Positions 1 through 64,000 of a stretch of 64,000 nucleotides of DNA are shown here, one piece after another. The notes beneath the pieces are model-generated. The model was not told where the DNA came from. It ran no database searches and saw nothing but the letters and a program-made list of their open reading frames with translations. How positions within the stretch are numbered: the stretch's first letter is position 1; each line of letters starts with the position of its first letter. The stretch lies in UHGV virus genome UHGV-0038492; one strand, written 5' to 3'. The translations under genes and the position numbers were made by a program. The DNA is from a virus.

Positions 1-24
1 GTCGAACAGTTAGTAAGACTGGAA

Positions 25-291
25 GTGATGCGACGGAAGTTCCAAATCGATAAGCGGACAGTTCAAGAGTTGTTCTTAGATATAATGAAGCGGTATCCCA
101 TCGTCGAGTTGGAGAAACCGAACAGTTACTGCCTTAATCATGTTATTGAAACCGAGCTGTTAGCCTCTAAGTCGTTATGGGCACGCTTAGAGGAAGAAGT
201 CCCATTCTTACCGAAATCAGATTTTCTTCTGTTTCATGTAGGCGGTGGTGTGTGGCGAATGTATACTACAGGAGTGATTTATGGTGCGTGA
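25..291 (+). CDS. hypothetical protein; reading frame is open to position 1, so it may be 5'-partial
   Basis: ORF track; GTG at 25 and ATG at 28; stop overlaps the next start. Confidence 0.4.
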   Translation: MMRRKFQIDKRTVQELFLDIMKRYPIVELEKPNSYCLNHVIETELLASKSLWARLEEEVPFLPKSDFLLFHVGGGVWRMYTTGVIYGA

Positions 292-790
292 GAGCTACTT
301 TATTATCCCGGACTATCAATTCATTTGTGGTCCATTAACCGAATTCGATCCCAATTCGATATTGCGAGAAATTAATACCGATCTTAATGAAGTGCTAAAC
401 TATGCGATTCAGTATGGAATAACTGGAGAGTTCCCTAAGCTGGATCGTTTTGCGATACAGGGCACCATTGAGTTTATCTCTCGCGAGTTAAATGCCCAGG
501 GGTATATCATCGAAGGTGAGAGAGCGCTCACTTATGTGAAAGCGGTTCAGGATGTGGCCAAAGCGTACTTACTCGCGGTCTCTAGTCATCCGCACTGGTT
601 CACCCGTTTTGGTACGTGGGTGGGCGCACGTTATTGTGCTAATAAACCAGGTGCTGTGGAGTTCCTGGTTCGTTATGAACAAGTAAAATACCCCGAATTT
701 GAGAACCCTGAGGCTATTCAAACGATGTCGGTTGGACTTCTTAGTGTTGTTGAGTTATTGCTTGGTAACCTGGCAGGGAAGATGCTCTAA
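281..790 (+). CDS. hypothetical protein
   Basis: 169-aa ORF packed against neighbours; stop overlaps next start (ATGA at 790). Confidence 0.5.
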   Translation: MVRESYFIIPDYQFICGPLTEFDPNSILREINTDLNEVLNYAIQYGITGEFPKLDRFAIQGTIEFISRELNAQGYIIEGERALTYVKAVQDVAKAYLLAVSSHPHWFTRFGTWVGARYCANKPGAVEFLVRYEQVKYPEFENPEAIQTMSVGLLSVVELLLGNLAGKML

Positions 791-1296
791 TGAGATACTA
801 CTTTCACGTAGCACAGCATGTACTTGATTACGGCAGGTTGAAGTTCTACGACGCCGTGCGCGAAGTTTTAGTGCAAGTTCTCGAAACAAGCAGGTTGACC
901 GTATCGGAGTACGATATACGTCGACTCTATGAGGACTTTGCAACCGCGTACATTATCGGTGTGAAAAGTCGTAATCCTGAACTGTTTAAAGAAATGGTGA
1001 TGACCGTTGCGTACGATGAGAATACCATCCCAGGTACTACGGTAGAAAGTATTAGTTTCCTTTCCACGCAGGGTACTGAGGACCAACATATTCTCGCAAT
1101 CGGAACCGCTGCCGATATTCTCTGTCGTGAATTGGAATCACAAACAGGGTTAGCCGGACTTATTAACTCTATGTTCCCTGGCCAGTTAGAAAACTGGTCA
1201 GGTGAGTCTTTTAGCGAATTGGTGATTATCTGTTATGATACTCTATATGGAAGTTTCGGAAGTGTTCTTTCGGGACCAACTGCTTTCGCGAGTTAA
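790..1296 (+). CDS. hypothetical protein
   Basis: 168-aa ORF, start overlaps upstream stop. Confidence 0.5.
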   Translation: MRYYFHVAQHVLDYGRLKFYDAVREVLVQVLETSRLTVSEYDIRRLYEDFATAYIIGVKSRNPELFKEMVMTVAYDENTIPGTTVESISFLSTQGTEDQHILAIGTAADILCRELESQTGLAGLINSMFPGQLENWSGESFSELVIICYDTLYGSFGSVLSGPTAFAS

Positions 1297-1297
1297 A

Positions 1298-1666
1298 ATG
1301 GCGGATCAATGTAAGGTGAAACCTGATTTGGCGTATCTGTTTCTGGCGAAGTATGCTGAGGAATCGGTACGCTCTATCGTTAAACGTATGGGCGAGGGTG
1401 AAACGTTTTTGACGTTCATCCCGCCCAACCGCTATTTTATTCTCACCCAGTTGTCACAAATGTATCCTGAAGATGAGGTTATTATCTTTTCGCATTCTTT
1501 AATGTGGGAAGAGATTGATAAAGGTATCGACTACCATCGTATACGTCAGTTGGTGGAGAGTTTGTGGCGAGAAAGCGGCTATACCGCAGAGGAAGGATCA
1601 AAAAGGTCGAGAGTCTCTTTGTTTATGAAAGAGATGGGAAAAGGTTTTATTCGTGTAGAGGTTTGA
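1298..1666 (+). CDS. hypothetical protein (start uncertain; ORF track allows 1235)
   Basis: ATG directly after upstream TAA; alternative ATG at 1235 overlaps previous gene. Confidence 0.4.
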   Translation: MADQCKVKPDLAYLFLAKYAEESVRSIVKRMGEGETFLTFIPPNRYFILTQLSQMYPEDEVIIFSHSLMWEEIDKGIDYHRIRQLVESLWRESGYTAEEGSKRSRVSLFMKEMGKGFIRVEV

Positions 1667-2269
1667 ATGTATAAAGTGCGTGGCGATCACTTTGTTCAGC
1701 CGAATTTAGGTTTACTGGAATATGTTTCCGGCGGTGACTTCTATAAAGAGTTGCTGATAAAATCGATGAATTTGTTTGACCAGCTAACGATTTCATTACC
1801 TACGGATATTGAAAATCCCGATGACGTCACGCGCATTTTCAACAAATGCTTGAACGAGCGTTCCGGTACGATTAAGTTTCCTGGTAACAAGAATGAGTTA
1901 GCCAAACTCGATAAATACCTAAAAGGGTTGAATAAGGAATATCGACAGTGGAATTTCATGTCAATGATGGAGACCTGTTATACAGACGCAGTTCTCGATG
2001 ACATGAAGCCACTTTTGGAAATTTACGAGTTCTGTAAATTGCAAGGCGATTCCTCATGGGGTGTTCTTCGTGAGCACGCTGTTGAGACGTTTCGTGAGGA
2101 GCTGGTCAGAATGTTTGACGAGAAATGTCGACCTGCTTTAGAACTGTTTCGTACAGCGCATAAGGGAAAAGTCTCTGGACTGGAACTTGCTATTAAAGTC
2201 TATAATCCGGGTTATGGTCAGGGTAGTTTGTTCTTGTCATTTACATTCCTGATTAAAATGAAAGGGTGA
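1667..2269 (+). CDS. hypothetical protein
   Basis: 200-aa ORF; GAGGT shortly upstream of ATG. Confidence 0.5.
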   Translation: MYKVRGDHFVQPNLGLLEYVSGGDFYKELLIKSMNLFDQLTISLPTDIENPDDVTRIFNKCLNERSGTIKFPGNKNELAKLDKYLKGLNKEYRQWNFMSMMETCYTDAVLDDMKPLLEIYEFCKLQGDSSWGVLREHAVETFREELVRMFDEKCRPALELFRTAHKGKVSGLELAIKVYNPGYGQGSLFLSFTFLIKMKG

Positions 2270-2272
2270 AAA

Positions 2273-2686
2273 ATGTACGACTTCAGTAACATCGAACCGG
2301 GTTCAATTGTAAACATCGTTTACGATACCCCGTTACGTGGTAACGAAACGCGAGTCCGTGTACTCGCATCAAAAGTGGGTTATGAGCTCGCTAAAAACTC
2401 AGGTGAAGATTTAGCCGCTATCCAGAAAAACATTTACTCGTCTTTGGTTGGTCAGCCGGTTAACGATTTGACCGCGTACAACTACATGTTGTTTAAGGAC
2501 TCCAGTAACCGCATCGGTGTCACTGCTGATGCTTGGGTACGTGAAGTTCGTGTGGTGAAAAGTCTCACTGCACGGTTTGTGGTTCAGTTAGACAACAAAC
2601 AAGAAAAAGACGATCTGGTAGCAGCGCTCAACGCACGCGGATTCAATGACGTCGAAATTGAAATCATTGAAAACGAAGCCGGTTAA
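2273..2686 (+). CDS. hypothetical protein
   Basis: 137-aa ORF with AAGGGTGA upstream; followed by terminator. Confidence 0.5.
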   Translation: MYDFSNIEPGSIVNIVYDTPLRGNETRVRVLASKVGYELAKNSGEDLAAIQKNIYSSLVGQPVNDLTAYNYMLFKDSSNRIGVTADAWVREVRVVKSLTARFVVQLDNKQEKDDLVAALNARGFNDVEIEIIENEAG

Positions 2687-2691
2687 AGTCA

Positions 2692-2730
2692 AGACCCTCT
2701 CTTCGGAGAGGGTTTATTTTTTTCTTTTTT
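2692..2730 (+). terminator. rho-independent terminator
   Basis: hairpin 'accctctcttcggagagggt' followed by T-run. Confidence 0.7.
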
Positions 2731-2783
2731 CACGTTACCTGCCATCCTTATAGCCGAGTTAAACTGCCTTTTCGAGGACAGCC

Positions 2784-5081
2784 GTGGAATACAATTCTCC
2801 TTTTCGTTTATCGGTAGACGAGTATCATCGTGATATCGATATTAACGATGCTTATCGTGAGCAGGTTGCGCTATACATTCACAACGTAACCGCACAAAAA
2901 TACCCTTTGGAATTATGTCGTAAAGAAGTTGACGAGATGTTGGCACCTGGTGGTGAATTATCAACCGAATCACCGTTGTGTAAGATGTGGGTGCGTAATC
3001 AAAAAACAGGAGACCGTGAAGAGAAATACACCACCGTTGATAAACTGTTTAAAACCGTAATTGATAAACAGATTATCTCCGCACCGTCATTAACCTTTTA
3101 TATCCCAGAACACATCAAACGTTCCAAGCTATCAGAATTCACTGCCGCTAACGTAGCTAAACGTGCAGCGGTGAAAAAAGAGATGTTTGCTGCCGAAGCA
3201 GCAGGTAATAGAGTTTTACAGATTAACAAAAAGAACGAACAGAACGCAGTCAAGACACTGAACAACGGGATGTCAGGCGCATTCTCTTCTCCATACACGA
3301 TCATCTTTAACCAATCGTCTCACTCTGTATTAACGTCAACCTGCCGTACTGCAACCTCATTCGGTAACGCAGGTAACGAACGTTTATTAGGCGGTAATCG
3401 TCATTATGACACACCGTCACGTATCATCGATCATTTCTTGTCCATCGGTACGTTAACCGATTGGGATAGCTTCAAGAAATGTATGGATACGTACGAGCTT
3501 CATTACCCAACCGTAGAAGAAGTGATGGATGTGATTCATTACTCTGCGGACTTCTACTTCAAGAACGAAGAGGGGATGGAGTTTGTCGAACACTATGTAT
3601 CAAATGTTTCTCCGCTCACTCGCGCGGCATTTGTTTACATGGGTGATTTTTATCATCTTGCGAAGTACAACGATCAGTTCATGCGCGGTTTTATTACCGC
3701 GTTGATTTCTCGCGAGATGATTGATGAAGTCGAAGACTGGGATGCTGCGGAAAAAACCATCGATGGTGACATGCAGATCATCATCTCCCAGTTCCGTACT
3801 GACGTGGTACCGATGGGTAAAGCATTCAGCCACGTTAAGAAACTCGACGATAAGAAAAAGCCATTGCCGTGGGATCAGCAGGACGACTACAAGGAACTGA
3901 TTCGTTCCGCACTGTTCTTACAGAAAACCATCGGTAAGTACGCACTTTTAATTCGTAATATCCTGACCACTAAAAACTTACCGATTAACATCGCAAGAAT
4001 GCCGGATGTGGTTCGTCGGGTAGGTGTGGTTTCAGATACCGACTCTACAATGATGACTGCACAATGGTGGGCGGTTTGGTATACCGGTAAGCATTACGGC
4101 GACGAAGCAACCCGTGTATCCAACGCAATGATTTATATTGCAACGCAGCACCTTCGTCACCTGATGGCGAGTATGTCTGCGAATATCGGTGTAGCGAAAG
4201 AACGCCTGTTCTTGTACGCGATGAAGAACGAATTTAAGTTCGATTCGTTTGCATTAACAACCAAAGCAAAACACTACTTCTCACTGATTACCGGTCAGGA
4301 AGGTCAGCTGAAAAAAGATCCCGAGCTGGAAGTAAAAGGAGTGTCTTTACGTACTTCGAACATTCCACCGATTATCATGAAGGAGTTTAAGAATACCATT
4401 AAAGGACTGTGTGAAGTCGTCGCACGCGGAGACCAGATTGAAATTATTCCGTTACTGGAAAAGGTTGCGCAGATCGAACACACCATTATGGATTCTATTC
4501 GTTCGGGTAATCCGGGTTATCTGAAAACAACGAACATTAAGGAACGTAGCGCTTATAACGAGAAGGACGAGAAAAACTATCACTACCATCGAATGTACAA
4601 CGCCATCTTTGGTCCGAAGTTTGGTCATCTGGAAGAACCGCCTTACGACGCTGTAAAACTACCGGTGGTTTTAGAAAACAAAACCAAGATTAAAGAGTGG
4701 TTGGACAGCATCGAAGATCCGATTATCCGAAACGGTGCAACCGCGTGGTTTGAGGAGAACAATTTCCGTAAATACAAAACGTTGATTCTGCCAGAGCACT
4801 TAGTAGAGAACTACGGTATTCCTAAAGAATTGATCGATATTGCGGACATTCGTCGCACGGCGTTCTCCACCGTAGAACCGTACTATCACATCCTTGAATG
4901 CTTAGGTGTGTTCATGATGGATAAGAACCGTATGCGTTTACTGTCGGATTTCTACGATAAAACTGCTGAAGACGATGGGCTGTATAAAGAGCTTGCGGAA
5001 GTACAGTATGTTAAGAAATCAGAAAGGGCAGGTGAGGATGATGAGGACGAAGATGAAGAAGAAACATTCGATGAAGAGTAA
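2784..5081 (+). CDS. large hypothetical protein with acidic C-terminus; weak candidate for the C-terminal half of a split family-B DNA polymerase
   Basis: 765-aa ORF, GTG start with GAGGA 5 nt upstream; contains 'VVSDTDS' (motif-C-like), 'KTLNNGMSGAF' (motif-B-like) and 'KAKHYF' (KKRY-like), but spacing is atypical; tail 'EDDEDEDEEETFDEE'. Confidence 0.5.
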   Translation: MEYNSPFRLSVDEYHRDIDINDAYREQVALYIHNVTAQKYPLELCRKEVDEMLAPGGELSTESPLCKMWVRNQKTGDREEKYTTVDKLFKTVIDKQIISAPSLTFYIPEHIKRSKLSEFTAANVAKRAAVKKEMFAAEAAGNRVLQINKKNEQNAVKTLNNGMSGAFSSPYTIIFNQSSHSVLTSTCRTATSFGNAGNERLLGGNRHYDTPSRIIDHFLSIGTLTDWDSFKKCMDTYELHYPTVEEVMDVIHYSADFYFKNEEGMEFVEHYVSNVSPLTRAAFVYMGDFYHLAKYNDQFMRGFITALISREMIDEVEDWDAAEKTIDGDMQIIISQFRTDVVPMGKAFSHVKKLDDKKKPLPWDQQDDYKELIRSALFLQKTIGKYALLIRNILTTKNLPINIARMPDVVRRVGVVSDTDSTMMTAQWWAVWYTGKHYGDEATRVSNAMIYIATQHLRHLMASMSANIGVAKERLFLYAMKNEFKFDSFALTTKAKHYFSLITGQEGQLKKDPELEVKGVSLRTSNIPPIIMKEFKNTIKGLCEVVARGDQIEIIPLLEKVAQIEHTIMDSIRSGNPGYLKTTNIKERSAYNEKDEKNYHYHRMYNAIFGPKFGHLEEPPYDAVKLPVVLENKTKIKEWLDSIEDPIIRNGATAWFEENNFRKYKTLILPEHLVENYGIPKELIDIADIRRTAFSTVEPYYHILECLGVFMMDKNRMRLLSDFYDKTAEDDGLYKELAEVQYVKKSERAGEDDEDEDEEETFDEE

Positions 5082-5236
5082 CCGTTCAGCGTTAGCCCCT
5101 AACGAATTGTGGTTTCGGTTAAAACCTGTGATTACAATCGATAACCAACCAGCTGACTTTAGTCGCGGTTGGTTAAGTCATGTAACGGGTAATAACGTTT
5201 TTGTTGAAGGTTACGTTTTGCGATAAAATAAAGAGG

Positions 5237-5262
5237 TAACGTTGCACATTTGTGCAACGTTA
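5237..5262 (-). terminator. perfect palindrome/hairpin in convergent intergenic region, possible terminator for the minus-strand gene
   Basis: 'taacgttgcaca ttt gtgcaacgtta'; T-rich tract follows on the minus strand. Confidence 0.4.
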
Positions 5263-5314
5263 TTACTCTATTATATGAGGATTCGAAAGAGTCCTCAGCG
5301 GGGGAGAGTAAGTC

Positions 5315-6376
5315 TTATTTTTCGAGTGCACTGTATAATGGCAGAATTAACTCGTGTCGGTAGTAGTTTCTTGCCGAGCGTGTGAGTTTCTCCAGAATCT
5401 TTGCATCCTCGAAACGGGCAATCCTTACCATCAGATTAGATTTGTATTTACCCATGCTCGCGTTGTCGTATTGCAGGCAGAACAATGCCCAATACCAGTT
5501 GACGATATTTCGATGCCAACTGCCCTGAATCGTCGAACCGGGTTCTTTAAACAGAATTCGATCCAACGCCGTGGACGGTTTGTGCGGGTCTTCAAAAATC
5601 TGAGGTATGTGAGCCATGACAACCGCAGGTAGTGGTTTACCAGCACGTAACGATTTTGAAATCGCTTTCGCGTGACGGATTGCTAAATCGCGTAGAGGTG
5701 GAGTAGGAATAACTCGTAACGGGTTTTCTTCTTCTATCTCTTTACCGAAGGCAATCGCACGATGGATATTTAAGAAAGCGATATCCATGTAACTGGGTAA
5801 CATCCTGTAGATGATGTGTCGCTGCGCATATACCAAGCGCGTGATGGGTTCTGGTTGTGTTCGGTAGTATTGTTCGGCAAGAACGTATTGCCACAGTAGT
5901 GCAACCAGATTTATCTCGATAATGCTGATCCCTCGGGGTTTGCCGTTACCGAGCGTCCAGTTAAGATTCGTGTATTCGTGATAAAGGTAAACCACCGGTG
6001 TGTAGTCACGGAATGAAAGATTAGGATCGACAGGTCTCGCAACTAACGAGATGATTTCATCCTGACCTTCTATAAAAGCGCCGTTAAAAACTTGACCATA
6101 CTCCCCCACAGAAGTTAAGCGTAGAGCGTTGCCGATATCTGACAGCTTTCGACGACAAGCCCATTCGATTTCTTCGTACGTGGGTTCACCGGCATAGCCG
6201 ATAGCTGCTAAGATTTTTAGGACGAGATGACCAGAACCAACGCTGGTTTGAATCGATTCTAAATAGTTGCGAATGCGCTGGTTATTATTTTTTACGGCAT
6301 TGACCAATTGTATAGCAGAAGGGTCTTCGTAGCGCCCCTTTATGACTGCTTGGTTTAACTCGGCTTGACTGAACAT
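5315..6376 (-). CDS. hypothetical protein
   Basis: minus-strand ORF; start moved to the ATG (MFSQAEL...) that has AAGGAG 6 nt upstream, instead of the track's 6400. Confidence 0.6.
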   Translation of the reverse strand: MFSQAELNQAVIKGRYEDPSAIQLVNAVKNNNQRIRNYLESIQTSVGSGHLVLKILAAIGYAGEPTYEEIEWACRRKLSDIGNALRLTSVGEYGQVFNGAFIEGQDEIISLVARPVDPNLSFRDYTPVVYLYHEYTNLNWTLGNGKPRGISIIEINLVALLWQYVLAEQYYRTQPEPITRLVYAQRHIIYRMLPSYMDIAFLNIHRAIAFGKEIEEENPLRVIPTPPLRDLAIRHAKAISKSLRAGKPLPAVVMAHIPQIFEDPHKPSTALDRILFKEPGSTIQGSWHRNIVNWYWALFCLQYDNASMGKYKSNLMVRIARFEDAKILEKLTRSARNYYRHELILPLYSALEK

Positions 6377-6427
6377 GACTGACTCCTTGGGGTTACACAT
6401 AGGAAACGGTCACATTCTACTCACATT

Positions 6428-6461
6428 GAAAAATATCTGAGAAAGATATTATCTATGTGAT
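6428..6461 (+). promoter_or_regulatory. phage promoter-like motif, copy 1
   Basis: 'aaaatatctgagaaagatattatctatgtgatgg', member of a recurring motif family. Confidence 0.45.
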
Positions 6462-6507
6462 GGTTCGGTGGTTAACTATTTTGAGTTATGTGTGTTCTAG
6501 ACGCATT

Positions 6508-6540
6508 CTAAAATATCTCAGGTATATGTTATCTACGTGA
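6508..6540 (+). promoter_or_regulatory. phage promoter-like motif, copy 2
   Basis: 'ctaaaatatctcaggtatatgttatctacgtga', tandem with copy 1 upstream of a highly expressed gene. Confidence 0.45.
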
Positions 6541-6582
6541 ACCAACACTACAATTGTATTAAACCTTTAAAGGATAAATAAA

Positions 6583-8421
6583 ATGGCTAAAGAGTTTAAC
6601 GATATTCCTAACAACGTAAATGCTGGCGCTGCTGGTGTAGACCCGGCTCCGTCTTTTGGTGGTGTGGGTGCTGGTGCAAGCAGCGTGGATAACACCCACG
6701 CAGCAAATGCTTTCGGTGGTATGACTAAGAATATCTCCACCTTCGATAAAGCGTTCGGCTATATGTCCTACGTTTCTGCCGCTTCACATTTCACCGCACT
6801 GATTGCGAAGATGGTTGAACGTAACCCGTACCTGAGCAAATTCCGCTGCGGTGTTATCGACGGTGTGAATCCAGAAATGGGTTCTGCGGCATACGTTGCT
6901 GCGCCAGCAGATGAAAACGGCAGCCACTGGATGTACGGTATCCTGTTCTTCGAACACGGTCAGTCTGTACGCTTCCGTGAAATCAACGGTAAAGAAACTT
7001 ATTACACCCTGGCTTCTCTGTTTGGTCAGGATGGTGTAATGGATTCTATCACCAAACAAATCTGCGAACAGCAGAACCTGCCGTCTGTGCAATTCATGGT
7101 AATGAACTGCATTCCAGACCTGGGTAAAACGCTGACTGAAGAGTGGGCTATCCAGCTGATGGGTCAGCTGACTCTGGGTATCTTTGGCCGTATTCCGGGC
7201 TACCTGGGTCAGATGAAACTGACTCGTGGCGATCGCTTCGTTGCACAGGTAACTGCGGTAGACGAAGGTTCTCTGACTGACGTTAACGGTTCTGCACAAC
7301 GTGCTGACCTGATGGTTCAAGTTGAACACACTCAGACCGGTAGCTTCGATACCAACCCGACGCTGATGTCCTCTGAACGTGTTCAGGGTTATCCGAGCGT
7401 TGCGGGTGTGGGTTACATCAACCTGCGTTACACTGGTCGTCGTGCACCTGAAAATGGCGTACAGGATTACAAACAGCTGCAAGCAGAAGTTGTTGTTTCT
7501 CTGATGGACTCTCAGTCTTCCGGGGCTATGGTACCAATCGAACGTCAGCTGATTGAACTGGCTGCCTTCGCAGAAATCGCCGCTATCGGTGGCTGGCGTG
7601 AACGCTTCATGCACTCTCTCAACAAAACCGATCGTCGTTTCTCCCGCGTTATGGAATACGTAGAGTGGGGTGACAAACGTCCTGATCTGAGCAAAATCGA
7701 TGGCAACCGCGAAGCTATCGAAGAGTGCCTGAACATGTTCGCCTACCCAGAAGCTGCGCTGGTTGTGAACCATCGTGCTGGTAACGGCATCGGTGGTCTC
7801 TCCACGATGTTCAGTGAAGTTTCCCAGGGTAACACTGGTACACTGTCTAACATCCTGACCATCCTGGACAACATGGCTCCGAAAGGTGCTACGGTGTTCA
7901 CGCAGCGTTTCGCTGAAATGCTGAAAGTTAATACCATCACCTGCAACCACGTTGTTATCGCTGGCGTGCCGACTGTTTCCGGTCAGTATTTCAGCAACAG
8001 CCAGAAACGTAGCTTCCAGGATCAGGACCTGGTGTCTGTTCTGAGCAAAGTTGGTGATAACCAACACGATGCCTACACTTACCTGTACGCGCAATCTTAC
8101 TCACACCGTCAGTTCAACGCGACTGAACAGCGTCTGTACCTGCTGAAGCTGGCCGCTTCCCTGTTCGGCAGCAAACAGCCGGTCGTAACTGGCGAGTCCA
8201 CCGATTTGGCAATCAACCCGAAATTCGCCAAAGCGCTGCTGGACTACGTGCGTGATAACTGCATCTTCCAAGTGAATGGTGTTACCGCAGTCAATAGCCT
8301 GGCTAATACGTTGTTCTTCAACAACGGCGGTGAAAACTTCACTCTGTCTGGTAACGGCCCGAATTCCTTCGGCAGTGACTACAACATGTCATTCGCTTCC
8401 GGTAACTACAGCCCTATCTGA
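6583..8421 (+). CDS. abundant protein with Gly/Ala-rich N-terminal tail; candidate nuclear-shell (chimallin-like) or major virion protein
   Basis: 612 aa; strong RBS 'aaaggataaataaaATG'; strong host-like codon bias (CTG/CGT/GGT) giving a 436-aa stop-free antisense frame. Confidence 0.7.
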   Translation: MAKEFNDIPNNVNAGAAGVDPAPSFGGVGAGASSVDNTHAANAFGGMTKNISTFDKAFGYMSYVSAASHFTALIAKMVERNPYLSKFRCGVIDGVNPEMGSAAYVAAPADENGSHWMYGILFFEHGQSVRFREINGKETYYTLASLFGQDGVMDSITKQICEQQNLPSVQFMVMNCIPDLGKTLTEEWAIQLMGQLTLGIFGRIPGYLGQMKLTRGDRFVAQVTAVDEGSLTDVNGSAQRADLMVQVEHTQTGSFDTNPTLMSSERVQGYPSVAGVGYINLRYTGRRAPENGVQDYKQLQAEVVVSLMDSQSSGAMVPIERQLIELAAFAEIAAIGGWRERFMHSLNKTDRRFSRVMEYVEWGDKRPDLSKIDGNREAIEECLNMFAYPEAALVVNHRAGNGIGGLSTMFSEVSQGNTGTLSNILTILDNMAPKGATVFTQRFAEMLKVNTITCNHVVIAGVPTVSGQYFSNSQKRSFQDQDLVSVLSKVGDNQHDAYTYLYAQSYSHRQFNATEQRLYLLKLAASLFGSKQPVVTGESTDLAINPKFAKALLDYVRDNCIFQVNGVTAVNSLANTLFFNNGGENFTLSGNGPNSFGSDYNMSFASGNYSPI

Positions 8422-8451
8422 TAGATGTAGTAGTGCGTAATTGGTAGTAAT

Positions 8452-8497
8452 TAGGGACAGGGGAAAAACCCCCTGTCCCTTCCCTCTCTTTTTTTGT
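8452..8497 (+). terminator. rho-independent terminator
   Basis: hairpin 'gggacagggg aaaaa cccctgtccc' followed by T-rich run. Confidence 0.7.
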
Positions 8498-8509
8498 TGA
8501 GGATTTGGC

Positions 8510-9877
8510 GTGAAAGACAGATTACAATACTTCGGTGTATCAGGGCGATTAATCAGTCACGATAAAATGTTACGTGACGCTTTCAAAGAGGCGGAGGAAA
8601 AGGGCTATAAACCGCCGATGATTATCAATGATGTTGCGAAATATAAAGACACCATTGAGACGTCAGAGTTGATTAACCGAATCTTACAGAACCGGATAGT
8701 CGACGAGACGCTAAATTCGGCACCTATTTGTAGTATTGATTGTGAAGCACCTATCGTTCATCGATATAATCTCGGTATGCGATGTCCTACCTGCGGCTAT
8801 GTGGTGACAGAACATCGTATTGTTTCAGAAGTCTGGATTCGTGCCCCGGAGGAAATAGGCAACTTTATTAACCCACGATTCTGGTCGATGTTTAATGCTT
8901 TCTTCGGTTCTAAACTTAAGAAGTTTAACCGAAACAAAGTGACCGTAGAACGTGGTTCTGATTTATTGATGTGGATGTTAGATCCGTGTTATAAACCTGA
9001 TAAAGACGAAGGTACTCGATCCCGAATAATCAAACGTATCTTTAGCGAGTATCAAGTTCCACGTGGTATTAGGAATTTTATTGACCATCATCGAACAATA
9101 TTCAATATCTTAACTTCTCCTGAAGTCTGGAAAGAAATTTATCCACCGACGAAAAATAACCGATATGAGAGCGAACGTACTCGCTTAGAGTGGAAAAAGT
9201 TCTTCGAAGAACAATCACACACTTTCTTTCCGGTTCATCTTCCAATCATTTCACCCAAACTGATCGTTACGGAGGAACGACGTCAGGGTATCTTTATCGA
9301 TCCTGTTTATACCAGTGCAATAGACGCGGTTAAGAACATCGCGTTACTTTATACCAATGCACGACGTATCCCAACGCATTTCATTATTAGTCGCGCATTG
9401 AAAGCAAATCGTCAGTTAGCGTACTTCTATATTGACCATCGTCAGGAGGTGATGGAAGGTAAACCTGGATTCTATCGTGCCAAATTAGGTTCAACACACA
9501 TCCCGTGGGGCGGTCGTGTAACAATCTCTCCAATCTCAGAACCACATGACGCTATGAAGGTTATTGCACCTTGGCGTTGGTTAGTGACGTTAGAATCTGT
9601 AGCTATTGAAAACAAACTCGGTCGACGGAACTTCACACCACGGCAGTGTGAACGTGTTATTGCATTTGCATCAATGCAGTACGTACCGTTGGTTCATGAA
9701 ATTATCAACGAACTTATTAAGGAGTCTCGTGGCGGTTACGGCCTGATGATATCAGCGCTACGAAACCCGACGCTTGTACAGTTGTCTATTCAGACATTAT
9801 TTATCTCAGCTGTTAACCCTGATGTTACACAGTGTTCGTTACGTATCTCCGATCGCGTCATCAAAGCTCCGAATGCT
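8510..9877 (+). CDS. RNA polymerase beta-prime subunit, N-terminal part, exon 1
   Basis: GTG start with GAGGA upstream; 'CPTCGY' zinc-finger-like element; 'RNPTLVQLSIQTLF...VIKAPNA' aligns to bacterial beta-prime 'NRAPTLHRLGIQAF...CAAYNA' immediately before the catalytic NADFDGD; exon end approximate. Confidence 0.7.
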
Positions 9878-10227
9878 AAAATTTGGCCCACTAGACGGGA
9901 AACCTCTAGTGCGTATCCCTCGAATTGCTGGGAACTCCTAAAGCTTACGATCCCGATAGGGTGGCGAAAGCCAGAAACAATTCGTAAGATAGCCTATGCT
10001 AACCAATAATGCTAAGGGTTGTGATAATGGATAACCAGCAGCGATGAAAATCGTTCAACGACTATCGAAAGGGTAAAACCGAGTAGAGTAGCTGCTTAGT
10101 TTAGCGGCGAAGTGGGGGAGACCTACGGGTAGCAATACCTACGGTTATGATATAGTCTGTGCCCATGTGAAAGCATGGGAGGGTGTCATTGCACACCTGC
10201 TCCAAAAGGAATGGAGTGGACAAACAG
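9878..10227 (+). ncRNA. group I self-splicing intron (no internal endonuclease ORF); boundaries approximate
   Basis: core elements in order: P 'gaattgctgggaa' (9922..9934), Q 'accagcagcg' (~10034), R 'gttcaacgactat' (10053..10065), S 'gatatagtc' (~10149); exon 1 ends in U, intron ends in G; downstream hairpins. Confidence 0.65.
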
Positions 10228-10467
10228 GATTTCGACGGCGACCAGTTACAGGTTAGACGTTTAGTTGATACCACGGAGATGGATTTAGCGCTGGCTTATC
10301 GTCCTGACAACGGATTTATGTCCAGCACAAACGTAGACGAAGTGTCTAGCAGCATGGTGTTACACAATGAGCTTATCAGCATGGAAAACCGTTTCTTACG
10401 CGATACCGAAGAAGATCTGGAGGCGGGTATCGCTATCGACTCAGAATTAATCTTAATGGCGGGGTAG
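10228..10467 (+). CDS. RNA polymerase beta-prime N-terminal subunit, exon 2, beginning with catalytic DFDGDQ
   Basis: 'DFDGDQLQVRRLVDTTEMDLALAYRPDNGFMSSTNV' aligns to '[32 protein letters not shown]'; no usable RBS or start codon for independent translation. Confidence 0.65.
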   Translation, partial: DFDGDQLQVRRLVDTTEMDLALAYRPDNGFMSSTNVDEVSSSMVLHNELISMENRFLRDTEEDLEAGIAIDSELILMAG

Positions 10468-10473
10468 TAAAAC

Positions 10474-11061
10474 ATGGGCATGTGGAATCTAGGCGGGTCT
10501 ATTTGGCAGCGTCAAGACGAAAATAGCGGTATGTATCGTTATTTCAAAGAGAACTTTAACCTGTCTAGTTTCGCACCGGATATGGTTGAACGCGTGAAGC
10601 AGAAGTGTAATGAACTGATCTCATTGCAACGTTTCCGCGAAATGTACGCAGCTGCGCGTAAGGTTCAGAATAGCGATGCAACGAATGTAGTAAGACAACT
10701 TGAAACTATCGGGCAATTCCAGTTTGCGAATGAGGCGTTACAACCGTTCTTAGTTGCAATGCCGGAATACCGACAGCTTTACAACAATAACATGGCGACG
10801 GGCTTTGAGAACGGCTACTCTAAGGTAGACCGATTCCGAGGCTCGGCGTACATGCACACTGACGATAACTATCGTGAAGTTACGTCAGGTATGTCAACGG
10901 AGTACGACGAGGATCGTATCTGGAACTGGGTATCCAACGAAGATCGCTCCAATCGACTTACTCGCGTTCAGCAAGTTGACATGCAGATTAACTGGGCACG
11001 TATGCGAAGTTTTGACTGGGAAGATGAAGATCCCTGTTCAGAACTTGGTGCGTCCTGCTAA
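10474..11061 (+). CDS. hypothetical protein
   Basis: 195-aa ORF followed by terminator. Confidence 0.5.
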   Translation: MGMWNLGGSIWQRQDENSGMYRYFKENFNLSSFAPDMVERVKQKCNELISLQRFREMYAAARKVQNSDATNVVRQLETIGQFQFANEALQPFLVAMPEYRQLYNNNMATGFENGYSKVDRFRGSAYMHTDDNYREVTSGMSTEYDEDRIWNWVSNEDRSNRLTRVQQVDMQINWARMRSFDWEDEDPCSELGASC

Positions 11062-11062
11062 A

Positions 11063-11092
11063 GTGAGGGGCTTCGGCCCCTTATTTTTTCTT
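11063..11092 (+). terminator. rho-independent terminator
   Basis: 'gaggggcttcggcccctt' followed by T-run. Confidence 0.7.
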
Positions 11093-11130
11093 AATTACGG
11101 CTCGAGCTATCAATGTGATAGGAGAGTAAG

Positions 11131-11514
11131 ATGGCTATTGCAGTAGGAACAGTTTCTACTCGCGGTTGGGCCAGAACTCCCCGCGAACGTATTCGTGAGG
11201 CAATGAATCACTATACAGAAGCAGGGTATAGCCAATCGCAGATTTATCAAGGGAATGTGCGTTCATTAGCAAAAGCACAGCAAATGTATGCACAAGATCC
11301 CGACGGTCTTGCTTCCAAAGTCAAATCTGACCTGACTGCTATCTACGGGAATATCTTCCCTGAAGGCGTTGAGGTCGAAACGAAATGGGAGTATCTCCCC
11401 GATACTGATGTTCGTTATCGTATCATTATTCAAGCTCGTGCGAAATCGGGCGGGATTTGGTACGATGTTGAACGGTATGTCGAAACTGAAACTTCAAGTA
11501 TTGAGGACGAATAA
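11131..11514 (+). CDS. hypothetical protein
   Basis: 127-aa ORF, GGAGAG upstream of ATG. Confidence 0.55.
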   Translation: MAIAVGTVSTRGWARTPRERIREAMNHYTEAGYSQSQIYQGNVRSLAKAQQMYAQDPDGLASKVKSDLTAIYGNIFPEGVEVETKWEYLPDTDVRYRIIIQARAKSGGIWYDVERYVETETSSIEDE

Positions 11515-11516
11515 AG

Positions 11517-12179
11517 ATGAGTCAAGAACCAGGAAAATTTAATGGGGTTCCTATTAATGAACTTTCTGGCCGCGCTAAATTCGAATACGATAAACTTCTG
11601 GAAATGGAGAGCGTACTCCAGCAAGGCCAGAATGTGTGCAGTGTTTTTACAGAATCGATGTTCCGTCGTCAAGGCTTACCTTTGTTGTCGGGGATGTTAG
11701 ACGGTACGTTTAACGAAGACACTTGGGTAGATTACGTCGGTAGCGCGTTTGTTCCGTTACAGATTGTTTCGGATGCTGACCATTCTAAACTGTTATTCAC
11801 TATCCCACCGTTGCTGAATACCGGTCGCTCTCTTCAACACGTTGAAGGTCAGCCCTCATTAACGGAGGAGACGGAAGCTATTCGCCAGACGGCCGATATC
11901 ATCTCCGAAGTGGGTGAGCAGCAGTTGCACCAGATGATCGATTACACGTTAGACGGCATCGAGAGACTGTCGTACGAAGAAAATGCACTGCGGGCAAAAA
12001 GAGTCATCGATCTCTTAAACTGGATTTTCCGTCGTTACCAAGTTAACGGTCAACTTCCTTATCCAGAAGGGTTGGAAGAACTTTGCAATCAGATTGAAGG
12101 TAAAAGTAAACCTGCTCAGGTTGTAGAGAAGAAACCTGAACCCGTTAAAACAAGACGTTTCGATGATTACGATTACTAA
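11517..12179 (+). CDS. hypothetical protein
   Basis: 220-aa ORF with RBS. Confidence 0.55.
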   Translation: MSQEPGKFNGVPINELSGRAKFEYDKLLEMESVLQQGQNVCSVFTESMFRRQGLPLLSGMLDGTFNEDTWVDYVGSAFVPLQIVSDADHSKLLFTIPPLLNTGRSLQHVEGQPSLTEETEAIRQTADIISEVGEQQLHQMIDYTLDGIERLSYEENALRAKRVIDLLNWIFRRYQVNGQLPYPEGLEELCNQIEGKSKPAQVVEKKPEPVKTRRFDDYDY

Positions 12180-13311
12180 TCCTCCGCCGAAACCTGCGGG
12201 CGTTAAACGTATCTTTTCAACAGGCGATGTACATCTCTTGCATCGCCGTGTACCGACGTGGCACATTGTTAATGTGTTGAAAGAGACGTTGGTGAAGTTT
12301 GAAAACACGATTGACGCTATTTATATAGCTGGTGATCTATTTGATGATTCCCGGCACTTGCGGCAGGAAGATTCTCAAGAAGCCATAGGGTTTTTAACTT
12401 GGTTGTTGTTCTGGGCTAAAAGCACCAATACGGCAATCCGTGTCCTGGAGGGAACACCGTCCCACGATCATAAACAGTCAAAAATTGTCGAGGAGCTGAA
12501 TTCAGCCGTTGGCGCAGATTGTTTGTATCTGGATAAGATTGGTGTTTTCTACGACGAGGCACTTGATGCTACGATTGGCTGGGTTCAGGACGAGTATAAA
12601 GCCCTAGGGTCGGAGACAATTGACGCCGCCGCAACGGAAAAGGAAATGGCTGAGCTTTTAGCCACGCGCGGTATAGAGCAGATGGACTTCTGCTTTATGC
12701 ATGGCTGTTTTCAGTTTCAAGTTCCTGTTGAGTCTACCCGTTTTTTCCACACTGATTTTTGGGAACCGTTAGTCAAGCATTTGATTATCATTCACCACGA
12801 TCATCGTCGAAAACAGTTGGGTAAGATTCGTGTACCAGGCAGTCCCGATCGTCTGGTAATGGGTGAAGAAGAGGACAAAGGCTTTGCTATTGTCGATTTC
12901 ACTCCTGAGTTGGCCAGAGATTATTTTCTGGTTAACGAACGCGCTTGCCCGCAAATAAAAATTGCGGCAGAAGAAGACTACGAATCGCAGTATGCGAAGT
13001 GTCTCAAGGCGTTAGAGTATATTGATACTCATCCGTCCTACGAGATAGGGCGGTTGGAAATTGAATATTATCCTGATTCTCCATTGGCCGAGGCCATTAC
13101 TAAATGGAAGTCGCAATATTCTTTCCATATTTCAGGCACGCGTATTCGTACGCCTGAAGAAGAGCAAGTTCTCGCAGCGGGTTTCGCTCTCGACGCTGAA
13201 GTCGAAGAAACTATCTCTGAAGAGAATGTTGAGTCGATTATGTTAGAAGCATTAGTGCCGTTTAAATACGATACACAAATTGTTACTGACATTATCAGGA
13301 GTATTAAATGA
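12163..13311 (+). CDS. SbcD/Mre11-like calcineurin-type phosphoesterase (putative nuclease)
   Basis: ordered motifs 'STGDVHL' (GDxH), 'AGDLFDD' (GDxxD), 'EGTPSHDH', 'MHGCF', 'HHDH'. Confidence 0.55.
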   Translation: MITITNPPPKPAGVKRIFSTGDVHLLHRRVPTWHIVNVLKETLVKFENTIDAIYIAGDLFDDSRHLRQEDSQEAIGFLTWLLFWAKSTNTAIRVLEGTPSHDHKQSKIVEELNSAVGADCLYLDKIGVFYDEALDATIGWVQDEYKALGSETIDAAATEKEMAELLATRGIEQMDFCFMHGCFQFQVPVESTRFFHTDFWEPLVKHLIIIHHDHRRKQLGKIRVPGSPDRLVMGEEEDKGFAIVDFTPELARDYFLVNERACPQIKIAAEEDYESQYAKCLKALEYIDTHPSYEIGRLEIEYYPDSPLAEAITKWKSQYSFHISGTRIRTPEEEQVLAAGFALDAEVEETISEENVESIMLEALVPFKYDTQIVTDIIRSIK

Positions 13312-14144
13312 CCCCAATCAGTGTTGATCGCACGTTTGGGTTTTATCAGATGTCAATTGCCACATCGTTGGCTTTTGAAGGGCTCCTCCATGAAGGAGAG
13401 TATGCCGACTGGAAGGGACCGATCCCTATCCACAAGTATCAGGAAATTTACCTGAATGTACGGACGCTGTTCCGTAACGCGTTTTACGCGTTTGAGACAA
13501 ATCGTGAAAGATTAACGCCTGAAGTGATGCTGGCATCGATTGAAGAAGATATCAATACTATCTACGCTACCGCGAAAGCGGTAGCGCCTTCGGTGCTATG
13601 TGTCCCTTATCTCTGTACGTACAAAAGTGCGAACAGAATCTTTCCCGAAGCGTCGTTCCGTACTATCGCAGGTGGGCAGGAAAAGATGACGCCTAACCAG
13701 TTACACTATAACGCGTTAGAACACGACACGTTAAAGTTGTACGGTGAAAAATATGCTGAGAAGTTCAAAAGCTTTGATGTATACCCGAAAGGGCAGCACG
13801 ACACGCTGATTTTAACCCATTACCCTGCCGACTTATTGGCCTACAAAGATTTCCCGTTACTGAATCTCTTAGAGTCGCACACGGGTAAGATTAAAGGCCG
13901 ATTAGAATGGTACACGAAACTAAACGGTAAACCCGAACAGATCCCGTTTAACAAAGCGTTCCTGACGTTATTTGGTGACGGGTATATGTTCGCTCCCCTG
14001 GACAGAAAAGTTCGTAAGGTGGTGTTAAATACCGCTGAAAAATATCACTGGCGACAAGACACGACGATGGATCGTATCTACAGTTGCTTAAAGTTGGTAA
14101 ACGAACCTTTCGTAATTGAGTTCCTTCACAGACTGGCTCGCTAA
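13308..14144 (+). CDS. hypothetical protein
   Basis: 278-aa ORF, GGAG upstream, start overlaps upstream stop. Confidence 0.55.
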   Translation: MTPISVDRTFGFYQMSIATSLAFEGLLHEGEYADWKGPIPIHKYQEIYLNVRTLFRNAFYAFETNRERLTPEVMLASIEEDINTIYATAKAVAPSVLCVPYLCTYKSANRIFPEASFRTIAGGQEKMTPNQLHYNALEHDTLKLYGEKYAEKFKSFDVYPKGQHDTLILTHYPADLLAYKDFPLLNLLESHTGKIKGRLEWYTKLNGKPEQIPFNKAFLTLFGDGYMFAPLDRKVRKVVLNTAEKYHWRQDTTMDRIYSCLKLVNEPFVIEFLHRLAR

Positions 14145-14202
14145 TTTTACAGAACGTTTTGTTAGTTTGAGCACTCCGAAAATGTAGAATAGGATAAAGT
14201 AA

Positions 14203-14844
14203 ATGGTTAACAAAAATTTCTTTAAAGAAAAATATCTTTACCCGCAAACCGAACCGGACCAGCAGGGCCGTACCCGTAAACTGGGTATTGAGCTTAACGA
14301 ATTCAACGGTGACGTTGAGCTGATGAAGTTCAGCTATTCTTTCGGTAAAGGCGAAGGTTTGTATTTTACTGCTGGCTATACCGTTTGTGTGGACATTTTC
14401 GAAACGCTCCGCACCGTGATGGTGAAACCAGAGAAAATCGTTTATAAATGGGAAGATGCTAAAGGGAAGAAATCGCCAGTTAGCCTGCACGTAGGCCGCG
14501 ATGAAAACCTGACGCCGTTCATGGCTATTAGCGGTGAGATCCCAGGGGTTGGCGCACGCCAGAAGAAATTCTACTTCACCTATCCGAAAGGTTATCGCGT
14601 ATTCCGTAATGGCCAACAGGTTTCTGATTTAGAACTGGCAGAACGTACTCTGCGTGCGTTTATTAAGAATGCTGATGTCTTCCTGGAAGATTTCCGTGAC
14701 AACTATAAACCTCGTGAGTTCAACAACACTGGTGGCGGTAGCTACGGTCGTGGTGGCTATAATAGCAACAACAACGGCGGTGGTTACAACCAGCAGGCAG
14801 CAAAAGCACCCGCACCAGACAGCAGTTTTGACGACATTATTTAA
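14203..14844 (+). CDS. hypothetical protein with Gly/Tyr/Asn-rich linker and acidic C-terminal tip; possible SSB-like protein
   Basis: strong RBS 'aggataaagtaaATG'; optimised codons; tail 'GGGSYGRGGYNSNNNGGGYNQQ...DSSFDDII' resembles SSB linker plus acidic tip. Confidence 0.55.
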   Translation: MVNKNFFKEKYLYPQTEPDQQGRTRKLGIELNEFNGDVELMKFSYSFGKGEGLYFTAGYTVCVDIFETLRTVMVKPEKIVYKWEDAKGKKSPVSLHVGRDENLTPFMAISGEIPGVGARQKKFYFTYPKGYRVFRNGQQVSDLELAERTLRAFIKNADVFLEDFRDNYKPREFNNTGGGSYGRGGYNSNNNGGGYNQQAAKAPAPDSSFDDII

Positions 14845-14863
14845 TTAACGTAAAAACAATAAT

Positions 14864-14895
14864 TCAGCCCCAGGGAATCCTGGGGCTTCTTATCG
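14864..14895 (+). terminator. hairpin terminator (weak T-tract)
   Basis: 'cagccccagggaatcctggggct'. Confidence 0.5.
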
Positions 14896-14921
14896 TGTAT
14901 GTGTGCAGAACACAGTCGAAG

Positions 14922-14958
14922 TTATCTTAGATAGATTTTATCTTTGTGGTCGACTATG
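14922..14958 (+). promoter_or_regulatory. phage promoter-like motif, copy 3
   Basis: 'ttatcttagatagattttatctttgtgg'. Confidence 0.4.
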
Positions 14959-14978
14959 TTATCCCTGGAGATTTTAAA

Positions 14979-16607
14979 ATGCGTATTGAGAAAAATCGCG
15001 ACCGTCTCATTATTAGTTACGGTGATAAGGAAGTAGGGTTTAACGGATTCCGTAATGGACGCAAAGATGCGAATGTGCCAGACGTACGCGATAGCTCCGG
15101 CAAAGTGGTTACCCATGACAAAATTATGTTCATGGAAATCGAACGTTATTGGTCAACGTTAACGTCGGAGGAAAAGGAAGAGTTATTCTCGGCGTACGAA
15201 GAGTTAGAAATGCTGGGTAATGAAGAACCCGAAACGATTCGTAAACATGCGCCAGAGATTGTTGCACAAATTGCCAAATTCCACCACGCGGACAGATTCC
15301 GCCAACTCTATCCACAAAGTTCCGTGTGGATTCCTCAAAACGTCCACGAAACTTACGAAGAAATGTCATCTAACTATCCGAAAGAGATGACGTATATCGT
15401 ACAAGACTACTACGAACTGGTCATACTGTCGCTGATGGTAAAACCGTTCATTCCGGTATTCTTGGTCATGGATGCTTTCCCGACAACACGCGCCGCTGTG
15501 GACTCTAAGCGGAAAAGCGTTTATAACTTAACCCATTGCATGGAATTGCTTTACGACACCGAGATAGCACAACTACCTGCAATCAGTAAATTGCGGGACT
15601 TCTTAGTGTCGGTGATTTCGAAAGTACAGGACGGTGGTAATAAAGGACCGAACAGTGCGAACTTAACGGTGCTGGCCTCTATCTGTGGTTACGGTACGGA
15701 TATGGTGGAAGAGTATATCATGGCATTCGCGGTGATTCGCTTAATCGCCATGAAACTCATCGGCGCAGAGTTACCTCCAGGCACGATGGTGGAGAACAAC
15801 ATCGTTGCGGGGATGTACTTTAATATCAAGCAGGAAATCGAAACAGGATTTGCAGGAAAGATTTCGTCACAGAACGTCATCTTAAAAGCGCATCCTGAAA
15901 AGATTATGTTTAACGGTGAGAAAGGGAAAACCTGTGCGATAGACTTGGTTCAGGCGCGTTCTAAAGCGCCAATGAAAGAGTTTGTTCGTACTCAAGAGTT
16001 TTTCAACGATTACCGTCGTGTGGTGCGTTCTTTAGGGATCGATATCGCCCCTGCGGATGCTAAGGTACTGATTGATTCTATTCACCTGAATCATCAATAT
16101 CCGTTCTACGAACTGTACGAGTGGCTGGTTGCAGCTGCACTGCATCGCTTTGCTGACCGCAGAACCTATAAGGACATTGACGCTGCTGCGTTTAAGAATG
16201 CAATGGGGATCGCACAAGCGATTTATATCTACTACGGAATGCATGAGATAGCACAGTTGCTAAGCTGTGAAATGGTCTTAGATCCCAATAACGGGGGCTA
16301 TCCAATCGAACCTATTGATAATGAGATCAAAATAAAATCGGATAGATTTTATCCTCAGGCATACCGTACCAATCGCAATATCTACGAACAGTCAACACTG
16401 AAGACGTCTTTGACGTTGTTGGTACGTGAACATATTGCACCGTTTAACTTCAATCTCAGGGCAACACCTGAAGCAGCAAGAATGCTTCGGAGTGGAGAAG
16501 TGATGTTAGGCTACACACCACACCCACGACTTCAGAACATGTTAGCAGAATTCCTGTTAATTCAGAACAGGAAGAAATGTGAAGAAGTGGCGTGGTTTAA
16601 TCAGTAA
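14979..16607 (+). CDS. hypothetical protein
   Basis: start moved to ATG (MRIEKN...) with GGAG 8 nt upstream; track start is 14946. Confidence 0.55.
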   Translation: MRIEKNRDRLIISYGDKEVGFNGFRNGRKDANVPDVRDSSGKVVTHDKIMFMEIERYWSTLTSEEKEELFSAYEELEMLGNEEPETIRKHAPEIVAQIAKFHHADRFRQLYPQSSVWIPQNVHETYEEMSSNYPKEMTYIVQDYYELVILSLMVKPFIPVFLVMDAFPTTRAAVDSKRKSVYNLTHCMELLYDTEIAQLPAISKLRDFLVSVISKVQDGGNKGPNSANLTVLASICGYGTDMVEEYIMAFAVIRLIAMKLIGAELPPGTMVENNIVAGMYFNIKQEIETGFAGKISSQNVILKAHPEKIMFNGEKGKTCAIDLVQARSKAPMKEFVRTQEFFNDYRRVVRSLGIDIAPADAKVLIDSIHLNHQYPFYELYEWLVAAALHRFADRRTYKDIDAAAFKNAMGIAQAIYIYYGMHEIAQLLSCEMVLDPNNGGYPIEPIDNEIKIKSDRFYPQAYRTNRNIYEQSTLKTSLTLLVREHIAPFNFNLRATPEAARMLRSGEVMLGYTPHPRLQNMLAEFLLIQNRKKCEEVAWFNQ

Positions 16608-16640
16608 TTTATCGGCATAACCTAAAGGAGTATTTACAAA

Positions 16641-18344
16641 ATGGCAATGAAACTTCTAAAGCTTCAAATCAACCCAGTGTACGAAATCCCTAAACAGATT
16701 CGTCGTCGTATTGGGTTCTTTGAATCTAAGTACGCTTTAGATGAACTCGTAAACGTTGTGGCGCAACATGGCGAGAATGCGACCAAGACTCGAGATTATC
16801 AAGAAGCGTTAGGGCAGATTGTAGGGTTTGATAATACTCCGACCGGTGTTGAATCTCCGCTGATTAACGTAAGCGATGATGAATCCCGTCCGGTACAATT
16901 CCAGTATAATTCCCGTGACACTGGCGTGTATAACTTCGTTGCGATTATCGTAGGTAACGTGATTAACGAATGTCGTACGCAAGAAACCCGTTATGTTGTC
17001 TCGGGTTATACCTCCCAGGCAGAGCGCTCCGTATTTAACCACCTGCCAGATGACATGGTGTTATACATCAATGAAATCTACGGCTTGCAGTGTACGTACA
17101 TTACCGATGCGTTCGGGGGACGTCGTATCAACCCAGATTCATTCCGTCTGGTTGATAACTACGTGCTGTCTAAAACATTGACAGCGGATAGCTACAGTGA
17201 GCACACTATCGATGCGATCTCTACTGCAAAAGCAGCATCCACGATTCGTAATCTGATTAACGCAGGTGAGAAGTTCACTTACGATGACCAAACGGTTATC
17301 TCTGCGAACTGTCAATCCGCACCGCAGCTGATGTCTGGTCAACTGACTCGTCCTGAGTCTTTCGTCACAGCGATTGCTAACTCTTTCATCAACACGATGG
17401 GGATTGAAACAGAACTGAGCACGGTAGACAGCTTCTTTGCAGGTGACCATTCTCTCGGTGTAGAATCCGAGCTGAACCAAATCGGGGTAATGCGCAATTT
17501 CAATAACTACGAACTGATCCGTGCTTTCCGTGCCGCGTTAACGAACGCGACGTCGGATGTGACTGGTGGTTGGAACGCAGTCAACCGCGCAGCGTTTAAG
17601 TTAGCTGATTTGCGTAACGCAATCATGAACCCGCAAGATTTGGATATTGCGATTTCGCAATCTCTAGCGGTAGCTGACCGCCGTGGTTTCGGTGAGATTG
17701 AACGTACCGATGATTGGGTAGGACGTAATAACTATTCTACCCAAGGTTCTCTGGTTGCGTTTGATTTGGCGATGGTACTCGGTCCAATCGTGTCCCGTAA
17801 CTTGATTGGTGAGATTACTTTCTTCTACGATAACCGCATGGCGGATATTTCCACGCAACCGATGCTGCAAGTTGCTCACCACACAGTCGGCGCGTTAACT
17901 GATGAAGGTTTGCCAGATGTATTAGCACGTCGTTTCATGAGCGATCTCCAGGGTTTGATGCTACAAGTGACCAAACACAACCGTATTCGTTGCTGCATGA
18001 CAGTAACTTGTATCGTTGGTGTGGTAACGCGCATTGAGATTGAACTCGATGGTGAGATGCCTGAGTATTACACCTTTGCATCGTTCATGAAAGCGCGTAT
18101 CCATAGTGGGGTGACAACTGATCTTAACTACACCAATCAGTTGGCTGTCGAAACGGCACAGCTGATGAATAAAGTAGAAGAAGGTTATCAGGAATTCAAC
18201 CGTGGACAAAACCGGACTAATATCCTGTCCAACATTCCTACGGCAGCGGCTGCGCCTACCAATAGCTTCGGTTCTTTCGGTAGCTTTGGTGCTCCTGACA
18301 ATACTTCCACCACAGGCGGTCTATTCGGCGCTTTCGGCGAGTAA
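16641..18344 (+). CDS. hypothetical protein with FG-rich C-terminal tail
   Basis: 567 aa; RBS 'aaaggag'; tail '...APTNSFGSFGSFGAPDNTSTTGGLFGAFGE'. Confidence 0.6.
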   Translation: MAMKLLKLQINPVYEIPKQIRRRIGFFESKYALDELVNVVAQHGENATKTRDYQEALGQIVGFDNTPTGVESPLINVSDDESRPVQFQYNSRDTGVYNFVAIIVGNVINECRTQETRYVVSGYTSQAERSVFNHLPDDMVLYINEIYGLQCTYITDAFGGRRINPDSFRLVDNYVLSKTLTADSYSEHTIDAISTAKAASTIRNLINAGEKFTYDDQTVISANCQSAPQLMSGQLTRPESFVTAIANSFINTMGIETELSTVDSFFAGDHSLGVESELNQIGVMRNFNNYELIRAFRAALTNATSDVTGGWNAVNRAAFKLADLRNAIMNPQDLDIAISQSLAVADRRGFGEIERTDDWVGRNNYSTQGSLVAFDLAMVLGPIVSRNLIGEITFFYDNRMADISTQPMLQVAHHTVGALTDEGLPDVLARRFMSDLQGLMLQVTKHNRIRCCMTVTCIVGVVTRIEIELDGEMPEYYTFASFMKARIHSGVTTDLNYTNQLAVETAQLMNKVEEGYQEFNRGQNRTNILSNIPTAAAAPTNSFGSFGSFGAPDNTSTTGGLFGAFGE

Positions 18345-18364
18345 AAAATATCAAGGATTAATAA

Positions 18365-19744
18365 ATGAAAATTATTGAATTCTATAAATCGTTTCTTAAA
18401 TCACAAGGATTCGATTTCGAGAACGATTTGCTTACCCGTGATGACGGTGAGCCAGCAGAATTTACCTACAACAAAGTGAAGCGCCGCCTGGCGCTTCCAA
18501 CGTCAGCAATGATTAAGAAAGGAATGGAAGATGACGACGGACGTGAATGTCAGGCATTCCATCCTCTCTGTGAATCTGTGCTGGCCGGTGAATCGGGCAC
18601 TATCCGTTTCTTGAAGAAATCCATCAATGCGAATTTGTTCATTCGTTCCTTTGCGTTGATTGACGCTATTCTGGAAACGGCTGCCAGTGGTAAAGCAATT
18701 CGTTCTGCGGCGTACAAGAAGTTCTTAACGGAACAGATTTGTGAAGGGATGAAAGATCCGACGTTTGACGATCGTTTGGTGAAATCCTGGGAAGCAGTTA
18801 AACAATACGTTTATGGCTTATTGGAGCGCGATAAAAAGCACAAAGTTACCCAGCTCTTTATTGCATCTGATTTAGTTATCGACGGTGTGAAGTTTAACCG
18901 TGTGGCTAATTATCGCCATATGTTCGAAGAAGAATCCTTAGATGGTACTGCAATGTACTTCTCGGTGAAGCTTCAACGTAAACAGGATAAGGTGATTATT
19001 CATCGTCTGCTGACCACTGTGTTCGGTTGGTATCCAAGTGTCACCGGTTCTAACGATTCCCGTCCGTACTTCGGGTCGTTAGCACGCGGTTGGGCACAGT
19101 ACGTGGTAAACTACAATAACGTAGTGAAAGGGTTACGTGACCACACACCACTGCGTCCGTTGGACGATGAATGGATTTCACAGCTGGACAACATGGAGAT
19201 TTACGATAATGTCATTCAGACCTTGCCGTATAACACCGGTCCACGTTCAGACAATCCTGAGCGTGATACCAGTGCCCGCGAGTTCAGAATTGACAGATCG
19301 TCGGCAACGGAACAGATCCCGACGAAGAAGGCGTCTGATGCGGATAAACCGAACCTGGACGATCCGGTAGAGTTCTTCCGTGCGCGTAAGCAACGGATGA
19401 CGCCGACAAACAGCTTCGGTAATCTTTCTCCAGCAATGCAGCGTTTTGTGGAAGAGCACAACACAACTAACCTGGCTGGTACAGGAATGGTAGGACGGAT
19501 TTCTGTAGTAGATGCTTTCGGTGGCGAGCGTAAGAGTAGTGGTTTTGGTGACGTAGGTGGATTCGGTCAACCGAACTCGTTGTCGAATACGTTTGGTGGT
19601 GGGCACTCTTTTGGCGGGGGTTCATCATTCGGAGGCAGCTCTTTCGGCAGCCAGCCTCAGTTTGGTTCGTCTAGCGGATTTGGTAGTAGTACAGGCAACC
19701 CATTTACCAGTGCTTCTACGAGTCCGTTTAAGAGCTCGTACTAA
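18365..19744 (+). CDS. hypothetical protein with long FG/GF/Ser-rich low-complexity tail
   Basis: 459 aa; tail 'SGFGDVGGFGQPNSLSNTFGGGHSFGGGSSFGGSSFGSQPQFGSSSGFGSS'; shares 'PTNSFG' with the upstream protein. Confidence 0.6.
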   Translation: MKIIEFYKSFLKSQGFDFENDLLTRDDGEPAEFTYNKVKRRLALPTSAMIKKGMEDDDGRECQAFHPLCESVLAGESGTIRFLKKSINANLFIRSFALIDAILETAASGKAIRSAAYKKFLTEQICEGMKDPTFDDRLVKSWEAVKQYVYGLLERDKKHKVTQLFIASDLVIDGVKFNRVANYRHMFEEESLDGTAMYFSVKLQRKQDKVIIHRLLTTVFGWYPSVTGSNDSRPYFGSLARGWAQYVVNYNNVVKGLRDHTPLRPLDDEWISQLDNMEIYDNVIQTLPYNTGPRSDNPERDTSAREFRIDRSSATEQIPTKKASDADKPNLDDPVEFFRARKQRMTPTNSFGNLSPAMQRFVEEHNTTNLAGTGMVGRISVVDAFGGERKSSGFGDVGGFGQPNSLSNTFGGGHSFGGGSSFGGSSFGSQPQFGSSSGFGSSTGNPFTSASTSPFKSSY

Positions 19745-19751
19745 GGTAGTA

Positions 19752-19783
19752 AAAAGAAGGGACAGTGTCCCTTCTTTTTTTAA
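19752..19783. terminator. bidirectional terminator between convergent genes
   Basis: 'agaagggacagtgtcccttct' followed by T-run. Confidence 0.65.
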
Positions 19784-20103
19784 TCGTCTACGATGGTGCT
19801 AAGAATACTGGCGACGACCCCGGCATCTGGAACTATCAGCTCTGTAATCTCAGGGGTGAAGTTCATAGGGTCTTCCAAGTTATTGAGCAGCATCATTGGG
19901 TAGATGATGTTTTCGGCATAACCTTTCAGTTTGCAGTAAGCGTAGAAATTGTGAATCTCAGGATAACTGAATCGTGGGTCTACAGTTTCTACTTTAGTTT
20001 GTGGGTGTTTACGCAGAAAATCTGTGTAATCGTGCAGCACTTTCCAGGTGCTGGTATAGGGCGCAGGTATGATTTCTTTTAGGGTAATAAAATCTTCAAG
20101 CAT
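19780..20103 (-). CDS. hypothetical protein
   Basis: 107-aa minus-strand ORF with AGGAA upstream of ATG. Confidence 0.5.
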   Translation of the reverse strand: MLEDFITLKEIIPAPYTSTWKVLHDYTDFLRKHPQTKVETVDPRFSYPEIHNFYAYCKLKGYAENIIYPMMLLNNLEDPMNFTPEITELIVPDAGVVASILSTIVDD

Positions 20104-20114
20104 AGTTGTTCCTA

Positions 20115-20145
20115 AATTAAGTGAGATAGATATTATCCTACCGAA
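20115..20145 (+). promoter_or_regulatory. phage promoter-like motif, copy 4
   Basis: 'aagtgagatagatattatcctacc' in a divergent intergenic region. Confidence 0.4.
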
Positions 20146-20166
20146 TCAACCTAAAGGAGCATTAAA

Positions 20167-22407
20167 ATGAAAACGCCGGTTGAGCTATTGAGCAGCGTCG
20201 CTGACCGTGAAGTTAATATCGCACAGGTATCAGGTGCAAGGGCATCGATGGTAGGTAACCATATGAAATCCTCGGTGCCGATTGACCATCCTGAGCCGTC
20301 GCCTCACTTTACGGGCGCAGATACCAATTACCACGATTTTCTGTTTAACGATATTGTGGAAGACAGTGGGAGCATCTGTCATTACACAACTAAGGAAGGT
20401 AGACAACGTCGCGCAACGTTTACCCGTTATGGTCGTCGTGGGGATTCCCGTGCGCTGGAACACGCGATATTCTTCCGCCGTGCAGAATGCCGTATTCCGG
20501 GCAAAACAATGATAGACGTTATCGAGATTAACTTTTATACTAATCACGATAACGTGTTCTCTTCCGAGAAATGGGAATCACCAAAGCTGCGTAGTTTGTT
20601 ACGCGGTGAAACCGACCAGTTAGAAAAGGATGAAATCCTGACGACGATGCCGTGTATGGTGGATGGTGAATTCGCAGACAGTGTGGTGCTGCCAACGGTT
20701 ACCATTTCACACCCAGACATTATCGAGGATTCCTACACGATTTCCGAAGAAGCGGCACAGAAGCTTCACGGATACGGGTTGAAGGTTATCGAGAAAACCT
20801 TACGTGAAGATGAATTCTTGCTGGATACCTACGGCTATAACGATCCCGAGGGAAATCGTGTACCGCGCTATTTTCCAGACGTGGGTGAAGCGATTCGTGA
20901 TGACGGATTAGTTATCGCTTCTCGTCGTTTCGATGACCTGTACGCAGCGATTGATGCAACCTTAGGGGAAACTCAACACGTTTCTCCGTTCTTCGATAAC
21001 TGTGATTACGTGGATGCCGATCCGATACACTATAAAGCGCGTTTGGAAAACAATCACGAACTGATGGAACGTAGCGGAACTCGCATTGTTGATATTCAGG
21101 TTTGGCGTGATGAAACGTCATGCGGTAATGGAACGAATAACATTAACTGTACTGAAGAGAACAAACGTGAGCTTGACAAATACGCATTGGCGTTAAAGGA
21201 CTACTACAATGCGATTGTTCGCTTCTATTTCTCCGTGTCGAGAGATAAAAACATTATCTGGTCTCCCAAAGCGTGTGTGTTGCTGGAGAAAGCTTTTGCA
21301 TCCGAAACGTACGAAGTCTACGCAGAGTTTCGTGAAGAAATTCGCGGAGTGATTGAAGACGCAATTCGTCGCGGCGAATACGGTAAAGAGAACGTAAGTC
21401 AACAGATTATCTCCAAATTGACTTCACCTGTTCAGCGCGGATTAAGCGATCCCATCAATACGTGCACAATTCGTATCGCGGTACGTTATCCGATCCCGGT
21501 GACGGTGTCTTCTAAGATTACCGACCGCTCGGGTACGAAAGGGATTGTGGGTCGTGTACTGCCAGTTGAACAGATGCCAATTAACGAGTTCGGCGAACGT
21601 GTCCACGTACTACGTTCAATGAACGCCGTGATTCGTCGTTCTACCTACGCCGCGCTGTTCCACATGTATTGGTCAGCAGCATCTGAACAGCTGAAGATGC
21701 GTCTTAAACCGATGCTGGATGAAGGACGTATTGGTGAGTGTTGGGAAATCCTGATGGACTACCTTTCACGCTATAATCCAGAATGGGCGAACACGTTACA
21801 GGCTACGCATCCTACGGAGGATTTGCAGCGAGAACTCTTTAAAGAGATTTACGATTTCACCATCCGCATTTACTTACCTCACGAACTTGATGACACTCCG
21901 GTGGAAATCAGTGAACGTTTAGGTGAGTTTAAACCTCGTAAGTCGAAACTGCTTATTACCAATTACGATGGTAAACAGGAATGGACAAAAGACGAGTTTT
22001 ACGTGGGTGGTGTAGAAACATTACGGCTTGATAAGACGGGACGTGAATTCTCAAGTATTTCGTCGATGTACCTGAACTACCTGGGCACGATTGATGCGTC
22101 TAACCAAGGACGTGGTTCGTATCCGGTAAACTATAAAACGTTAAAATGGGCTGGTCCTTCGGAAGAACGACTATTAGCGGGTTATGGTCCAGGTAACTAC
22201 GAAGAGGTTCACGATAGGGCAAATAACCCTGCTGTACATCGAGAGATTTTAGTAGGGCTGTACCGATCTCAAACCCCTTCCAATCCGGGCGTACTGGTAG
22301 ACCGGAATAAACTCCCATTAGGAGATTCGCAGATTGACAGAATGATGAAAAACATTCATAGCTGCGAAGGGTTTGAATTGGTGAAAATGAAAAGGGGCGA
22401 AGAATAA
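20167..22407 (+). CDS. RNA polymerase beta subunit, C-terminal fragment
   Basis: 'DRSGTKGIVGRVLPVEQMPINEFGERVHVL' aligns to beta '[31 protein letters not shown]'; 'EERLLAGYG' aligns to 'GEMEVWALEAYG'. Confidence 0.7.
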   Translation: MKTPVELLSSVADREVNIAQVSGARASMVGNHMKSSVPIDHPEPSPHFTGADTNYHDFLFNDIVEDSGSICHYTTKEGRQRRATFTRYGRRGDSRALEHAIFFRRAECRIPGKTMIDVIEINFYTNHDNVFSSEKWESPKLRSLLRGETDQLEKDEILTTMPCMVDGEFADSVVLPTVTISHPDIIEDSYTISEEAAQKLHGYGLKVIEKTLREDEFLLDTYGYNDPEGNRVPRYFPDVGEAIRDDGLVIASRRFDDLYAAIDATLGETQHVSPFFDNCDYVDADPIHYKARLENNHELMERSGTRIVDIQVWRDETSCGNGTNNINCTEENKRELDKYALALKDYYNAIVRFYFSVSRDKNIIWSPKACVLLEKAFASETYEVYAEFREEIRGVIEDAIRRGEYGKENVSQQIISKLTSPVQRGLSDPINTCTIRIAVRYPIPVTVSSKITDRSGTKGIVGRVLPVEQMPINEFGERVHVLRSMNAVIRRSTYAALFHMYWSAASEQLKMRLKPMLDEGRIGECWEILMDYLSRYNPEWANTLQATHPTEDLQRELFKEIYDFTIRIYLPHELDDTPVEISERLGEFKPRKSKLLITNYDGKQEWTKDEFYVGGVETLRLDKTGREFSSISSMYLNYLGTIDASNQGRGSYPVNYKTLKWAGPSEERLLAGYGPGNYEEVHDRANNPAVHREILVGLYRSQTPSNPGVLVDRNKLPLGDSQIDRMMKNIHSCEGFELVKMKRGEE

Positions 22408-24506
22408 TGAAGGCGACTCCGGTTCACGTAAGAGACTTGTGCAAGTTGAATTCGGATCAGGTGTGGCTACTTCGGGGCGTTTACGACGTGTCCTTCGACG
22501 ATGGGGTCACGTTGAGAATGTCTGGTCGACACATTAAGTTGAGCTGGCCGTATTGGGGATTAACCCAGTTTTATCCCCAGGTGCCAATCTCGTCGAACAT
22601 GGCGTATAAGCATGGCGACACGGCAACTGACGATGCGCATCTGCGCTTTATGTCGTTGGCGGCTGTAGCGGCACGTAAGGCCGGAGTGGATCTGGCCGAT
22701 ACCCGTTACCTGTTATCACAACACGTTTATGCAAACGCGTTTAACCTGACGGTGAAAAACTTGTTGTCGTATTGTGTTACCATTGACTACGATACGATGA
22801 TGGAGATTTATCAGCATGAAAACTTCAAGCTGATTATTGAGTGGTCTAAGCACTATCCGACGGGTTACGATGAAGAGGGTAACGATAAGGTAGAAGAAGC
22901 CTATCAGCTCATTGAGAAAATCTTTAAAGATCCGAGACTCTCAAACAACCCGGTCGTCATGTCTGTGTTAGACCGCACACTGAAAATGGATCAGATTCTC
23001 CAGGCTTACATTCGTGGTAAGACTTCAGAGATTGATTCCCGTGTGTATTCTAACCAGGTATGGGAAGGTTTCTTCACCGGCCTGCATTCTGTTATCAGTC
23101 GACTGAAAGAAGCAGGTGCGACATCGCGTTCACACCTGTATAACACCGACAAGATTGCAGACGCAGAGTACGCATCACGTAAGTTGCAGTTAGCGGCTAA
23201 CGTGCTGATGTTCTTCGATTACGAAGACTGTGGTACACATCACGTACACAGACACACCTTTACGAATTCGCCGTTGGAAGAAGCGAAATTCAAAGCGATG
23301 AAAGGAATGCGTTATCGCTTCGAAGGTACTGGTGGTCCGTGGTTACGATTCGAAGACGGTGAGTTTGAGAAAGTCTTGAACAAACCTATCGAGTTCCGTA
23401 CCGCGATGTGTTGTAAAGGGATGTCACGGCAGACTATCTGTGCAACGTGTATGGGTGACTTGATTTATAACCTGTCACCTGGTACATCACCGGGTCACCT
23501 TGCGTCAACCGCAATCTCGGAAAAGGGTACTCAGGGTATTCTGTCGACGAAACACCTTGACTTCCTGCGTTATCTGCTGAACTTGGTTTTGTCGCCAAGA
23601 ATGCGTGATTATCTCACGGAGTATAAACACAACTCCGTTAAAGGGATTAGTTTACTGGAGAAGCCGCAATACGGTACTTGGGATGAATACCAACTGGTAA
23701 TTTCGGATGAAGTCTATTCAGAGATTAGCCAGATTGCGTATCATGAAGACCTGGACGATATTGATGAAACGGCACTCCCGGAAATTAACGACCTTACGTT
23801 TGTTCGTTTAGATGCAGAAGGGAATATCCTGGCAGAAGATCCGATTGACGTTCGAATGGGCGTCTGCGGTAACTTCTCTAAGTCATTCCTTCGCTTCTTC
23901 TTGAAGAATCGTGATAAGCTCGTATTCCCCAGCAAGAAAACGGTGCGTGTTCCGCTAAAAGGGTGGAAACCGTCCTGGCCGATCCTAATTTATACGAATC
24001 GGTCTGAATCTATGGCGGAGTTTGTAGCAGGGTTGGAATTGATTTTACGTTCGGTAGCATCGGACAAGTCAGATAACTTCGAACAGTTCTCGGACGAGTC
24101 AATGCGTTTGAGCAAGAAGAGTGGTAAGGTTAAACCGATTACCCTCGTTCAGATGCGTGGTGCCACGGAGAAACAATGTACTCATGCGTTGTTCTACGTG
24201 TTCAAATATATCCAACGTAAACTCAAAGGGATTCCGATGACGCACATCGCGATTATGTTGGCAATCTCTCGTGTTGAGTCACCTACTAACCCATTCCCGG
24301 CAGTAGGGTTTGACAGTGAGGATGCTGATGCCGCAGAAGGAAAACGTTTCGAAGATCACAATACGCTGATTGCGATGCGTTCTGCGATTCCGATGTTGCT
24401 GTTTGAGGGACAACAGAAGAACTTGGACAACGTACGTTTCTATACGTCACGTAAACGTCCTGCTTCGTTGTACGACAATTCTGTCGCGGCAACGATTATT
24501 GAGTAA
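22407..24506 (+). CDS. RNA polymerase beta-prime subunit, C-terminal fragment
   Basis: bridge-helix-like 'GATSRSHLYNTDKIADAEYASRKLQ...EDCGTH' and trigger-loop region 'CCKGMSRQTICATCMGD...AISEKGTQGILSTKH' align to beta-prime '[24 protein letters not shown]...DDCGTH' and 'CAHCYGRDL...SIGEPGTQLTMRTFH'. Confidence 0.7.
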   Translation: MKATPVHVRDLCKLNSDQVWLLRGVYDVSFDDGVTLRMSGRHIKLSWPYWGLTQFYPQVPISSNMAYKHGDTATDDAHLRFMSLAAVAARKAGVDLADTRYLLSQHVYANAFNLTVKNLLSYCVTIDYDTMMEIYQHENFKLIIEWSKHYPTGYDEEGNDKVEEAYQLIEKIFKDPRLSNNPVVMSVLDRTLKMDQILQAYIRGKTSEIDSRVYSNQVWEGFFTGLHSVISRLKEAGATSRSHLYNTDKIADAEYASRKLQLAANVLMFFDYEDCGTHHVHRHTFTNSPLEEAKFKAMKGMRYRFEGTGGPWLRFEDGEFEKVLNKPIEFRTAMCCKGMSRQTICATCMGDLIYNLSPGTSPGHLASTAISEKGTQGILSTKHLDFLRYLLNLVLSPRMRDYLTEYKHNSVKGISLLEKPQYGTWDEYQLVISDEVYSEISQIAYHEDLDDIDETALPEINDLTFVRLDAEGNILAEDPIDVRMGVCGNFSKSFLRFFLKNRDKLVFPSKKTVRVPLKGWKPSWPILIYTNRSESMAEFVAGLELILRSVASDKSDNFEQFSDESMRLSKKSGKVKPITLVQMRGATEKQCTHALFYVFKYIQRKLKGIPMTHIAIMLAISRVESPTNPFPAVGFDSEDADAAEGKRFEDHNTLIAMRSAIPMLLFEGQQKNLDNVRFYTSRKRPASLYDNSVAATIIE

Positions 24507-24507
24507 A

Positions 24508-24537
24508 CGAGAGGGGCCTGCGCCCCTCTTTTTTTGT
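24508..24537 (+). terminator. rho-independent terminator
   Basis: 'gaggggcctgcgcccctc' followed by T-run. Confidence 0.7.
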
Positions 24538-24548
24538 AAGAGGGGAGC

Positions 24549-26258
24549 ATGTACGAATTCCACATGACCTTTACCAGCATGGGGGTGAGGGTTGAAGTCC
24601 CGTGCCGACAGATAGAGTCGGCGATACTTAAGTGGGCAGAAGAACATATGCACGCTCCTAAGATGGGCAAGCAATACGGTCGTATATTCACTGAACGTGG
24701 CGATCCGTATTACGCGCATATACCTTCTCTCCGCTCGTTTATCTTCCACAGGAACTTTTCTGAGCGTTTACGCATTATTATTAATCGTACGGCAACCGAA
24801 TTTGGTATTGAGTATAAGCTCTACGAGCATTACTTAACGCAGGGAACACCTTATAGGTGTAAGTTTGAAAACTACGGCTTTAAGATGGTGGAGGACGATG
24901 AGAAATCACGTTTCTTTTACCAGAACGCTGTGGTTGAAACGGCTTGCGAACCAAATCGTTTTCAAACCATCTTTGAAATTGGTACAGGGATGGGTAAGTC
25001 GAAAACGAACATGAAAGTAATGGTACGTAAGGGTGTCAGGACGCTACTGATTCACCGTCCGACGTACATCTCAAAATGGTTGTTTGATTTAACTGAAGAC
25101 CCAACGGGCTTACGTGAGTCGAAAGACGACGTTTTGGTTATCCAAGGCGTTCAGGCTATCTACGAAGCGTTAGAAATGGGGGAATCAGGCGAATTAGACA
25201 AACGTGGGATTAAGGTTATCATTATCTCAACGGTAACGTTGCAACGATTCCTTAAAGAGTACATTAACACTGCCGCAACTAACCCAGTGAACATTGATGA
25301 TTTCTACAACACCTTAGGTGTTGGGTTTTTGTCAATGGATGAAGTGCACGAGCATTTCCATCTGGTGTACATGGCAGGGATAATGCTCAACCCGCCACCG
25401 TCTGTTGAGATGTCTGCGACGTTACAGCCGGGTGAATCAAAAGCGTTTTTAGCCGAACGGTATCGAGAGCGTTTTCCACAAGAGTCACGTATATTCATTC
25501 CGATTATTCCTGCTGTGCACGTTAAAGCGTTGTACTACAGCATTGAGAATAAACGGTTTGCGTGGTGGGCGAATAAGATGACGCCGTATAATCACAAACT
25601 ATTCGAAGGTAAGTTAATAAGTGAGAACATGCACTTATCTTACGCGGATATGGTGTGGGACGTCATCGAGCGAACGTATCTGGCGAGTTACCAGCCTGGT
25701 CAGAAAGTGTTGGCGCTGTTTGCAACCGTTGCGATGTGTGAGTTCTTTACAGAGTACGTGCGAGAGAAACTGGCACAGTCTGATAAGTTCCACGCCCTGA
25801 TGGTTGCGAAATACAACGCGGGGGATTCGTATGACGACTTTATTCAAGCGGATTTCTCGATTTCAACACCAGGGAAAGCAGGCACTGCGGTCGACAAACC
25901 GGGGTTGGTTCACATGTACATTACCACCCCTGTGGAAGACCAGCAGTTAAACCGTCAGATGGCCGGTCGTCCGCGTAAGATACTTCACAACGATTGGGGT
26001 GAACTCGATCCCGTTGTGTGGTTATTCCATTCACTCTCGATAGGGAAACACTGCAATTACTTGAACGCGCGTCAGAAGTCGCTGAGTGATTCCGTGTTGT
26101 CGTTTAAGATAGCCTCTTCACCGTATGTTGTAAGGAAAACCAATGTTACTACCGCCGCAGCCGACCGAGCCAACAGCACCGTATGCCGGGCTGAACTTAG
26201 CAAGTTTTCTCGAAAAGGTTTTAAAGGCATACCCAGACGTCGAAAACGTCGTCGATAA
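24549..26258 (+). CDS. superfamily-2 DExH-box helicase/ATPase
   Basis: motif I 'GTGMGKSKT'; motif II 'SMDEVHEH'. Confidence 0.6.
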   Translation: MYEFHMTFTSMGVRVEVPCRQIESAILKWAEEHMHAPKMGKQYGRIFTERGDPYYAHIPSLRSFIFHRNFSERLRIIINRTATEFGIEYKLYEHYLTQGTPYRCKFENYGFKMVEDDEKSRFFYQNAVVETACEPNRFQTIFEIGTGMGKSKTNMKVMVRKGVRTLLIHRPTYISKWLFDLTEDPTGLRESKDDVLVIQGVQAIYEALEMGESGELDKRGIKVIIISTVTLQRFLKEYINTAATNPVNIDDFYNTLGVGFLSMDEVHEHFHLVYMAGIMLNPPPSVEMSATLQPGESKAFLAERYRERFPQESRIFIPIIPAVHVKALYYSIENKRFAWWANKMTPYNHKLFEGKLISENMHLSYADMVWDVIERTYLASYQPGQKVLALFATVAMCEFFTEYVREKLAQSDKFHALMVAKYNAGDSYDDFIQADFSISTPGKAGTAVDKPGLVHMYITTPVEDQQLNRQMAGRPRKILHNDWGELDPVVWLFHSLSIGKHCNYLNARQKSLSDSVLSFKIASSPYVVRKTNVTTAAADRANSTVCRAELSKFSRKGFKGIPRRRKRRR

Positions 26259-26526
26259 ACTGTGTACCGACCCAACAATGTCCGTAGCGTTCCACTACTA
26301 TATGGTAACGGAGCACTTCGCCGGTATGCAGATTTTCCAACGTGGTAAATGTTATTACATTACGCGTAACTCCAGTATCCGCAATACCTCGTCTTACGAG
26401 CTTTACAGCTGGGTACTGTGGTCTGAAAACCCTGCGGGCAATATTGATGAAAACCCGAAGGTGGCTTATCGACTATACTCTGAGAAATGGCACAGTTGGG
26501 TAGCCGTTCCTCACGATAGCAATTAA
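26143..26526 (+). CDS. hypothetical protein (overlaps helicase 3' end by 116 nt)
   Basis: 127-aa ORF with AAGGAAAA upstream of ATG. Confidence 0.45.
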   Translation: MLLPPQPTEPTAPYAGLNLASFLEKVLKAYPDVENVVDKLCTDPTMSVAFHYYMVTEHFAGMQIFQRGKCYYITRNSSIRNTSSYELYSWVLWSENPAGNIDENPKVAYRLYSEKWHSWVAVPHDSN

Positions 26527-26536
26527 AAAGTACAGA

Positions 26537-26572
26537 ACGGGTGTATATTGTGTACACCCTTTCTTTTTTTGT
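26537..26572 (+). terminator. rho-independent terminator
   Basis: 'gggtgtatattgtgtacaccc' followed by T-run. Confidence 0.7.
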
Positions 26573-26587
26573 TAAAGGAATATTAAA

Positions 26588-27160
26588 ATGTCACGTCGTA
26601 AGAAGAAACCCGCTTATAACCCGCGTACTCTGGCGAAAAAAGAACTTCGCGATAGCGTGAAATCAGTGTATAAACTACTGGTTATCTTTGAAGAACAGAT
26701 GAAGATTCTGGCGGAGCGTATCGACAAAGAACGTGAAGTCCTGGAAGCTCTGGAGGAGCCAGAATACAAAGCCTTTGCTATTAAAGCGTTGGACGAAGCC
26801 AAAGCTGCGTTTGTTGGCCTGATGGCAGAAGGGAAAGAAAAACTGGGTGCAAAACTTATTGAGATCGATAAGGTTGCAACCAATGCAAAAACCATGCTGG
26901 AAAACAACAGCTGGGCGTCTGTGAAAGACGAGTTTAGCGTGGAAAGCATGAACGTAACCACGTTAGAGACCGAAGCTGTGTGGCTGGGTAAAGATATCCA
27001 GGGCGCTGCCATTGAAATCCTGTCGCTGTATAATGGCCGCGCTGATTTTGTAAAACGTGCTATGCACCAGGGTCACACCTTCGCAGAAGCCTACGAACTG
27101 CTTCAACAAGCTGAAGCCGCAGTAAAACAACCCGACACTGAAGTCGTTACCGAGGTATAA
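26588..27160 (+). CDS. hypothetical protein, coiled-coil-like
   Basis: 190 aa; strong RBS; optimised codons (132-aa antisense open frame). Confidence 0.6.
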   Translation: MSRRKKKPAYNPRTLAKKELRDSVKSVYKLLVIFEEQMKILAERIDKEREVLEALEEPEYKAFAIKALDEAKAAFVGLMAEGKEKLGAKLIEIDKVATNAKTMLENNSWASVKDEFSVESMNVTTLETEAVWLGKDIQGAAIEILSLYNGRADFVKRAMHQGHTFAEAYELLQQAEAAVKQPDTEVVTEV

Positions 27161-27162
27161 AG

Positions 27163-29121
27163 ATGTCTGATTCATTAGACCAACGTCCTGGCAACGGACG
27201 CCGTCGTCTACAGACGGAACCTGTACAGGTTCACATCCCTGAGCTCGACTACAGCACTATGTCAGCGGACGATGGGATTATGGCCATTAAACGTGCCAAC
27301 CCACAACTGTCCTTTGCAGAAGCTGAAGAAGCGTACAAAGGACTGAACGTGGTGAAAGAAGAACATATTCTTCAACCGCCTACGTTCGAAGAAGAACCCC
27401 TTCCTGAATCTCTACAGACCGAACTGACAGGACAACCCGTCATTGCTGAAGTTGTAGAGCGTAAAGAAGTGGTCGTTGAAGAACGTAAGCCGGAACGTGT
27501 CCTGGTAGCGGAGAAAACGCGGGAAGAATATGTTCCACCGGCTCCTGAGCCTCAGGCACCTGCGGCGGATCACGAACCAGAAGCCACTCCCGCAGTAAAA
27601 GAGAAAGCTTCTACCGATCGTATCAACTTCGGCGATCAGCCCGTTCACGAAGAGTTCTCGGAAATGGAAGAGGACTCAGAAGCGGCGATTATGGCCAGCT
27701 TCCGCACGCTTATCGGTCTTTGCCAGGACCCGAACCTGGTTGGAAACGATCTGAAGAAATTCTTCTCAAGTATCCCAACGAGCAAAGACGGACGTCTGTT
27801 GTTCAAGTCCGAAGAACAGCGTGATTTGTACGAACGTCTGCGTCGTGCTCTGAATATGACGCCACCGCGTTTGCAGAATAACCTGCAAGCGTTCGATGTG
27901 GCTCTGTCGCGTGACGACACAGCGTGGGAACAGCGAGTACAGTTGCCGGGGATGAATAAACCGGTAGGTCTGATCAGTACCCGTCTCAACCAGCAGACAG
28001 GTGCAATTGCAGCCCTGCGTCGTCGTCGTAAATCCGGTATTCCTAACTGGGTATGGCTACCTGCTACGGGTATCTTTGTCGGTTTCCGTGCACCGCTGGA
28101 GCGCGAGATTTGTGACTTCGATATTGAACTGGCGTTAGAAACCGCGAAGATTGGGATGCAGACTTACGGTCTGATGCTCTCTGCATCTTCTGGTGTGTAC
28201 TTAAGCCACATGATCGAATTCGCTTTACGGTTTGTTACCGATTGCAGCTTAGACTGCGAAGGTAACGACATGAAGACCGTACTGATGGATACCATCGACA
28301 TTGCTGACTACTGGTTACTGTTAATCGGTGTTATGCAGGCGAAGTTCCCAGGTGGTTTACCGTGGACGCTGATTTGTGGTCACGAAGGTTGTGGCCATCA
28401 GGAAGACGTTCGTCTGAACCTGGCACGCTGTATCCGTATGGGGACTTCTCTGTATACGGATATTCAACGTAACCTGTGGGCACTTCAACGCGGTAAAGAC
28501 GACGCGACGATCACCCGTGCCGACCAACGTAAGTTCGTTGAAGAACACATCAAAGACCCATCGGCGATTTTCGAACAAGACGGGATTATCGTTAAGTTCG
28601 GTCGTTCTACTCTGGGTAAATTCTTCGACAACACCGAACGTTGGATTGAAGAAACCAACGCGGCCACAACCTCTGCGTTGGCAGAAAAAGGTACAGAACG
28701 TGAGCGTGAAGACCATTTACGCTTAACCGCTGAGGCACGTCGTCTAACCCGTTATGCGCACATGGTTGAATCTATCACCGTTATGGAAGAAATCTACGAC
28801 GGTGAAGAATCCCACGAAGAACCTATCGTAGAGAAAGATTACGATAAGATCGTCCAGATGTTGGAAGAACTGTCGTCCGATCGTAAATACGTGGCTAACT
28901 TCGAAGGCGCTATTGCGACGTACAACGACCGCAGCCGTCTGGCGGTGTTCGGGTATATGGGGCAACGTTGCCCAGCATGTGGTAAAGCCGATGAAGGCGA
29001 GAAAGAAGGTGTGTATCGTGGTATCGTAACGATTTCCCCGGACCGCGTTTTTTTCGAGCTATCTCGAGTGGTGTTCGAGATTCAGCGGTTTATGAGGGAT
29101 CAATTCGGCGTTACTGGCTAG
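27163..29121 (+). CDS. hypothetical protein with disordered acidic/Pro-rich N-terminus; possible frameshift extension into 29235..29543
   Basis: 652-aa ORF; TTTTTTC slippery heptamer at 29049..29055, 22 codons before the stop. Confidence 0.55.
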   Translation: MSDSLDQRPGNGRRRLQTEPVQVHIPELDYSTMSADDGIMAIKRANPQLSFAEAEEAYKGLNVVKEEHILQPPTFEEEPLPESLQTELTGQPVIAEVVERKEVVVEERKPERVLVAEKTREEYVPPAPEPQAPAADHEPEATPAVKEKASTDRINFGDQPVHEEFSEMEEDSEAAIMASFRTLIGLCQDPNLVGNDLKKFFSSIPTSKDGRLLFKSEEQRDLYERLRRALNMTPPRLQNNLQAFDVALSRDDTAWEQRVQLPGMNKPVGLISTRLNQQTGAIAALRRRRKSGIPNWVWLPATGIFVGFRAPLEREICDFDIELALETAKIGMQTYGLMLSASSGVYLSHMIEFALRFVTDCSLDCEGNDMKTVLMDTIDIADYWLLLIGVMQAKFPGGLPWTLICGHEGCGHQEDVRLNLARCIRMGTSLYTDIQRNLWALQRGKDDATITRADQRKFVEEHIKDPSAIFEQDGIIVKFGRSTLGKFFDNTERWIEETNAATTSALAEKGTEREREDHLRLTAEARRLTRYAHMVESITVMEEIYDGEESHEEPIVEKDYDKIVQMLEELSSDRKYVANFEGAIATYNDRSRLAVFGYMGQRCPACGKADEGEKEGVYRGIVTISPDRVFFELSRVVFEIQRFMRDQFGVTG

Positions 29122-29234
29122 ACCCGAGAGAGATTCCTTCAGACCACGTCATTAACACGCTTAAGTTAGACACCACCTCTTTATTCAAGCAACGCAGTAC
29201 CCGCCCTATCACTTATCAGGAAGCGCATGACGAA

Positions 29235-29543
29235 TTGTTAGGTGCCTACGATTTGTCGATAGGGTTGGACACCGGTTCAAAGCACGTCGGCTTGTCAGAT
29301 TTCGAAAACCCGGAATACGGGAGCTTACACGAAATCTGGATGGAAGTTTATTTGCGTGAGCAGATAAATGAACATTATCGGCTCTCGTTTGACGAGTGGC
29401 TTAATCGCCCTCGTTGGGAGATTATGATGATGCTCCGTGTGCTTAATCGTCGTAAAGCGTCGATTAAGAAAATCATGAACGATGTTGCTGGCAGTGACCC
29501 AGAACTGCAAAATCTTGAAAAAGAGCTTAAGTTGAAAGGTTGA
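29235..29543 (+). CDS. ORF lacking a convincing start; likely the C-terminal extension of 27163..29121 reached by -1 frameshift or a homopolymer indel
   Basis: TTG start with no RBS; same frame is stop-free back to 28995; protein-like translation across 29122..29234. Confidence 0.35.
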   Translation: MLGAYDLSIGLDTGSKHVGLSDFENPEYGSLHEIWMEVYLREQINEHYRLSFDEWLNRPRWEIMMMLRVLNRRKASIKKIMNDVAGSDPELQNLEKELKLKG

Positions 29544-29545
29544 AT

Positions 29546-29590
29546 TTAAGGGAGTCTTAATAGACTCCCTTAGCTTTTTCTTTTTTTTGC
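29546..29590 (+). terminator. rho-independent terminator
   Basis: 'aagggagtcttaatagactccctt' followed by T-run. Confidence 0.7.
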
Positions 29591-29622
29591 TTTGGTATGA
29601 ACCCCTTGTATTGGAAAAGGCT

Positions 29623-30474
29623 ATGATTGACATTTATACAGATTACGCCGCCGTTCTTACCGTCAATCGTTCGGAGGAACGTGCTGCACCGTTTCTGGAT
29701 TTAGTCACGCTTTGCATGGACTACGGATACGACGTTGCGTTAAGTGATGTGTACTGGCAACCGTCTTCTGACCCGGCAGACGAAACGGTTCGATTAGAAG
29801 GCATTATCGTTAAGTGTGCGGTAGCGTTAGGTAACCGTCTAGGGATAGCGTTAAATCCCCAGGAAGTTTACCATAAACCCAAAGAGACCGTACGTATTCT
29901 GGACGGTATTACTTCCAAGTTTGAAGAGTTTGAAGACACCGATACGCTTTACGGTATCGTGATGTCAGGCGAGACGCCGGAATACATTCTGGAAAGTATC
30001 TGTCGTTATGTTTACGGTGACGACAATATTCATTTCGAAGATTTGGTTGTTCGGGTGTCTCCTCGTGTAATGACCGTGATGAGAAACTACCTGTCTTCTG
30101 TGACCGTGGATGAACAATTAGCGGCAGGTAACGACAGACGTTTGTCTCGTATTGCTGATTACCTTCGTTTATATCCTCAAAACCCATCAGCATTTGTATT
30201 CCTTAACTTACCAGACCTGCCTGATTTGACCGTGGTTCAGCAGTCGCTGGTCTTCGATGTTGAAGACTACTCGGAAGCCGAGCTGTTGGAAATGTATGCA
30301 GTGGGCTTAACGATTATCGATAACGAGGATTACGAAGATGCGTATGGTGCGTTATCAGAGAACCTGGAGAAGCTCAACAACGAAGGGTTAAAACCTATTC
30401 CTATCTTGCAACCTGCTCTGGAAAGCTTGAAGGAGATTTATAAGGTGGCGGAGGAAGACAATGACGAGATTTGA
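29623..30474 (+). CDS. hypothetical acidic protein (start uncertain; track start 29587 lies in the terminator T-run)
   Basis: ATG at 29623; 3' end overlaps next gene. Confidence 0.45.
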   Translation: MIDIYTDYAAVLTVNRSEERAAPFLDLVTLCMDYGYDVALSDVYWQPSSDPADETVRLEGIIVKCAVALGNRLGIALNPQEVYHKPKETVRILDGITSKFEEFEDTDTLYGIVMSGETPEYILESICRYVYGDDNIHFEDLVVRVSPRVMTVMRNYLSSVTVDEQLAAGNDRRLSRIADYLRLYPQNPSAFVFLNLPDLPDLTVVQQSLVFDVEDYSEAELLEMYAVGLTIIDNEDYEDAYGALSENLEKLNNEGLKPIPILQPALESLKEIYKVAEEDNDEI

Positions 30475-31762
30475 GTTTCTGGTGGCGGCGTGTAAAGCCG
30501 AAGCCTGGCGTCGTTTAGTGTGGCGTATTGCAATATTCAACATGTCAGTGTTCCCGTCGAATCGTGAAGAACCTGAAGCGTTCGATATTACGTATATTGA
30601 CGGAATGCCGCACTACTACGCGGTAGAAGATGGGAAAGGAGATTGGCAGCCCATTACTGATGGCGTGAAAGACCAAGAACTGTTTATTCCTGAAGAACAG
30701 TTTGAGTTGAAAGTCGACGACTACCCAGGATTAGAAGGACCGATTCCTACTACCGTAGGGCGTTATATCTTTAACTGGGTTGTTATCTGGTATGCGTTTG
30801 GTACACGCTTGCCGTATATGGGTATTTCACAAAACCCGTTAGAGTATCGTAAAGAGATGCACCGTCGTTGTTTGGATCACGAAACCGATGAACCTGAGAA
30901 CGAAGGTGCTATTCGTCCGAGCATGATAGAACGCTTTGTAAGCGGTTTACACGAGCTTGCACCGTTAACCGCTGGTATTGCACCAACAGGTACACTTAGA
31001 AGCCTTACAGTGCATCCTGATGCGTATAAAATACGTGATGCGTTGCTATTAAAGCATAAGGACGAGTTAGACGACCCAGCGGTGATTGTTAAGATAGAAA
31101 AAGCACTGGACGAACTGGATAAACAGTGGTTGTCGGGTGACCAATCTATCGAGTTCTATAACTCACCGAAATCACGAATGCGTCGACGTAAGTTGATGCT
31201 GATGTACGGGATTGAATCGTCTTTCCAGGAAGGGGGTAACTATACGTTAATTCCTAACGCATTGGTGGAAGTCGATAAAGCGGGAATGGATAATCTGGTC
31301 GCGAAGTTTAACTCTATTCGTGAAGGTTCGTTCTCGCGTGGTGCGGAAACCGCGAAAGGTGGGGAACAGGTACGTATCATTCAGATGATTTTCCAGAACC
31401 ACCGAATCGTTACAGGTGACTGCGGGACGAAACTCACGCACCCTGTGGTTATCACAAAAGACAACGTAAAACGTTACGTTGGGATGAACGCGATGGTTAA
31501 TGGGAAACTAACCTCCCTGACGGAAGAGTTTTTGAATAGTCAGCTAGGGAAAGTTGTGCGCCTACGCCGACCCATCTTATGTCAATACGGCCACATCGAC
31601 TGCTGTACTGCGTGCTCCTCCGAAGCGAAAGGTGAAGAACCTCGCGCTATCGCAGCGGATATTTCGTCAGCGTTTTCTAACGTTATGTCCGTGGCAATGG
31701 CCGCAATGCACGGTAAAGAAACCGTCGTTCACGAATACGATCCGTTGATCCATATCACCTAA
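30461..31762 (+). CDS. second RNA polymerase beta-prime C-terminal-like protein
   Basis: 'RGAETAKGGEQ...TGDCGT' and 'ILCQYGHIDCCTACSSEAKGE' parallel the bridge-helix and C..YG..C..C elements seen in 22407..24506; GGAGGAAG upstream of ATG. Confidence 0.5.
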   Translation: MTRFEFLVAACKAEAWRRLVWRIAIFNMSVFPSNREEPEAFDITYIDGMPHYYAVEDGKGDWQPITDGVKDQELFIPEEQFELKVDDYPGLEGPIPTTVGRYIFNWVVIWYAFGTRLPYMGISQNPLEYRKEMHRRCLDHETDEPENEGAIRPSMIERFVSGLHELAPLTAGIAPTGTLRSLTVHPDAYKIRDALLLKHKDELDDPAVIVKIEKALDELDKQWLSGDQSIEFYNSPKSRMRRRKLMLMYGIESSFQEGGNYTLIPNALVEVDKAGMDNLVAKFNSIREGSFSRGAETAKGGEQVRIIQMIFQNHRIVTGDCGTKLTHPVVITKDNVKRYVGMNAMVNGKLTSLTEEFLNSQLGKVVRLRRPILCQYGHIDCCTACSSEAKGEEPRAIAADISSAFSNVMSVAMAAMHGKETVVHEYDPLIHIT

Positions 31763-31774
31763 GGATTATTAGTA

Positions 31775-32284
31775 ATGGCAACCAAAGACATTTCTACCCA
31801 AGATGCTCGTCCTGCTGCTGTTAAGCGCTCCGCAGAAGCGGCAGTAGCTTATAGCCAAGATGACTCTTATCAGGTAAACCTTATTGCTGCGCAGTTAGAC
31901 GAAGCAGGGAATACCATCGGCACCAACAAACCGAAAAATACGTCGGAAGCAGATGACGCTTTCCGTAAACTGCATCAGTCTTTCCGTAGCCTGTTTGAAC
32001 TGCGCGGTCAAGCGTTTATCGACGCTTTTAACGTTTTCGTTGCTGCTGCGATTAAACACAAGCGTAGCATCTTCTATTACCCGAATGTGAACTACCACCT
32101 GGATTGGTTCCACGATTCTGCTGAACGTGAAACTTACGTGGTGTTTATCAACATGCTGGTACGTTTTGCTAACTCTCAAGATAAAGCAAACTTCGCACAG
32201 CGTGACAACGTTAACCGTCTGCTGCAACGCGTAACTGACCCAGAACTGCAACAGCTGCTGGCGTACTGCTTCAACGCGGCTTAA
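31775..32284 (+). CDS. hypothetical protein
   Basis: 169 aa; RBS 'aaggattattagtaATG'; optimised codons. Confidence 0.6.
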   Translation: MATKDISTQDARPAAVKRSAEAAVAYSQDDSYQVNLIAAQLDEAGNTIGTNKPKNTSEADDAFRKLHQSFRSLFELRGQAFIDAFNVFVAAAIKHKRSIFYYPNVNYHLDWFHDSAERETYVVFINMLVRFANSQDKANFAQRDNVNRLLQRVTDPELQQLLAYCFNAA

Positions 32285-32289
32285 TAAGC

Positions 32290-32332
32290 ATTACCCTACT
32301 CCTCTCGGGAGTAGGGTAGCTTTTATTTTTTC
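32290..32332. terminator. bidirectional terminator between convergent genes
   Basis: 'taccctactcctctcgggagtagggta' followed by T-run; near-duplicate of the hairpin at 37655. Confidence 0.7.
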
Positions 32333-34114
32333 TTAGTGAGTGGTTTTGATGTATTCAAACGGATCGGTAACGGTTTCTCCCTGACGACGTAAGAATGCTT
32401 CTAACACAACGTTCTTATCCGGCAGTAAGAAGAAGTCCGTTGCGATTTCCATTGCATTAACACGCCCTGCGGTAAGGTTAATCCCTACACGACGACGTAC
32501 TTCTTCAGGAACACCATGAATACTCAGCAACTCGATTAACGTTGTTTCACGAGACTGGTTCATCATGTTCGTTGCAGAAGGATACGCCTGGGTTAAGTCC
32601 GCATCTGCGGTTTGCCCACGGAAAGCAGTGTAGAAATCATCAAACTCTTTAATGATTCCTCGCAGACCGTTTTCTGCGTTCATACACGCAGTTAACGTAA
32701 CAATCCAACCGTCCGTACCGATAACTTCTTCATCGAAATCATTACGCATTGCACTACCTACACAACCGATAACCAATCCTTGTTCATAAAGGTAATAGGT
32801 GTAAGCAATACAAATACGTTTTGGTAACGAAGGGAAGATATCGTACATCGAATAACCTGCCAGTACGGAAATTGCCGAAGACAAGTCGTTCGTCTTTTTA
32901 TCCAACAACACAATCATCAGGTTATCGAAGATGTTATAAACGCAGTATTCGAGCGGGAACTCTTTCTGTGCTTTTAAGTGCCATTCCAGTTTCTCCTCGT
33001 AAGGCAACTCTGGCAAGTCTAACTTGTTTAAGCCCAGTTCGGTTTCCAGAATAGCGTTAAGTTTGTAAGAAGGACGTTGGCCTTCGTGAACACGCAGTGA
33101 ACGAAATAGACACATTGCATCCACACAGTAGAACGATGCGGTACAATAAAGTACGTGCCACTGTTGTGAAGGTGCTTTGGTCAGTGATTTCGATTCCGTT
33201 TTCTTCGATGCTTCGTCTTTCTTGAAGTAAACACGACGGTATTGTTTCGGTACATCAGGATGGCAAAAGACGTCTTCTGGTGGAATCCCTGCGGCTTCCA
33301 GTGCTTCTAACATGCGTGAAATATCGAACTCGTGGTTCCATGCAACTAATAAGTCAGGTAGACGAGGGTGAATCTCTTCAAACATGCGTTGAATACAGCA
33401 GCCAGAGTTTAAGCATTCGTAAACGAAGATTTTATATCCGTCGATAACGTCTTTGATTTCAGTCTTAGGATTGCCTTCTTTGTCTTTGCCACGAAAAGCA
33501 ATTTTAGAAAGTAACTCCTTCGCACGTTTAATTAGTCGCGCTTCGAAGTTCTCACGGCCACAACGCGCAACGTAGTCTTTCGTTGCGAAGAAATGAATTT
33601 CGTCATCCAAAACAAAACTCATAATCCAAGGGTCTCGAGATTTGTCTTCTTCTCGAGTTTCCACGTCGTATACACAAATACGGTTAGGTGAAACGGCGTT
33701 AGGCCATTTCTTTACATACCTTTCTTTAATCCAGCTGGTGATAGGTAAGTCAGCCCAGTATACGTACGGAGAGGTACAGACTTGGCGTAATGAACGTTTT
33801 TTGTCAGGAAATCTTGCCCCTAGACCCATCTGGATAGTTTGTGACATCATCACATCCGTGGTCATGTATTCCTGACACTTACTGCGTTCTTCGTATTCTT
33901 TCTTTTCTTGATGGTTACGGTGTTGTGGTAAAGTAATGTAGATAGGCCGTTTCAGATTTTCACGCATGACGATACGCGGGATGAATCTGCCATCTTTAGT
34001 ATGGACGACCTCCTTTATGAGCACGAAGTCGTTTTCTTTCTGCTGATCGGTTGCGTACGAAACAAATTTGCACTCTTTGGCAATAACGTCTTCCGGTGCG
34101 TAATAGTTATTCAT
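32333..34114 (-). CDS. family-B DNA polymerase, N-terminal fragment (3'-5' exonuclease domain plus motif A)
   Basis: Exo I 'YDVET', Exo II 'WNHEFD', Exo III 'YNIFD', motif A-like 'DADLTQAYPSA'; ORF ends ~70 aa after motif A with no motif B or C; start set at MNNYY (track start 34249). Confidence 0.55.
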   Translation of the reverse strand: MNNYYAPEDVIAKECKFVSYATDQQKENDFVLIKEVVHTKDGRFIPRIVMRENLKRPIYITLPQHRNHQEKKEYEERSKCQEYMTTDVMMSQTIQMGLGARFPDKKRSLRQVCTSPYVYWADLPITSWIKERYVKKWPNAVSPNRICVYDVETREEDKSRDPWIMSFVLDDEIHFFATKDYVARCGRENFEARLIKRAKELLSKIAFRGKDKEGNPKTEIKDVIDGYKIFVYECLNSGCCIQRMFEEIHPRLPDLLVAWNHEFDISRMLEALEAAGIPPEDVFCHPDVPKQYRRVYFKKDEASKKTESKSLTKAPSQQWHVLYCTASFYCVDAMCLFRSLRVHEGQRPSYKLNAILETELGLNKLDLPELPYEEKLEWHLKAQKEFPLEYCVYNIFDNLMIVLLDKKTNDLSSAISVLAGYSMYDIFPSLPKRICIAYTYYLYEQGLVIGCVGSAMRNDFDEEVIGTDGWIVTLTACMNAENGLRGIIKEFDDFYTAFRGQTADADLTQAYPSATNMMNQSRETTLIELLSIHGVPEEVRRRVGINLTAGRVNAMEIATDFFLLPDKNVVLEAFLRRQGETVTDPFEYIKTTH

Positions 34115-34185
34115 GTTTTCACTCTCAAATCTAGCGGCTGCTATACTGATTTGTGGGTAATGTAATTTCTCAAAAGGAAACACAA

Positions 34186-35520
34186 ATGGGATACTGGCAA
34201 AATCACATTGCATCAGTTGCGGATGCAAAGGTTGTAGCCGCAGAATCAATTAAATTCCAAGATAAAAAGAAACTCGCAGAACTGGCAGACATTATTGCTA
34301 AATTTCGTGCAGCCGGAGACTTCAGTCCGGCCGGTTACGAGAGTTCTGGCGTTTCTGATTGGGTATTTAAAACCAACGGCATTAGCATTAACTTTAAGAA
34401 CGGTAGCGAACTCGGATTATTCGACGTTGCCTTCGCAGGTGTAGAACCGCCTAAACTGGACGCGAACAGTCCGGTCATTGCGTCAATGGCGCGTGCACTG
34501 TACGCAGGCAATAAAGACCTGGATATGTACAGTAAGTTTATTAAAGAAAACGAACTGAACAGCACCATTGACGATTCCAGTGCGAAAATCAGCGGTGATT
34601 TAAGCAAAGTCGCTTCCCCGCTCTATCTGACTCCGGTGTTGTTAGAGAAGCTGGAGCTGACCGATTTGGAGGTTGCTGCGGTAATCCTTCACGAAGTCGG
34701 GCACGTTTATTATTACTTCCGTACGCTGATGCGAACCGTGGTAACGGATTTACTGGCAGACGCTGCGGCTAACCGTATCATGGAAAGCGAAGACCCAGCT
34801 GTTCGTTTACGTGTGGTTAAAGACGTTGAACGAATGCTGAACACGAAAGTGAATCAGCCTGAGACCATCTGCACTGAGTACAAGAAAGAAAACGTCTACA
34901 TGCATCTGGTAACAGATTTGCTGTTAGACCGTCCGTTCATTACCGGTAGTCAAGGCTTTGCAAACCGTACCTGGGAACGTGCTGCTGACGACTTCGCTGC
35001 CCGTTTTGGTGCGGCCCCGTACTTAGCTTCTGCGCTGTACAAAATGGAAACCAGCCCGTTCTATCTACTGCGTAACTCGTCGTATATGAACATGGGCGTC
35101 CACCTGACGATTGAGTTGTTCCGTGTGACTGCGCTGATTGCTCAAGCCGCCATTCCGATTCTTCCGGTTATCTCTGTTACGTTCGGGATGATTCTGAACG
35201 ACCCAGATAACACCATCTACGATCCGCCGCAGGAACGTTTTGAAGCGATGCGTCGTACGCTGGTAGAAGAACTGAATACCATCAAAGACAAAAACACGAA
35301 AGCGGCTAACGAGCAACGTAAACGTATTCTGGATGGTATCGCGGTAATTGACCGAATTCTCCTTACGGTTAAAGACAAAGATAACCTGTATCAGTTTATC
35401 TGGAAGACGCTGACACCGAAAGGGCGTCGTGACCGTGCTGCGGTGGATTATCAGCGCGCTATCGGGAAGTATATGTCGAATGACCTCCGTATCGCATCTG
35501 CCATGTTTAACGTCGATTAA
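34186..35520 (+). CDS. hypothetical protein
   Basis: start moved to ATG with AAAGGAAA upstream (track start 34153 is GTG). Confidence 0.55.
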   Translation: MGYWQNHIASVADAKVVAAESIKFQDKKKLAELADIIAKFRAAGDFSPAGYESSGVSDWVFKTNGISINFKNGSELGLFDVAFAGVEPPKLDANSPVIASMARALYAGNKDLDMYSKFIKENELNSTIDDSSAKISGDLSKVASPLYLTPVLLEKLELTDLEVAAVILHEVGHVYYYFRTLMRTVVTDLLADAAANRIMESEDPAVRLRVVKDVERMLNTKVNQPETICTEYKKENVYMHLVTDLLLDRPFITGSQGFANRTWERAADDFAARFGAAPYLASALYKMETSPFYLLRNSSYMNMGVHLTIELFRVTALIAQAAIPILPVISVTFGMILNDPDNTIYDPPQERFEAMRRTLVEELNTIKDKNTKAANEQRKRILDGIAVIDRILLTVKDKDNLYQFIWKTLTPKGRRDRAAVDYQRAIGKYMSNDLRIASAMFNVD

Positions 35521-35534
35521 GTAAAGGTAAAACC

Positions 35535-35978
35535 ATGACGCATAAAGTTTCTCTGAATTCGTTAGTTCTGGATTTTAAACGTGCTAACGAAGGTAAAGGT
35601 GTTCAGGCGCAGCGTGCCCTGACTGGCCTGGTTGCATTCTCGCTGGCGTATAATGCCGATATGCCAGACAACGGACCGTATGGTTCTAACGAAGTTTCAC
35701 AAATCAAACTTCGTCCACTGATGAAAAACGTGGTATCCGACGTTAACGAGCTTTACTGCGTTGACTTAGGCACTATTGAAGACCTGACCGTTGCGTTGTT
35801 CTGTAACCGTTACGACAGCGCCTGGGGTGGACGTCGTGCAATTGAAAACTTCTCCGTACGTGAGATTTTCAACGAAGCCTTAGGTGATGATGTTTGGAAC
35901 ACCGTCAACCTGTGGCTGGAACGTTTTGTCGACGCAGTGAAATTCTACATGGATGAAACGCGAGGCAAATTATCATGA
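35535..35978 (+). CDS. hypothetical protein
   Basis: 147-aa ORF with RBS 'aaaggtaaaaccATG'. Confidence 0.55.
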   Translation: MTHKVSLNSLVLDFKRANEGKGVQAQRALTGLVAFSLAYNADMPDNGPYGSNEVSQIKLRPLMKNVVSDVNELYCVDLGTIEDLTVALFCNRYDSAWGGRRAIENFSVREIFNEALGDDVWNTVNLWLERFVDAVKFYMDETRGKLS

Positions 35979-37648
35979 GCATGGAAATGACAGCAAACAT
36001 TGCACAACCGCAATGGAAACTCGACGAACTTCCAACCATTATCGAACAGCGAATGGAAGAACGTATCGATTCTGTCAGCCAGCTCAACCTCTACATGCAG
36101 CGTAACGAAGCCGATTTGATTTACGGTTCACGTATTATCGCGCAGATTGAAGCGATTCTTCGTGAAGTTCGTAAAGCGGGTCTAAATCGTGACGTTGCCG
36201 TAGCGACGGAATCTTTGCGTCCAGGTACCATTCCAAAAGCAGTGCAAAGCATCCTGACGTCGAATTACAGCCGTACCCATCAGAAAGAAACCGTCATCGC
36301 GTTAGAGTCTTACGCAAACTTCGGTAAGATCAGTCTTATCGTGATGGTAATGATGGGGATTATGAAAATCCTGAACTGGATTATCAGTAACGCTGTACCG
36401 TTTGCAGGGGCTGCTGACGTGGATGGGGACGAGTATCGTGACAAGCTCTTAGAGAAGATCGATGCGGTTCCTTTCTTTGAACGTCTGAAAATTACCGCGC
36501 TGAAAGAAGCGTATATGGACGCATCGAAGGGACTGAAAGACGGCGAACTGAATAACCTGGAATTGGCTATTCTGATGGCGGATGAAGTCCTGACGAACAT
36601 GAACGCGGAAGACCTGCTGAACAAGCTCAGTGCGGCACTGGGTCGTTCTCCGTTCGTAGGGATGTTTAAAGACTACACGAAACGCCGTCAGAACGAACAG
36701 CAGGTTATCCACGATATCCTCGATACGTTGCTGCGTACCAATATCGGTTGTGCAGTATTCAGTCAGCAGGTTTGTGACGAAGTGTACAAAGGTTTACCGG
36801 CGGACGTTCGTAAAGCAGGTGTCAACATTCCTAACGAAGCGTTCTACCGCCAGATGGGAAGAAACCTGGAGAACTTCTCCGCAGGGTTAAAACGTTTAGA
36901 ACAGTCGTTAAAAGACCTCAAGACCTATTACTTCTCGGGTGACCGTAGGCTGGGTACGGATCAAGAAAACCGTATTAGCGCAACGGGCATCGTTCAAGCA
37001 CTGGCGTTGCTTAACGGTGAAATTGAAATAGGGTTAACTGATTTTGCATCGTGCCGTGGCGCACCCTTACCGACGATAATGGTGAAATCCGATCGTGACT
37101 TAATCGGCTATTCATCTCGTGAGTTCGGTAATGGTTTCATTATCGCTTCTGCGGGCGTTAACTCGTATTTCGGTTCTGCGGCTAACATGGAAATTATGCG
37201 CCAGGAGCTGAGCTTTACCAGCGGTGATTCTCGTGAACTGTTAGCGTGTCTGATTACGTTAGCTCGTAGCGGTATTACCAAAGGGCCAGCCGATACGTCT
37301 CTTGACCGTTTCAAAGTGGTAGAGAAACAGATCGAGAAAGTGGTTAGCCAGTTGAAAGACATGTCTCGCCAATCTCGCTCTGGTATGAACAGCAAAGCTT
37401 GGCAGATGATGGAACAAGCGTTCCGTGACGAAGCACAACGTTCAGAACTGTACGAATTGGACATTGGTCGTGAACTGACGACGATGACCGTGATGGACCC
37501 AGACCGAAACGTGTGGGATTCTGTTGCGTTTACAACGGAACTGATTAAGTCCTGGACAACTGCCGCCGGTGCGCTGGCGACGATTCTGAAACGGGCTAAG
37601 AACAACCCGCTGGTAAAAGGTGGGAAGTTTAATAAACTCGTCGACTAA
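35975..37648 (+). CDS. hypothetical protein with hydrophobic segment
   Basis: 557-aa ORF, ATGA overlap with upstream stop. Confidence 0.55.
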   Translation: MSMEMTANIAQPQWKLDELPTIIEQRMEERIDSVSQLNLYMQRNEADLIYGSRIIAQIEAILREVRKAGLNRDVAVATESLRPGTIPKAVQSILTSNYSRTHQKETVIALESYANFGKISLIVMVMMGIMKILNWIISNAVPFAGAADVDGDEYRDKLLEKIDAVPFFERLKITALKEAYMDASKGLKDGELNNLELAILMADEVLTNMNAEDLLNKLSAALGRSPFVGMFKDYTKRRQNEQQVIHDILDTLLRTNIGCAVFSQQVCDEVYKGLPADVRKAGVNIPNEAFYRQMGRNLENFSAGLKRLEQSLKDLKTYYFSGDRRLGTDQENRISATGIVQALALLNGEIEIGLTDFASCRGAPLPTIMVKSDRDLIGYSSREFGNGFIIASAGVNSYFGSAANMEIMRQELSFTSGDSRELLACLITLARSGITKGPADTSLDRFKVVEKQIEKVVSQLKDMSRQSRSGMNSKAWQMMEQAFRDEAQRSELYELDIGRELTTMTVMDPDRNVWDSVAFTTELIKSWTTAAGALATILKRAKNNPLVKGGKFNKLVD

Positions 37649-37654
37649 AAAAGA

Positions 37655-37700
37655 AGTACCCTACTCCCGAAAAGGAGTAGGGTAGCTTTTTATTTTTTTA
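37655..37700. terminator. bidirectional terminator between convergent genes
   Basis: 'taccctactcccgaaaaggagtagggta' followed by T-run. Confidence 0.7.
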
Positions 37701-40652
37701 GTCTGCGGTGGTGTCGTGACGGTTGTAAACGATAACAACGTCGTCTTTCAGACCGATGTCACCACTGGCTTCAATATCCAGTTTCTTACCAATCGTTGCG
37801 CGTGCAGCTTCGGATACCACAGTAAACAGACGCATGTCTTTGTCTGGACCCATCGCATCCAACTCAACCCCGATGATCGACGTGTCAAGCGTTTCGCTGA
37901 GCTCATTACCAATCTCTGTTGCCGAGATAGTAAGATGTGAACCCAAGTAGTCGTTGATAACTTGAGACGTTTTCTTACGAATCTGCGTTAACAGATCGCT
38001 GTTGCTACGGTTAGCCGCTGTGAGGTAATAACGAACGGTAAACTGGTTTTCAGCCGGTTTCGGCGTCACCACCCCGTCTTCGGTACGTGCATCGATATAA
38101 CCCATCGTGGTGATAGGAACGAAATACCCTTCCGTACGCTCTAACAACATCGGTTTTAACGTCGGTAGAACCACGGTCACGTAGTTAACGATATTCTCAA
38201 TAACTGCGTTCAGATAGGATTTCGCAGACGCTGTGGTAGCGAATTTATAACGTGCGTCGAAGACCGCCATTTCACTACGGAACTTAATAGAACGAGATTT
38301 CGCAATCTTAGGATTACCGTACTCGTCTTTTACTAAGTCCCCTTCGTGGTGCAGGATAATCTGCTGGCCGGTTTCGTCAAGCTTAGGATCGCCTTTACGG
38401 TGTTCGTAAGTGATTTGTAGCGGTGGTGTACGGCCTGCGTCATACGTGTAAACCGGAACCCCATTCTCATCACGTTTCACCACGTCAATTTCCCACGTCG
38501 CTAACACGTCTTTGTCGTAATACTCGTAGTTGATGCTGTCAGTAACAGCACGCGCTTTACGCCAATAGTACGTCATCGCTTTACCCAGTTCGATTTTGAA
38601 TATCTCGTGGGTAATACCGATAGCGTCACGAGAAGGCGCTGTGATTAACGTATCCATCTCTACACGTTCGTAGTTCCCAGGGTAATAACCTGTGCAACCG
38701 TAGAACAGGTTAAAATCTGTCAGCAGTGGAACAGGTGTTTCCGTTGGGTTACTTCCGTTAATGCGGGTGTTGGTCAGTACCAGTTCGTCGTTACGGTCAA
38801 CGTCCAGGTTAGTTTCCAGCAAGAACTCCCAAACACGTTCACTGCCCTGCTTACCGACTAACGTACCGTTAATGTACGCCAAGGTGTTATCGGAATTACG
38901 AGGACGGAAAGACAGCTGTGCAAAGACTTGGTCATCAGTCAGTGCCTGGTAAGGTGCTTCTGACTTCGTAATCGTACGCAACACATAACCTGCTTCCGTT
39001 TTCTCGATAGTGTAGTCAGCAGTAACGACGCTGAGCTCCGTCGAGACGTTGGTCGCAATAAAGCGTTTGGAGTTTAATAGCGGTTTATCCAACTGGTAAA
39101 TACGCACGTCAATCGCTTTGTTGTTAATGTCAACAACGTAATGGAACGGTGTAAACAAATAACGGTTCGTGTTTGCTGCGTTAATCAAGTCTTCCTTACG
39201 CATGGTCTTCGCCAATACCGTCATCTCGGCATCTACAGTCAGACTGGTATCCGTAAAGCGATAGAGTGTGTCAGGAAGAATGGTCAGGCGATTACCGTTG
39301 ACTTTCACTGTCGGAAGATTAACCAGCTCGTTCCAGGAGAAATAGAACGGCGCAGTAATCGTACCAATCGGTGAGCTGACGTTAGCAATCGTCGATTCCA
39401 ACATCGGTGCTGTCATGAAGTACGTACGACTGGTCACATAGTCGTTAGGTTTAGACAGCGTAAGACCGTAATCGGAAACCGTAGCTTCAAGCTGCTTTTC
39501 CGTCACAGGTAATTTACGTGCACCCACAGCGTTATTAACAACGCGAGTACGTAAGTCACTGAACGAGAGCTGACTGCGACCACCCGACAGCATCTTCCCA
39601 GCTTTTGCTGCAAGCTGTTTAATAGAGAATGCTTTAATCGGGTTGATATAGTTCGCGTCATACTCTTCGTTTAAGTCACGTAGACTGAAGCTATACTCAT
39701 CAGACGGGTATGCAGAGATGTCTAACTCCAACGGCCCTAAGGTCGTATAGACGTCCATCCTGATAGTCCCACTGACGAGATTCTTCGCCATGTAAATAGA
39801 TGGAATCGTACAACGGATGTTGCCGTTACCCACCTGAATCAATGCTGTTGGCGTGTTCGGGTCGTAAACATCCCGACTGTGGGTGTGCTGTATCTCTACC
39901 CACTTGTTGCTGCCCGTTGCCTTCATCCAAACACGAACGTAGAAGAACTTGTTAGTGTAAGCACGGGTCATGACGAAAGTGTTGTTACCTTCGACAGTGT
40001 TACTTTCTTCTTTCACCGCATACTGCATAACCGGGATATGAATAGCCAGCAGCTGTGACGACGTTGTGTTAGTGGACGTTAGTTCCCATTCCAGGGCGTT
40101 CGTGGAAACTGGTGAAATCGGCGATTGTGTTTCAGTAATCCACAGTACCTGGAATGCCGGGTTCTCGTTCGTTCCGTATGGAAGTACACGGATTTCGATT
40201 GGGTACTGAATAGCAAACGTGTAACCAGAAACCGTAAAAACAGTGTCACGTGGGATAACGACTTTACGAACCCCCGCGATTTGCAACGGATACGCTTTCG
40301 AGATTAAGCTGTCAACGTCAATTAACAGTAACAGTTCTGTAGTAGCAGGCTGCGCAAAGACGTCAACGTAATCCACGTCTGACATGTGTCGGAACAGGTC
40401 ATCGTAGGTCTGTGCCATTGACGGGAACGTTTTAGGAATAGATTCCTGGAGCCCCATCAACGTCGCGTGTCCCATCATCGTTCCCATTTCTGCCAAATAA
40501 ACGACAGGGTCGGTAGGGTCACGGAGATAAATTTGACCATCGGCATCTTCAACATCTTGAAGCTGGTTTAGCAGCATTGTCTGCATCGCCGCAGGGTTGT
40601 GTGCGAACAGCAGAAGTTTCTTTGCCAAAGTATCGTAAGTTGTTGAACTCAT
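37698..40652 (-). CDS. large hypothetical protein (984 aa), plausibly structural
   Basis: long minus-strand ORF; start overlaps upstream stop (TGATG). Confidence 0.6.
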   Translation of the reverse strand: MSSTTYDTLAKKLLLFAHNPAAMQTMLLNQLQDVEDADGQIYLRDPTDPVVYLAEMGTMMGHATLMGLQESIPKTFPSMAQTYDDLFRHMSDVDYVDVFAQPATTELLLLIDVDSLISKAYPLQIAGVRKVVIPRDTVFTVSGYTFAIQYPIEIRVLPYGTNENPAFQVLWITETQSPISPVSTNALEWELTSTNTTSSQLLAIHIPVMQYAVKEESNTVEGNNTFVMTRAYTNKFFYVRVWMKATGSNKWVEIQHTHSRDVYDPNTPTALIQVGNGNIRCTIPSIYMAKNLVSGTIRMDVYTTLGPLELDISAYPSDEYSFSLRDLNEEYDANYINPIKAFSIKQLAAKAGKMLSGGRSQLSFSDLRTRVVNNAVGARKLPVTEKQLEATVSDYGLTLSKPNDYVTSRTYFMTAPMLESTIANVSSPIGTITAPFYFSWNELVNLPTVKVNGNRLTILPDTLYRFTDTSLTVDAEMTVLAKTMRKEDLINAANTNRYLFTPFHYVVDINNKAIDVRIYQLDKPLLNSKRFIATNVSTELSVVTADYTIEKTEAGYVLRTITKSEAPYQALTDDQVFAQLSFRPRNSDNTLAYINGTLVGKQGSERVWEFLLETNLDVDRNDELVLTNTRINGSNPTETPVPLLTDFNLFYGCTGYYPGNYERVEMDTLITAPSRDAIGITHEIFKIELGKAMTYYWRKARAVTDSINYEYYDKDVLATWEIDVVKRDENGVPVYTYDAGRTPPLQITYEHRKGDPKLDETGQQIILHHEGDLVKDEYGNPKIAKSRSIKFRSEMAVFDARYKFATTASAKSYLNAVIENIVNYVTVVLPTLKPMLLERTEGYFVPITTMGYIDARTEDGVVTPKPAENQFTVRYYLTAANRSNSDLLTQIRKKTSQVINDYLGSHLTISATEIGNELSETLDTSIIGVELDAMGPDKDMRLFTVVSEAARATIGKKLDIEASGDIGLKDDVVIVYNRHDTTAD

Positions 40653-41956
40653 CAGTTAGTACCTGCCTCTGTAACAAGACCATTGACGCTGTCAAGTAAT
40701 CCTGCTTTCTTGAGAATATATTGATAGTCTGCTTGGTAGACATACCAGGTAAGCTTGCGCCGTACGGAATCGATATGTGGATAGCCGTAATAGTTAAATA
40801 AAGGCAATAACTGTGGCGCGATAGGAACAAGTTGGCTGCTGGCCATCGGGATAAAATTCCCCGAAGCGACTGAGCCGGGTTGTGGGAGCATATCTGGGTT
40901 AAACATCCCAACGGTTTTATTGAACATCTCCATGTAAAGCGGATCGTTAAACCGTGCCCCGATTGCTTGCCAGTTGATGTTAATCGTTACATCGTCATTT
41001 AACTGTGGTTTTGAGTTATCGACGTTCGCCATTTGACCCGCGTTATCGTTCATCGGCCAGGCTACACAGATTGTCCAGAAACGGGTGATGTTCCCTAACG
41101 CATCGTAACGTAGACCGTAGATACGTGACTGGTAATCAATGCGTCGTTGGATGGAGTTGCGCATCTTCGGACGGAACTTACCCATCTTAACGCCCGCCAT
41201 ATACTCCAACCACACGCCCATCATTCGCATTAATGGGTCACCGTAAGGGTTGTTTAAGGACATTGACACAGAGAACGCGTTGTTGATTTCGTGCGTAGAA
41301 TCAACCATACCCCATTGTTCGCGCATCAACCCTTCACTGGCCATCCAGTTGTCGACGGACTGATCGGGTGTTCCGCTTAAACTGATCAGCTGTGTACTGA
41401 GTATTGGTATGAACGCTTGTAGATTATCGAATCTTACCTGCGGCATAAACGGAGTACCTAAGCGGTTTCTTCGTATCCCCGTTTTGCTCTCAACAGGTGA
41501 GTCCGAAAACCCTAATTCGAAATCAGGGTCGAGAGCAGCAAGTATCGAATAATCTAAAGAGTCCTTCGGCTGCAATGCCATGTTTGACATTTTACGCGAC
41601 TTGGCAATGTTGTCGTAGCACAGGTTGAAATCGGGCCGGGTAATAAATGTTAGACCGCCGTATTCTCGGTTGATTGGCGTGGGGTTAGACGCCATCATAT
41701 GGTTGAACCCCATGTAGGGGTTGGTCAAACGCTGCGCAGCAAGACCCAAACCTACAGTAAGGCGGATACGATCGTTCCATGCCGTAAGTTCGGTGTTTGC
41801 ATCGTAAGGTGTTGCCGGATTGTTGTTGCTGAGTCGGTTATTAAAATACCCGGCAACAGAAGGCACCGCGTCCGCGTTATTCGGATTGTGGAGAGAATCG
41901 TCGTAATCAGTATTCGGGTCATACCCCGGATCGTTCTTATCTGTCTCGTCACTCAT
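40652..41956 (-). CDS. hypothetical protein (434 aa)
   Basis: minus-strand ORF with GGAG 8 nt upstream of ATG. Confidence 0.6.
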   Translation of the reverse strand: MSDETDKNDPGYDPNTDYDDSLHNPNNADAVPSVAGYFNNRLSNNNPATPYDANTELTAWNDRIRLTVGLGLAAQRLTNPYMGFNHMMASNPTPINREYGGLTFITRPDFNLCYDNIAKSRKMSNMALQPKDSLDYSILAALDPDFELGFSDSPVESKTGIRRNRLGTPFMPQVRFDNLQAFIPILSTQLISLSGTPDQSVDNWMASEGLMREQWGMVDSTHEINNAFSVSMSLNNPYGDPLMRMMGVWLEYMAGVKMGKFRPKMRNSIQRRIDYQSRIYGLRYDALGNITRFWTICVAWPMNDNAGQMANVDNSKPQLNDDVTININWQAIGARFNDPLYMEMFNKTVGMFNPDMLPQPGSVASGNFIPMASSQLVPIAPQLLPLFNYYGYPHIDSVRRKLTWYVYQADYQYILKKAGLLDSVNGLVTEAGTN

Positions 41957-41982
41957 CTTTAACTCCGGAGTTCATTAGGAAA

Positions 41983-43089
41983 ATGTTAGAAAAAACGTTT
42001 GAGACAAGCGTTGTCTCTTTCCTCTCCAGACTTCCCATGCTATTTCGTTCGCGTGCGGAGTCGACGGAGGAATTTAACTCCGTGCTCTATAATGAGCACA
42101 TTACCTTAGTCGAACAAAGCCTGCTGGGTTTAGATTACCTTCCGGGAATTCTGGAGAAAATCCAAGTTTTGCTGGCAGGAAACCAACTTACTGCAATCTC
42201 ACTGTTAACGGGTGTGCCTGACGTTGATATTATCGGTACACTGGATCAAGTAAGTACCCGTCGTAGCGCACTCGATAACGCAGTGCGTAGCGGCTCACGC
42301 TTAGCAGCACTGGCAGTCGGCGAATCTTCCCGCCTAGGATTACCATCATACGATAAAATCGGCATTGCTGTGGGTGAATGCGCCCGCCGTGTCGCACAGG
42401 AATCCAAAGGTTCCGTTACCGGTGGTAAAGCAGACCCGATTAAACAACTGTTCGATCAGGAAGGGCTGTCTAACGGGAAAATGTTCTCTGTAACGTTTGA
42501 ACGTGACGGTAATAAAGTCGAACTTCCAATGCGTTTACGTTTGGACGTTAAGTCTCTTCCGACTGAGCAGATTGAAACCCTGATTGCATTCAGCGACCAG
42601 ACGAAAACGTTCTGGGAACGTTGGCTGCGTGCGCGTGTAGGTGCACTGAGCTATGTTAAAGACATTGCGTTCTGTAACGACCTGGTAGAAGAATACCGTA
42701 AGAACCGTTATCGCGATAAGTCAGGTTACTATCGTAAGATGATGGAGAAGAAAAACGGCAACTGGCTGTCTGGCTTGCTGACGCTGGCACCGTCTATTAA
42801 TAACGCTTCTTCTGTCATGGTGGTTTCTCAAGACACTATCGACGGTCTGACTGCCCAGCTAGGCGGTGAGTTTGACGATTTCAATATTCGTCAGCGTGTC
42901 TTCAAAGACACCTTAACCGTCTATTACGTGGTAGTGGACACCGCGTGGAACCGCGTTACTATTTATACTCGTGGTCAGAACGGTTCTCAGGAACTTGATA
43001 AATCCGATTTCAGCAAAGCGAAGTCCGGTAGCGCTGATGTGAACAAAATCATTGAAGCGTATCGCTCTGGCGCACAGCCAGTTCTTTAA
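41983..43089 (+). CDS. hypothetical protein
   Basis: 368-aa ORF with RBS; divergent from 40652..41956. Confidence 0.55.
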   Translation: MLEKTFETSVVSFLSRLPMLFRSRAESTEEFNSVLYNEHITLVEQSLLGLDYLPGILEKIQVLLAGNQLTAISLLTGVPDVDIIGTLDQVSTRRSALDNAVRSGSRLAALAVGESSRLGLPSYDKIGIAVGECARRVAQESKGSVTGGKADPIKQLFDQEGLSNGKMFSVTFERDGNKVELPMRLRLDVKSLPTEQIETLIAFSDQTKTFWERWLRARVGALSYVKDIAFCNDLVEEYRKNRYRDKSGYYRKMMEKKNGNWLSGLLTLAPSINNASSVMVVSQDTIDGLTAQLGGEFDDFNIRQRVFKDTLTVYYVVVDTAWNRVTIYTRGQNGSQELDKSDFSKAKSGSADVNKIIEAYRSGAQPVL

Positions 43090-43099
43090 GGGGTAAGGC

Positions 43100-44035
43100 A
43101 TGGCATTCCCGAATATGCTCGCTATGTTGTTGCCGAGCTTTGAAGCAACAAACTTGAAAAACCAGCTTTCGTCCAACTGCGATGCAATTGGCGAACAACT
43201 TTTACCACGTTTCCAGTCTTTACAAGAACTGGTAGCGTCGAAAGAAGGCAAACCGTTTAAATCGAAAACGGTACAAGAAATATCCGATGAAGTGGTTAAC
43301 TACCTGCGGACTTCCGGTCTGGAAGCCAAAGGTCTCCGCAATCCATCGATGTTAGAGTACATCGTTTCCTCGATGGAAAACGTGTTGCAGTTGCGTTCTT
43401 TCTTAGACCAATGTATTGCGCGTGACATTGGTAAATCGTTAGTCACGTCTTCAATGACGTTTAATAAATTAACGGTGCTCAGACTGCTTGACCTGATTGA
43501 TTTCTTCACAGGTTACAGTGCTACGTTACTTAACTACGTTACCGCAGAAGAGATTGCCGCTGTTGAAGGCTCGAATATTGAAGTGAAGGGCATCGGTCCG
43601 AATGACCTTCAATACCTCAATACTCGTTCGGTCTCTTACTGCATCGCCATCCGTGTTTTGGCAACGCCGGTAAATAAACTGAAAGCGGATTATGCCGAAA
43701 TCCCAGAAGCGATTTTCAACGACGAAACTTACGGTGAGTTGGTTCAGCAGTTCGGTTCGGGCTCGACTGACCCGCTGGGAATGAGCAGTGTACCGTTCCC
43801 GATCTCACTGATACTTCGCGTTCGTTTGAATATTGCTGAAAGGCAGATGGATAAATACGACGAGTGTGTAGAAGCAGCGAAAGCTGCGGAGTTGCGTATC
43901 CTGCTTTACAAAAAGCAAGTAGCGGAAGGTAAGGGAGATGCGCATATCGAAAAACTCATCGAGCTAAGTGAAAAGCATCTGTTGGAACTCAAGCATAAGC
44001 GTGAGCGTCTTGAGAAGAAATACGGTTTAGTGTAA
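43100..44035 (+). CDS. hypothetical protein
   Basis: 311-aa ORF with RBS. Confidence 0.55.
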   Translation: MAFPNMLAMLLPSFEATNLKNQLSSNCDAIGEQLLPRFQSLQELVASKEGKPFKSKTVQEISDEVVNYLRTSGLEAKGLRNPSMLEYIVSSMENVLQLRSFLDQCIARDIGKSLVTSSMTFNKLTVLRLLDLIDFFTGYSATLLNYVTAEEIAAVEGSNIEVKGIGPNDLQYLNTRSVSYCIAIRVLATPVNKLKADYAEIPEAIFNDETYGELVQQFGSGSTDPLGMSSVPFPISLILRVRLNIAERQMDKYDECVEAAKAAELRILLYKKQVAEGKGDAHIEKLIELSEKHLLELKHKRERLEKKYGLV

Positions 44036-44052
44036 ACCGTTAGGAGAGCCTC

Positions 44053-44613
44053 ATGTTTGAGCACGATAGTCCCGATTTTAATGTGGCCGTAGAGCGCATT
44101 AAAACCTATATGTCGATTTTATCAAAAAACCCAATCGACACACACGATGACGAGCTTATTCACAAAACGCTGGAAGCGTGTGCGGTTATATTGCCGTATT
44201 TTCGTCTGTTCGCTGCTGACTCTGTGCAGCAGGTATTATATGACGAATATCCGCAGGTCGGATTTACCTTTAATACGTTTTATAACGAAAGCGTAGCCTT
44301 CCTGCTTGATGGTAAACGACGCACCGTGACGTTAGGACAGTGGTCCGTATTGCTGTCGTCGTACATGAATGATGTTCGCAATACGAAGAACGTTGAACAG
44401 ACGGGCTCATTGGGTGCACGTCTTCTTGCTGCTGCGTTTGGTCGCCGGGGTACTGTACGTAATATGGGTTCCGCTCACCAGTCTGTTGAGTGTAGCAAAC
44501 GTCTTTTATCTTATGCAGACCATGAACTGCTGGCACGCTGGATGACACGCCCGAACGGGTTGTCCGACATGATCTCGTCGTTAGCAGTGTTTTTGAAAAT
44601 CGCACGTCCCTAA
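44053..44613 (+). CDS. hypothetical protein
   Basis: 186-aa ORF; RBS 'taggagagcctcATG'. Confidence 0.55.
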   Translation: MFEHDSPDFNVAVERIKTYMSILSKNPIDTHDDELIHKTLEACAVILPYFRLFAADSVQQVLYDEYPQVGFTFNTFYNESVAFLLDGKRRTVTLGQWSVLLSSYMNDVRNTKNVEQTGSLGARLLAAAFGRRGTVRNMGSAHQSVECSKRLLSYADHELLARWMTRPNGLSDMISSLAVFLKIARP

Positions 44614-44672
44614 GGGGGCCCCTCATTCTAGGGGCGTGTAATTGGGTTATATAACCAAAGGAAATAAACGAA

Positions 44673-45944
44673 ATGGCAAATTTCGCAAAAACTCGCGCCG
44701 CTCGTGAATCAATGGAAGCGGCCGATGAAGTAATCGACGGTATCAGCAACGTTGAACCGGCAGAAGAGAACCTGGACGTCCAGCTTGCAGAAGTAGCCTC
44801 TATGGATGGTGAACTGGATCAGCTGGAAACTGACGGTGAAACTTTGGCCGCCGATACTGAGCGTACTGAAGACGCTATCGATCAGGCGGAAGAAGCCGTT
44901 GCTAACGGTGAAGAAATGCCGGAAGAAGCGGTTGCCCTGCACGAAGTGGCCCAGGAATCCATCGCACGTCGTTGGTGCCTGGAACGTACCAAACTGGCTC
45001 GTGAATCCTATCGCCGTGGCCGTGGCATGACTGCTGCTGCGCAGGAAGGCTGGAAAGAAACCCTGAAAGATCTTTACGATCGTTTCATTCAGTTCTGTAA
45101 AGAAGTGATTGCGAAGATCAAAGACCTGAAACTGAAATATTTCAACGTCGGTAAGACCGCACAGAAACGTGCGAAGAAATATCAGGAAATGCTGCGTAAG
45201 CTGGGCAAACAGAAGAAAGATGAAATCTCTGGTGGCTTTATCACCAAGCTGTCGATCGAAGGTAAATTCGATGCTGCTGGCTCTATCGCTATTGCGAAAG
45301 AAGTTACCGCTGGCAAAGCTAAAGGTTCCATCAGTGTTCTGGAAAAACAAGCTGGTGAAGCTGTGACCGCTGTGAGCAAAGGTGACGACGACGCATTCAA
45401 AGCAATGCGTGGCGATCAGCCGGTAGAACTGTTTGGTAAAGCGGCTTCTAAACTGCACACTCTGCCGAACTTTGAAAAAGGTGATGCGTCCAAACTGCTG
45501 GCTCTGCCGGGCAACGCATACGTTCAGGCTGGTACTAAAGAACTGGCTGGCGGTCACAAGTTCACTGCAATTGCATTCATGAGCACCGGTGACGCGTCTG
45601 AAGATAAAGACGTGAAAACTCCGTCCGTTTCTGAAATGGCTGGCGCTGCTTCTGCTCTGGAAGCAATCGGTAAAGGCTTCGAAGCTGTACTGAAAGATTT
45701 CCGTGCTTATGACGCTGAAATCGTGAAGCTGCAACAGGCTGCTGAGAAAGCTGCTACCGCACTGAATACCGAAAAAGACCAGAGCAAGTGGGATGGCCTG
45801 CGTAATGCACGTCAAGCTGCTGATTGGTCTGTGAAGAACTACCAGACCCTGAACCGCGCCGTTAGCTATGTTGCTAACACCGTTATTAGCGGTCTGAACG
45901 GCTACCTGGGTGCTGGTATCGGTGCTTACGAAAAATCTAAATAA
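44673..45944 (+). CDS. abundant protein, paralog A (candidate major head/inner-body-type virion protein)
   Basis: 423 aa; strong RBS; heavy codon optimisation (368-aa antisense open frame); paralogous to 46027..47292. Confidence 0.7.
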   Translation: MANFAKTRAARESMEAADEVIDGISNVEPAEENLDVQLAEVASMDGELDQLETDGETLAADTERTEDAIDQAEEAVANGEEMPEEAVALHEVAQESIARRWCLERTKLARESYRRGRGMTAAAQEGWKETLKDLYDRFIQFCKEVIAKIKDLKLKYFNVGKTAQKRAKKYQEMLRKLGKQKKDEISGGFITKLSIEGKFDAAGSIAIAKEVTAGKAKGSISVLEKQAGEAVTAVSKGDDDAFKAMRGDQPVELFGKAASKLHTLPNFEKGDASKLLALPGNAYVQAGTKELAGGHKFTAIAFMSTGDASEDKDVKTPSVSEMAGAASALEAIGKGFEAVLKDFRAYDAEIVKLQQAAEKAATALNTEKDQSKWDGLRNARQAADWSVKNYQTLNRAVSYVANTVISGLNGYLGAGIGAYEKSK

Positions 45945-46026
45945 TCATTTAGATTCGTAGTTCCGTACAGTTCTTGAAATAAATCATCAGGGGAACAACG
46001 CGTTCCCCTTAGAGGAAAAGCTTAAA

Positions 46027-47292
46027 ATGGCGAATTTCTACAAAAACAAAATTGCTCGTGAGTCTATGGAGTCTACTTCTACTGTAGTTCCAGACGGCAT
46101 CGAACTGCCAGCAGAATCTGTAGAAGGTACTCTGGCCGATATCGAGCATGACACCAAACCGATCGAAGCAATGGACGCAGACGCAGAGCTGCTGGCCGAA
46201 GACGGCGACGAAACCGATGCTCAGCTGGAAGTCCTGGACGAAGCTCAGGCTGCTGCTGACGGTGAAGGCGCTGAAGACGGCGAAGAGCCGATGGACGCTG
46301 AAGAAGACATGCCGGACGACGCTGCTAAAGCGCTGGACGTTGCTCAGGAATCCATCCGTTCTCGCTGGAACTTCGAACACCGTTCTTCTGTTGCTCACGA
46401 ATCCTACGGTTCTCGTAACCGCCGTCAGGTTGCTCGTGAATCCCTGTGGGAAGACATTAAAGCCTTCATGAAACGTATCCTTGATTGGCTGAAAGAACAG
46501 GGTCGTAAGATCAAAGATCGTTGGCTGAAATTCCACAACCAGGGTAAATCTATCCAGGCGCGTGCGAAGAAAAACGACGCAATTATCCGTAAGCTGGGCA
46601 AACAGAAGAAAGATGAAATCTCTGGTGGTTTCATTAAATCTCTGTCCATCGACGGTAAGTTCGTTGGTGACGACTCCACGAAACTGAAAGGTATTCTGAC
46701 CCAGGTTTCCAGCTTCTATAGCTCTAAAATGCCTTCTATGGCTGCTAAAGCCTCTGCCATGGTTGAAGATGTTACTAAAGGTAACGGCGCTAAGATTGAA
46801 AACCTGAAAGCCGAGTTCGGTGAACTGGCTAAACAAGATAATCTTAAGAACTTCAAGCTCGGTAACATGGCTGTTAAGTCTGAGTACGATAACGAAGGCG
46901 GTTTCTCCACTACCTTCGTTGAGTCTGAAAACACCGTTGAAACCAGCGTGAAAACTCCGTCTGTTGGCGATCTGGCTAAACTCAATGCCTTCTTCAACGA
47001 AGTGGGTAAACAGATTGAGAAGAACGTTCAGGATTATCGTAAAGTTGAAAGCGCACGTAAGTCTTTCGAAGACAGCATCGATAAGCTGCTGAAAGAAATC
47101 GACAAAGTTAAGATCGATGAAAAACCGGAACTGACCGAAAACGTGCGTCGCGCTCGTCGTTACGTTACCAGTGTTAACCAGGCTCTGTCTCTGGGTGAGA
47201 AAGTTATTGCTTCTACTCAGAAACATCTGGCTAACGGTCTGAACGGTTATATCTCAGCAGGTATTGCCGCTTACGAAAAGACTAAAGCTTAA
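46027..47292 (+). CDS. abundant protein, paralog B
   Basis: 421 aa; shared blocks 'MANF..K..ARESME', 'IRKLGKQKKDEISGGFI', 'VKTPSV', 'LNGY..AGI.AYEK.K'; 405-aa antisense open frame. Confidence 0.7.
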   Translation: MANFYKNKIARESMESTSTVVPDGIELPAESVEGTLADIEHDTKPIEAMDADAELLAEDGDETDAQLEVLDEAQAAADGEGAEDGEEPMDAEEDMPDDAAKALDVAQESIRSRWNFEHRSSVAHESYGSRNRRQVARESLWEDIKAFMKRILDWLKEQGRKIKDRWLKFHNQGKSIQARAKKNDAIIRKLGKQKKDEISGGFIKSLSIDGKFVGDDSTKLKGILTQVSSFYSSKMPSMAAKASAMVEDVTKGNGAKIENLKAEFGELAKQDNLKNFKLGNMAVKSEYDNEGGFSTTFVESENTVETSVKTPSVGDLAKLNAFFNEVGKQIEKNVQDYRKVESARKSFEDSIDKLLKEIDKVKIDEKPELTENVRRARRYVTSVNQALSLGEKVIASTQKHLANGLNGYISAGIAAYEKTKA

Positions 47293-47306
47293 CTGAACAG
47301 TTAGGC

Positions 47307-47355
47307 AAGAGAACCACCCTGTAATGGGGTGGTTCTCCCTTTTCTTTTTTTTTCG
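47307..47355 (+). terminator. rho-independent terminator
   Basis: 'gagaaccaccctgtaatggggtggttctc' followed by long T-run. Confidence 0.75.
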
Positions 47356-47359
47356 ATTA

Positions 47360-47398
47360 AAAATAATCTCAGATAGATATTACCTTAGTGAGATTACG
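47360..47398 (+). promoter_or_regulatory. phage promoter-like motif, copy 5
   Basis: 'aaaataatctcagatagatattaccttagtgagattacg'. Confidence 0.5.
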
Positions 47399-47443
47399 CT
47401 GTAATCTTTTAACGACCTGTTTATTACGTTTAGGAGAATTATC

Positions 47444-47620
47444 ATGAACCGCTTCCAATCCAAGAAAGAATTCCAGACAACCGAAGACATGGTGGTCACT
47501 GTGGAAACACCAACCACTGATGTCGTTTGCTTAGTGACACCCATCATAGCGCACAAGAGAAAAGAAGTTTCTCAGTGCCCAGAGGTTCGGGCAGTAAAAC
47601 GTTTTATTAAAGCGCTATAA
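47444..47620 (+). CDS. small protein (58 aa), below ORF-track cutoff
   Basis: RBS 'taggagaattatcATG'; sits between promoter motif and terminator. Confidence 0.5.
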   Translation: MNRFQSKKEFQTTEDMVVTVETPTTDVVCLVTPIIAHKRKEVSQCPEVRAVKRFIKAL

Positions 47621-47624
47621 TTGC

Positions 47625-47654
47625 TAAGCCCTTCGTAGAGGGCATTATTTTTTC
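47625..47654 (+). terminator. hairpin terminator
   Basis: 'gcccttcgtagagggc' followed by T-run. Confidence 0.55.
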
Positions 47655-47673
47655 GACCTTTAGGAGAATAGAA

Positions 47674-48225
47674 ATGAACAAATTTAATATCTTAGACGCT
47701 AAAATCGTATCCGAGTCTTCTATTCAGCAAGAAATCTTTCGTGTTCAGTTCGGTGAGAAAGTTCTGAATATTCCGCGCCCAGTTATGATTGGCTTAGCGA
47801 TATTCGTTAACAACAGTCATTGCAACGGTTCGGCGTTGTCAGTTCTTGAGTACGGTAACTATCAGTTCTATATTCCAGAACACCTCGAGTATAACCGTTT
47901 TATTGAACTTAAACCGTTCTATAAGTTCATGCTTGATGCAGGGTATTCGATTCTAACCAAAACGTATATTCGTGACTACTCGAAGTTAGAATCTTTCTAT
48001 CGTGCCCGTGGTTTTCGTGTCCCACAACCGTTTGACGGATACCAGACACGTGTTGTGTTAACTGCACCGTTAACGAAAGAACTGGCTTCCTACAAACTGG
48101 ATATCGAGCAGAAACTGCTGCGTGACGACTTACTGAAAATCTATAACCAGTTGTCCGTGGTTCCTTCTTCAACTATCTCGAACATTGAACCAGAATACGG
48201 AATAAGACAATACATGGAAGGTTAA
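47674..48225 (+). CDS. hypothetical protein
   Basis: 183 aa; RBS 'taggagaatagaaATG'. Confidence 0.55.
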   Translation: MNKFNILDAKIVSESSIQQEIFRVQFGEKVLNIPRPVMIGLAIFVNNSHCNGSALSVLEYGNYQFYIPEHLEYNRFIELKPFYKFMLDAGYSILTKTYIRDYSKLESFYRARGFRVPQPFDGYQTRVVLTAPLTKELASYKLDIEQKLLRDDLLKIYNQLSVVPSSTISNIEPEYGIRQYMEG

Positions 48226-48226
48226 G

Positions 48227-48532
48227 ATGAATCCGAGAGCCGACAGAATAGACGTGATACGTTTTGAAGAGTGTGAAACCGAGTACCAGGTTAAACGTAT
48301 CGAATTACGTTTAGTTATCCCTAAGCTAAACGAGCCTGAGTGGAACGGTGAGCTGATGGTACCGCTCGCCGAACCAATTAAAACGGGGGCAGGTGAGATT
48401 AATTATCTTCATTTAGAGGCGGCGGGTCGAAAAGTAACCGTTTGGCATCTTGCCGACGGTTACAAAACCAGTCAGCTTACACGTAAAGCTTTTATTCGGA
48501 AATTAAGAGAGTCGATGGGAGTTGTGAAATGA
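48227..48532 (+). CDS. hypothetical protein
   Basis: 101-aa ORF with RBS. Confidence 0.5.
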   Translation: MNPRADRIDVIRFEECETEYQVKRIELRLVIPKLNEPEWNGELMVPLAEPIKTGAGEINYLHLEAAGRKVTVWHLADGYKTSQLTRKAFIRKLRESMGVVK

Positions 48533-49065
48533 CAGTTACTGTATCTTTGATTGCAGCAGCGGGACTTAATAATGAAATAGGGAAAGACAATAAACTCCCT
48601 TGGCATATTCCCGATGACTTGAAGAACTTCAAAGCACTTACGTCAGGTAGGGTCATCGTGATGGGACGCAAGACGTGGGAATCGTTGGGGTATAAGCCCT
48701 TACCGAACCGACACCATGTTATCTTAACACGAAAACAAGGCGGTGTTCCTGATATCGACGGTGTGTTGAACCTTAAAGGTGATATGGGGTCGGTTATCGA
48801 GTTTCTCAAGAAAGAAGTTGTGGAGAAAGATTACCCGAAAGAAATCTTTATTATTGGCGGTGCAGAGATTTACCAACAAGCGATGCCTTATGCGGATAAG
48901 ATTTACTTGTCTCGTGTTGAGGTTAAGGTAGAGGGTGCGGATGCGTTCTTCCCTGAAATCGATCGCGATGAGTTTAAATTGACTTATAACTTAACACACT
49001 GCTCGAAACCAGAAAGTGGTATTCCGCGTTGGCATTATCAGATTTGGAAAAGAGATGGAAACTGA
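48529..49065 (+). CDS. folA: dihydrofolate reductase
   Basis: 'VSLIAAAGLNNEIGKDNKLPWHIPDDLKNFKALTSGRVIVMGRKTWESLG' matches the DHFR N-terminal signature. Confidence 0.85.
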   Translation: MTVTVSLIAAAGLNNEIGKDNKLPWHIPDDLKNFKALTSGRVIVMGRKTWESLGYKPLPNRHHVILTRKQGGVPDIDGVLNLKGDMGSVIEFLKKEVVEKDYPKEIFIIGGAEIYQQAMPYADKIYLSRVEVKVEGADAFFPEIDRDEFKLTYNLTHCSKPESGIPRWHYQIWKRDGN

Positions 49066-49351
49066 GTTTGTAACCTTAGAAAAACTCTTTTTAGGCAGCG
49101 TCGCGAAAAGGAAGATAGTCAGTTTCACTTGGAGCCGCACTCCCGTAAAATACGCGTTTCTACGTCGTTTACACTACGAGAAAAGCATCAAGCTGGTCTT
49201 GGTCGTGTTGTTCGAAAACAAACGCGGATTGTTGATTAATAATCATCGTTTTGCGGCGGAGATCTGGGCGACCACATCTGGCGGTGAGGAAGCGTCTGTT
49301 GGCTTTGCTAACGATAAGGTTATCTTTGAGGATATACCTTATCTGTTATAG
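49052..49351 (+). CDS. hypothetical protein (start uncertain; track start 49016)
   Basis: ATG with AAAGAG upstream, overlapping DHFR end. Confidence 0.4.
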   Translation, partial: EMETEFVTLEKLFLGSVAKRKIVSFTWSRTPVKYAFLRRLHYEKSIKLVLVVLFENKRGLLINNHRFAAEIWATTSGGEEASVGFANDKVIFEDIPYLL

Positions 49352-49362
49352 CACAGATAAAC

Positions 49363-49400
49363 ATAAAAGGGGACTTCGGTTCCCTTTTATTTTTTTTTTC
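49363..49400 (+). terminator. rho-independent terminator
   Basis: 'aaaaggggacttcggttccctttt' followed by T-run. Confidence 0.75.
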
Positions 49401-49441
49401 ATTTCGCGCCTGTGATATGACTATAACGAAGGAACAAGCCA

Positions 49442-50950
49442 ATGCAACAGTATTTTGAAATTCCGTCGTTAGACGCGACCATTCGCAAACCAATAATCGA
49501 TGGCGTTATACAACGTGTACTTAATGAATCAGGTATTGATAAAGCAGCGGTTGTTTTCCTTGATGAATTCAATAGCGCGCATCAACCCGATTCCACGTTA
49601 GGCGACGGTACAGAAGTTGAGTACAGCTCGCCTGAAAAGGTGTATGTTGAAGTAGAAGAAGAACGCGATGAGTGGGCCAGAATCAATCGTCAGGTTGGTC
49701 AGCAAGCCGAACCGTACTTCTTTGAAAACTCCGTCGATCAGGTGCGTGCCTGGCCCGTTAGAACGATGTATAACGTAACGGTAACGTTACGACGTACCAG
49801 TGCTTCTCGTGATGAGTTATTGCGCTGGACAAACCGTTTGGACTCGTTAGTGGACATGGGTCGTTATTCGACAATGACCGAGTCAGAAGCGTTTTATTAT
49901 ATTCCGAAACCGGCACTGAAGTTATTGAATGCCTGTTATGTCGCCGCAGGGACTCGTGTACCGACGTTTGATGATTTTAAAGCCTATCTCAAAGCGTACT
50001 TTACACCCGACGTGTTCCGCGCTGCTAACGTTGCCGGTGGTCAGGAATCTATTGCGGTACGCTATGCACCTACTCGCTTAGAGACTGTATACGACGTTCA
50101 GACACCTGCCTGGGATAAAGACGAGAACCACTGGGAAGCCACATTCGTTGTGCGTTTCTCTTATCAACGTCCCGAAGAGATTGTGGTTTCGTATCCGTAT
50201 ATCATCAACCAGACACCGCTTCCTGATGAATACTGGCCAGAGATAGATCCACCGTGGGTGTCTAACGAAGAACTGGTGTATCGTCATCCGCAACAAAAGA
50301 ATCTCGATTCAACGTGGTGGATTAACGAAACCCGTCAGTATATTCGTTTACCGTATCTACTGTCGCCGACAGAACAGTTCCACCGTACACATTCCCCGTT
50401 AAAAGATAAACTCCTGCACGTCTTCGGTACAGACGTTGTATTCGATGAAGACAACATGAGTTCACCGAAAGTGTTATCTGTCGAGGATTTACCGTACGAG
50501 TGGAATCCAGATTTGTTGCCGTATATCGAACACTGTCGAGCAATAGACCCTACCGGGCAGACGGGTGTCTTCCGTGTAGAGCTGTTCGAAGAAGGACAAA
50601 TCATCGAACCCCGTTTCTATCATTGGGAAGACAATACCTTCTTTTTGAAAGGACGTGATTTAAAAGTTAACAAGAGTTACTACCTAACCGAATCGGTGAT
50701 GTTCGATTGGCGAGGGATGAACCTGTGGCCACTCCAGCTTTATCCTAAAGCCGCGAAAGTGTTGATAGAATGGTTGTTCCCGAAATGGGATGTACCGGAC
50801 TGGTGGTGGGATAAACCCGTATTACCGCCGAGTGTTATCGACGACATTAATAAACTGATTCCTAACGTAGAAGCCCGCGTCTTGCTGACGGTGCTGAACT
50901 CGACCGTGATTACCATGCGAGGGACAGAGAATGCTCAAAGCGAAGCGTGA
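49442..50950 (+). CDS. hypothetical protein
   Basis: 502-aa ORF with RBS. Confidence 0.55.
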   Translation: MQQYFEIPSLDATIRKPIIDGVIQRVLNESGIDKAAVVFLDEFNSAHQPDSTLGDGTEVEYSSPEKVYVEVEEERDEWARINRQVGQQAEPYFFENSVDQVRAWPVRTMYNVTVTLRRTSASRDELLRWTNRLDSLVDMGRYSTMTESEAFYYIPKPALKLLNACYVAAGTRVPTFDDFKAYLKAYFTPDVFRAANVAGGQESIAVRYAPTRLETVYDVQTPAWDKDENHWEATFVVRFSYQRPEEIVVSYPYIINQTPLPDEYWPEIDPPWVSNEELVYRHPQQKNLDSTWWINETRQYIRLPYLLSPTEQFHRTHSPLKDKLLHVFGTDVVFDEDNMSSPKVLSVEDLPYEWNPDLLPYIEHCRAIDPTGQTGVFRVELFEEGQIIEPRFYHWEDNTFFLKGRDLKVNKSYYLTESVMFDWRGMNLWPLQLYPKAAKVLIEWLFPKWDVPDWWWDKPVLPPSVIDDINKLIPNVEARVLLTVLNSTVITMRGTENAQSEA

Positions 50951-52301
50951 TAAGCCGTCAACATTTGAACCTGTAGACCGGCCTATCCCCGAATTAAACA
51001 AACCCCAGGACGGTGTAAAAGAAACCACCAACATCGTTACGCAACCCACACGTACAACCGTTACTGATTTAGACCGTATTCCAAAGCAATACCTAATGAA
51101 GTATCTGGAAGGGTCAGCATGGACGGTGGACTTCTTTAACTTCCTGAAAGGAAGAAACGACGCCAAGAAGTTTTTCGATTCGAAAGTGCTTACACCTGAC
51201 CAACAGGTAGAGAAAATCATCGGGTTGGAACTGCGTGTAACGACACCACTCGACCGTAGCCAAGACACCACGAACAAAACGTTCAGCATGTCAGGCGCTG
51301 CAACAATCGCAAACTCGATTATCCCTAACGAGGGTTGCTTTTTCATCGCCCCTATCGGTGACGGTCGTTTTGCGTTGTTTAACGTTACCAACGTTGTGCG
51401 TATGTCGAATAACAAAGTCGCGACGTACAACATCGAATACACGTTACTTTTCGAAGTTGACCCAGAAACCGCAGAAACGATTCGTCGTTGTACCGTACGT
51501 GAATACTACTACGTTGCAGAGCGTGCCTGGACAGGCGGTGATACACTTCTCACACCGAAAGAGTACCGCGCGTTCCTGGAAGTCGTTGACGCGATTGAAG
51601 ACATTGAGCAGACGTATGTAAAACGTTTCTACGACGGTGAAACGGCCACATTGTTGTTCCCACACGATCGGCACAGTGACGGTTTGCGTAGCCGTGCTTA
51701 CTACGATGTGTTCTTAGCGCTGTTTGTGCGCGCGCTGGGATTACGTACCGTAGGTAAGGATATTCAGATTTATCCGCACCCACCGATGAACGTGGAAGAC
51801 ATTGAAACGGTGTGGACAGCGCTGCTGCAACAGTCGCCAACGTTCTTAGCAGATTACAAACGTGACAGTTCGGTGTGGCAAACGAAAACTTTCCGTACGA
51901 TGCAACATCGTAATTCAGTAACGTGGTCGTTGATTTCTGACACCCGATTCTTTACGGAAGAGTTAAAGCCCGGTTACGGGATGGCACAACGTTTCCCCGG
52001 TCAGTGGCCAGAATGGAAACCGTTTGAACCGGTTGAAGTTGAAAACTATCGTGGGAACGAAGGAGAGTCTATTCCGGCCTTCCTACCGCTGTCCTTTAAA
52101 CCGTATTTGCTGAGCGAGACGTTCTACGACGGTTCTTACAGTTCGTTGTTGGAATACGGCTTGTACTTGTACCTGCATAAACGTCCGCTACCGTCGGTAA
52201 TTGCGTTAAAATTGTTTGAGGAGGTTTATAAACTTCCGAAAGACGCACAGTTCTATTACATTCCGATGGTGTATCTGCTTTTAAGATATTCGAGGGATTA
52301 A
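50931..52301 (+). CDS. hypothetical protein
   Basis: 456-aa ORF, overlaps upstream gene by 20 nt. Confidence 0.55.
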   Translation: MLKAKRDKPSTFEPVDRPIPELNKPQDGVKETTNIVTQPTRTTVTDLDRIPKQYLMKYLEGSAWTVDFFNFLKGRNDAKKFFDSKVLTPDQQVEKIIGLELRVTTPLDRSQDTTNKTFSMSGAATIANSIIPNEGCFFIAPIGDGRFALFNVTNVVRMSNNKVATYNIEYTLLFEVDPETAETIRRCTVREYYYVAERAWTGGDTLLTPKEYRAFLEVVDAIEDIEQTYVKRFYDGETATLLFPHDRHSDGLRSRAYYDVFLALFVRALGLRTVGKDIQIYPHPPMNVEDIETVWTALLQQSPTFLADYKRDSSVWQTKTFRTMQHRNSVTWSLISDTRFFTEELKPGYGMAQRFPGQWPEWKPFEPVEVENYRGNEGESIPAFLPLSFKPYLLSETFYDGSYSSLLEYGLYLYLHKRPLPSVIALKLFEEVYKLPKDAQFYYIPMVYLLLRYSRD

Positions 52302-52302
52302 T

Positions 52303-52842
52303 GTGTCAGTGAAACGTAGTGCAGCATTTATGCTGTTCCATAAGTGGGTAGCGTGGCGTGTTCCTGAATGGACAACCATCACCCAGTATATGTCGCAAGA
52401 ACACGGATTGTTCTTGCCGGATGACGAAAAGAAAGCACGAGCGATTTTGTTGAACAAGAAAACGGTGTATATGCGGCCATTTGAAGTGGCGGTGTATGCT
52501 GAGACCGGTGCTGCGTTAGATGTTCACGATCCGAATGACGGTATTATCGTTTACGGGTATATCATGGAACACCTGGCAGATTGGTTACATTACATGCAAG
52601 AACCTCATCTGACGACGCGCAAAGTGCCGATAGAAGGACTCCGGCAGTTCAACGCCTTAGCGTGTAAACTCTTTCCCGTTGCTAACCGATACGGTTACTT
52701 TAAGAAGCCGGAAGTGACGATGGCGACGTCGGTACAAGCGTTATTTGGAGAGGTGCGTTTAGAAGCGCAGCAACACCGTTTTAACGATACGATAATGCGA
52801 CGTATAGAAACGATTTATCGTAAAAGGGGAGGTATACTGTAA
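52303..52842 (+). CDS. hypothetical protein (GTG start)
   Basis: 179-aa ORF; GAGGGA upstream. Confidence 0.45.
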   Translation: MSVKRSAAFMLFHKWVAWRVPEWTTITQYMSQEHGLFLPDDEKKARAILLNKKTVYMRPFEVAVYAETGAALDVHDPNDGIIVYGYIMEHLADWLHYMQEPHLTTRKVPIEGLRQFNALACKLFPVANRYGYFKKPEVTMATSVQALFGEVRLEAQQHRFNDTIMRRIETIYRKRGGIL

Positions 52843-54161
52843 TGTCGTTTGGTCGGTTACAGAACATAGCAAACGTGCATATCGCACAAGCGGCGGGATT
52901 ACCGGCCATCGAATACGTACCTATCATTACGGTACGTGGCACAGTTATCAGCGTGTTTAAAACGTTGTCGATAATCCATGCCAGTAACTTCGCGCAGGAC
53001 TTAACGACCATCACCCATCTTACCGTGATGATACCGTTAAGCCAACAGCGTGTGTTAACGTCTTCCGCAGACGGGGATTTGTCCGTGAAAATTCTAATGC
53101 GGACAATGAACAAGAAAACCGTTGCGAAACTCGACTATCGGGGTATCGTCGTAAACAACCACGATCCCGACATGGAATCACCCACGATGTTCTTAGGTGA
53201 GTCTGACCAGAAAGCGTTAGCGGTCGTCACCCTGGAGCTGATGGACGAGTCAATGTGGTTCTTACGTTGCCGACAAGTCGGTGGGATTTATCACGAGACA
53301 GACGGTCTTAGTGTTGTTCGTGCACTGCTGTCAGATACGTTACCTACTGGTGATGCGCCAGAAGGTCAGTTGGTGGGCGTGGAATACGAGGAAGAGGAGC
53401 AACAACCGTATCGGGATATTTTGATTCCTGACTCGGAAAGTTTCTTGTCTGTGTTCGATTACCTTCAGAATCGTTACGGGGTTTATAGCCAAGGGCTGGG
53501 GGTGTTCCTTTACAAACACCGCTGGTATATTTTCCAACCTTGGGATTCTAAGAAGTTTTCATCAGCGAAGAATAAGCTGGTGATTATAAATCTACCGAAA
53601 GAGAAAGCAGCGTATCTGAATAAGACTTGCCACATTGACGGTGACGTGATTTACCTGATTTGTGGGGGTGATGTACACACCTTCGAAGATAAAGACTCCT
53701 TAGCACTAAACCAAGGTACCGGTTATCGTGTGGGGTCTATCCGTGCGTTGGATGGTCGTGCGTCCTCGTTCTCGTCAGGTGATGTTTCTGCTACAACGTC
53801 TGATTCGTTCGTGTCAGCGGCTGACCCGACGCAATATCCGGGTGGGGTAGTTAACGCACCAATTGACCCGAACCAACACTTCTCGGACACAGATAAACCG
53901 CAACGGTCTAAGTTAGCGGCGGCGAAAGGAACGCTAACCGCAACAACCTGGAACGCATCAACGTATGGCCTACTCCGTCCGGGGATGGCAGTAAAATACA
54001 TTTATGCGAATAACTATGGTGTATACACGCGTTACGGAACATTGGTTGCAGAAGTTTTCCAAGGTGCAATTGATGGCGGTTCAGCGGCTTCACCACGGTT
54101 TAATACCATTAGTCAGTTGACGTTGTGGCTGACTAATGAAAATTTTACATCCACAACGTAA
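52842..54161 (+). CDS. hypothetical protein
   Basis: 439-aa ORF, start overlaps upstream stop. Confidence 0.5.
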   Translation: MSFGRLQNIANVHIAQAAGLPAIEYVPIITVRGTVISVFKTLSIIHASNFAQDLTTITHLTVMIPLSQQRVLTSSADGDLSVKILMRTMNKKTVAKLDYRGIVVNNHDPDMESPTMFLGESDQKALAVVTLELMDESMWFLRCRQVGGIYHETDGLSVVRALLSDTLPTGDAPEGQLVGVEYEEEEQQPYRDILIPDSESFLSVFDYLQNRYGVYSQGLGVFLYKHRWYIFQPWDSKKFSSAKNKLVIINLPKEKAAYLNKTCHIDGDVIYLICGGDVHTFEDKDSLALNQGTGYRVGSIRALDGRASSFSSGDVSATTSDSFVSAADPTQYPGGVVNAPIDPNQHFSDTDKPQRSKLAAAKGTLTATTWNASTYGLLRPGMAVKYIYANNYGVYTRYGTLVAEVFQGAIDGGSAASPRFNTISQLTLWLTNENFTSTT

Positions 54162-54187
54162 GTTATGTCGACAGCAACCTAAAGGAT

Positions 54188-54994
54188 TTGTTAATGAGCA
54201 ATTTACTTACTTTCCGCATGTCTGGTCAAACGTTAATGCAGATTGACGAGTACGAAAAAGAACATTTCGCTAAACCGTCTAAACTGTTAGAACGTTGCTT
54301 AAAGGTTATTCCAGGCGGCGAGCATTGTCAGCTAGATTTCGTCATGGCGTCTTCTGCTGACAAAACGGTCTCTGTTATCTACACGGTTGACGGAGTACAG
54401 GGCCATCGCTTATTACCGATTGAAGAAAAAGGTTCTTTGGGTAATTTGTTGTTCTTGCACGCAATCACGACAGCGGTAGTGACGGGTGCACTGGAAGCAC
54501 AGTACGGTTTCGCGTATTGCTATTTCTACGCACAGAAGCTGGCGAATGCGGTAGTTCCAGGAGAGCCGGAAACGTATCCGAAGTATATCGAACGTTTGCT
54601 TCCGACACACTTTGCTGAGTCTGACGACTATGAGTTCAATGCTTTCCGTTTCACGATGATTGGCGAAGCGCGCGATCCTGAAAACACCATTGCGTTACGT
54701 GCCGTTGTTCGTTACGCGGTAATTTCGTCTGACAGCGGAATGGCAAGCAACTTCAACGAAGTGTTCCCGGTTATGCAACTCGGTCCGTATATCACGTTTA
54801 ACGCGTACGTACCGTTTACTTGTCAGTTAATCGGCCCGCAGGATAACGATTCTATCCTCCCGATTACTGAAGAGAAAGGTCTGCATATTCGTGACGCCGT
54901 AGAAGTCATCAACGATAAACGTTTTACGATCTCATCGAAAAGCGGCATTGCTGATGAAGAACTTGCGGTCGTGAACAAAATGCAAGTGATGTAA
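54188..54994 (+). CDS. hypothetical protein
   Basis: 268-aa ORF with RBS; followed by terminator. Confidence 0.55.
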   Translation: MLMSNLLTFRMSGQTLMQIDEYEKEHFAKPSKLLERCLKVIPGGEHCQLDFVMASSADKTVSVIYTVDGVQGHRLLPIEEKGSLGNLLFLHAITTAVVTGALEAQYGFAYCYFYAQKLANAVVPGEPETYPKYIERLLPTHFAESDDYEFNAFRFTMIGEARDPENTIALRAVVRYAVISSDSGMASNFNEVFPVMQLGPYITFNAYVPFTCQLIGPQDNDSILPITEEKGLHIRDAVEVINDKRFTISSKSGIADEELAVVNKMQVM

Positions 54995-54997
54995 AAT

Positions 54998-55040
54998 TAT
55001 CCCGTTACCTTTGTGGGTAACGGGATGTCCTTTTATTTAC
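54998..55040 (+). terminator. rho-independent terminator
   Basis: 'tcccgttacctttgtgggtaacggga' followed by T-rich tract. Confidence 0.65.
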
Positions 55041-55149
55041 TCGTAAATGCGTCTTAGACGCTGTTTTACACCTTAAGACGATTAATGGTGTTTAAAAAAT
55101 AAAAGGTCGTCAGAATGCGATACAGCGCGTTTTAGAGGGTGTTTTAATT

Positions 55150-55190
55150 AAAATATTTTCAGATATATATTACTTAGGTGAGAGAATTAC
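55150..55190 (+). promoter_or_regulatory. phage promoter-like motif, copy 6 (near-identical to copy 5)
   Basis: 'aaatattttcagatatatattacttaggtgagagaattacg'. Confidence 0.5.
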
Positions 55191-55230
55191 GTAATACTCA
55201 TTTATCGAATACCTAATTAGGAGCTATATC

Positions 55231-55374
55231 ATGATTTCTGTAAAACACAAAAAAGCTATCTTCGCTGTTGTTATCGCTGTTGTTCTGGGTTGCCTGTACC
55301 TGGATATCGACAAAGGCTACGACACTTGCATCGACAACGGTAATTCCGTTGCACAGTGCACTGGTCGTGGTTAA
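55231..55374 (+). CDS. small hydrophobic peptide (47 aa), below ORF-track cutoff
   Basis: RBS 'taggagctatatcATG'; 'MISVKHKKAIFAVVIAVVLGCLYLDIDKGYDTCIDNGNSVAQCTGRG'; optimised codons; own terminator. Confidence 0.6.
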   Translation: MISVKHKKAIFAVVIAVVLGCLYLDIDKGYDTCIDNGNSVAQCTGRG

Positions 55375-55378
55375 TGTA

Positions 55379-55410
55379 TAAGGCACCTTCGGGTGCCCTT
55401 AATTTTTTAT
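55379..55410 (+). terminator. rho-independent terminator
   Basis: 'ggcaccttcgggtgcc' followed by T-run. Confidence 0.7.
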
Positions 55411-55428
55411 CTATTGGAGTATTTTTAA

Positions 55429-56244
55429 ATGAAAACTATCAAAGACTATTTTCCGACTGGCATCAGTAGCGACCATTTCGTACCAGCGGATTCGATGGAA
55501 ATTATCAGCAAGTCCAGTAGCGGTGAGTTTGTTATTTACCTAACTAATGTAGGAGGTAGACCGAGTTTCATTCTCCTCGAGCCTAAAGAAATAAGTGTCT
55601 GTACGGTTGCTGTAAATGTTTCTTGCGGCCTTAGCTGGTTGAAGTCCAGGCTGTTACGCTTGCTCGTGGTTAATACTGACCCAGCAGTACGCTTAGAGCG
55701 ATTAAAAGCAATGAATGAAGTTATCCTGGGTTTTCTGCTACATCCTATTTACGGTAACCCTAAAGTCGCAGAAGCAATACAAAACGTACAGTTAGTAGAG
55801 TGGAGTGATATTAACTACGAGCGTGCCTCCGAATTTGTATTACAGGCAGACGACAACACCGGTGTGTTCTCACAAACGTTGGATAACGTAACGGTAACCG
55901 CGCGTGTGTTGTTTGGTTTACAACGCGTAGAGTTTGAATTGAAACACGTCTACGTGAGCAATGAGCCAGAGATGGTGGAAACGTTGATTCGTGCGTTCGC
56001 ATATCCGTTAGACGGTGAATGGGAACAGCAGATTAACGGAGCGTTGGAAGCCATGCATTTCCTGGCTCAAACGTTAAGGAAGGATGAGAAATTGAAAGGT
56101 CGTGTTTATCCAGAACACGATTTTGTTTGTGAAGAATGTGGGGCACAGTATCAAATCCGTGTTCCTTTAACCGGCCTAACATTCCCGCAAGCCAACGTGC
56201 AATGTAAGGAATGTGGCCATGTTCAATACGTAGCGATTAAATAA
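55429..56244 (+). CDS. hypothetical protein with C-terminal CxxC...CxxC zinc-ribbon-like motif
   Basis: 271 aa; 'CEECGAQYQ...CKECGH'. Confidence 0.55.
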   Translation: MKTIKDYFPTGISSDHFVPADSMEIISKSSSGEFVIYLTNVGGRPSFILLEPKEISVCTVAVNVSCGLSWLKSRLLRLLVVNTDPAVRLERLKAMNEVILGFLLHPIYGNPKVAEAIQNVQLVEWSDINYERASEFVLQADDNTGVFSQTLDNVTVTARVLFGLQRVEFELKHVYVSNEPEMVETLIRAFAYPLDGEWEQQINGALEAMHFLAQTLRKDEKLKGRVYPEHDFVCEECGAQYQIRVPLTGLTFPQANVQCKECGHVQYVAIK

Positions 56245-56248
56245 AAGC

Positions 56249-56296
56249 AACCCCTAATCCCGAAAAGGATTAGGGGTACACTTTATTTATTTTCGC
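56249..56296 (+). terminator. hairpin terminator
   Basis: 'cccctaatcccgaaaaggattagggg' followed by T-rich tract. Confidence 0.6.
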
Positions 56297-56320
56297 AATT
56301 TCAACATAGGAGAAAAGTTC

Positions 56321-56479
56321 ATGAAACATGAACAGTTGTTTCAAAGGTTAAACGAGTTGTCCGTAAAACAGCTCGAATTTCAACGAAGGGTTAGTGAAAT
56401 AGCGCAACCAACGTTAACTCAGCCCAAAGTTGCTTATCCAAGAAACACCCAGTTGATAGTTGAAAGGAGAAGTAACTGA
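56321..56479 (+). CDS. small protein (52 aa), below ORF-track cutoff
   Basis: RBS 'taggagaaaagttcATG'; followed by hairpin plus T-run. Confidence 0.45.
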   Translation: MKHEQLFQRLNELSVKQLEFQRRVSEIAQPTLTQPKVAYPRNTQLIVERRSN

Positions 56480-56486
56480 TAAAAAC

Positions 56487-56515
56487 AAGGGGGTGCTGCC
56501 ACACCCCTTTTTTAC
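56487..56515 (+). terminator. rho-independent terminator
   Basis: 'ggggtgctgccacacccc' followed by T6. Confidence 0.6.
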
Positions 56516-56601
56516 GCTTTAACTTTTCCAAAGAGAAGTTAAAGCAGTAGGGGATGACCGACATCCCCTACTGTACGGTGCCAACGCATAAAGACGTTGG
56601 C
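56516..56601 (+). other. three tandem perfect stem-loops (9-, 10- and 7-bp stems) in intergenic region; candidate structured RNA or regulatory element
   Basis: 'ctttaactt..aagttaaag', 'gtaggggatg..catcccctac', 'gccaacg..cgttggc'. Confidence 0.4.
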
Positions 56602-56633
56602 GTTTCTTACAACGTTACTAAAGGTAATGAAAA

Positions 56634-56804
56634 ATGAACGATTATCAATTACAGATGTTTAATGCGGCGATGCGTAACCGTGAAAAACAAATTCAGTTCA
56701 ACCAACGCATGGATGAATATGTTCGCCTCGGTCTTGTTGCGGCACCTAAAACATCTAATAACCAGAATATACAGCAACCCTATGTAAGGAGAACTGGCTA
56801 CTAA
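56634..56804 (+). CDS. small protein (56 aa), below ORF-track cutoff
   Basis: RBS 'aaaggtaatgaaaaATG'; followed by hairpin 'agggggtg..caccccct'. Confidence 0.45.
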   Translation: MNDYQLQMFNAAMRNREKQIQFNQRMDEYVRLGLVAAPKTSNNQNIQQPYVRRTGY

Positions 56805-56941
56805 TTAACTAATACAGGGGGTGCACTACCACCCCCTACTTGGTTCAGTAGTTGACTTTCGTTCATAATTATTAGATGTCTTGTTTTTTTTGCTTTTCAG
56901 GACGCATAAGGGGTCGTAGGGGGAGCCGAAGCTCCCCAGAC

Positions 56942-58504
56942 TCAAAAGAGTTCGTCACCCATACCGCCTGTAAAGACGTTAATCGACGATGCAGTCACTG
57001 TTTCTTCTTTATCGCAATCCCAAGGCAGAATGCCAACTTCACGGAAAGGTATTACTGTATAATGGTAAGCTTCTTTAGTATCGATAATTGTACGGTGTTT
57101 ACCACGTTGTACTTCTAAGTAACTATGTCCATTGACAACACGTTTGTTAAAATACATCTCACCGTCAGCTTCGTTATCCAAGCTGGAGCAGTTATCGTAA
57201 AGACCGCGACCTGGTAAGTTCTTACAGAAACTTGCTGGGTCTAACGCTTTTAATTTTTTGCCTTCTGGTGAGATTTGGTGTGGTGCTAACAAGAAACCAC
57301 GGTTACGTACTACCTGGATGTTTCGAGCGATACGATAAATTTCTTTAATGTCGCTACCGGCAATCCCGTTACCGTGACCTGCTTTACTGATAGTCCCGAA
57401 ATAGTCTCCGCGAATCCCAGCTACATGATAACCTCGACGCTTTAAGTCCAGTATTAAGTCGTTTAAGTAGTGTATTTTAAAATCTGAGTTTGTGTGTTTC
57501 TGAAAGATGTATTCCCAACCGTTAGCCCGCATTTTACTACAGAGGTAGTCCGACATTTTTGTGTTGTGTAAAGCTTTCTCTTCGTCGGTAGCGTTTTCAG
57601 AAGCAACCATAACCGGTGCTTCACCTTCAAAATGACCGTAGAGCGCTTGGTACGCATACGCCAAGTTAACGTCCAGTTCGTTCTCTAAACTTAAATCGAG
57701 AATAACCGGCTGCAAATCCCCTTTAACATTTTCCATTACTTTTTCGGGTGTATTGAATACCGGAATACTGATAGACAACAACAGACTAAAAAGTGATTTA
57801 CAGTTAAAAGGCAGTGCAGGCATTAACCAAAGCTCTTCGGTAATCCCTTTGTTACAACCCAGCATCTGGTTAATGGCTTTCCATCCGGTACGTAAACCGT
57901 TACCCGCTGCTTTCTTACTGATGGAGTCGAACACATGCACGAACGGTGCACGGTTATCCGTAATAAGCTCGCCTACGAGTGAGGGAATCTTATTATGAGA
58001 GCGTTCACTGAACGTAGAGAGACTATCTCTGAGGTCGTTGAGCGCCGTTTGTAAATCAACGCGCGTTTCGGTTCCGTTCAGTGCGCCTAACGTACGACCT
58101 AATTTTTGTTTCAGTTGTACGCCTTGAATAGCTTGACGTAATTGGAAGTAGTATTGTGCTACTTGACGGTTAAGATGCTCGATGCGTGCTTCTGGTTCTT
58201 CTGGAATATCATCTTCCAGGAATTTGGTAATCGTATCGTATAGAGGACGTATTTGCGTAGTGGCCAACTTCAAACGTTTCATGACGTTTGTGTGGTCGTA
58301 AGGCATACCGCCGTCTATGATGGATGTGATGATATCCTTGATTTCGACGAGGGCGGCACGTTCGTCACCTTCCTCTACGTAATCAGGAAGCTTAGCCTCT
58401 AACAGCACTTTTCTTATGACCTCATGATCCTTCTCAGGGTCGGTCAACAGACTTTCAGTGTATAGTGTGGCTAATGCGGTTATCAACATCATTTTGTTAT
58501 TCAT
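56942..58504 (-). CDS. hypothetical protein (520 aa), antisense to the surrounding plus-strand cluster
   Basis: minus-strand ORF; AAGGA upstream of ATG; hairpin 'ggggagccgaagctcccc' just beyond its stop. Confidence 0.6.
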   Translation of the reverse strand: MNNKMMLITALATLYTESLLTDPEKDHEVIRKVLLEAKLPDYVEEGDERAALVEIKDIITSIIDGGMPYDHTNVMKRLKLATTQIRPLYDTITKFLEDDIPEEPEARIEHLNRQVAQYYFQLRQAIQGVQLKQKLGRTLGALNGTETRVDLQTALNDLRDSLSTFSERSHNKIPSLVGELITDNRAPFVHVFDSISKKAAGNGLRTGWKAINQMLGCNKGITEELWLMPALPFNCKSLFSLLLSISIPVFNTPEKVMENVKGDLQPVILDLSLENELDVNLAYAYQALYGHFEGEAPVMVASENATDEEKALHNTKMSDYLCSKMRANGWEYIFQKHTNSDFKIHYLNDLILDLKRRGYHVAGIRGDYFGTISKAGHGNGIAGSDIKEIYRIARNIQVVRNRGFLLAPHQISPEGKKLKALDPASFCKNLPGRGLYDNCSSLDNEADGEMYFNKRVVNGHSYLEVQRGKHRTIIDTKEAYHYTVIPFREVGILPWDCDKEETVTASSINVFTGGMGDELF

Positions 58505-58517
58505 GGAGCATCCTTAA

Positions 58518-59042
58518 ATGCAAATTCGTTTTAGTCCACCGTGGGAAGTTCAGCCTAACATAGATAAAGGCGCTGCCGTTAAAAGTGTAGAATTGCTCCA
58601 GGCAGGGTTCTTTAACTGGTTATATGACTGTCCGAATGGTTTCAGTTCTATCATTATACCTGAAGTAAGTCGTTCTGCTATTTATAAAGCGTTAATGGCT
58701 CCGCCTGTACTTCCAGGTAAATATTATGATCAGGTGTTACGTCTGGTCGAATCAGGCGAAAAGGTTTCCCTTGACGATTTATATGGGGAAACAATTCCTT
58801 GTCGCTTACGCTGGGTCTTTACCCAACGTGGTGATACGATTGTGGCGTCATTTGCAGAAGCGAAGTCCGGTTCGGGTTTTTCTTCGGGTGAAGACCACGC
58901 TGCGAAAAAGATGTTCTGCGCAGAACTTTTTAAATATATGCGTACCAAGACTCGCGTCGTGGATGACTGCTTCAGTACCTCAACGCAGTTTGCCGCTAAC
59001 GAAGTGCTGACGCAATTATACGCATGTCATTTATCTCATTAA
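58518..59042 (+). CDS. hypothetical protein
   Basis: 174 aa; RBS 'ggagcatccttaaATG'; start 13 nt from divergent gene start. Confidence 0.55.
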   Translation: MQIRFSPPWEVQPNIDKGAAVKSVELLQAGFFNWLYDCPNGFSSIIIPEVSRSAIYKALMAPPVLPGKYYDQVLRLVESGEKVSLDDLYGETIPCRLRWVFTQRGDTIVASFAEAKSGSGFSSGEDHAAKKMFCAELFKYMRTKTRVVDDCFSTSTQFAANEVLTQLYACHLSH

Positions 59043-59054
59043 GGTATTAAACAA

Positions 59055-61340
59055 ATGAAAGATACCCGAATCTCTAATTTAGAGAAACTCGTAGAAGCCG
59101 GTACTAGTCTGGCCCAAAACGTCATCGGCAACAACACCGCCAGCGAAATGTGGAATACGATTGTTGCAGGCGAGTCCGTACGCAGCAACGCAAAAGTGTT
59201 TGGCGTTCTGCGTGACGAAGCATCACAGCACTATGCCAACGCTTTTGGTGGCAAGAAAATGTCTCATGCTGCGACTGTCGCCTCCGCAATGATTCTGGGT
59301 GCAGCTAACCACGGTAAAGACCTGCAAGAACGTGTTGCCCAGGAATACGCTAAGCCGGAATTCCACACCAAGTATAACCTGGATATTGGTATCCCTGGTG
59401 CGCAAGGTGGTGACTGGGGTCGTGAGCGCATGGTTGTTGCTCAGGAATATTACAGCAACAAAGACTACGACAAAAACCTGGGCCTGACCTGGACCCTGAA
59501 CGTACGTGCTCTGGAAACTCAGTCCAAGTTTGCTGAAACGCTGTTCCCGACCATTACCGTTGACACCAACGATGTTGGTATTACCGTACGTACTAAAGTG
59601 ACTACCGTTTCTCGCGGTATCATGAACGCGCTGCTGAGCAAAGACGTGGTTGAAGACCATCGTCGTCCGCTGCACAACGCACTGACTGACCACACCGTTC
59701 TCCAGGACGAAGCGATCAACATCGTTCCTTACGTAATGGAAACCGGTGAAAACCAGGAATACTTCGTAAGCGAAGAACTGGTTCCGAACGAAAAAGTTCG
59801 CCTGGGTCGTGTACCTCCGTACCCGACTAACTACCTGAGCTTTGCAAACGACACGCTGAACCTGTTCCAGCTGTCTGCGCATCCGGGTATCGTTCAGGAA
59901 GGTTACGATGAAACTGATGAAATCGCACCGGGTTGTGCTCTGGGCAGCCTGCTGATTTCTGTACGTAAACCTGCCGAAGAAGCGAAAGCAGGTAAATTCA
60001 TCAAACTACACGTTCGTGACATGCAGTTCGCAACCTTCCAGCGTCCTGCTGAAGGTGACGGCCGTGAACTGGTTCTGCAATTCCGTCGTACCGCGTTCTC
60101 TCTGAATGCGAAAACCACTGACTGGAAAGGCGACGCTATTCCGGCTCTGCAAGCACTGGGTCAGAACTCCTACACCCTGCGCTACGTTATCACCATCACC
60201 ATGTCCCTGTTCACCAGCGGCCAGTTCGGTGGTAAAGTAGACATTTCCGGCCACAAACTGGAAATCGAAGGTCTGTACGATGCAACTGGTAACAAAGTTG
60301 ATACCAAGTCTGGTACCGGTAAAGTTATCCTGGACGGCCTGAAACTCGAACTGATGGGCTGGCGCTTCGATGGTACTCGTACCAACGAAAACCGTCGTAC
60401 CCAGGGTCTGCTGCTTGACCCAATTTGGGAACAGGAAAACTACAAACTGCAATACGGTTCTCCGATTCTGACCAAGTCTCCGGTTGGTGTTGAATACGAC
60501 GACACTGAACGTCTGGACGACCTGATCTCTGCGGTGAACATCCGTAACGAACAGCTGGCTATTACTCAGACGCTGTCTTACACTGAAGCAGTACGTAACG
60601 CAGCCGCTGCGATGATCACTCCGTGGGACAAACCGGCTATCCGTGGTCTGGGCCGTCACTGGGTTGCTCCGTGGTTCAAAGAGTCTGACTACAAAGTCGA
60701 TGAAGTTGTTCAGTCTCTGGATACCAAAGAAGCGCTGATCAACGCTCGTCAGGGTCTGTTGCAGCGTATCGGTAGCCAGGTAACTCAGGCTATCCAGGAT
60801 TCTCGTTTCATTCCTGCACTGCGCCTGCTGACCGCTGATCCGGACATTCTGCCGAAAGTTATCATCGCAACTGACGAACCGACTGCATCTATGCTGCTGC
60901 TGGTTCAGGGCGACCAACGTCTGCTGGGCGACCGTTATGAATACGAAGTCGTTACCACCAACGATGACCGCTGGCGTATCTACAACGCAGCTGACGATTC
61001 CTGGACTCGTCGTCTGCAATGGTTCCTGAAAGTTCCGACTGCGGACGATGGTTCCTACTGCGTACTGAACTGGGGTAACCACTTCTGGTCTCCGATCATG
61101 GTTACCAACATCAACATCCAGCGTAACGGTTCTACTTCTAAAGAACTGGCTGTACAGCCGCGTAACGCGCATATCTGCCACTGCCCGATCACTGGTCTGA
61201 TTTGGGTTAAAGGCATCACCAAACTGGTTGAAGAAAAACTGGCTTACAACGTTTCTGTAGAACAGAACGGCCAGAAACAAACCGACGGTGGTGTAGCAGG
61301 TAATGTTGCTGGCGACGGTAAAGACAAAGCTGGTAAATAA
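59055..61340 (+). CDS. candidate major capsid protein (abundant structural protein)
   Basis: 761 aa; strong RBS; extreme codon optimisation (424-aa and 219-aa antisense open frames); size matches phiKZ-type major capsid proteins. Confidence 0.65.
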   Translation: MKDTRISNLEKLVEAGTSLAQNVIGNNTASEMWNTIVAGESVRSNAKVFGVLRDEASQHYANAFGGKKMSHAATVASAMILGAANHGKDLQERVAQEYAKPEFHTKYNLDIGIPGAQGGDWGRERMVVAQEYYSNKDYDKNLGLTWTLNVRALETQSKFAETLFPTITVDTNDVGITVRTKVTTVSRGIMNALLSKDVVEDHRRPLHNALTDHTVLQDEAINIVPYVMETGENQEYFVSEELVPNEKVRLGRVPPYPTNYLSFANDTLNLFQLSAHPGIVQEGYDETDEIAPGCALGSLLISVRKPAEEAKAGKFIKLHVRDMQFATFQRPAEGDGRELVLQFRRTAFSLNAKTTDWKGDAIPALQALGQNSYTLRYVITITMSLFTSGQFGGKVDISGHKLEIEGLYDATGNKVDTKSGTGKVILDGLKLELMGWRFDGTRTNENRRTQGLLLDPIWEQENYKLQYGSPILTKSPVGVEYDDTERLDDLISAVNIRNEQLAITQTLSYTEAVRNAAAAMITPWDKPAIRGLGRHWVAPWFKESDYKVDEVVQSLDTKEALINARQGLLQRIGSQVTQAIQDSRFIPALRLLTADPDILPKVIIATDEPTASMLLLVQGDQRLLGDRYEYEVVTTNDDRWRIYNAADDSWTRRLQWFLKVPTADDGSYCVLNWGNHFWSPIMVTNINIQRNGSTSKELAVQPRNAHICHCPITGLIWVKGITKLVEEKLAYNVSVEQNGQKQTDGGVAGNVAGDGKDKAGK

Positions 61341-61352
61341 TACCGAATAAAA

Positions 61353-61396
61353 AGTGTCTAAGCCCTTCGGGGCTTAGACCTTTTATTTTTTTCTTT
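61353..61396 (+). terminator. rho-independent terminator
   Basis: 'gtctaagcccttcggggcttagac' followed by long T-run. Confidence 0.8.
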
Positions 61397-61408
61397 CTAT
61401 TATTTTTT

Positions 61409-61437
61409 GGATAGATATTATCAAAGGGAGACTGTCA
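61409..61437 (+). promoter_or_regulatory. phage promoter-like motif, copy 7
   Basis: 'ggatagatattatcaaagggagactgtcag'. Confidence 0.45.
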
Positions 61438-61457
61438 GTTGGTTTAAAGGAGACTTT

Positions 61458-61508
61458 ATGGAAAAATTACAGTTAAAACTAAAGATATGTACCATTATTA
61501 AAACTTAA
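61458..61508 (+). other. 16-codon upstream mini-ORF with strong RBS, in frame with the downstream gene and separated from it by one TAA
   Basis: 'aaaggagactttATG'; MEKLQLKLKICTIIKT-stop, then 4 codons, then ATG at 61521. Confidence 0.35.
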
Positions 61509-61520
61509 TCTGGCCCCTAC

Positions 61521-62531
61521 ATGAACCGTCTTGATATTGATGTGGTGCCCAGTATTACTGACCGCTCGTTGTATCAAAAGTCAGGACTGCAAAAACTCAT
61601 CACTTTTGAGAATAATACTGGTGTGCCAATTTACGTCACTGAAACCAGTGGCGGTAGCTTTATTTTAACTCCGTCCAAAAGCCCGGCTGATGAGCATGGG
61701 GTTGTTGTTTATGTAACGTATCAATCGTTCGGAAATCTGGTTAACCTGAACGGGTTTGCAGAAGTCTTACCAGAAAAACAATTCACTAAATTCTGTGCAG
61801 ATTTAAAGGAGAAAGGAGAGGTCACACTCCGATACGTGGTTGACGATATCGGTGCTTTATTACGTGGGGACTTGGTTGTATTGAAGCAGCTAGGATTCGC
61901 ATTTTCAATCACACCAGTTCGATTAGAAAGTACGCCACCGAGCGTAAGACCAGGAGGCGAGAGAACTGAATTTACATTAGGTGTTATTGTTGTGCAGCGT
62001 TACGACGATCCCGAACTATATCGATGGATTAGATTCTACGGAACGCGCATGGAAGTACAACCGATTCTATCTCGATATTACGAACCGGGTGTGTACATGG
62101 TAATCGGAGGAGGAGACAAAGTAGAAGGGAGTAGGATGATTCACTTCGAGTTCGATGACTTACTGTCACCGTTCCGTGTTTTTAAAGATAAAGAAACAGC
62201 CACTGCGTTTCGATGGCAAGAAACGTTACCGGATATTCACGAGATAAAGGAAAAGCTGGAAAGTCAATACAGAGAAAAATTAGAAAGTTTGGATTCGGCA
62301 AAAGACAAACTGGAAATAGAACACAAAAAACAACTACAGAATTTGGCTTTGGAAAAGGAGCGTTTGACTCTAGCGTATAAACAACAAGAACTAGAAGCAA
62401 AGTCTCGGGCAGAGGCACGAAAAGAATTCTACGAGACTCGTTCTTACATTCGTAAAGATGGGTCAGACCTATTTAAATCAGTCCCTGCGTATCTGGCGGC
62501 GGGTGTCGCATTTATAGGGATGCTAAAGTAA
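61521..62531 (+). CDS. hypothetical protein with C-terminal coiled-coil and hydrophobic tail
   Basis: 336-aa ORF; no RBS of its own; tail 'AYLAAGVAFIGMLK'. Confidence 0.5.
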   Translation: MNRLDIDVVPSITDRSLYQKSGLQKLITFENNTGVPIYVTETSGGSFILTPSKSPADEHGVVVYVTYQSFGNLVNLNGFAEVLPEKQFTKFCADLKEKGEVTLRYVVDDIGALLRGDLVVLKQLGFAFSITPVRLESTPPSVRPGGERTEFTLGVIVVQRYDDPELYRWIRFYGTRMEVQPILSRYYEPGVYMVIGGGDKVEGSRMIHFEFDDLLSPFRVFKDKETATAFRWQETLPDIHEIKEKLESQYREKLESLDSAKDKLEIEHKKQLQNLALEKERLTLAYKQQELEAKSRAEARKEFYETRSYIRKDGSDLFKSVPAYLAAGVAFIGMLK

Positions 62532-62541
62532 GGAGCGTGGC

Positions 62542-64000
62542 GTGTTTAAAGATGCAATCAGAAAGCTTAAAGAGGATGGCAAAATAGTACCCTTTAACCG
62601 AGCGATTGCGGAAGGTGTCGGTTATACACAGGCCAAAGACGGTATACACGAGCGTGTTCAGATTATCTTGAAACGTGAGCTGGATTATCATCCTGTTGAT
62701 AATCCGCGTGTTCCTGAAGGGCTGGCTGTATTAGGCGTACGGTTAATGTCACCGTTTGAAACGTTCATCTATAAGCTGTCTCGTTCTGAGAGCAGCAGAA
62801 TGGATAGACGTCGTGGTGTGATGTCCATTGCGAATACTGATGCGTATATGGTCATGTCAACATTCCGTATTCCAGGAGATTCTCGACCGATCTCAAGACC
62901 GATTAACTTACCCTTTATCCGTCGTGGTGGTTTAATGAACTACTACGGTACGACGTATCACGTTGCACCGGTTATTCACCAGCCAGGTATCTGTCGCGAA
63001 CACGGTGGGGTATTTGTTAACTTTGACTTTAAACGTAAAGCCTCGTTGAAATTCTGTAAGCAACCTGTCCGTGTGTTAGTCAACGGCAAGAAAGAGGAGC
63101 TATTCTTACCAGGCACCAAAAACCTGTTCAAAGCGAAGAACGCAACACATCCTGATACTGACGAGAAACCGTTAATGTATTGGTTGTTCGGACGTTACGG
63201 ATTTAAAGAAGCGATTAAACGCTATACTGGTGTTGACGTAGAAATTTATCCGTCGTTTAAGATCCCAGAACTCGATCTCAACGAGAAAGTTGTAATCAGT
63301 TCCGGTGAATCGAAATATAACCGTTCGATAATGTACGCGGTTGTCGTGCCCGCGGAAGCATTGCCGAACGTGGATAAAGTCGGTTGGGATCAAAACGAGC
63401 ATTTGTTGCTGGCCGCAATTGCCGCGTTCTTCAAAGCCGCTCATTACTATTGCAGTAAACAATCCATTAAGAACGGTAACGTCACGCCGCTCCCGCCGCT
63501 GTTTACCGCAATTAACGAGTTAGCGATGGAAGACGATATTGCTAACCTGAACTCTGCTCCGATTTGGCGTGAGATTCTGGGAAGAAGTATCGTAGGACTA
63601 AAACCTTCCGATATTGAGTTAGCACACAGTATGGCGAAACACTATACTGAATGCGATCGCTATGTTAACTCAACGTTCCGTGCAGAACTGAAGATGACCG
63701 ATCCCGACATTCCAGACGACATGGATATGTTCGATTTCTTCTGGTATGCAACGAAGCTGATGGTACGTACCCGTTTAACCAAACAGGGTGACATTCCGTC
63801 AATGTACGGAAAACGTTTAACCGTAACTGACTACTTACTGTTAGGTGACCGTGGCTTTACACCAACGGTAGCGGCTATTCGTTTCCACCTGGGACAAACG
63901 GAGAATCGTTCGCCAGAATCCTGCGCGAATATGATTCGTAGCGCACTCAATAAAGAAATTGTCACGAGTCTGGTGTTGCGTAATATCACTGGTAACGGTG
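62542..64000 (+). CDS. hypothetical protein, 3'-partial (runs off the window end)
   Basis: GTG start with AGGAG 6 nt upstream; frame open to position 64000. Confidence 0.5.
   Translation, partial: MFKDAIRKLKEDGKIVPFNRAIAEGVGYTQAKDGIHERVQIILKRELDYHPVDNPRVPEGLAVLGVRLMSPFETFIYKLSRSESSRMDRRRGVMSIANTDAYMVMSTFRIPGDSRPISRPINLPFIRRGGLMNYYGTTYHVAPVIHQPGICREHGGVFVNFDFKRKASLKFCKQPVRVLVNGKKEELFLPGTKNLFKAKNATHPDTDEKPLMYWLFGRYGFKEAIKRYTGVDVEIYPSFKIPELDLNEKVVISSGESKYNRSIMYAVVVPAEALPNVDKVGWDQNEHLLLAAIAAFFKAAHYYCSKQSIKNGNVTPLPPLFTAINELAMEDDIANLNSAPIWREILGRSIVGLKPSDIELAHSMAKHYTECDRYVNSTFRAELKMTDPDIPDDMDMFDFFWYATKLMVRTRLTKQGDIPSMYGKRLTVTDYLLLGDRGFTPTVAAIRFHLGQTENRSPESCANMIRSALNKEIVTSLVLRNITGNG

Follow-up and report, generated by a model that had tools for sequence, protein, structure and literature searches.

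Hairpin modules and paralogous small genes at a fast-changing locus of an SPN3US-like jumbo phage

Two converging genes of an SPN3US-like jumbo phage are separated by a gap in which two small open reading frames stand among an unusual crowd of hairpins. Two questions arise from this arrangement. First, are the small ORFs genuine genes, and do they belong together? Second, what are the hairpins for: do they end or regulate transcripts, do they form an RNA in their own right, or do they serve the rearrangement of the locus?

The window, that is, the whole 64-kb stretch of DNA analysed here, shares ~72% DNA identity with SPN3US, Asesino and Machina-type phages and has the same gene order. The gap with the hairpins and small genes lies between a 271-aa gene on the plus strand and a DnaB-like helicase gene on the minus strand. 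The 271-aa gene is syntenic with SPN3US_0070, and database matches to its zinc ribbon were weak. The SPN3US product, gp70, is reported to be a non-virion protein and to be essential (PMC5105663). A tRNA/tmRNA scan of the whole window found none, and a direct-repeat search within the gap found none either; the repetition in the gap consists of hairpin stems and protein paralogy only. All features are collected in Table 1.

Table 1. Features of the gap and of the two genes that flank it (positions within the window).
Feature	Position	Strand	Description
271-aa gene, upstream flank	55429..56244	+	from the ORF list; C-terminal CxxC...CxxC zinc ribbon; SPN3US gp70 homologue
T0	56250..56277	both	11-bp GC-rich hairpin, 5 nt past the 271-aa gene stop; T-rich tails on each side
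Conserved AT-rich tail	56282..56298	+	TTTATTTATTTTCGCAA; unique in the window
Small gene A (ORF A)	56321..56479	+	52 aa; RBS AGGAG 8 nt upstream; probable PHROG 18219 family paralogue
T1	56487..56513 (hairpin 56487-56510)	+	AAGGGGGTG-CTGCCA-CACCCCTTT and T run; 8 nt past the ORF A stop
H2	56516..56545	+	AT-rich palindrome GCTTTAACTTTTC-CAAA-GAGAAGTTAAAGC; 10 perfect pairs, 13 with one U.G
H3	56545..56573	.	12 perfect pairs, directly adjoining H2; flagged as terminator-like by the scan on the minus strand
H4	56580..56608 (hairpin 56580-56601)	+	7-bp GCCAACG/CGTTGGC, then GTTTCTT; ORF B leader
H5	56613..56629	+	weak hairpin; ORF B Shine-Dalgarno AAAGG in or next to the loop; MFE and centroid folds
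Small gene B (ORF B)	56634..56804	+	56 aa; RBS AAAGG; probable PHROG 18219 family paralogue
T2	56816..56837	.	8-bp hairpin AGGGGGTG/CACCCCCT, 11 nt past the ORF B stop
Conserved non-coding block by the helicase stop	56884..56941	-	T run 56884-56891; GACGCATAA 56901-56909; hairpin h 56920-56937, 7 bp, 4 nt past the helicase stop
DnaB-like replicative helicase, downstream flank	56942..58504	-	PF20307; converges on the small-gene array

The region 56245-56941 holds eight perfect hairpins of at least 7 bp, which makes it the densest 700 bp of the window. In 40 dinucleotide-preserving shuffles, the richest 700 bp held 2.7 hairpins on average and never more than five, which agrees with the unusual hairpin density proposed by an earlier, sequence-only reading of this DNA. 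The same reading had listed three stem-loops between the small ORFs; all three exist (H2, H3 and H4), and two of them, H2 and H3, are longer than was claimed. T0, H5 and h had been overlooked. When folded as RNA, positions 56480-56633 reach -65.7 kcal/mol on the plus strand (z = -7.8) and -62.3 kcal/mol on the minus strand (z = -7.3), and none of 200 shuffles folded as well.

Both small ORFs are present with ribosome-binding sites, as the sequence-only reading had it, and both are genuine genes, paralogues of one family (probably PHROG 18219). They resemble each other as well as the small CDSs annotated at the same position in relatives, between the gp70 homologue and the helicase. The PHROG 18219 profile is matched by five of six aligned family members with a best E of 2.7e-30, ORF A alone giving E = 0.11; the window ORFs are tied to the family by profile search (E 1e-13 to 1e-16, near-identical proteins) together with alignments. 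A profile search with the small proteins found 49 proteins, and those named by source come from SPN3US-like phages or enterobacterial assemblies, on contigs of up to ~250 kb. Sequence searches of Pfam, NCBIfam and PDB yielded no significant match to the small proteins. For diverged orthologue pairs, pN/pS lies between 0.13 and 0.31 in all five paralogue types tested (0.16-0.30 for gene A orthologues and 0.13-0.24 for diverged gene B pairs), and by this measure the small genes are shown to be under purifying selection. Gene A is intact yet unannotated in RefSeq NZ_CP173450.1. In the AlphaFold model of the gene B product, residues 3-31 form a single helix, and the low-confidence tail behind it is without predicted secondary structure; the predicted fold of the small proteins is one amphipathic helix with a basic tail.

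As judged by comparison of genome sequences, the locus is a fast-changing spot, at which genomes that are nearly identical elsewhere have gained, lost or exchanged small genes. No copy is found in Asesino and phiEaH2, one in Huxley, pEa29, pSal04, pEa6 and pEa43, and two in SPN3US, and the window clade carries one to three copies of types A-F along with remnants; altogether the arrays are mosaics drawn from at least six paralogue types. The suggestion that the site might be a recombination hotspot is supported by this range of zero to three small genes, by the remnants, by a microhomology deletion and by sharp identity breakpoints. Between the window and the relative L017 there is one base difference from T0 through ORF A, and identity falls starting just before T1. 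ORF A has been lost in L011 exactly between two AGGAGAA repeats, and truncated genes are joined at other points in L015 and L008. An H3-type hairpin directly follows the stop codon, without H2, in L008, L015 and L022. Breakpoints are shown at or beside the hairpin modules.

Small cassettes set between imperfect palindromes whose structure is conserved and whose sequence varies are also typical of integron attC arrays, and the hairpins of the gap could be imagined as attC-like folded sites for a hairpin-recognising, site-specific recombination. The attC R''/R' cores read RYYYAAC/GTTRRRY, and the ends of H2, GCTTTAAC...GTTAAAGC, come close to them; moreover, the cassettes are indeed shuffled among near-identical genomes. 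We reject this reading as highly improbable because the junctions are scattered instead of site-specific: they fall before T1 and not in H2 (window/L017), at the AGGAGAA repeats (L011) and inside ORFs (L015, L008). It is further opposed by the cassettes, all of which are paralogues of one family and not unrelated genes, and by the much shorter palindromes, H2 with its 30 nt being about half the shortest attC length. No integrase is known from the virulent phage group to which the window belongs.

Each gene that borders on or lies within the gap is soon followed by a GC-rich stem-loop, T0, T1 and T2 on the plus strand and h on the minus strand, at the distances given in Table 1; a similar hairpin after each small ORF, as proposed earlier, is thus present in T1 and T2. 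T0 was flagged as terminator-like on both strands by a terminator scan and is predicted to be a bidirectional terminator-like site. Every relative has a hairpin at its position; in other genera the sequence of the stem differs, and in three relatives the T0 loop is inverted (CGAAAA / TTTTCG). The T1 stem comprises GGGGTG/CACCCC, one G.U and two A-T pairs and is followed by a T run. Its minus-strand reading was likewise flagged by the scan, and T1 is predicted to be intrinsic-terminator-like on both strands. The stem of T1 is conserved in relatives, and its loop is hypervariable and sometimes inverted. The loop of T2, whose plus-strand T tail is poor, is hypervariable as well, with two exact inversion pairs among relatives and a third between L035 and L017. 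A 3' U tract is present on both strands for T0 and for the T1 of the window, on the minus strand only for H3, and in weak form for H4; neither plus-strand T2 nor minus-strand h has one, and most T1 copies in relatives lack it as well.

Two further conserved pieces lie near the ends of the gap. In other genera an AT-rich palindrome stands ahead of the first small gene, and the tail TTTATTTATTTTCGCAA behind T0 is its left half; the full form, TTTATTTTC-loop-GAAAATAAA, is kept in SPN3US, Huxley, pEa29, pSal04, pEa6 and pEa43. A search for this palindrome elsewhere in the window gave no further copies beyond chance. At the other end, BLAST matches to other genera extend beyond the helicase stop into the non-coding block. 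Its hairpin h, with a UUCG loop as read on the helicase strand, has four of its seven pairs compensated and is 100% paired across genera. The GACGCATAA motif of this block likewise has no further copies beyond chance elsewhere in the window. A small stem GGCAG...CTGCC, which encloses GACGCATAA in SPN3US and Machina-type phages, was dropped, being conserved neither in the window clade nor in Asesino.

The twin hairpins H2 and H3 behave very differently in evolution. H2 is conserved in sequence, including its U.G pair, and is the only sequence-conserved element from T1 to the RBS of ORF B; one of its pairs is fully compensated (A-U/U-A), the intermediates being G.U and A.A. Other terminator tails of the window, for example GCTTTTATTTTTTC, are similar to the flanks of H2 (GCTTTAACTTTTC). 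H3, which has no plus-strand U tract, is hypervariable: eight of its 11 pairs are changed on both sides, and 100% of the cells are paired among 18 distinct copies. In the window, a covariance model of H2+H3 has just two matches, 56516-56576 (plus strand) and the mirror image of this stretch, formed by H2+T1 (minus strand), and T1-H2-H3 accordingly reads nearly alike on both strands. Five relatives from other genera are also matched, at the syntenic position ahead of the small gene, and the model has no match in the two phages without small genes.

In the leader of ORF B, H4 has two compensated pairs relative to L006/L017 (GTCAACA/TGTTGAC), with a U.G intermediate in NZ_CP134650.1, and it differs in each paralogue type. 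With its U-rich tail in this position, H4 is a plausible candidate for an attenuator. The G.U pair of H5 in the window is A-U in L006/L017. The retention of pairing through compensatory changes in H3, H4 and h refutes the view that the hairpins are not conserved; the sequence comparisons show that they are conserved as modules, with compensatory change preserving the pairs.

Could the hairpins nevertheless be functionless, palindromes that arose by chance or through template switching in the DNA? Exact loop inversions are concentrated in this one 700-bp locus, in terminator-like hairpins, and they show palindrome dynamics at the DNA level; template switching alone can keep palindromes perfect. 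In plastid non-coding DNA, too, hairpin loops are found reverse-complemented between close relatives with the stem unchanged. The same exact loop reversal over an unchanged stem is seen here, although the hairpins are terminator-like ones of a phage and confined to one 700-bp locus. We find the absence of function scarcely credible, given a hairpin density far above that of the shuffles, positions kept across genera with completely different stem sequences, and the consistent placement of the hairpins right after stop codons and in leaders.

We propose instead that the locus is a hyperplastic array of small-gene cassettes bounded by hairpin modules that act as terminators, insulators, leaders and recombination substrates, and we put the probability of this explanation at about 65%. 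The array of the window would consist of two tandem copies of the PHROG 18219 family, A and B, each a cassette between hairpin modules. We infer the roles of terminator, insulator and leader from the arrangement of the hairpins. T0, T1 and T2, 5-11 nt past the stops, may serve as intrinsic terminators or as protectors of 3' ends. T1-H2-H3 may form a mirror-symmetric insulator, in which two GC hairpins stand back to back with H2 as an AT-rich spacer. Read on the plus strand, H2 provides the U-rich tail of T1, and read on the minus strand that of H3, so that transcription reaching the convergent junction would be stopped whichever side it came from. The expression of ORF B may be tuned by two leader structures, H4 with its U-rich tail and H5, which surrounds the Shine-Dalgarno sequence. 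Finally, the GGGGTG/CACCCC stems and the 30-nt H2 would supply homology for the duplication, deletion and exchange of cassettes, and such homology-driven exchange at repeated pieces would work in the way of the PeSL cassettes found in T4-type phages.

Some properties of the hairpins go against this explanation. T2 and most T1 copies of the relatives have no clean plus-strand U tract, and H2 is more perfectly palindromic than is necessary for two independent U-rich tails. The compensated pair and the conserved U.G pair of H2 hint at a function of the hairpin itself.

Alternatively, H2-H3-H4 could be a discrete structured RNA, either an sRNA derived from the 5' UTR and ended prematurely at H4, or a protein-bound leader that governs how the downstream gene is translated. 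The very stable plus-strand fold, the GUUUCUU directly after H4 and the conservation of the H2 sequence while the adjoining H3 varies freely all point in this direction, and in the chimallivirus 201phi2-1, 8 of 11 sRNAs come from premature termination in 5' UTRs (PMC11512511). The wobbles and intermediates (U.G in H2, G.U in H5, U.G in the H4 of NZ_CP134650.1) are mostly plus-strand G.U. Over all single non-Watson-Crick pairs, G.U read on the plus strand prevails by 14 to 5 distinct sequences, a bias that only weakly favours a plus-strand RNA function over a minus-strand terminator role of H3. A protein that might bind such a leader is the small protein itself. We nonetheless consider a discrete RNA unlikely, since it matches no Rfam family, some cassettes work without H2 (L008, L015, L022), H4 is different for each paralogue type, and the near-identity of T1-H2-H3 on both strands is expected of a bidirectional insulator, not of a one-strand RNA. 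The structured non-coding RNA that the sequence-only reading had considered is not supported as a free-standing gene: no Rfam family matches, and the structures sit in mRNA trailer and leader positions between genes under purifying selection. The sole match of an Rfam scan of 55000-58000 at a permissive threshold was a CrcZ fragment on hairpin h (17 bits, E = 0.098), which was dismissed as meaningless against a gathering score of 95.

How, then, is ORF B transcribed? No sigma-70-like site was found in the gap by a promoter scan, and the recurrent early-promoter-like motif of the phage has no copy there. Since no promoter was found for ORF B, its expression must use read-through or an unrecognised promoter, and the strong T run of T1 in the window suggests that ORF B may need a start site of its own. 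A literature search for a transcriptome of the phage itself or of SPN3US, or for any mention of gp71/gp72, found none. H2 might provide that start as a promoter or operator for a phage RNA polymerase or a regulator, in which case the cassette would consist of terminator, promoter, 5' hairpin and gene, an analogue of PeSL. In keeping with this, H2 is the one conserved sequence ahead of the ORF B RBS, palindromes typically bind dimeric proteins, and every genus with the small gene has, ahead of it, an AT-rich palindrome and then a GC hairpin, which are missing where there is no such gene. A polymerase promoter should recur, however, and H2 is confined to this locus in near-complete genomes of 220-225 kb; the 64-kb window has no second copy beyond this locus, and a scan of genome contigs for H2 gave no match. 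In addition, H2 resembles neither the recurrent early-promoter-like motif nor a sigma-70 promoter, and ORF A is preceded by only half the palindrome. In relatives, the nvRNAP is known to use short promoter motifs, namely TATG in phiKZ and AACA-N6-TA/G in AR9 (PMC5312081). On balance, a promoter or operator role of H2 appears quite doubtful.

The explanation that we favour, an array of cassettes between hairpin modules, has its closest parallel in the PeSL cassettes of the hyperplastic regions of T4-type phages (Arbiol et al. 2010, PMC2839356; Comeau et al. 2014, PMC4122927). PeSL is a composite motif of a stem-loop and a strong sigma-70-like early promoter, which occurs at ~50 genome sites and flanks unrelated ORFans (PMC2839356, PMC4122927). 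In both systems, short composite GC-rich stem-loop motifs flank small dispensable ORFs, close relatives differ by insertion, deletion or replacement of ORFs at or beside the repeated motifs (in the window, the breakpoint just before T1/H2), and an insulating effect on neighbouring genes is ascribed to the stem-loops. In contrast to PeSL, the locus described here has no sigma-70-like promoter, chimalliviruses having their own RNA polymerases; its modules occupy a single locus rather than ~50 sites, its cassettes are paralogues of one family and not unrelated ORFans, and the module is a triple hairpin, T1-H2-H3, accompanied by gene-specific leader hairpins.

The hairpins also resemble the terminators of 201phi2-1 and phiKZ, which are GC-rich post-gene stem-loops, some of them bidirectional and some in leaders (PMC11512511). 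In 201phi2-1, 132 terminators have been mapped, of which 15 are bidirectional and some lie inside 5' UTRs; leader terminators in these two phages give short 5'UTR-derived RNAs, and stem motifs recur within a genome (PMC11512511). Those terminators were mapped experimentally, whereas the hairpins of the gap are known from sequence. Several gap hairpins differ from them in having no U tract, and up to four stand in tandem within 125 nt.

A mosaic of palindromic units at gene 3' ends is, in addition, reminiscent of REP/BIME elements. These enterobacterial intergenic palindrome mosaics, also located at the 3' ends of genes, stabilise the upstream mRNA and promote rearrangements. REPs exist in hundreds of dispersed copies mobilised by RAYT transposases; the modules described here, in contrast, are confined to one phage locus.

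A bolder interpretation is that the twin hairpin H2+H3 is a dedicated cis element of the gene family, whose folded structure would be recognised by a phage factor and would both control expression and drive the cassette shuffling and loop inversions, DNA events of unusual frequency that were observed at this locus only. We hold this to be improbable. The recognising factor could possibly be the small helical basic protein encoded downstream. If the interpretation were true, H2+H3 would be a self-contained diversifying module in nucleus-forming jumbo phages.

Under the explanation favoured here, the locus would be a compact and well-resolved case of hyperplastic loci built from repeated regulatory hairpins in jumbo (chimalli-type) phages, where host sigma-70 promoters play no part, in parallel with the use of PeSL in T4-type phages. 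H2-H5 and h are covariation-supported hairpins and candidates for experiment; two bacterial isolates, E. coli 98232 (NZ_CP173450.1) and Enterobacter ludwigii 51A:C (NZ_CP134650.1), carry the phage as a circular 'plasmid', each a complete genome of 222 kb. The exact loop inversions may serve as a marker of palindrome dynamics in phage DNA. Two small ORFs that were unannotated or poorly annotated are shown to be real genes of a quickly diversifying family, and quick diversification is a pattern common for host-interaction or anti-defence genes.

The gap at 56245-56941, between the converging genes for a 271-aa homologue of gp70 and a DnaB-like helicase, is a hyperplastic array of small-gene cassettes with hairpin modules supported by covariation. 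It harbours eight perfect hairpins of at least 7 bp, more than any other 700 bp of the window's 64 kb, and this bears out the sequence-only reading, where this amount of structure had been called unusual. When the window was shuffled 40 times with dinucleotides preserved, the maximum number of such hairpins per 700 bp had a mean of 2.7 and stayed at or below 5. All five hairpins listed in that reading were found (T1, H2, H3, H4 and T2), with H2 and H3 having longer stems than it had stated, and T0, H5 and h are additions to its list. The segment between the two small ORFs (56480-56633) folds with -65.7 kcal/mol (z = -7.8) on the plus strand and -62.3 kcal/mol (z = -7.3) on the minus strand, values unmatched by any shuffle.

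Features of the gap and of other elements (window positions, except for SPN3US)
Feature	Position	Strand	Remark
271-aa ORF	55429-56244	+	left flank of gap
T0 hairpin	56250-56277		directly 3' of 271-aa gene
ORF A	56321-56479		52 aa
T1 hairpin	56487-56510		
H2 hairpin	56516-56545		13 pairs including one U.G
H3 hairpin	56545-56573		12 perfect pairs
H4 hairpin	56580-56601		
H5 hairpin	56613-56629		surrounds ORF B Shine-Dalgarno
ORF B	56634-56804		56 aa
T2 hairpin	56816-56837		
Conserved block	56884-56941		T run 56884-56891; GACGCATAA 56901-56909
h hairpin	56920-56937		directly past helicase stop codon, in conserved block
DnaB-like helicase gene	58504-56942	-	520 aa; right flank of gap
AGGAG(A/G) near small-gene stops	56465-56471, 56789-56795		
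AGGAG(A/G) in SPN3US locus (L001)	3638-3646, 3897-3905		
CAGATAGATATTAYC copies	6439, 6519, 14928, 16339, 20123, 47370, 55160, 61408	+	
47-aa ORF	55231-55374		motif 55160-55174; terminator 55382-55397
Terminators with common stem	32292-32318, 37657-37684		other convergent junctions
Gaps without ORF >=100 aa	10010-10473, 47227-47673		~450 nt each

Both small ORFs are genuine genes. Small CDSs that align with them are annotated at precisely this position in SPN3US (gp71 and gp72, 48 aa each), Huxley, pEa_SNUABM_29, pSal-SNUABM-04 and others, and the two ORFs are weakly similar to each other (32% across 37 residues). A profile search of 5.8 billion proteins gave 49 relatives, and those with a named source came from SPN3US-like phages or enterobacterial assemblies, on contigs of up to ~250 kb. 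The family corresponds to PHROG 18219 (annotated 'unknown function') and has no match in Pfam, NCBIfam or PDB. For five paralogue types, pN/pS between diverged orthologues falls in the range 0.13-0.31, so purifying selection acts on the amino-acid sequence. An AlphaFold2 model built with the family alignment (mean pLDDT 77) has a single predicted helix at residues 3-31, with no secondary structure and low confidence beyond it; the tail is basic in sequence. No mention of gp71 or gp72 was found in the literature searched, and their upstream neighbour gp70 is reported to be essential and non-virion (PMC5105663). In every small gene, a Shine-Dalgarno-like AGGAG(A/G) lies 10-25 nt ahead of the stop codon, coded by a conserved GLGG motif in other genera and by RR codons in the window clade.

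Judged by sequence and gene order, the window belongs to a jumbo phage of the SPN3US/Asesino/Machina group (Seoulvirus, Erskinevirus and Machinavirus relatives), with which it has ~71-74% DNA identity across conserved genes and a common order of virion protein, gp70 homologue, helicase, 174-aa gene and phiKZ-type major capsid protein. The GenBank phage set holds no close relative; near-identical sequences came from metagenomes and from two complete bacterial assemblies, there as the circular 'plasmids' NZ_CP173450.1 of E. coli 98232 (221,873 bp; locus L035) and NZ_CP134650.1 of Enterobacter ludwigii (222,441 bp; L036), whose identity to the window is 94-96% in a 2-kb comparison (55400-57400). 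Both were deposited from clinical and wildlife isolates and labelled circular, non-mobilizable 'plasmids'; these records suggest that the phage persists in a carrier state or that its DNA was assembled together with the host's. ORF A is intact yet unannotated in L035, and an equally unannotated, intact 51-aa gene of type F occupies its position in L036.

The number of small genes in the gap varies from none in Asesino (gap of 122 nt) and phiEaH2 (110 nt) through one in Machina-type phages and pEa29 to two in SPN3US. In the window clade, sampled as 16 distinct gap versions plus two from the 'plasmid' records, each gap has one to three genes, and at least six paralogue types (A-F) are represented overall. 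The arrays are A-B in the window, L017 and L035; F-B in L036; B with A deleted in L011; A-(C truncated) in L008; A-C-B in L014; A-D-(C remnant)-B in L015; (D remnant)-C-(E remnant)-B in L006 and L016; (C remnant)-E-B in L018; F-D-C in L022; and A-E-C in L030. In L011, ORF A has been excised exactly between two AGGAGAA repeats, one in its own RBS and the other in the codons near its own stop, the latter being the Shine-Dalgarno-like repeat described above. The window and L017 differ by one base from T0 through the end of ORF A, and identity drops abruptly just ahead of T1. The sequence-only reading had proposed a structured non-coding RNA, an attenuator or a recombination hotspot; the varying arrays, the L011 deletion and the window/L017 breakpoint support the hotspot, and the structured RNA matches no known RNA family. 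An integron-like reading of the array was rejected because the junctions are scattered. In L016 and L018 the 271-aa protein is only 68% identical to that of the window (compared with 55429-56300), whereas T0 and the AT-rich tail after its stop codon are nearly identical, so a further mosaic boundary lies at this gene's 3' end.

Comparison of the copies marks the hairpins as conserved modules. A cassette runs from a post-stop GC hairpin of T1 type (GGGGTG-loop-CACCCC) through H2, H3, a type-specific H4, the RBS and the ORF to the next post-stop hairpin. The sequence of H2 is conserved (GCTTTAACTTTTC-loop-GAGAAGTTAAAGC, with a variable loop); it has one conserved U.G, and another pair occurs as A-U, U-A, G.U and A.A. 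The adjoining H3 differs in sequence in almost every copy and keeps its pairing: among 18 distinct H2+H3 copies, 8 of its 11 pairs have both partners changed, pairing holds in 100% of cells, and the covariation score is 0.329 versus 0.116 when shuffled and at most 0.081 with the partners slid. The H4 of B-type leaders has two compensated pairs (GCCAACG/CGTTGGC versus GTCAACA/TGTTGAC), and the Enterobacter record shows a U.G intermediate; at this position, leaders of types C, D and E each carry an H4 of their own. Across genera hairpin h is 100% paired, and compensation is seen at 4 of its 7 pairs. It lies in a ~60-nt non-coding block past the helicase stop whose DNA is conserved across genera, even in Asesino and phiEaH2, which have no small genes. 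On the helicase strand its loop is UUCG, followed by an A run instead of a U run, so h is not a canonical terminator; the nearby motif reads TTATGCGTC on the minus strand and contains the TATG of phiKZ late promoters.

Exact-pattern scans of viral contigs of 220-225 kb and of metagenome contigs from the same phage clade located H2 at this locus alone, and 185,579 representative bacterial genomes contained no copy. Within the window, an H2+H3 covariance model matches at 56516-56576 on the plus strand (79 bits); the sole other match, at 38 bits, is to the mirror image H2+T1 on the minus strand. The best matches in other genera are individually weak (15.5-18.5 bits, E = 0.06-0.3) and all syntenic: they fall where a small gene is preceded by an AT-rich palindrome (TTTATTTTC-loop-GAAAATAAA) and a GC hairpin. 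No match came from the two phages that lack small genes. The twin element thus travels with the gene family, and H2 comes out of these comparisons as locus-specific yet old.

T0, T1 and T2 are located 5-11 nt past stop codons, and in a simple scan T0 comes out as terminator-like on both strands, H3 and T1 on the minus strand. Against a pure terminator reading stand several hairpin copies without U tracts, an H2 palindrome better than two tails need, and the lack of a recognisable ORF B promoter; a sigma-70 scan of the gap was negative, and the gap has no copy of the phage's recurrent early-promoter-like motif. T1-H2-H3 is mirror-symmetric, and H2 has flanks similar to the U-rich tails that other terminators in the window carry. 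Most economically, T1-H2-H3 would be two back-to-back terminators whose tails together form the AT-rich palindrome, and it would insulate each cassette against transcription from both sides of the convergent junction. H4, with its GUUUCUU tail, and H5, both in the ORF B leader, could attenuate or tune ORF B expression. Precedent for such roles is found in the chimallivirus 201phi2-1, where 15 of 132 mapped terminators are bidirectional and premature termination yields 5'UTR-derived RNAs (PMC11512511). Single non-canonical pairs are mostly plus-strand G.U (14 versus 5 distinct sequences), which hints weakly at a function at the mRNA level.

Elsewhere in the window, the AT-rich motif CAGATAGATATTAYC has 12 occurrences versus 2.1 expected, mostly intergenic, upstream of plus-strand genes and often just past a terminator hairpin; it resembles the extended AT-rich early promoter, read by the virion RNA polymerase, that phiKZ-like phages typically have. 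A 47-aa hydrophobic ORF just upstream of the 271-aa gene (PHROG 8574, annotated 'unknown function') appears as a separate mini-unit with its own early-promoter-like motif and UUCG-loop terminator. Terminator hairpins at two other convergent junctions have a common 11-bp stem (TACCCTACTCC/GGAGTAGGGTA), from which T0 in the Erwinia phages Asesino and phiEaH2 is also built (CCCTACTCC); this suggests a sequence-conserved terminator motif, as reported for phiKZ and 201phi2-1. Of the two gaps lacking an ORF of 100 aa or more, the first (that starting at 10010) has no obvious terminator or promoter motif.

Between genomes with identical stems, the loops of the gap hairpins are repeatedly exact reverse complements (loci L006-L036, at the positions of the window hairpins T0, T1, H3 and T2). 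At least nine such pairs were found over five hairpin families: CGAAAA/TTTTCG in T0; CTGTCA/TGACAG in T1; GTAGCA/TGCTAC, GTGACAA/TTGTCAC and CGGCGA/TCGCCG in T2; CTACAA/TTGTAG, TATAGG/CCTATA and TTTCGC/GCGAAA in H3; and TTTC/GAAA in H4c. In the same genomes, two terminator hairpins outside the gap (54999-55026 and 55382-55397) have no loop inversion, with point changes only or none. This small sample points to palindrome dynamics active at the DNA level in the gap locus.

The closest analogue is the PeSL cassette known from hyperplastic regions of T4-type phages; PeSLs are short terminator-plus-promoter motifs beside small dispensable ORFs and mediate modular shuffling (PMC2839356, PMC4122927). 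The evolutionary behaviour is alike, but two defining features, a sigma-70 promoter and many dispersed copies, are missing here, and the gap cassettes, unlike PeSL cassettes, are paralogues of one family, so that the locus, while not a member of the PeSL class, would be PeSL-like in its working.

Follow-up and report, generated by a model that had tools for sequence, protein, structure and literature searches.

Middle and late genes of phiKZ-type phages are transcribed by the phage's own RNA polymerase, and the phiKZ late promoter consensus is merely TATG, with the G at +1 (PMC4666361, PMC7618050). The model late promoter, P119L, lies in front of phiKZ gene 119 (PMC4666361, PMC7618050). TATG is necessary but not sufficient in phiKZ (PMC4666361), and three consecutive promoters precede the capsid gene in both 201phi2-1 and phiKZ (PMC11512511). 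These two phages are the only ones in which the TATG consensus has been established.

Beside gene 119 and the capsid gene, and divergent from them, lies a gene for a Pfam PF20307 protein, gp118 in phiKZ and gp197 in 201phi2-1. Group 1 jumbo phages are characterised by a DnaB that is divergent yet probably active (PMC7824862). The helicase and capsid genes sit together in core block 5, in which gene order is conserved, and helicase phylogenies match those of whole genomes (PMC10299810). Localisation to the phage nucleus has been seen for one ortholog, RAY gp315 (PMC10299810); the listed nuclear proteins include phiKZ gp118 (bioRxiv 10.1101/2024.03.27.586873). The texts of the phiKZ transposon screen and antisense-oligomer screen both lack any mention of gp118. 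Here we compare these systems with the corresponding locus in a 64,000-nt stretch of viral DNA (UHGV-0038492), hereafter the window.

Results

Source phage and locus

At the nucleotide level, the window matches only SPN3US-, phiEaH2- and CR5-like jumbo phages, with about 77–80% identity; the hosts of these phages are Salmonella, Erwinia, Cronobacter, Proteus and Escherichia. Because the matches are confined to this group, we assign the window, by sequence, to a new member of it, an unrecorded SPN3US/phiEaH2-like chimallivirus (Chimalliviridae, nucleus-forming jumbo phages). A contig of 97.4% identity is present in the Logan assembly of ERR12310711.

A preliminary description of this DNA had singled out an antisense gene of 520 aa, the only minus-strand gene in a roughly 15-kb plus-strand block, with its start codon 13 nt from that of its divergent neighbour. 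The locus comprises the following features.

56942..58504, minus strand: ORF of 520 aa with an ATG start, coding sequence of a divergent DnaB-like replicative helicase
58505..58517, between the two start codons: head-to-head spacer GGAGCATCCTTAA, 13 nt, holding both Shine-Dalgarno sequences
58518..59042, plus strand: gp119-like gene, 174 aa, virion structural protein (PHROG 8266, 1.1e-95)
59055..61340, plus strand: major capsid protein, phiKZ type (Pfam PF25620, 1.4e-207; PHROG 3231, 1.2e-278)

The antisense gene proves to be genuine, as borne out by its family matches, full-length homologues and predicted fold (below), and the distance between the start codons, ATG 58504 (−) and ATG 58518 (+), can be read directly from the sequence. 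It is indeed alone on its strand, in a block that is longer than had been stated, about 22 kb: from 41983 onwards, all supported genes up to the window's end, the helicase ORF excepted, lie on the plus strand. Another minus-strand ORF, 46009-47226, was considered and rejected; it has no family match, and its plus-strand partner (46027-47292) encodes an internal head protein. The gp119-like product is homologous to phiKZ gp119 and 201phi2-1 gp198, an assignment supported by position and annotation in 201phi2-1 and PA7, and its gene is the first of the capsid transcription unit.

A divergent DnaB-like helicase

Profile HMM searches and structure prediction, both proposed in the preliminary description, gave concordant answers. 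The product matches Pfam PF20307 (divDNAB, "Divergent DnaB-like ATPase") over model positions 1-356 of 356 (E = 4.9e-126; 420.6 bits, against a family cutoff of 26 bits) and PHROG 3213 ("DnaB-like replicative helicase") over model positions 1-506 of 509 (E = 7.5e-199). A tblastn search of a phage collection found homologues in 295 phage records, all of them phiKZ-type jumbo phages, the best relative showing 84% protein identity. Orthologs include SPN3US gp73, phiKZ gp118, 201phi2-1 gp197, EL ORF076 and RAY gp315. The closest described proteins, SPN3US gp73 (ACQ60_gp193), phiEaH2 gp258 and the putative helicase of Stratton, are 83–84% identical over the full length. They share with the window's helicase its length, its minus orientation, a spacer sequence of 13–14 nt, and gp119-like and capsid genes as neighbours; the corresponding DNA is ∼79% identical, and the small-ORF region 3′ of the helicase gene differs. 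Identity to phiKZ gp118 and 201phi2-1 gp197 is about 27%.

A search of the PDB with the single helicase sequence returned no significant match, so a profile search was needed. A profile built from 28 homologues matched Geobacillus DnaB (2r6a) with E = 9.7e-6, pairing PALPhnaKTlF with AARPSVGKTAF (Walker A), raDYlg with iDYLQ (DYL) and PHQls with SQLS (SQL). The AlphaFold2 (AF2) model of the helicase has a pLDDT of 86.8, and its 50 best Foldseek matches are all DnaB, T4 gp41 or G40P, with E values down to 3.3e-14. These alignments run to about 500 columns and therefore take in the N-terminal domain and linker helix. The predicted architecture consists of an N-terminal helical domain, a linker helix and a C-terminal RecA-like ATPase domain, the two-tier fold with linker helix of the SF4 hexameric helicases (bacterial DnaB, T4 gp41, SPP1 G40P).

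Nine residues are invariant among the 28 homologues, which extend down to 23% identity: K236 in the P-loop, E274 (catalytic Glu, H1a), D367 (Walker B, H2), Q410 (sensor, H3), D443, N444 and D447 (H4), and K469 and R471 (Lys/Arg finger). The HMMER alignment to 2r6a covers H1, H2 and H3, while H1a, H4 and the finger come from our own motif mapping. The helicase thus has in common with bacterial DnaB, gp41 and G40P the motifs H1a, H2, H3 and H4 and the Arg finger. It differs from them in its low overall identity (12–16%), in a lineage-specific insertion after H1a and in its P-loop (229-PALPFNCKS-237), where, relative to GxxxxGK[ST], Cys replaces the Gly before Lys. Across the family, K236 is invariant, S/T237 is conserved and the Lys is preceded by C, A, G or Y. 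This non-canonical P-loop agrees with the published description of the divergent DnaB (PMC7824862). Pfam DnaB_C (PF03796), unlike in the classical proteins, has no match in the helicase at E ≤ 0.01; a distant homologue (P0073) has both PF03796 and PF20307.

Conserved position and typical composition

The order helicase (−), gp119-like gene (+), major capsid gene (+) is kept in 14/14 chimalliviruses examined, and the divergent helicase–capsid order is seen in SPN3US, phiEaH2, CR5, EL, Goslar, 201phi2-1 and the phiKZ-like PA7. The window thus has the Chimalliviridae core block 5 arrangement, with the helicase gene by the gp119-like and major capsid genes. What varies is the spacer:

SPN3US: 14 nt
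phiEaH2, Asesino, pEa_SNUABM_29: 14 nt
Huxley, Kwan, pEa_SNUABM_9: 13 nt
CR5, Derbicus: 11 nt
EL: 25 nt
Goslar: 39 nt
201phi2-1: 128 nt
PA7 (phiKZ-like): 139 nt

In ten SPN3US-like phages, then, the start codons are 11–14 nt apart, compared to 25–139 nt in EL, Goslar, 201phi2-1 and PA7. In composition and codon choice, the helicase gene deviates from the genome mean by no more than about 1.2 sd: GC is 0.434 (genome, 0.462 ± 0.023), GC3 is 0.428 (0.479 ± 0.042) and the synonymous-choice score is –1.096 (–1.084 ± 0.07). The gene has kept its ancestral position, divergent from the adjoining gp119-like and major capsid genes, and the ORF is the known core helicase of nucleus-forming jumbo phages in its known arrangement. 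These data contradict the earlier suggestion that the gene was recently acquired.

The 13-nt junction

Both ribosome-binding sites are contained in the spacer. On the plus strand, GGAG (58505-58508) lies 9 nt before ATG 58518; on the minus strand, the helicase ATG at 58504 follows AAGGA (58515→58511) at a distance of 6 nt. The spacer hardly varies among the ten phages, which represent five genera; its consensus is GGAGCA(T/A)CCTT, followed by 0–3 further bases. Since each ribosome-binding site abuts the opposite start codon, each mRNA leader must reach into the other gene. A gap of 13 nt leaves no room for a promoter, and hence the dedicated promoter of either gene must lie inside the opposite coding sequence, as the preliminary description had argued. 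From the sequence, it seems that the junction pushes short phage promoters into the adjoining coding sequences, and conserved TATG motifs occur in both.

Candidate TATG promoters

We codon-aligned both genes across ten SPN3US-like phages to find invariant nucleotide runs. The following features emerged.

58411..58420, plus strand, antisense strand of the helicase coding sequence: TTCTTATGAC, invariant in 10/10 phages, candidate gp119-like/capsid promoter
57984..57998, plus strand: GGAATCTTATTATGA, 15 nt without variation in 10/10 phages, longer than any other such run in the helicase gene, candidate second upstream capsid-facing promoter
58558..58567, minus strand, in the gp119-like coding sequence: TTATCTATGT, invariant in 10/10 phages, candidate helicase promoter
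58623..58785, plus strand, in the gp119-like coding sequence: three TATG sites, at 58623 (9/10), 58725 (10/10) and 58782 (10/10), candidate extra capsid promoters
58776-58787, plus strand: GATTTATATGGG, invariant and, like the first three, among the longest such runs of the codon alignment

The first of these contains TATG at 58415-58418 and would place a start at G58418, 100 nt before ATG 58518. It is a candidate functional counterpart of phiKZ P119L, the gene at 58518 being the homologue of gene 119. In the helicase frame it reads GTC-ATA-AGA, all rare codons (13%, 7.9% and 5.5% of their families, respectively). On the minus strand, TATG at 58562-58559 predicts a start at 58559, 55 nt before ATG 58504; it is the sole conserved minus-strand TATG of the two genes and is held by the rare Ile codon ATA. 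Additional capsid-directed starts are possible at 57997 (TATG 57994-57997), 58626, 58728 and 58785.

TATG/CATA is the best-conserved 4-mer in both genes, with 5/13 occurrences invariant versus 6.7% for all 4-mers (Fisher p = 0.001). TATG is also depleted in the window (244 occurrences, compared to 418 ± 18 in dinucleotide shuffles), where it is the most depleted non-palindromic 4-mer. Within genes, there are 165 sense occurrences versus 273 ± 11.5 in synonymous-codon shuffles, and 50 antisense occurrences versus 95.7 ± 7.7. One caveat here is that the TATG blocks also encode conserved amino acids, and hence their invariance must come partly from protein selection.

In phages of the phiKZ type, with spacers of 128–139 nt, the TATG promoter is intergenic, whereas in the window the candidate lies in the helicase coding sequence. 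phiKZ gene 119 is driven by the TATG promoter P119L (PMC4666361), and its counterpart in the window has a TATG candidate. The PA7 and 201phi2-1 spacers each contain a single plus-strand TATG, 47 and 39 nt before gene 119, respectively. Goslar and EL, in which the spacers are likewise short, have no plus-strand TATG within 200 nt upstream, and so the TATG rule may be clade-specific.

Other signals were scarce. A scan for sigma-70-like promoters gave 3 sites versus 8.3 ± 2.7 by chance, fewer than expected, which argues against a host-type promoter at the junction. The phiKZ early-promoter core is TATATTAC; it has 1 match versus 1.8 expected and is thus uninformative. Extended motifs (TATGAC and TTCTTATGAC) were discarded as they occur less often than expected and do not recur in the rest of the window, and therefore the 4-nt core alone can be supported. 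Among the matches listed by a literature search, no promoter or transcriptome study of SPN3US was present.

Hairpins at the 3′ side

Terminator-like hairpins are overrepresented in 54900-59200 (12, compared to 4.2 ± 2.3 in shuffles); the part between 56250 and 56937 alone holds five. Folding energies were obtained for two hairpins.

56920..56937, minus strand: hairpin GGGGAGC-UUCG-GCUCCCC, beginning 4 nt after the helicase stop (–16.5 kcal/mol, z = –1.97)
56816..56837, plus strand: hairpin closing the upstream small-ORF series, convergent with the helicase gene (–18 kcal/mol, z = –2.8)

The former is GC-rich, lacks a U-tract and is probably a terminator or 3′ stabiliser. A hairpin follows the helicase stop in 10/10 phages; the stem sequences differ between lineages (GGGGAGC/GCUCCCC, GGGAGGC/GCCUCCC, CUGGAGAC/GUCUCCAG), with pairing kept in each. 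Upstream of the capsid unit, three small plus-strand ORFs each have a Shine-Dalgarno sequence and their own hairpin, an arrangement that disfavours simple read-through into the capsid unit. The 97%-identical phage has an extra module at this small-ORF region. Hairpin-rich DNA had been described as bounding the helicase gene; this holds for the 3′ side, and at the 5′ junction a hairpin is absent. RNA of the 5′ leaders and of the palindrome at 58913-58935 folds no better than shuffles, and an Rfam scan of 54000-60000 gave nothing beyond a sub-threshold, terminator-like CrcZ match.

Discussion

We are highly confident in the combined reading of this locus: a divergent DnaB replicative helicase in its ancestral position, with TATG-type promoters most likely inside the opposite genes. 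Several alternatives bear on the gene itself. One is that the ORF is no more than the shadow of a plus-strand gene and goes untranslated, in keeping with the long shadow ORFs elsewhere in the window (46009-47226, and 60006-61280 opposite the capsid gene, both on the minus strand). Yet the plus strand over 56942-58504 holds no ORF longer than 81 aa, the family matches are strong, the catalytic motifs are kept in full-length homologues with as little as 23% identity, and the predicted DnaB-like fold is confident. Moreover, the protein is conserved while synonymous sites are near saturation: only 14.7% of the codon columns with an invariant amino acid have an invariant codon. Homology and fold thus refute this idea, to which we attach practically no credence. 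Had the helicase gene been inserted recently, as a moron or a cassette gained by horizontal transfer, its opposite polarity within a long plus-strand block would be accounted for, and its 3′ side does adjoin the hairpin-rich, variable small-ORF region in which the 97%-identical phage has its extra module. Nevertheless, such an insertion is most improbable, given that orientation and neighbours are common to all 14 chimalliviruses, that GC, GC3 and codon-choice score are typical of the genome, and that the helicase and whole-genome trees agree (PMC10299810); synteny and composition refute it. One might also suppose that the DnaB fold serves another role, that of a loader-like ATPase, a recombination ATPase or one associated with the nucleus, and that the modified P-loop (PALPFNCKS, with no canonical Gly before Lys) alters its chemistry. 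The Pfam family is named merely "DnaB-like ATPase", and neither biochemistry nor helicase activity was found in the literature for any divDNAB member (PMC7824862). Against this stand the invariance of the P-loop Lys/Ser, catalytic Glu, Walker B Asp, sensor Gln and Lys/Arg finger, the prediction of the entire two-tier DnaB architecture, and the fact that this is the sole DnaB-like protein of the core genome and is nucleus-localised (PMC10299810), and we regard such a role as quite unlikely. As a replicative helicase, the protein would assemble into a ring and unwind the viral DNA within the phage nucleus, alongside an equally divergent family-B polymerase.

The promoters call for more caution. 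The TATG blocks may not be promoters at all but sequences kept for protein, codon-context or other reasons, the capsid side being served by read-through or distant promoters and the helicase by an unrecognised early or middle promoter. All of the blocks fall within conserved peptides (VIRK, SHNKIP, NIDK), Goslar and EL have no equivalent plus-strand TATG, and the motif is just 4 nt long and insufficient by itself in phiKZ (PMC4666361). In addition, the helicase side of the PA7 spacer has a motif resembling AAAATTAC, the middle-promoter motif (PMC4666361). Genes for replication proteins should rather have an early or middle promoter, and a late-type TATG before the helicase gene is unexpected. 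On the other hand, the rare codons ATA, AGA and GTC do not vary among ten phages in which synonymous sites are elsewhere close to saturated, TATG is at once the best-conserved 4-mer and among the most avoided, and five hairpins separate the upstream plus-strand genes from the capsid unit. On balance, the absence of promoters from these blocks seems to us somewhat unlikely. Most likely, judging from these conserved blocks, both units start at short TATG-type promoters for the phage polymerase inside the opposite gene.

In the SPN3US-like clade, the intergenic gap has shrunk to 11–14 nt, with just the two ribosome-binding sites left. A capsid-directed promoter would act at 58418 (+), perhaps with others farther upstream, and a helicase-directed promoter at 58559 (−). 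If used, these starts imply transcripts that overlap by ∼142 nt, the 5′ leaders of the capsid and helicase mRNAs being complementary over about that length. The preliminary description had raised the possibility of a different timing for the gene; with a replication gene on one side of the junction and late structural genes on the other, this is plausible. It is conceivable, albeit unlikely, that the locus is a timing switch, in which the opposed TATG promoters fire through each other and late capsid transcription shuts the helicase off, via polymerase collision or via leader pairing that occludes both ribosome-binding sites. If true, the end of replication-gene expression would be coupled to the start of head assembly.

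The helicase gene itself offers no novelty, being one more ortholog of a core helicase already described. The comparative promoter result is of modest value. In the SPN3US-like clade, the region that in phiKZ houses a model promoter, P119L, is reduced to a spacer of 13 nt, and the candidate promoters are now invariant TATG blocks, fixed in coding sequence by rare codons. Specific candidate start sites can thus be given for SPN3US-like phages, and the blocks, along with genome-wide avoidance of TATG, provide independent sequence support for a TATG signal beyond the Pseudomonas phages. Several capsid-directed starts in the window would parallel the promoter triple of 201phi2-1 and phiKZ (PMC11512511).

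Conserved elements near the helicase and capsid genes

Comparison with ten relatives revealed a conserved pattern past the terminator hairpin of the DnaB-like helicase gene, and an invariant segment precedes the major capsid gene.

56810-56906, minus strand: conserved pattern past the helicase hairpin
58913-58935, plus strand: 23-nt invariant run inside the coding sequence of the phiKZ gp119 homologue, ~120 nt 5' of the capsid ATG

On the minus strand, the helicase hairpin is followed immediately by a conserved (G)TTTATGCGTCCTG, then by a run of 8-10 A residues and a second, GC-rich hairpin. Of the 10 relatives, 7 share this combination, the exceptions being Kwan, CR5 and Derbicus. The segment could encode a small RNA of ~90 nt that starts at TATG (the phiKZ late-promoter core); alternatively, it could belong to the helicase mRNA as a conserved 3' UTR.

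The 23-nt run, GTTCTGCGCAGAACTTTTTAAAT, is unchanged across ten phages and includes a 14-nt perfect palindrome, after which comes T5. Folding of this run as RNA was no better than that of shuffled sequences, which makes a protein-binding site or attenuator possible.

Divergent starts and tandem paralogues

Very tight or overlapping divergent starts are also found elsewhere in the window, besides the helicase/gp119-like junction.

40652-41956, minus strand, and 41983-43089, plus strand: divergent pair, 26-nt gap
34153-34249: divergent starts, apparent overlap
44673-45944, plus strand: internal head protein gene (PHROG 2497)
46027-47292, plus strand: internal head protein gene (PHROG 2497)

These arrangements (41956/41983; 34153-34249) suggest that promoters inside coding sequence may be a general feature of the genome. 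The head protein genes are tandem paralogues, each lying opposite a long minus-strand shadow ORF without homologues.

A variable small-ORF array

55231-56804, plus strand; L014, 2277-2539 of its reverse complement: small-ORF series and its variation

The small ORFs in this region encode 47, 52 and 56 aa, and every one of them has a separate SD and a separate terminator hairpin. A lipobox-like AVVLGC is present in the 47-aa protein, which matches PHROG 8574. At the position of the 56479-56552 hairpin, a 97.4%-identical Logan contig has an insertion, an extra module of ~337 nt that includes a 61-aa ORF; thus, the array differs among near-identical phages.

Tetranucleotide composition

GATC is the most depleted tetranucleotide in the whole window (observed/expected 0.45, z about -19), and the ratio for CTAG is 0.26. 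Such depletion suggests avoidance of GATC-targeting restriction or of Dam-related systems.
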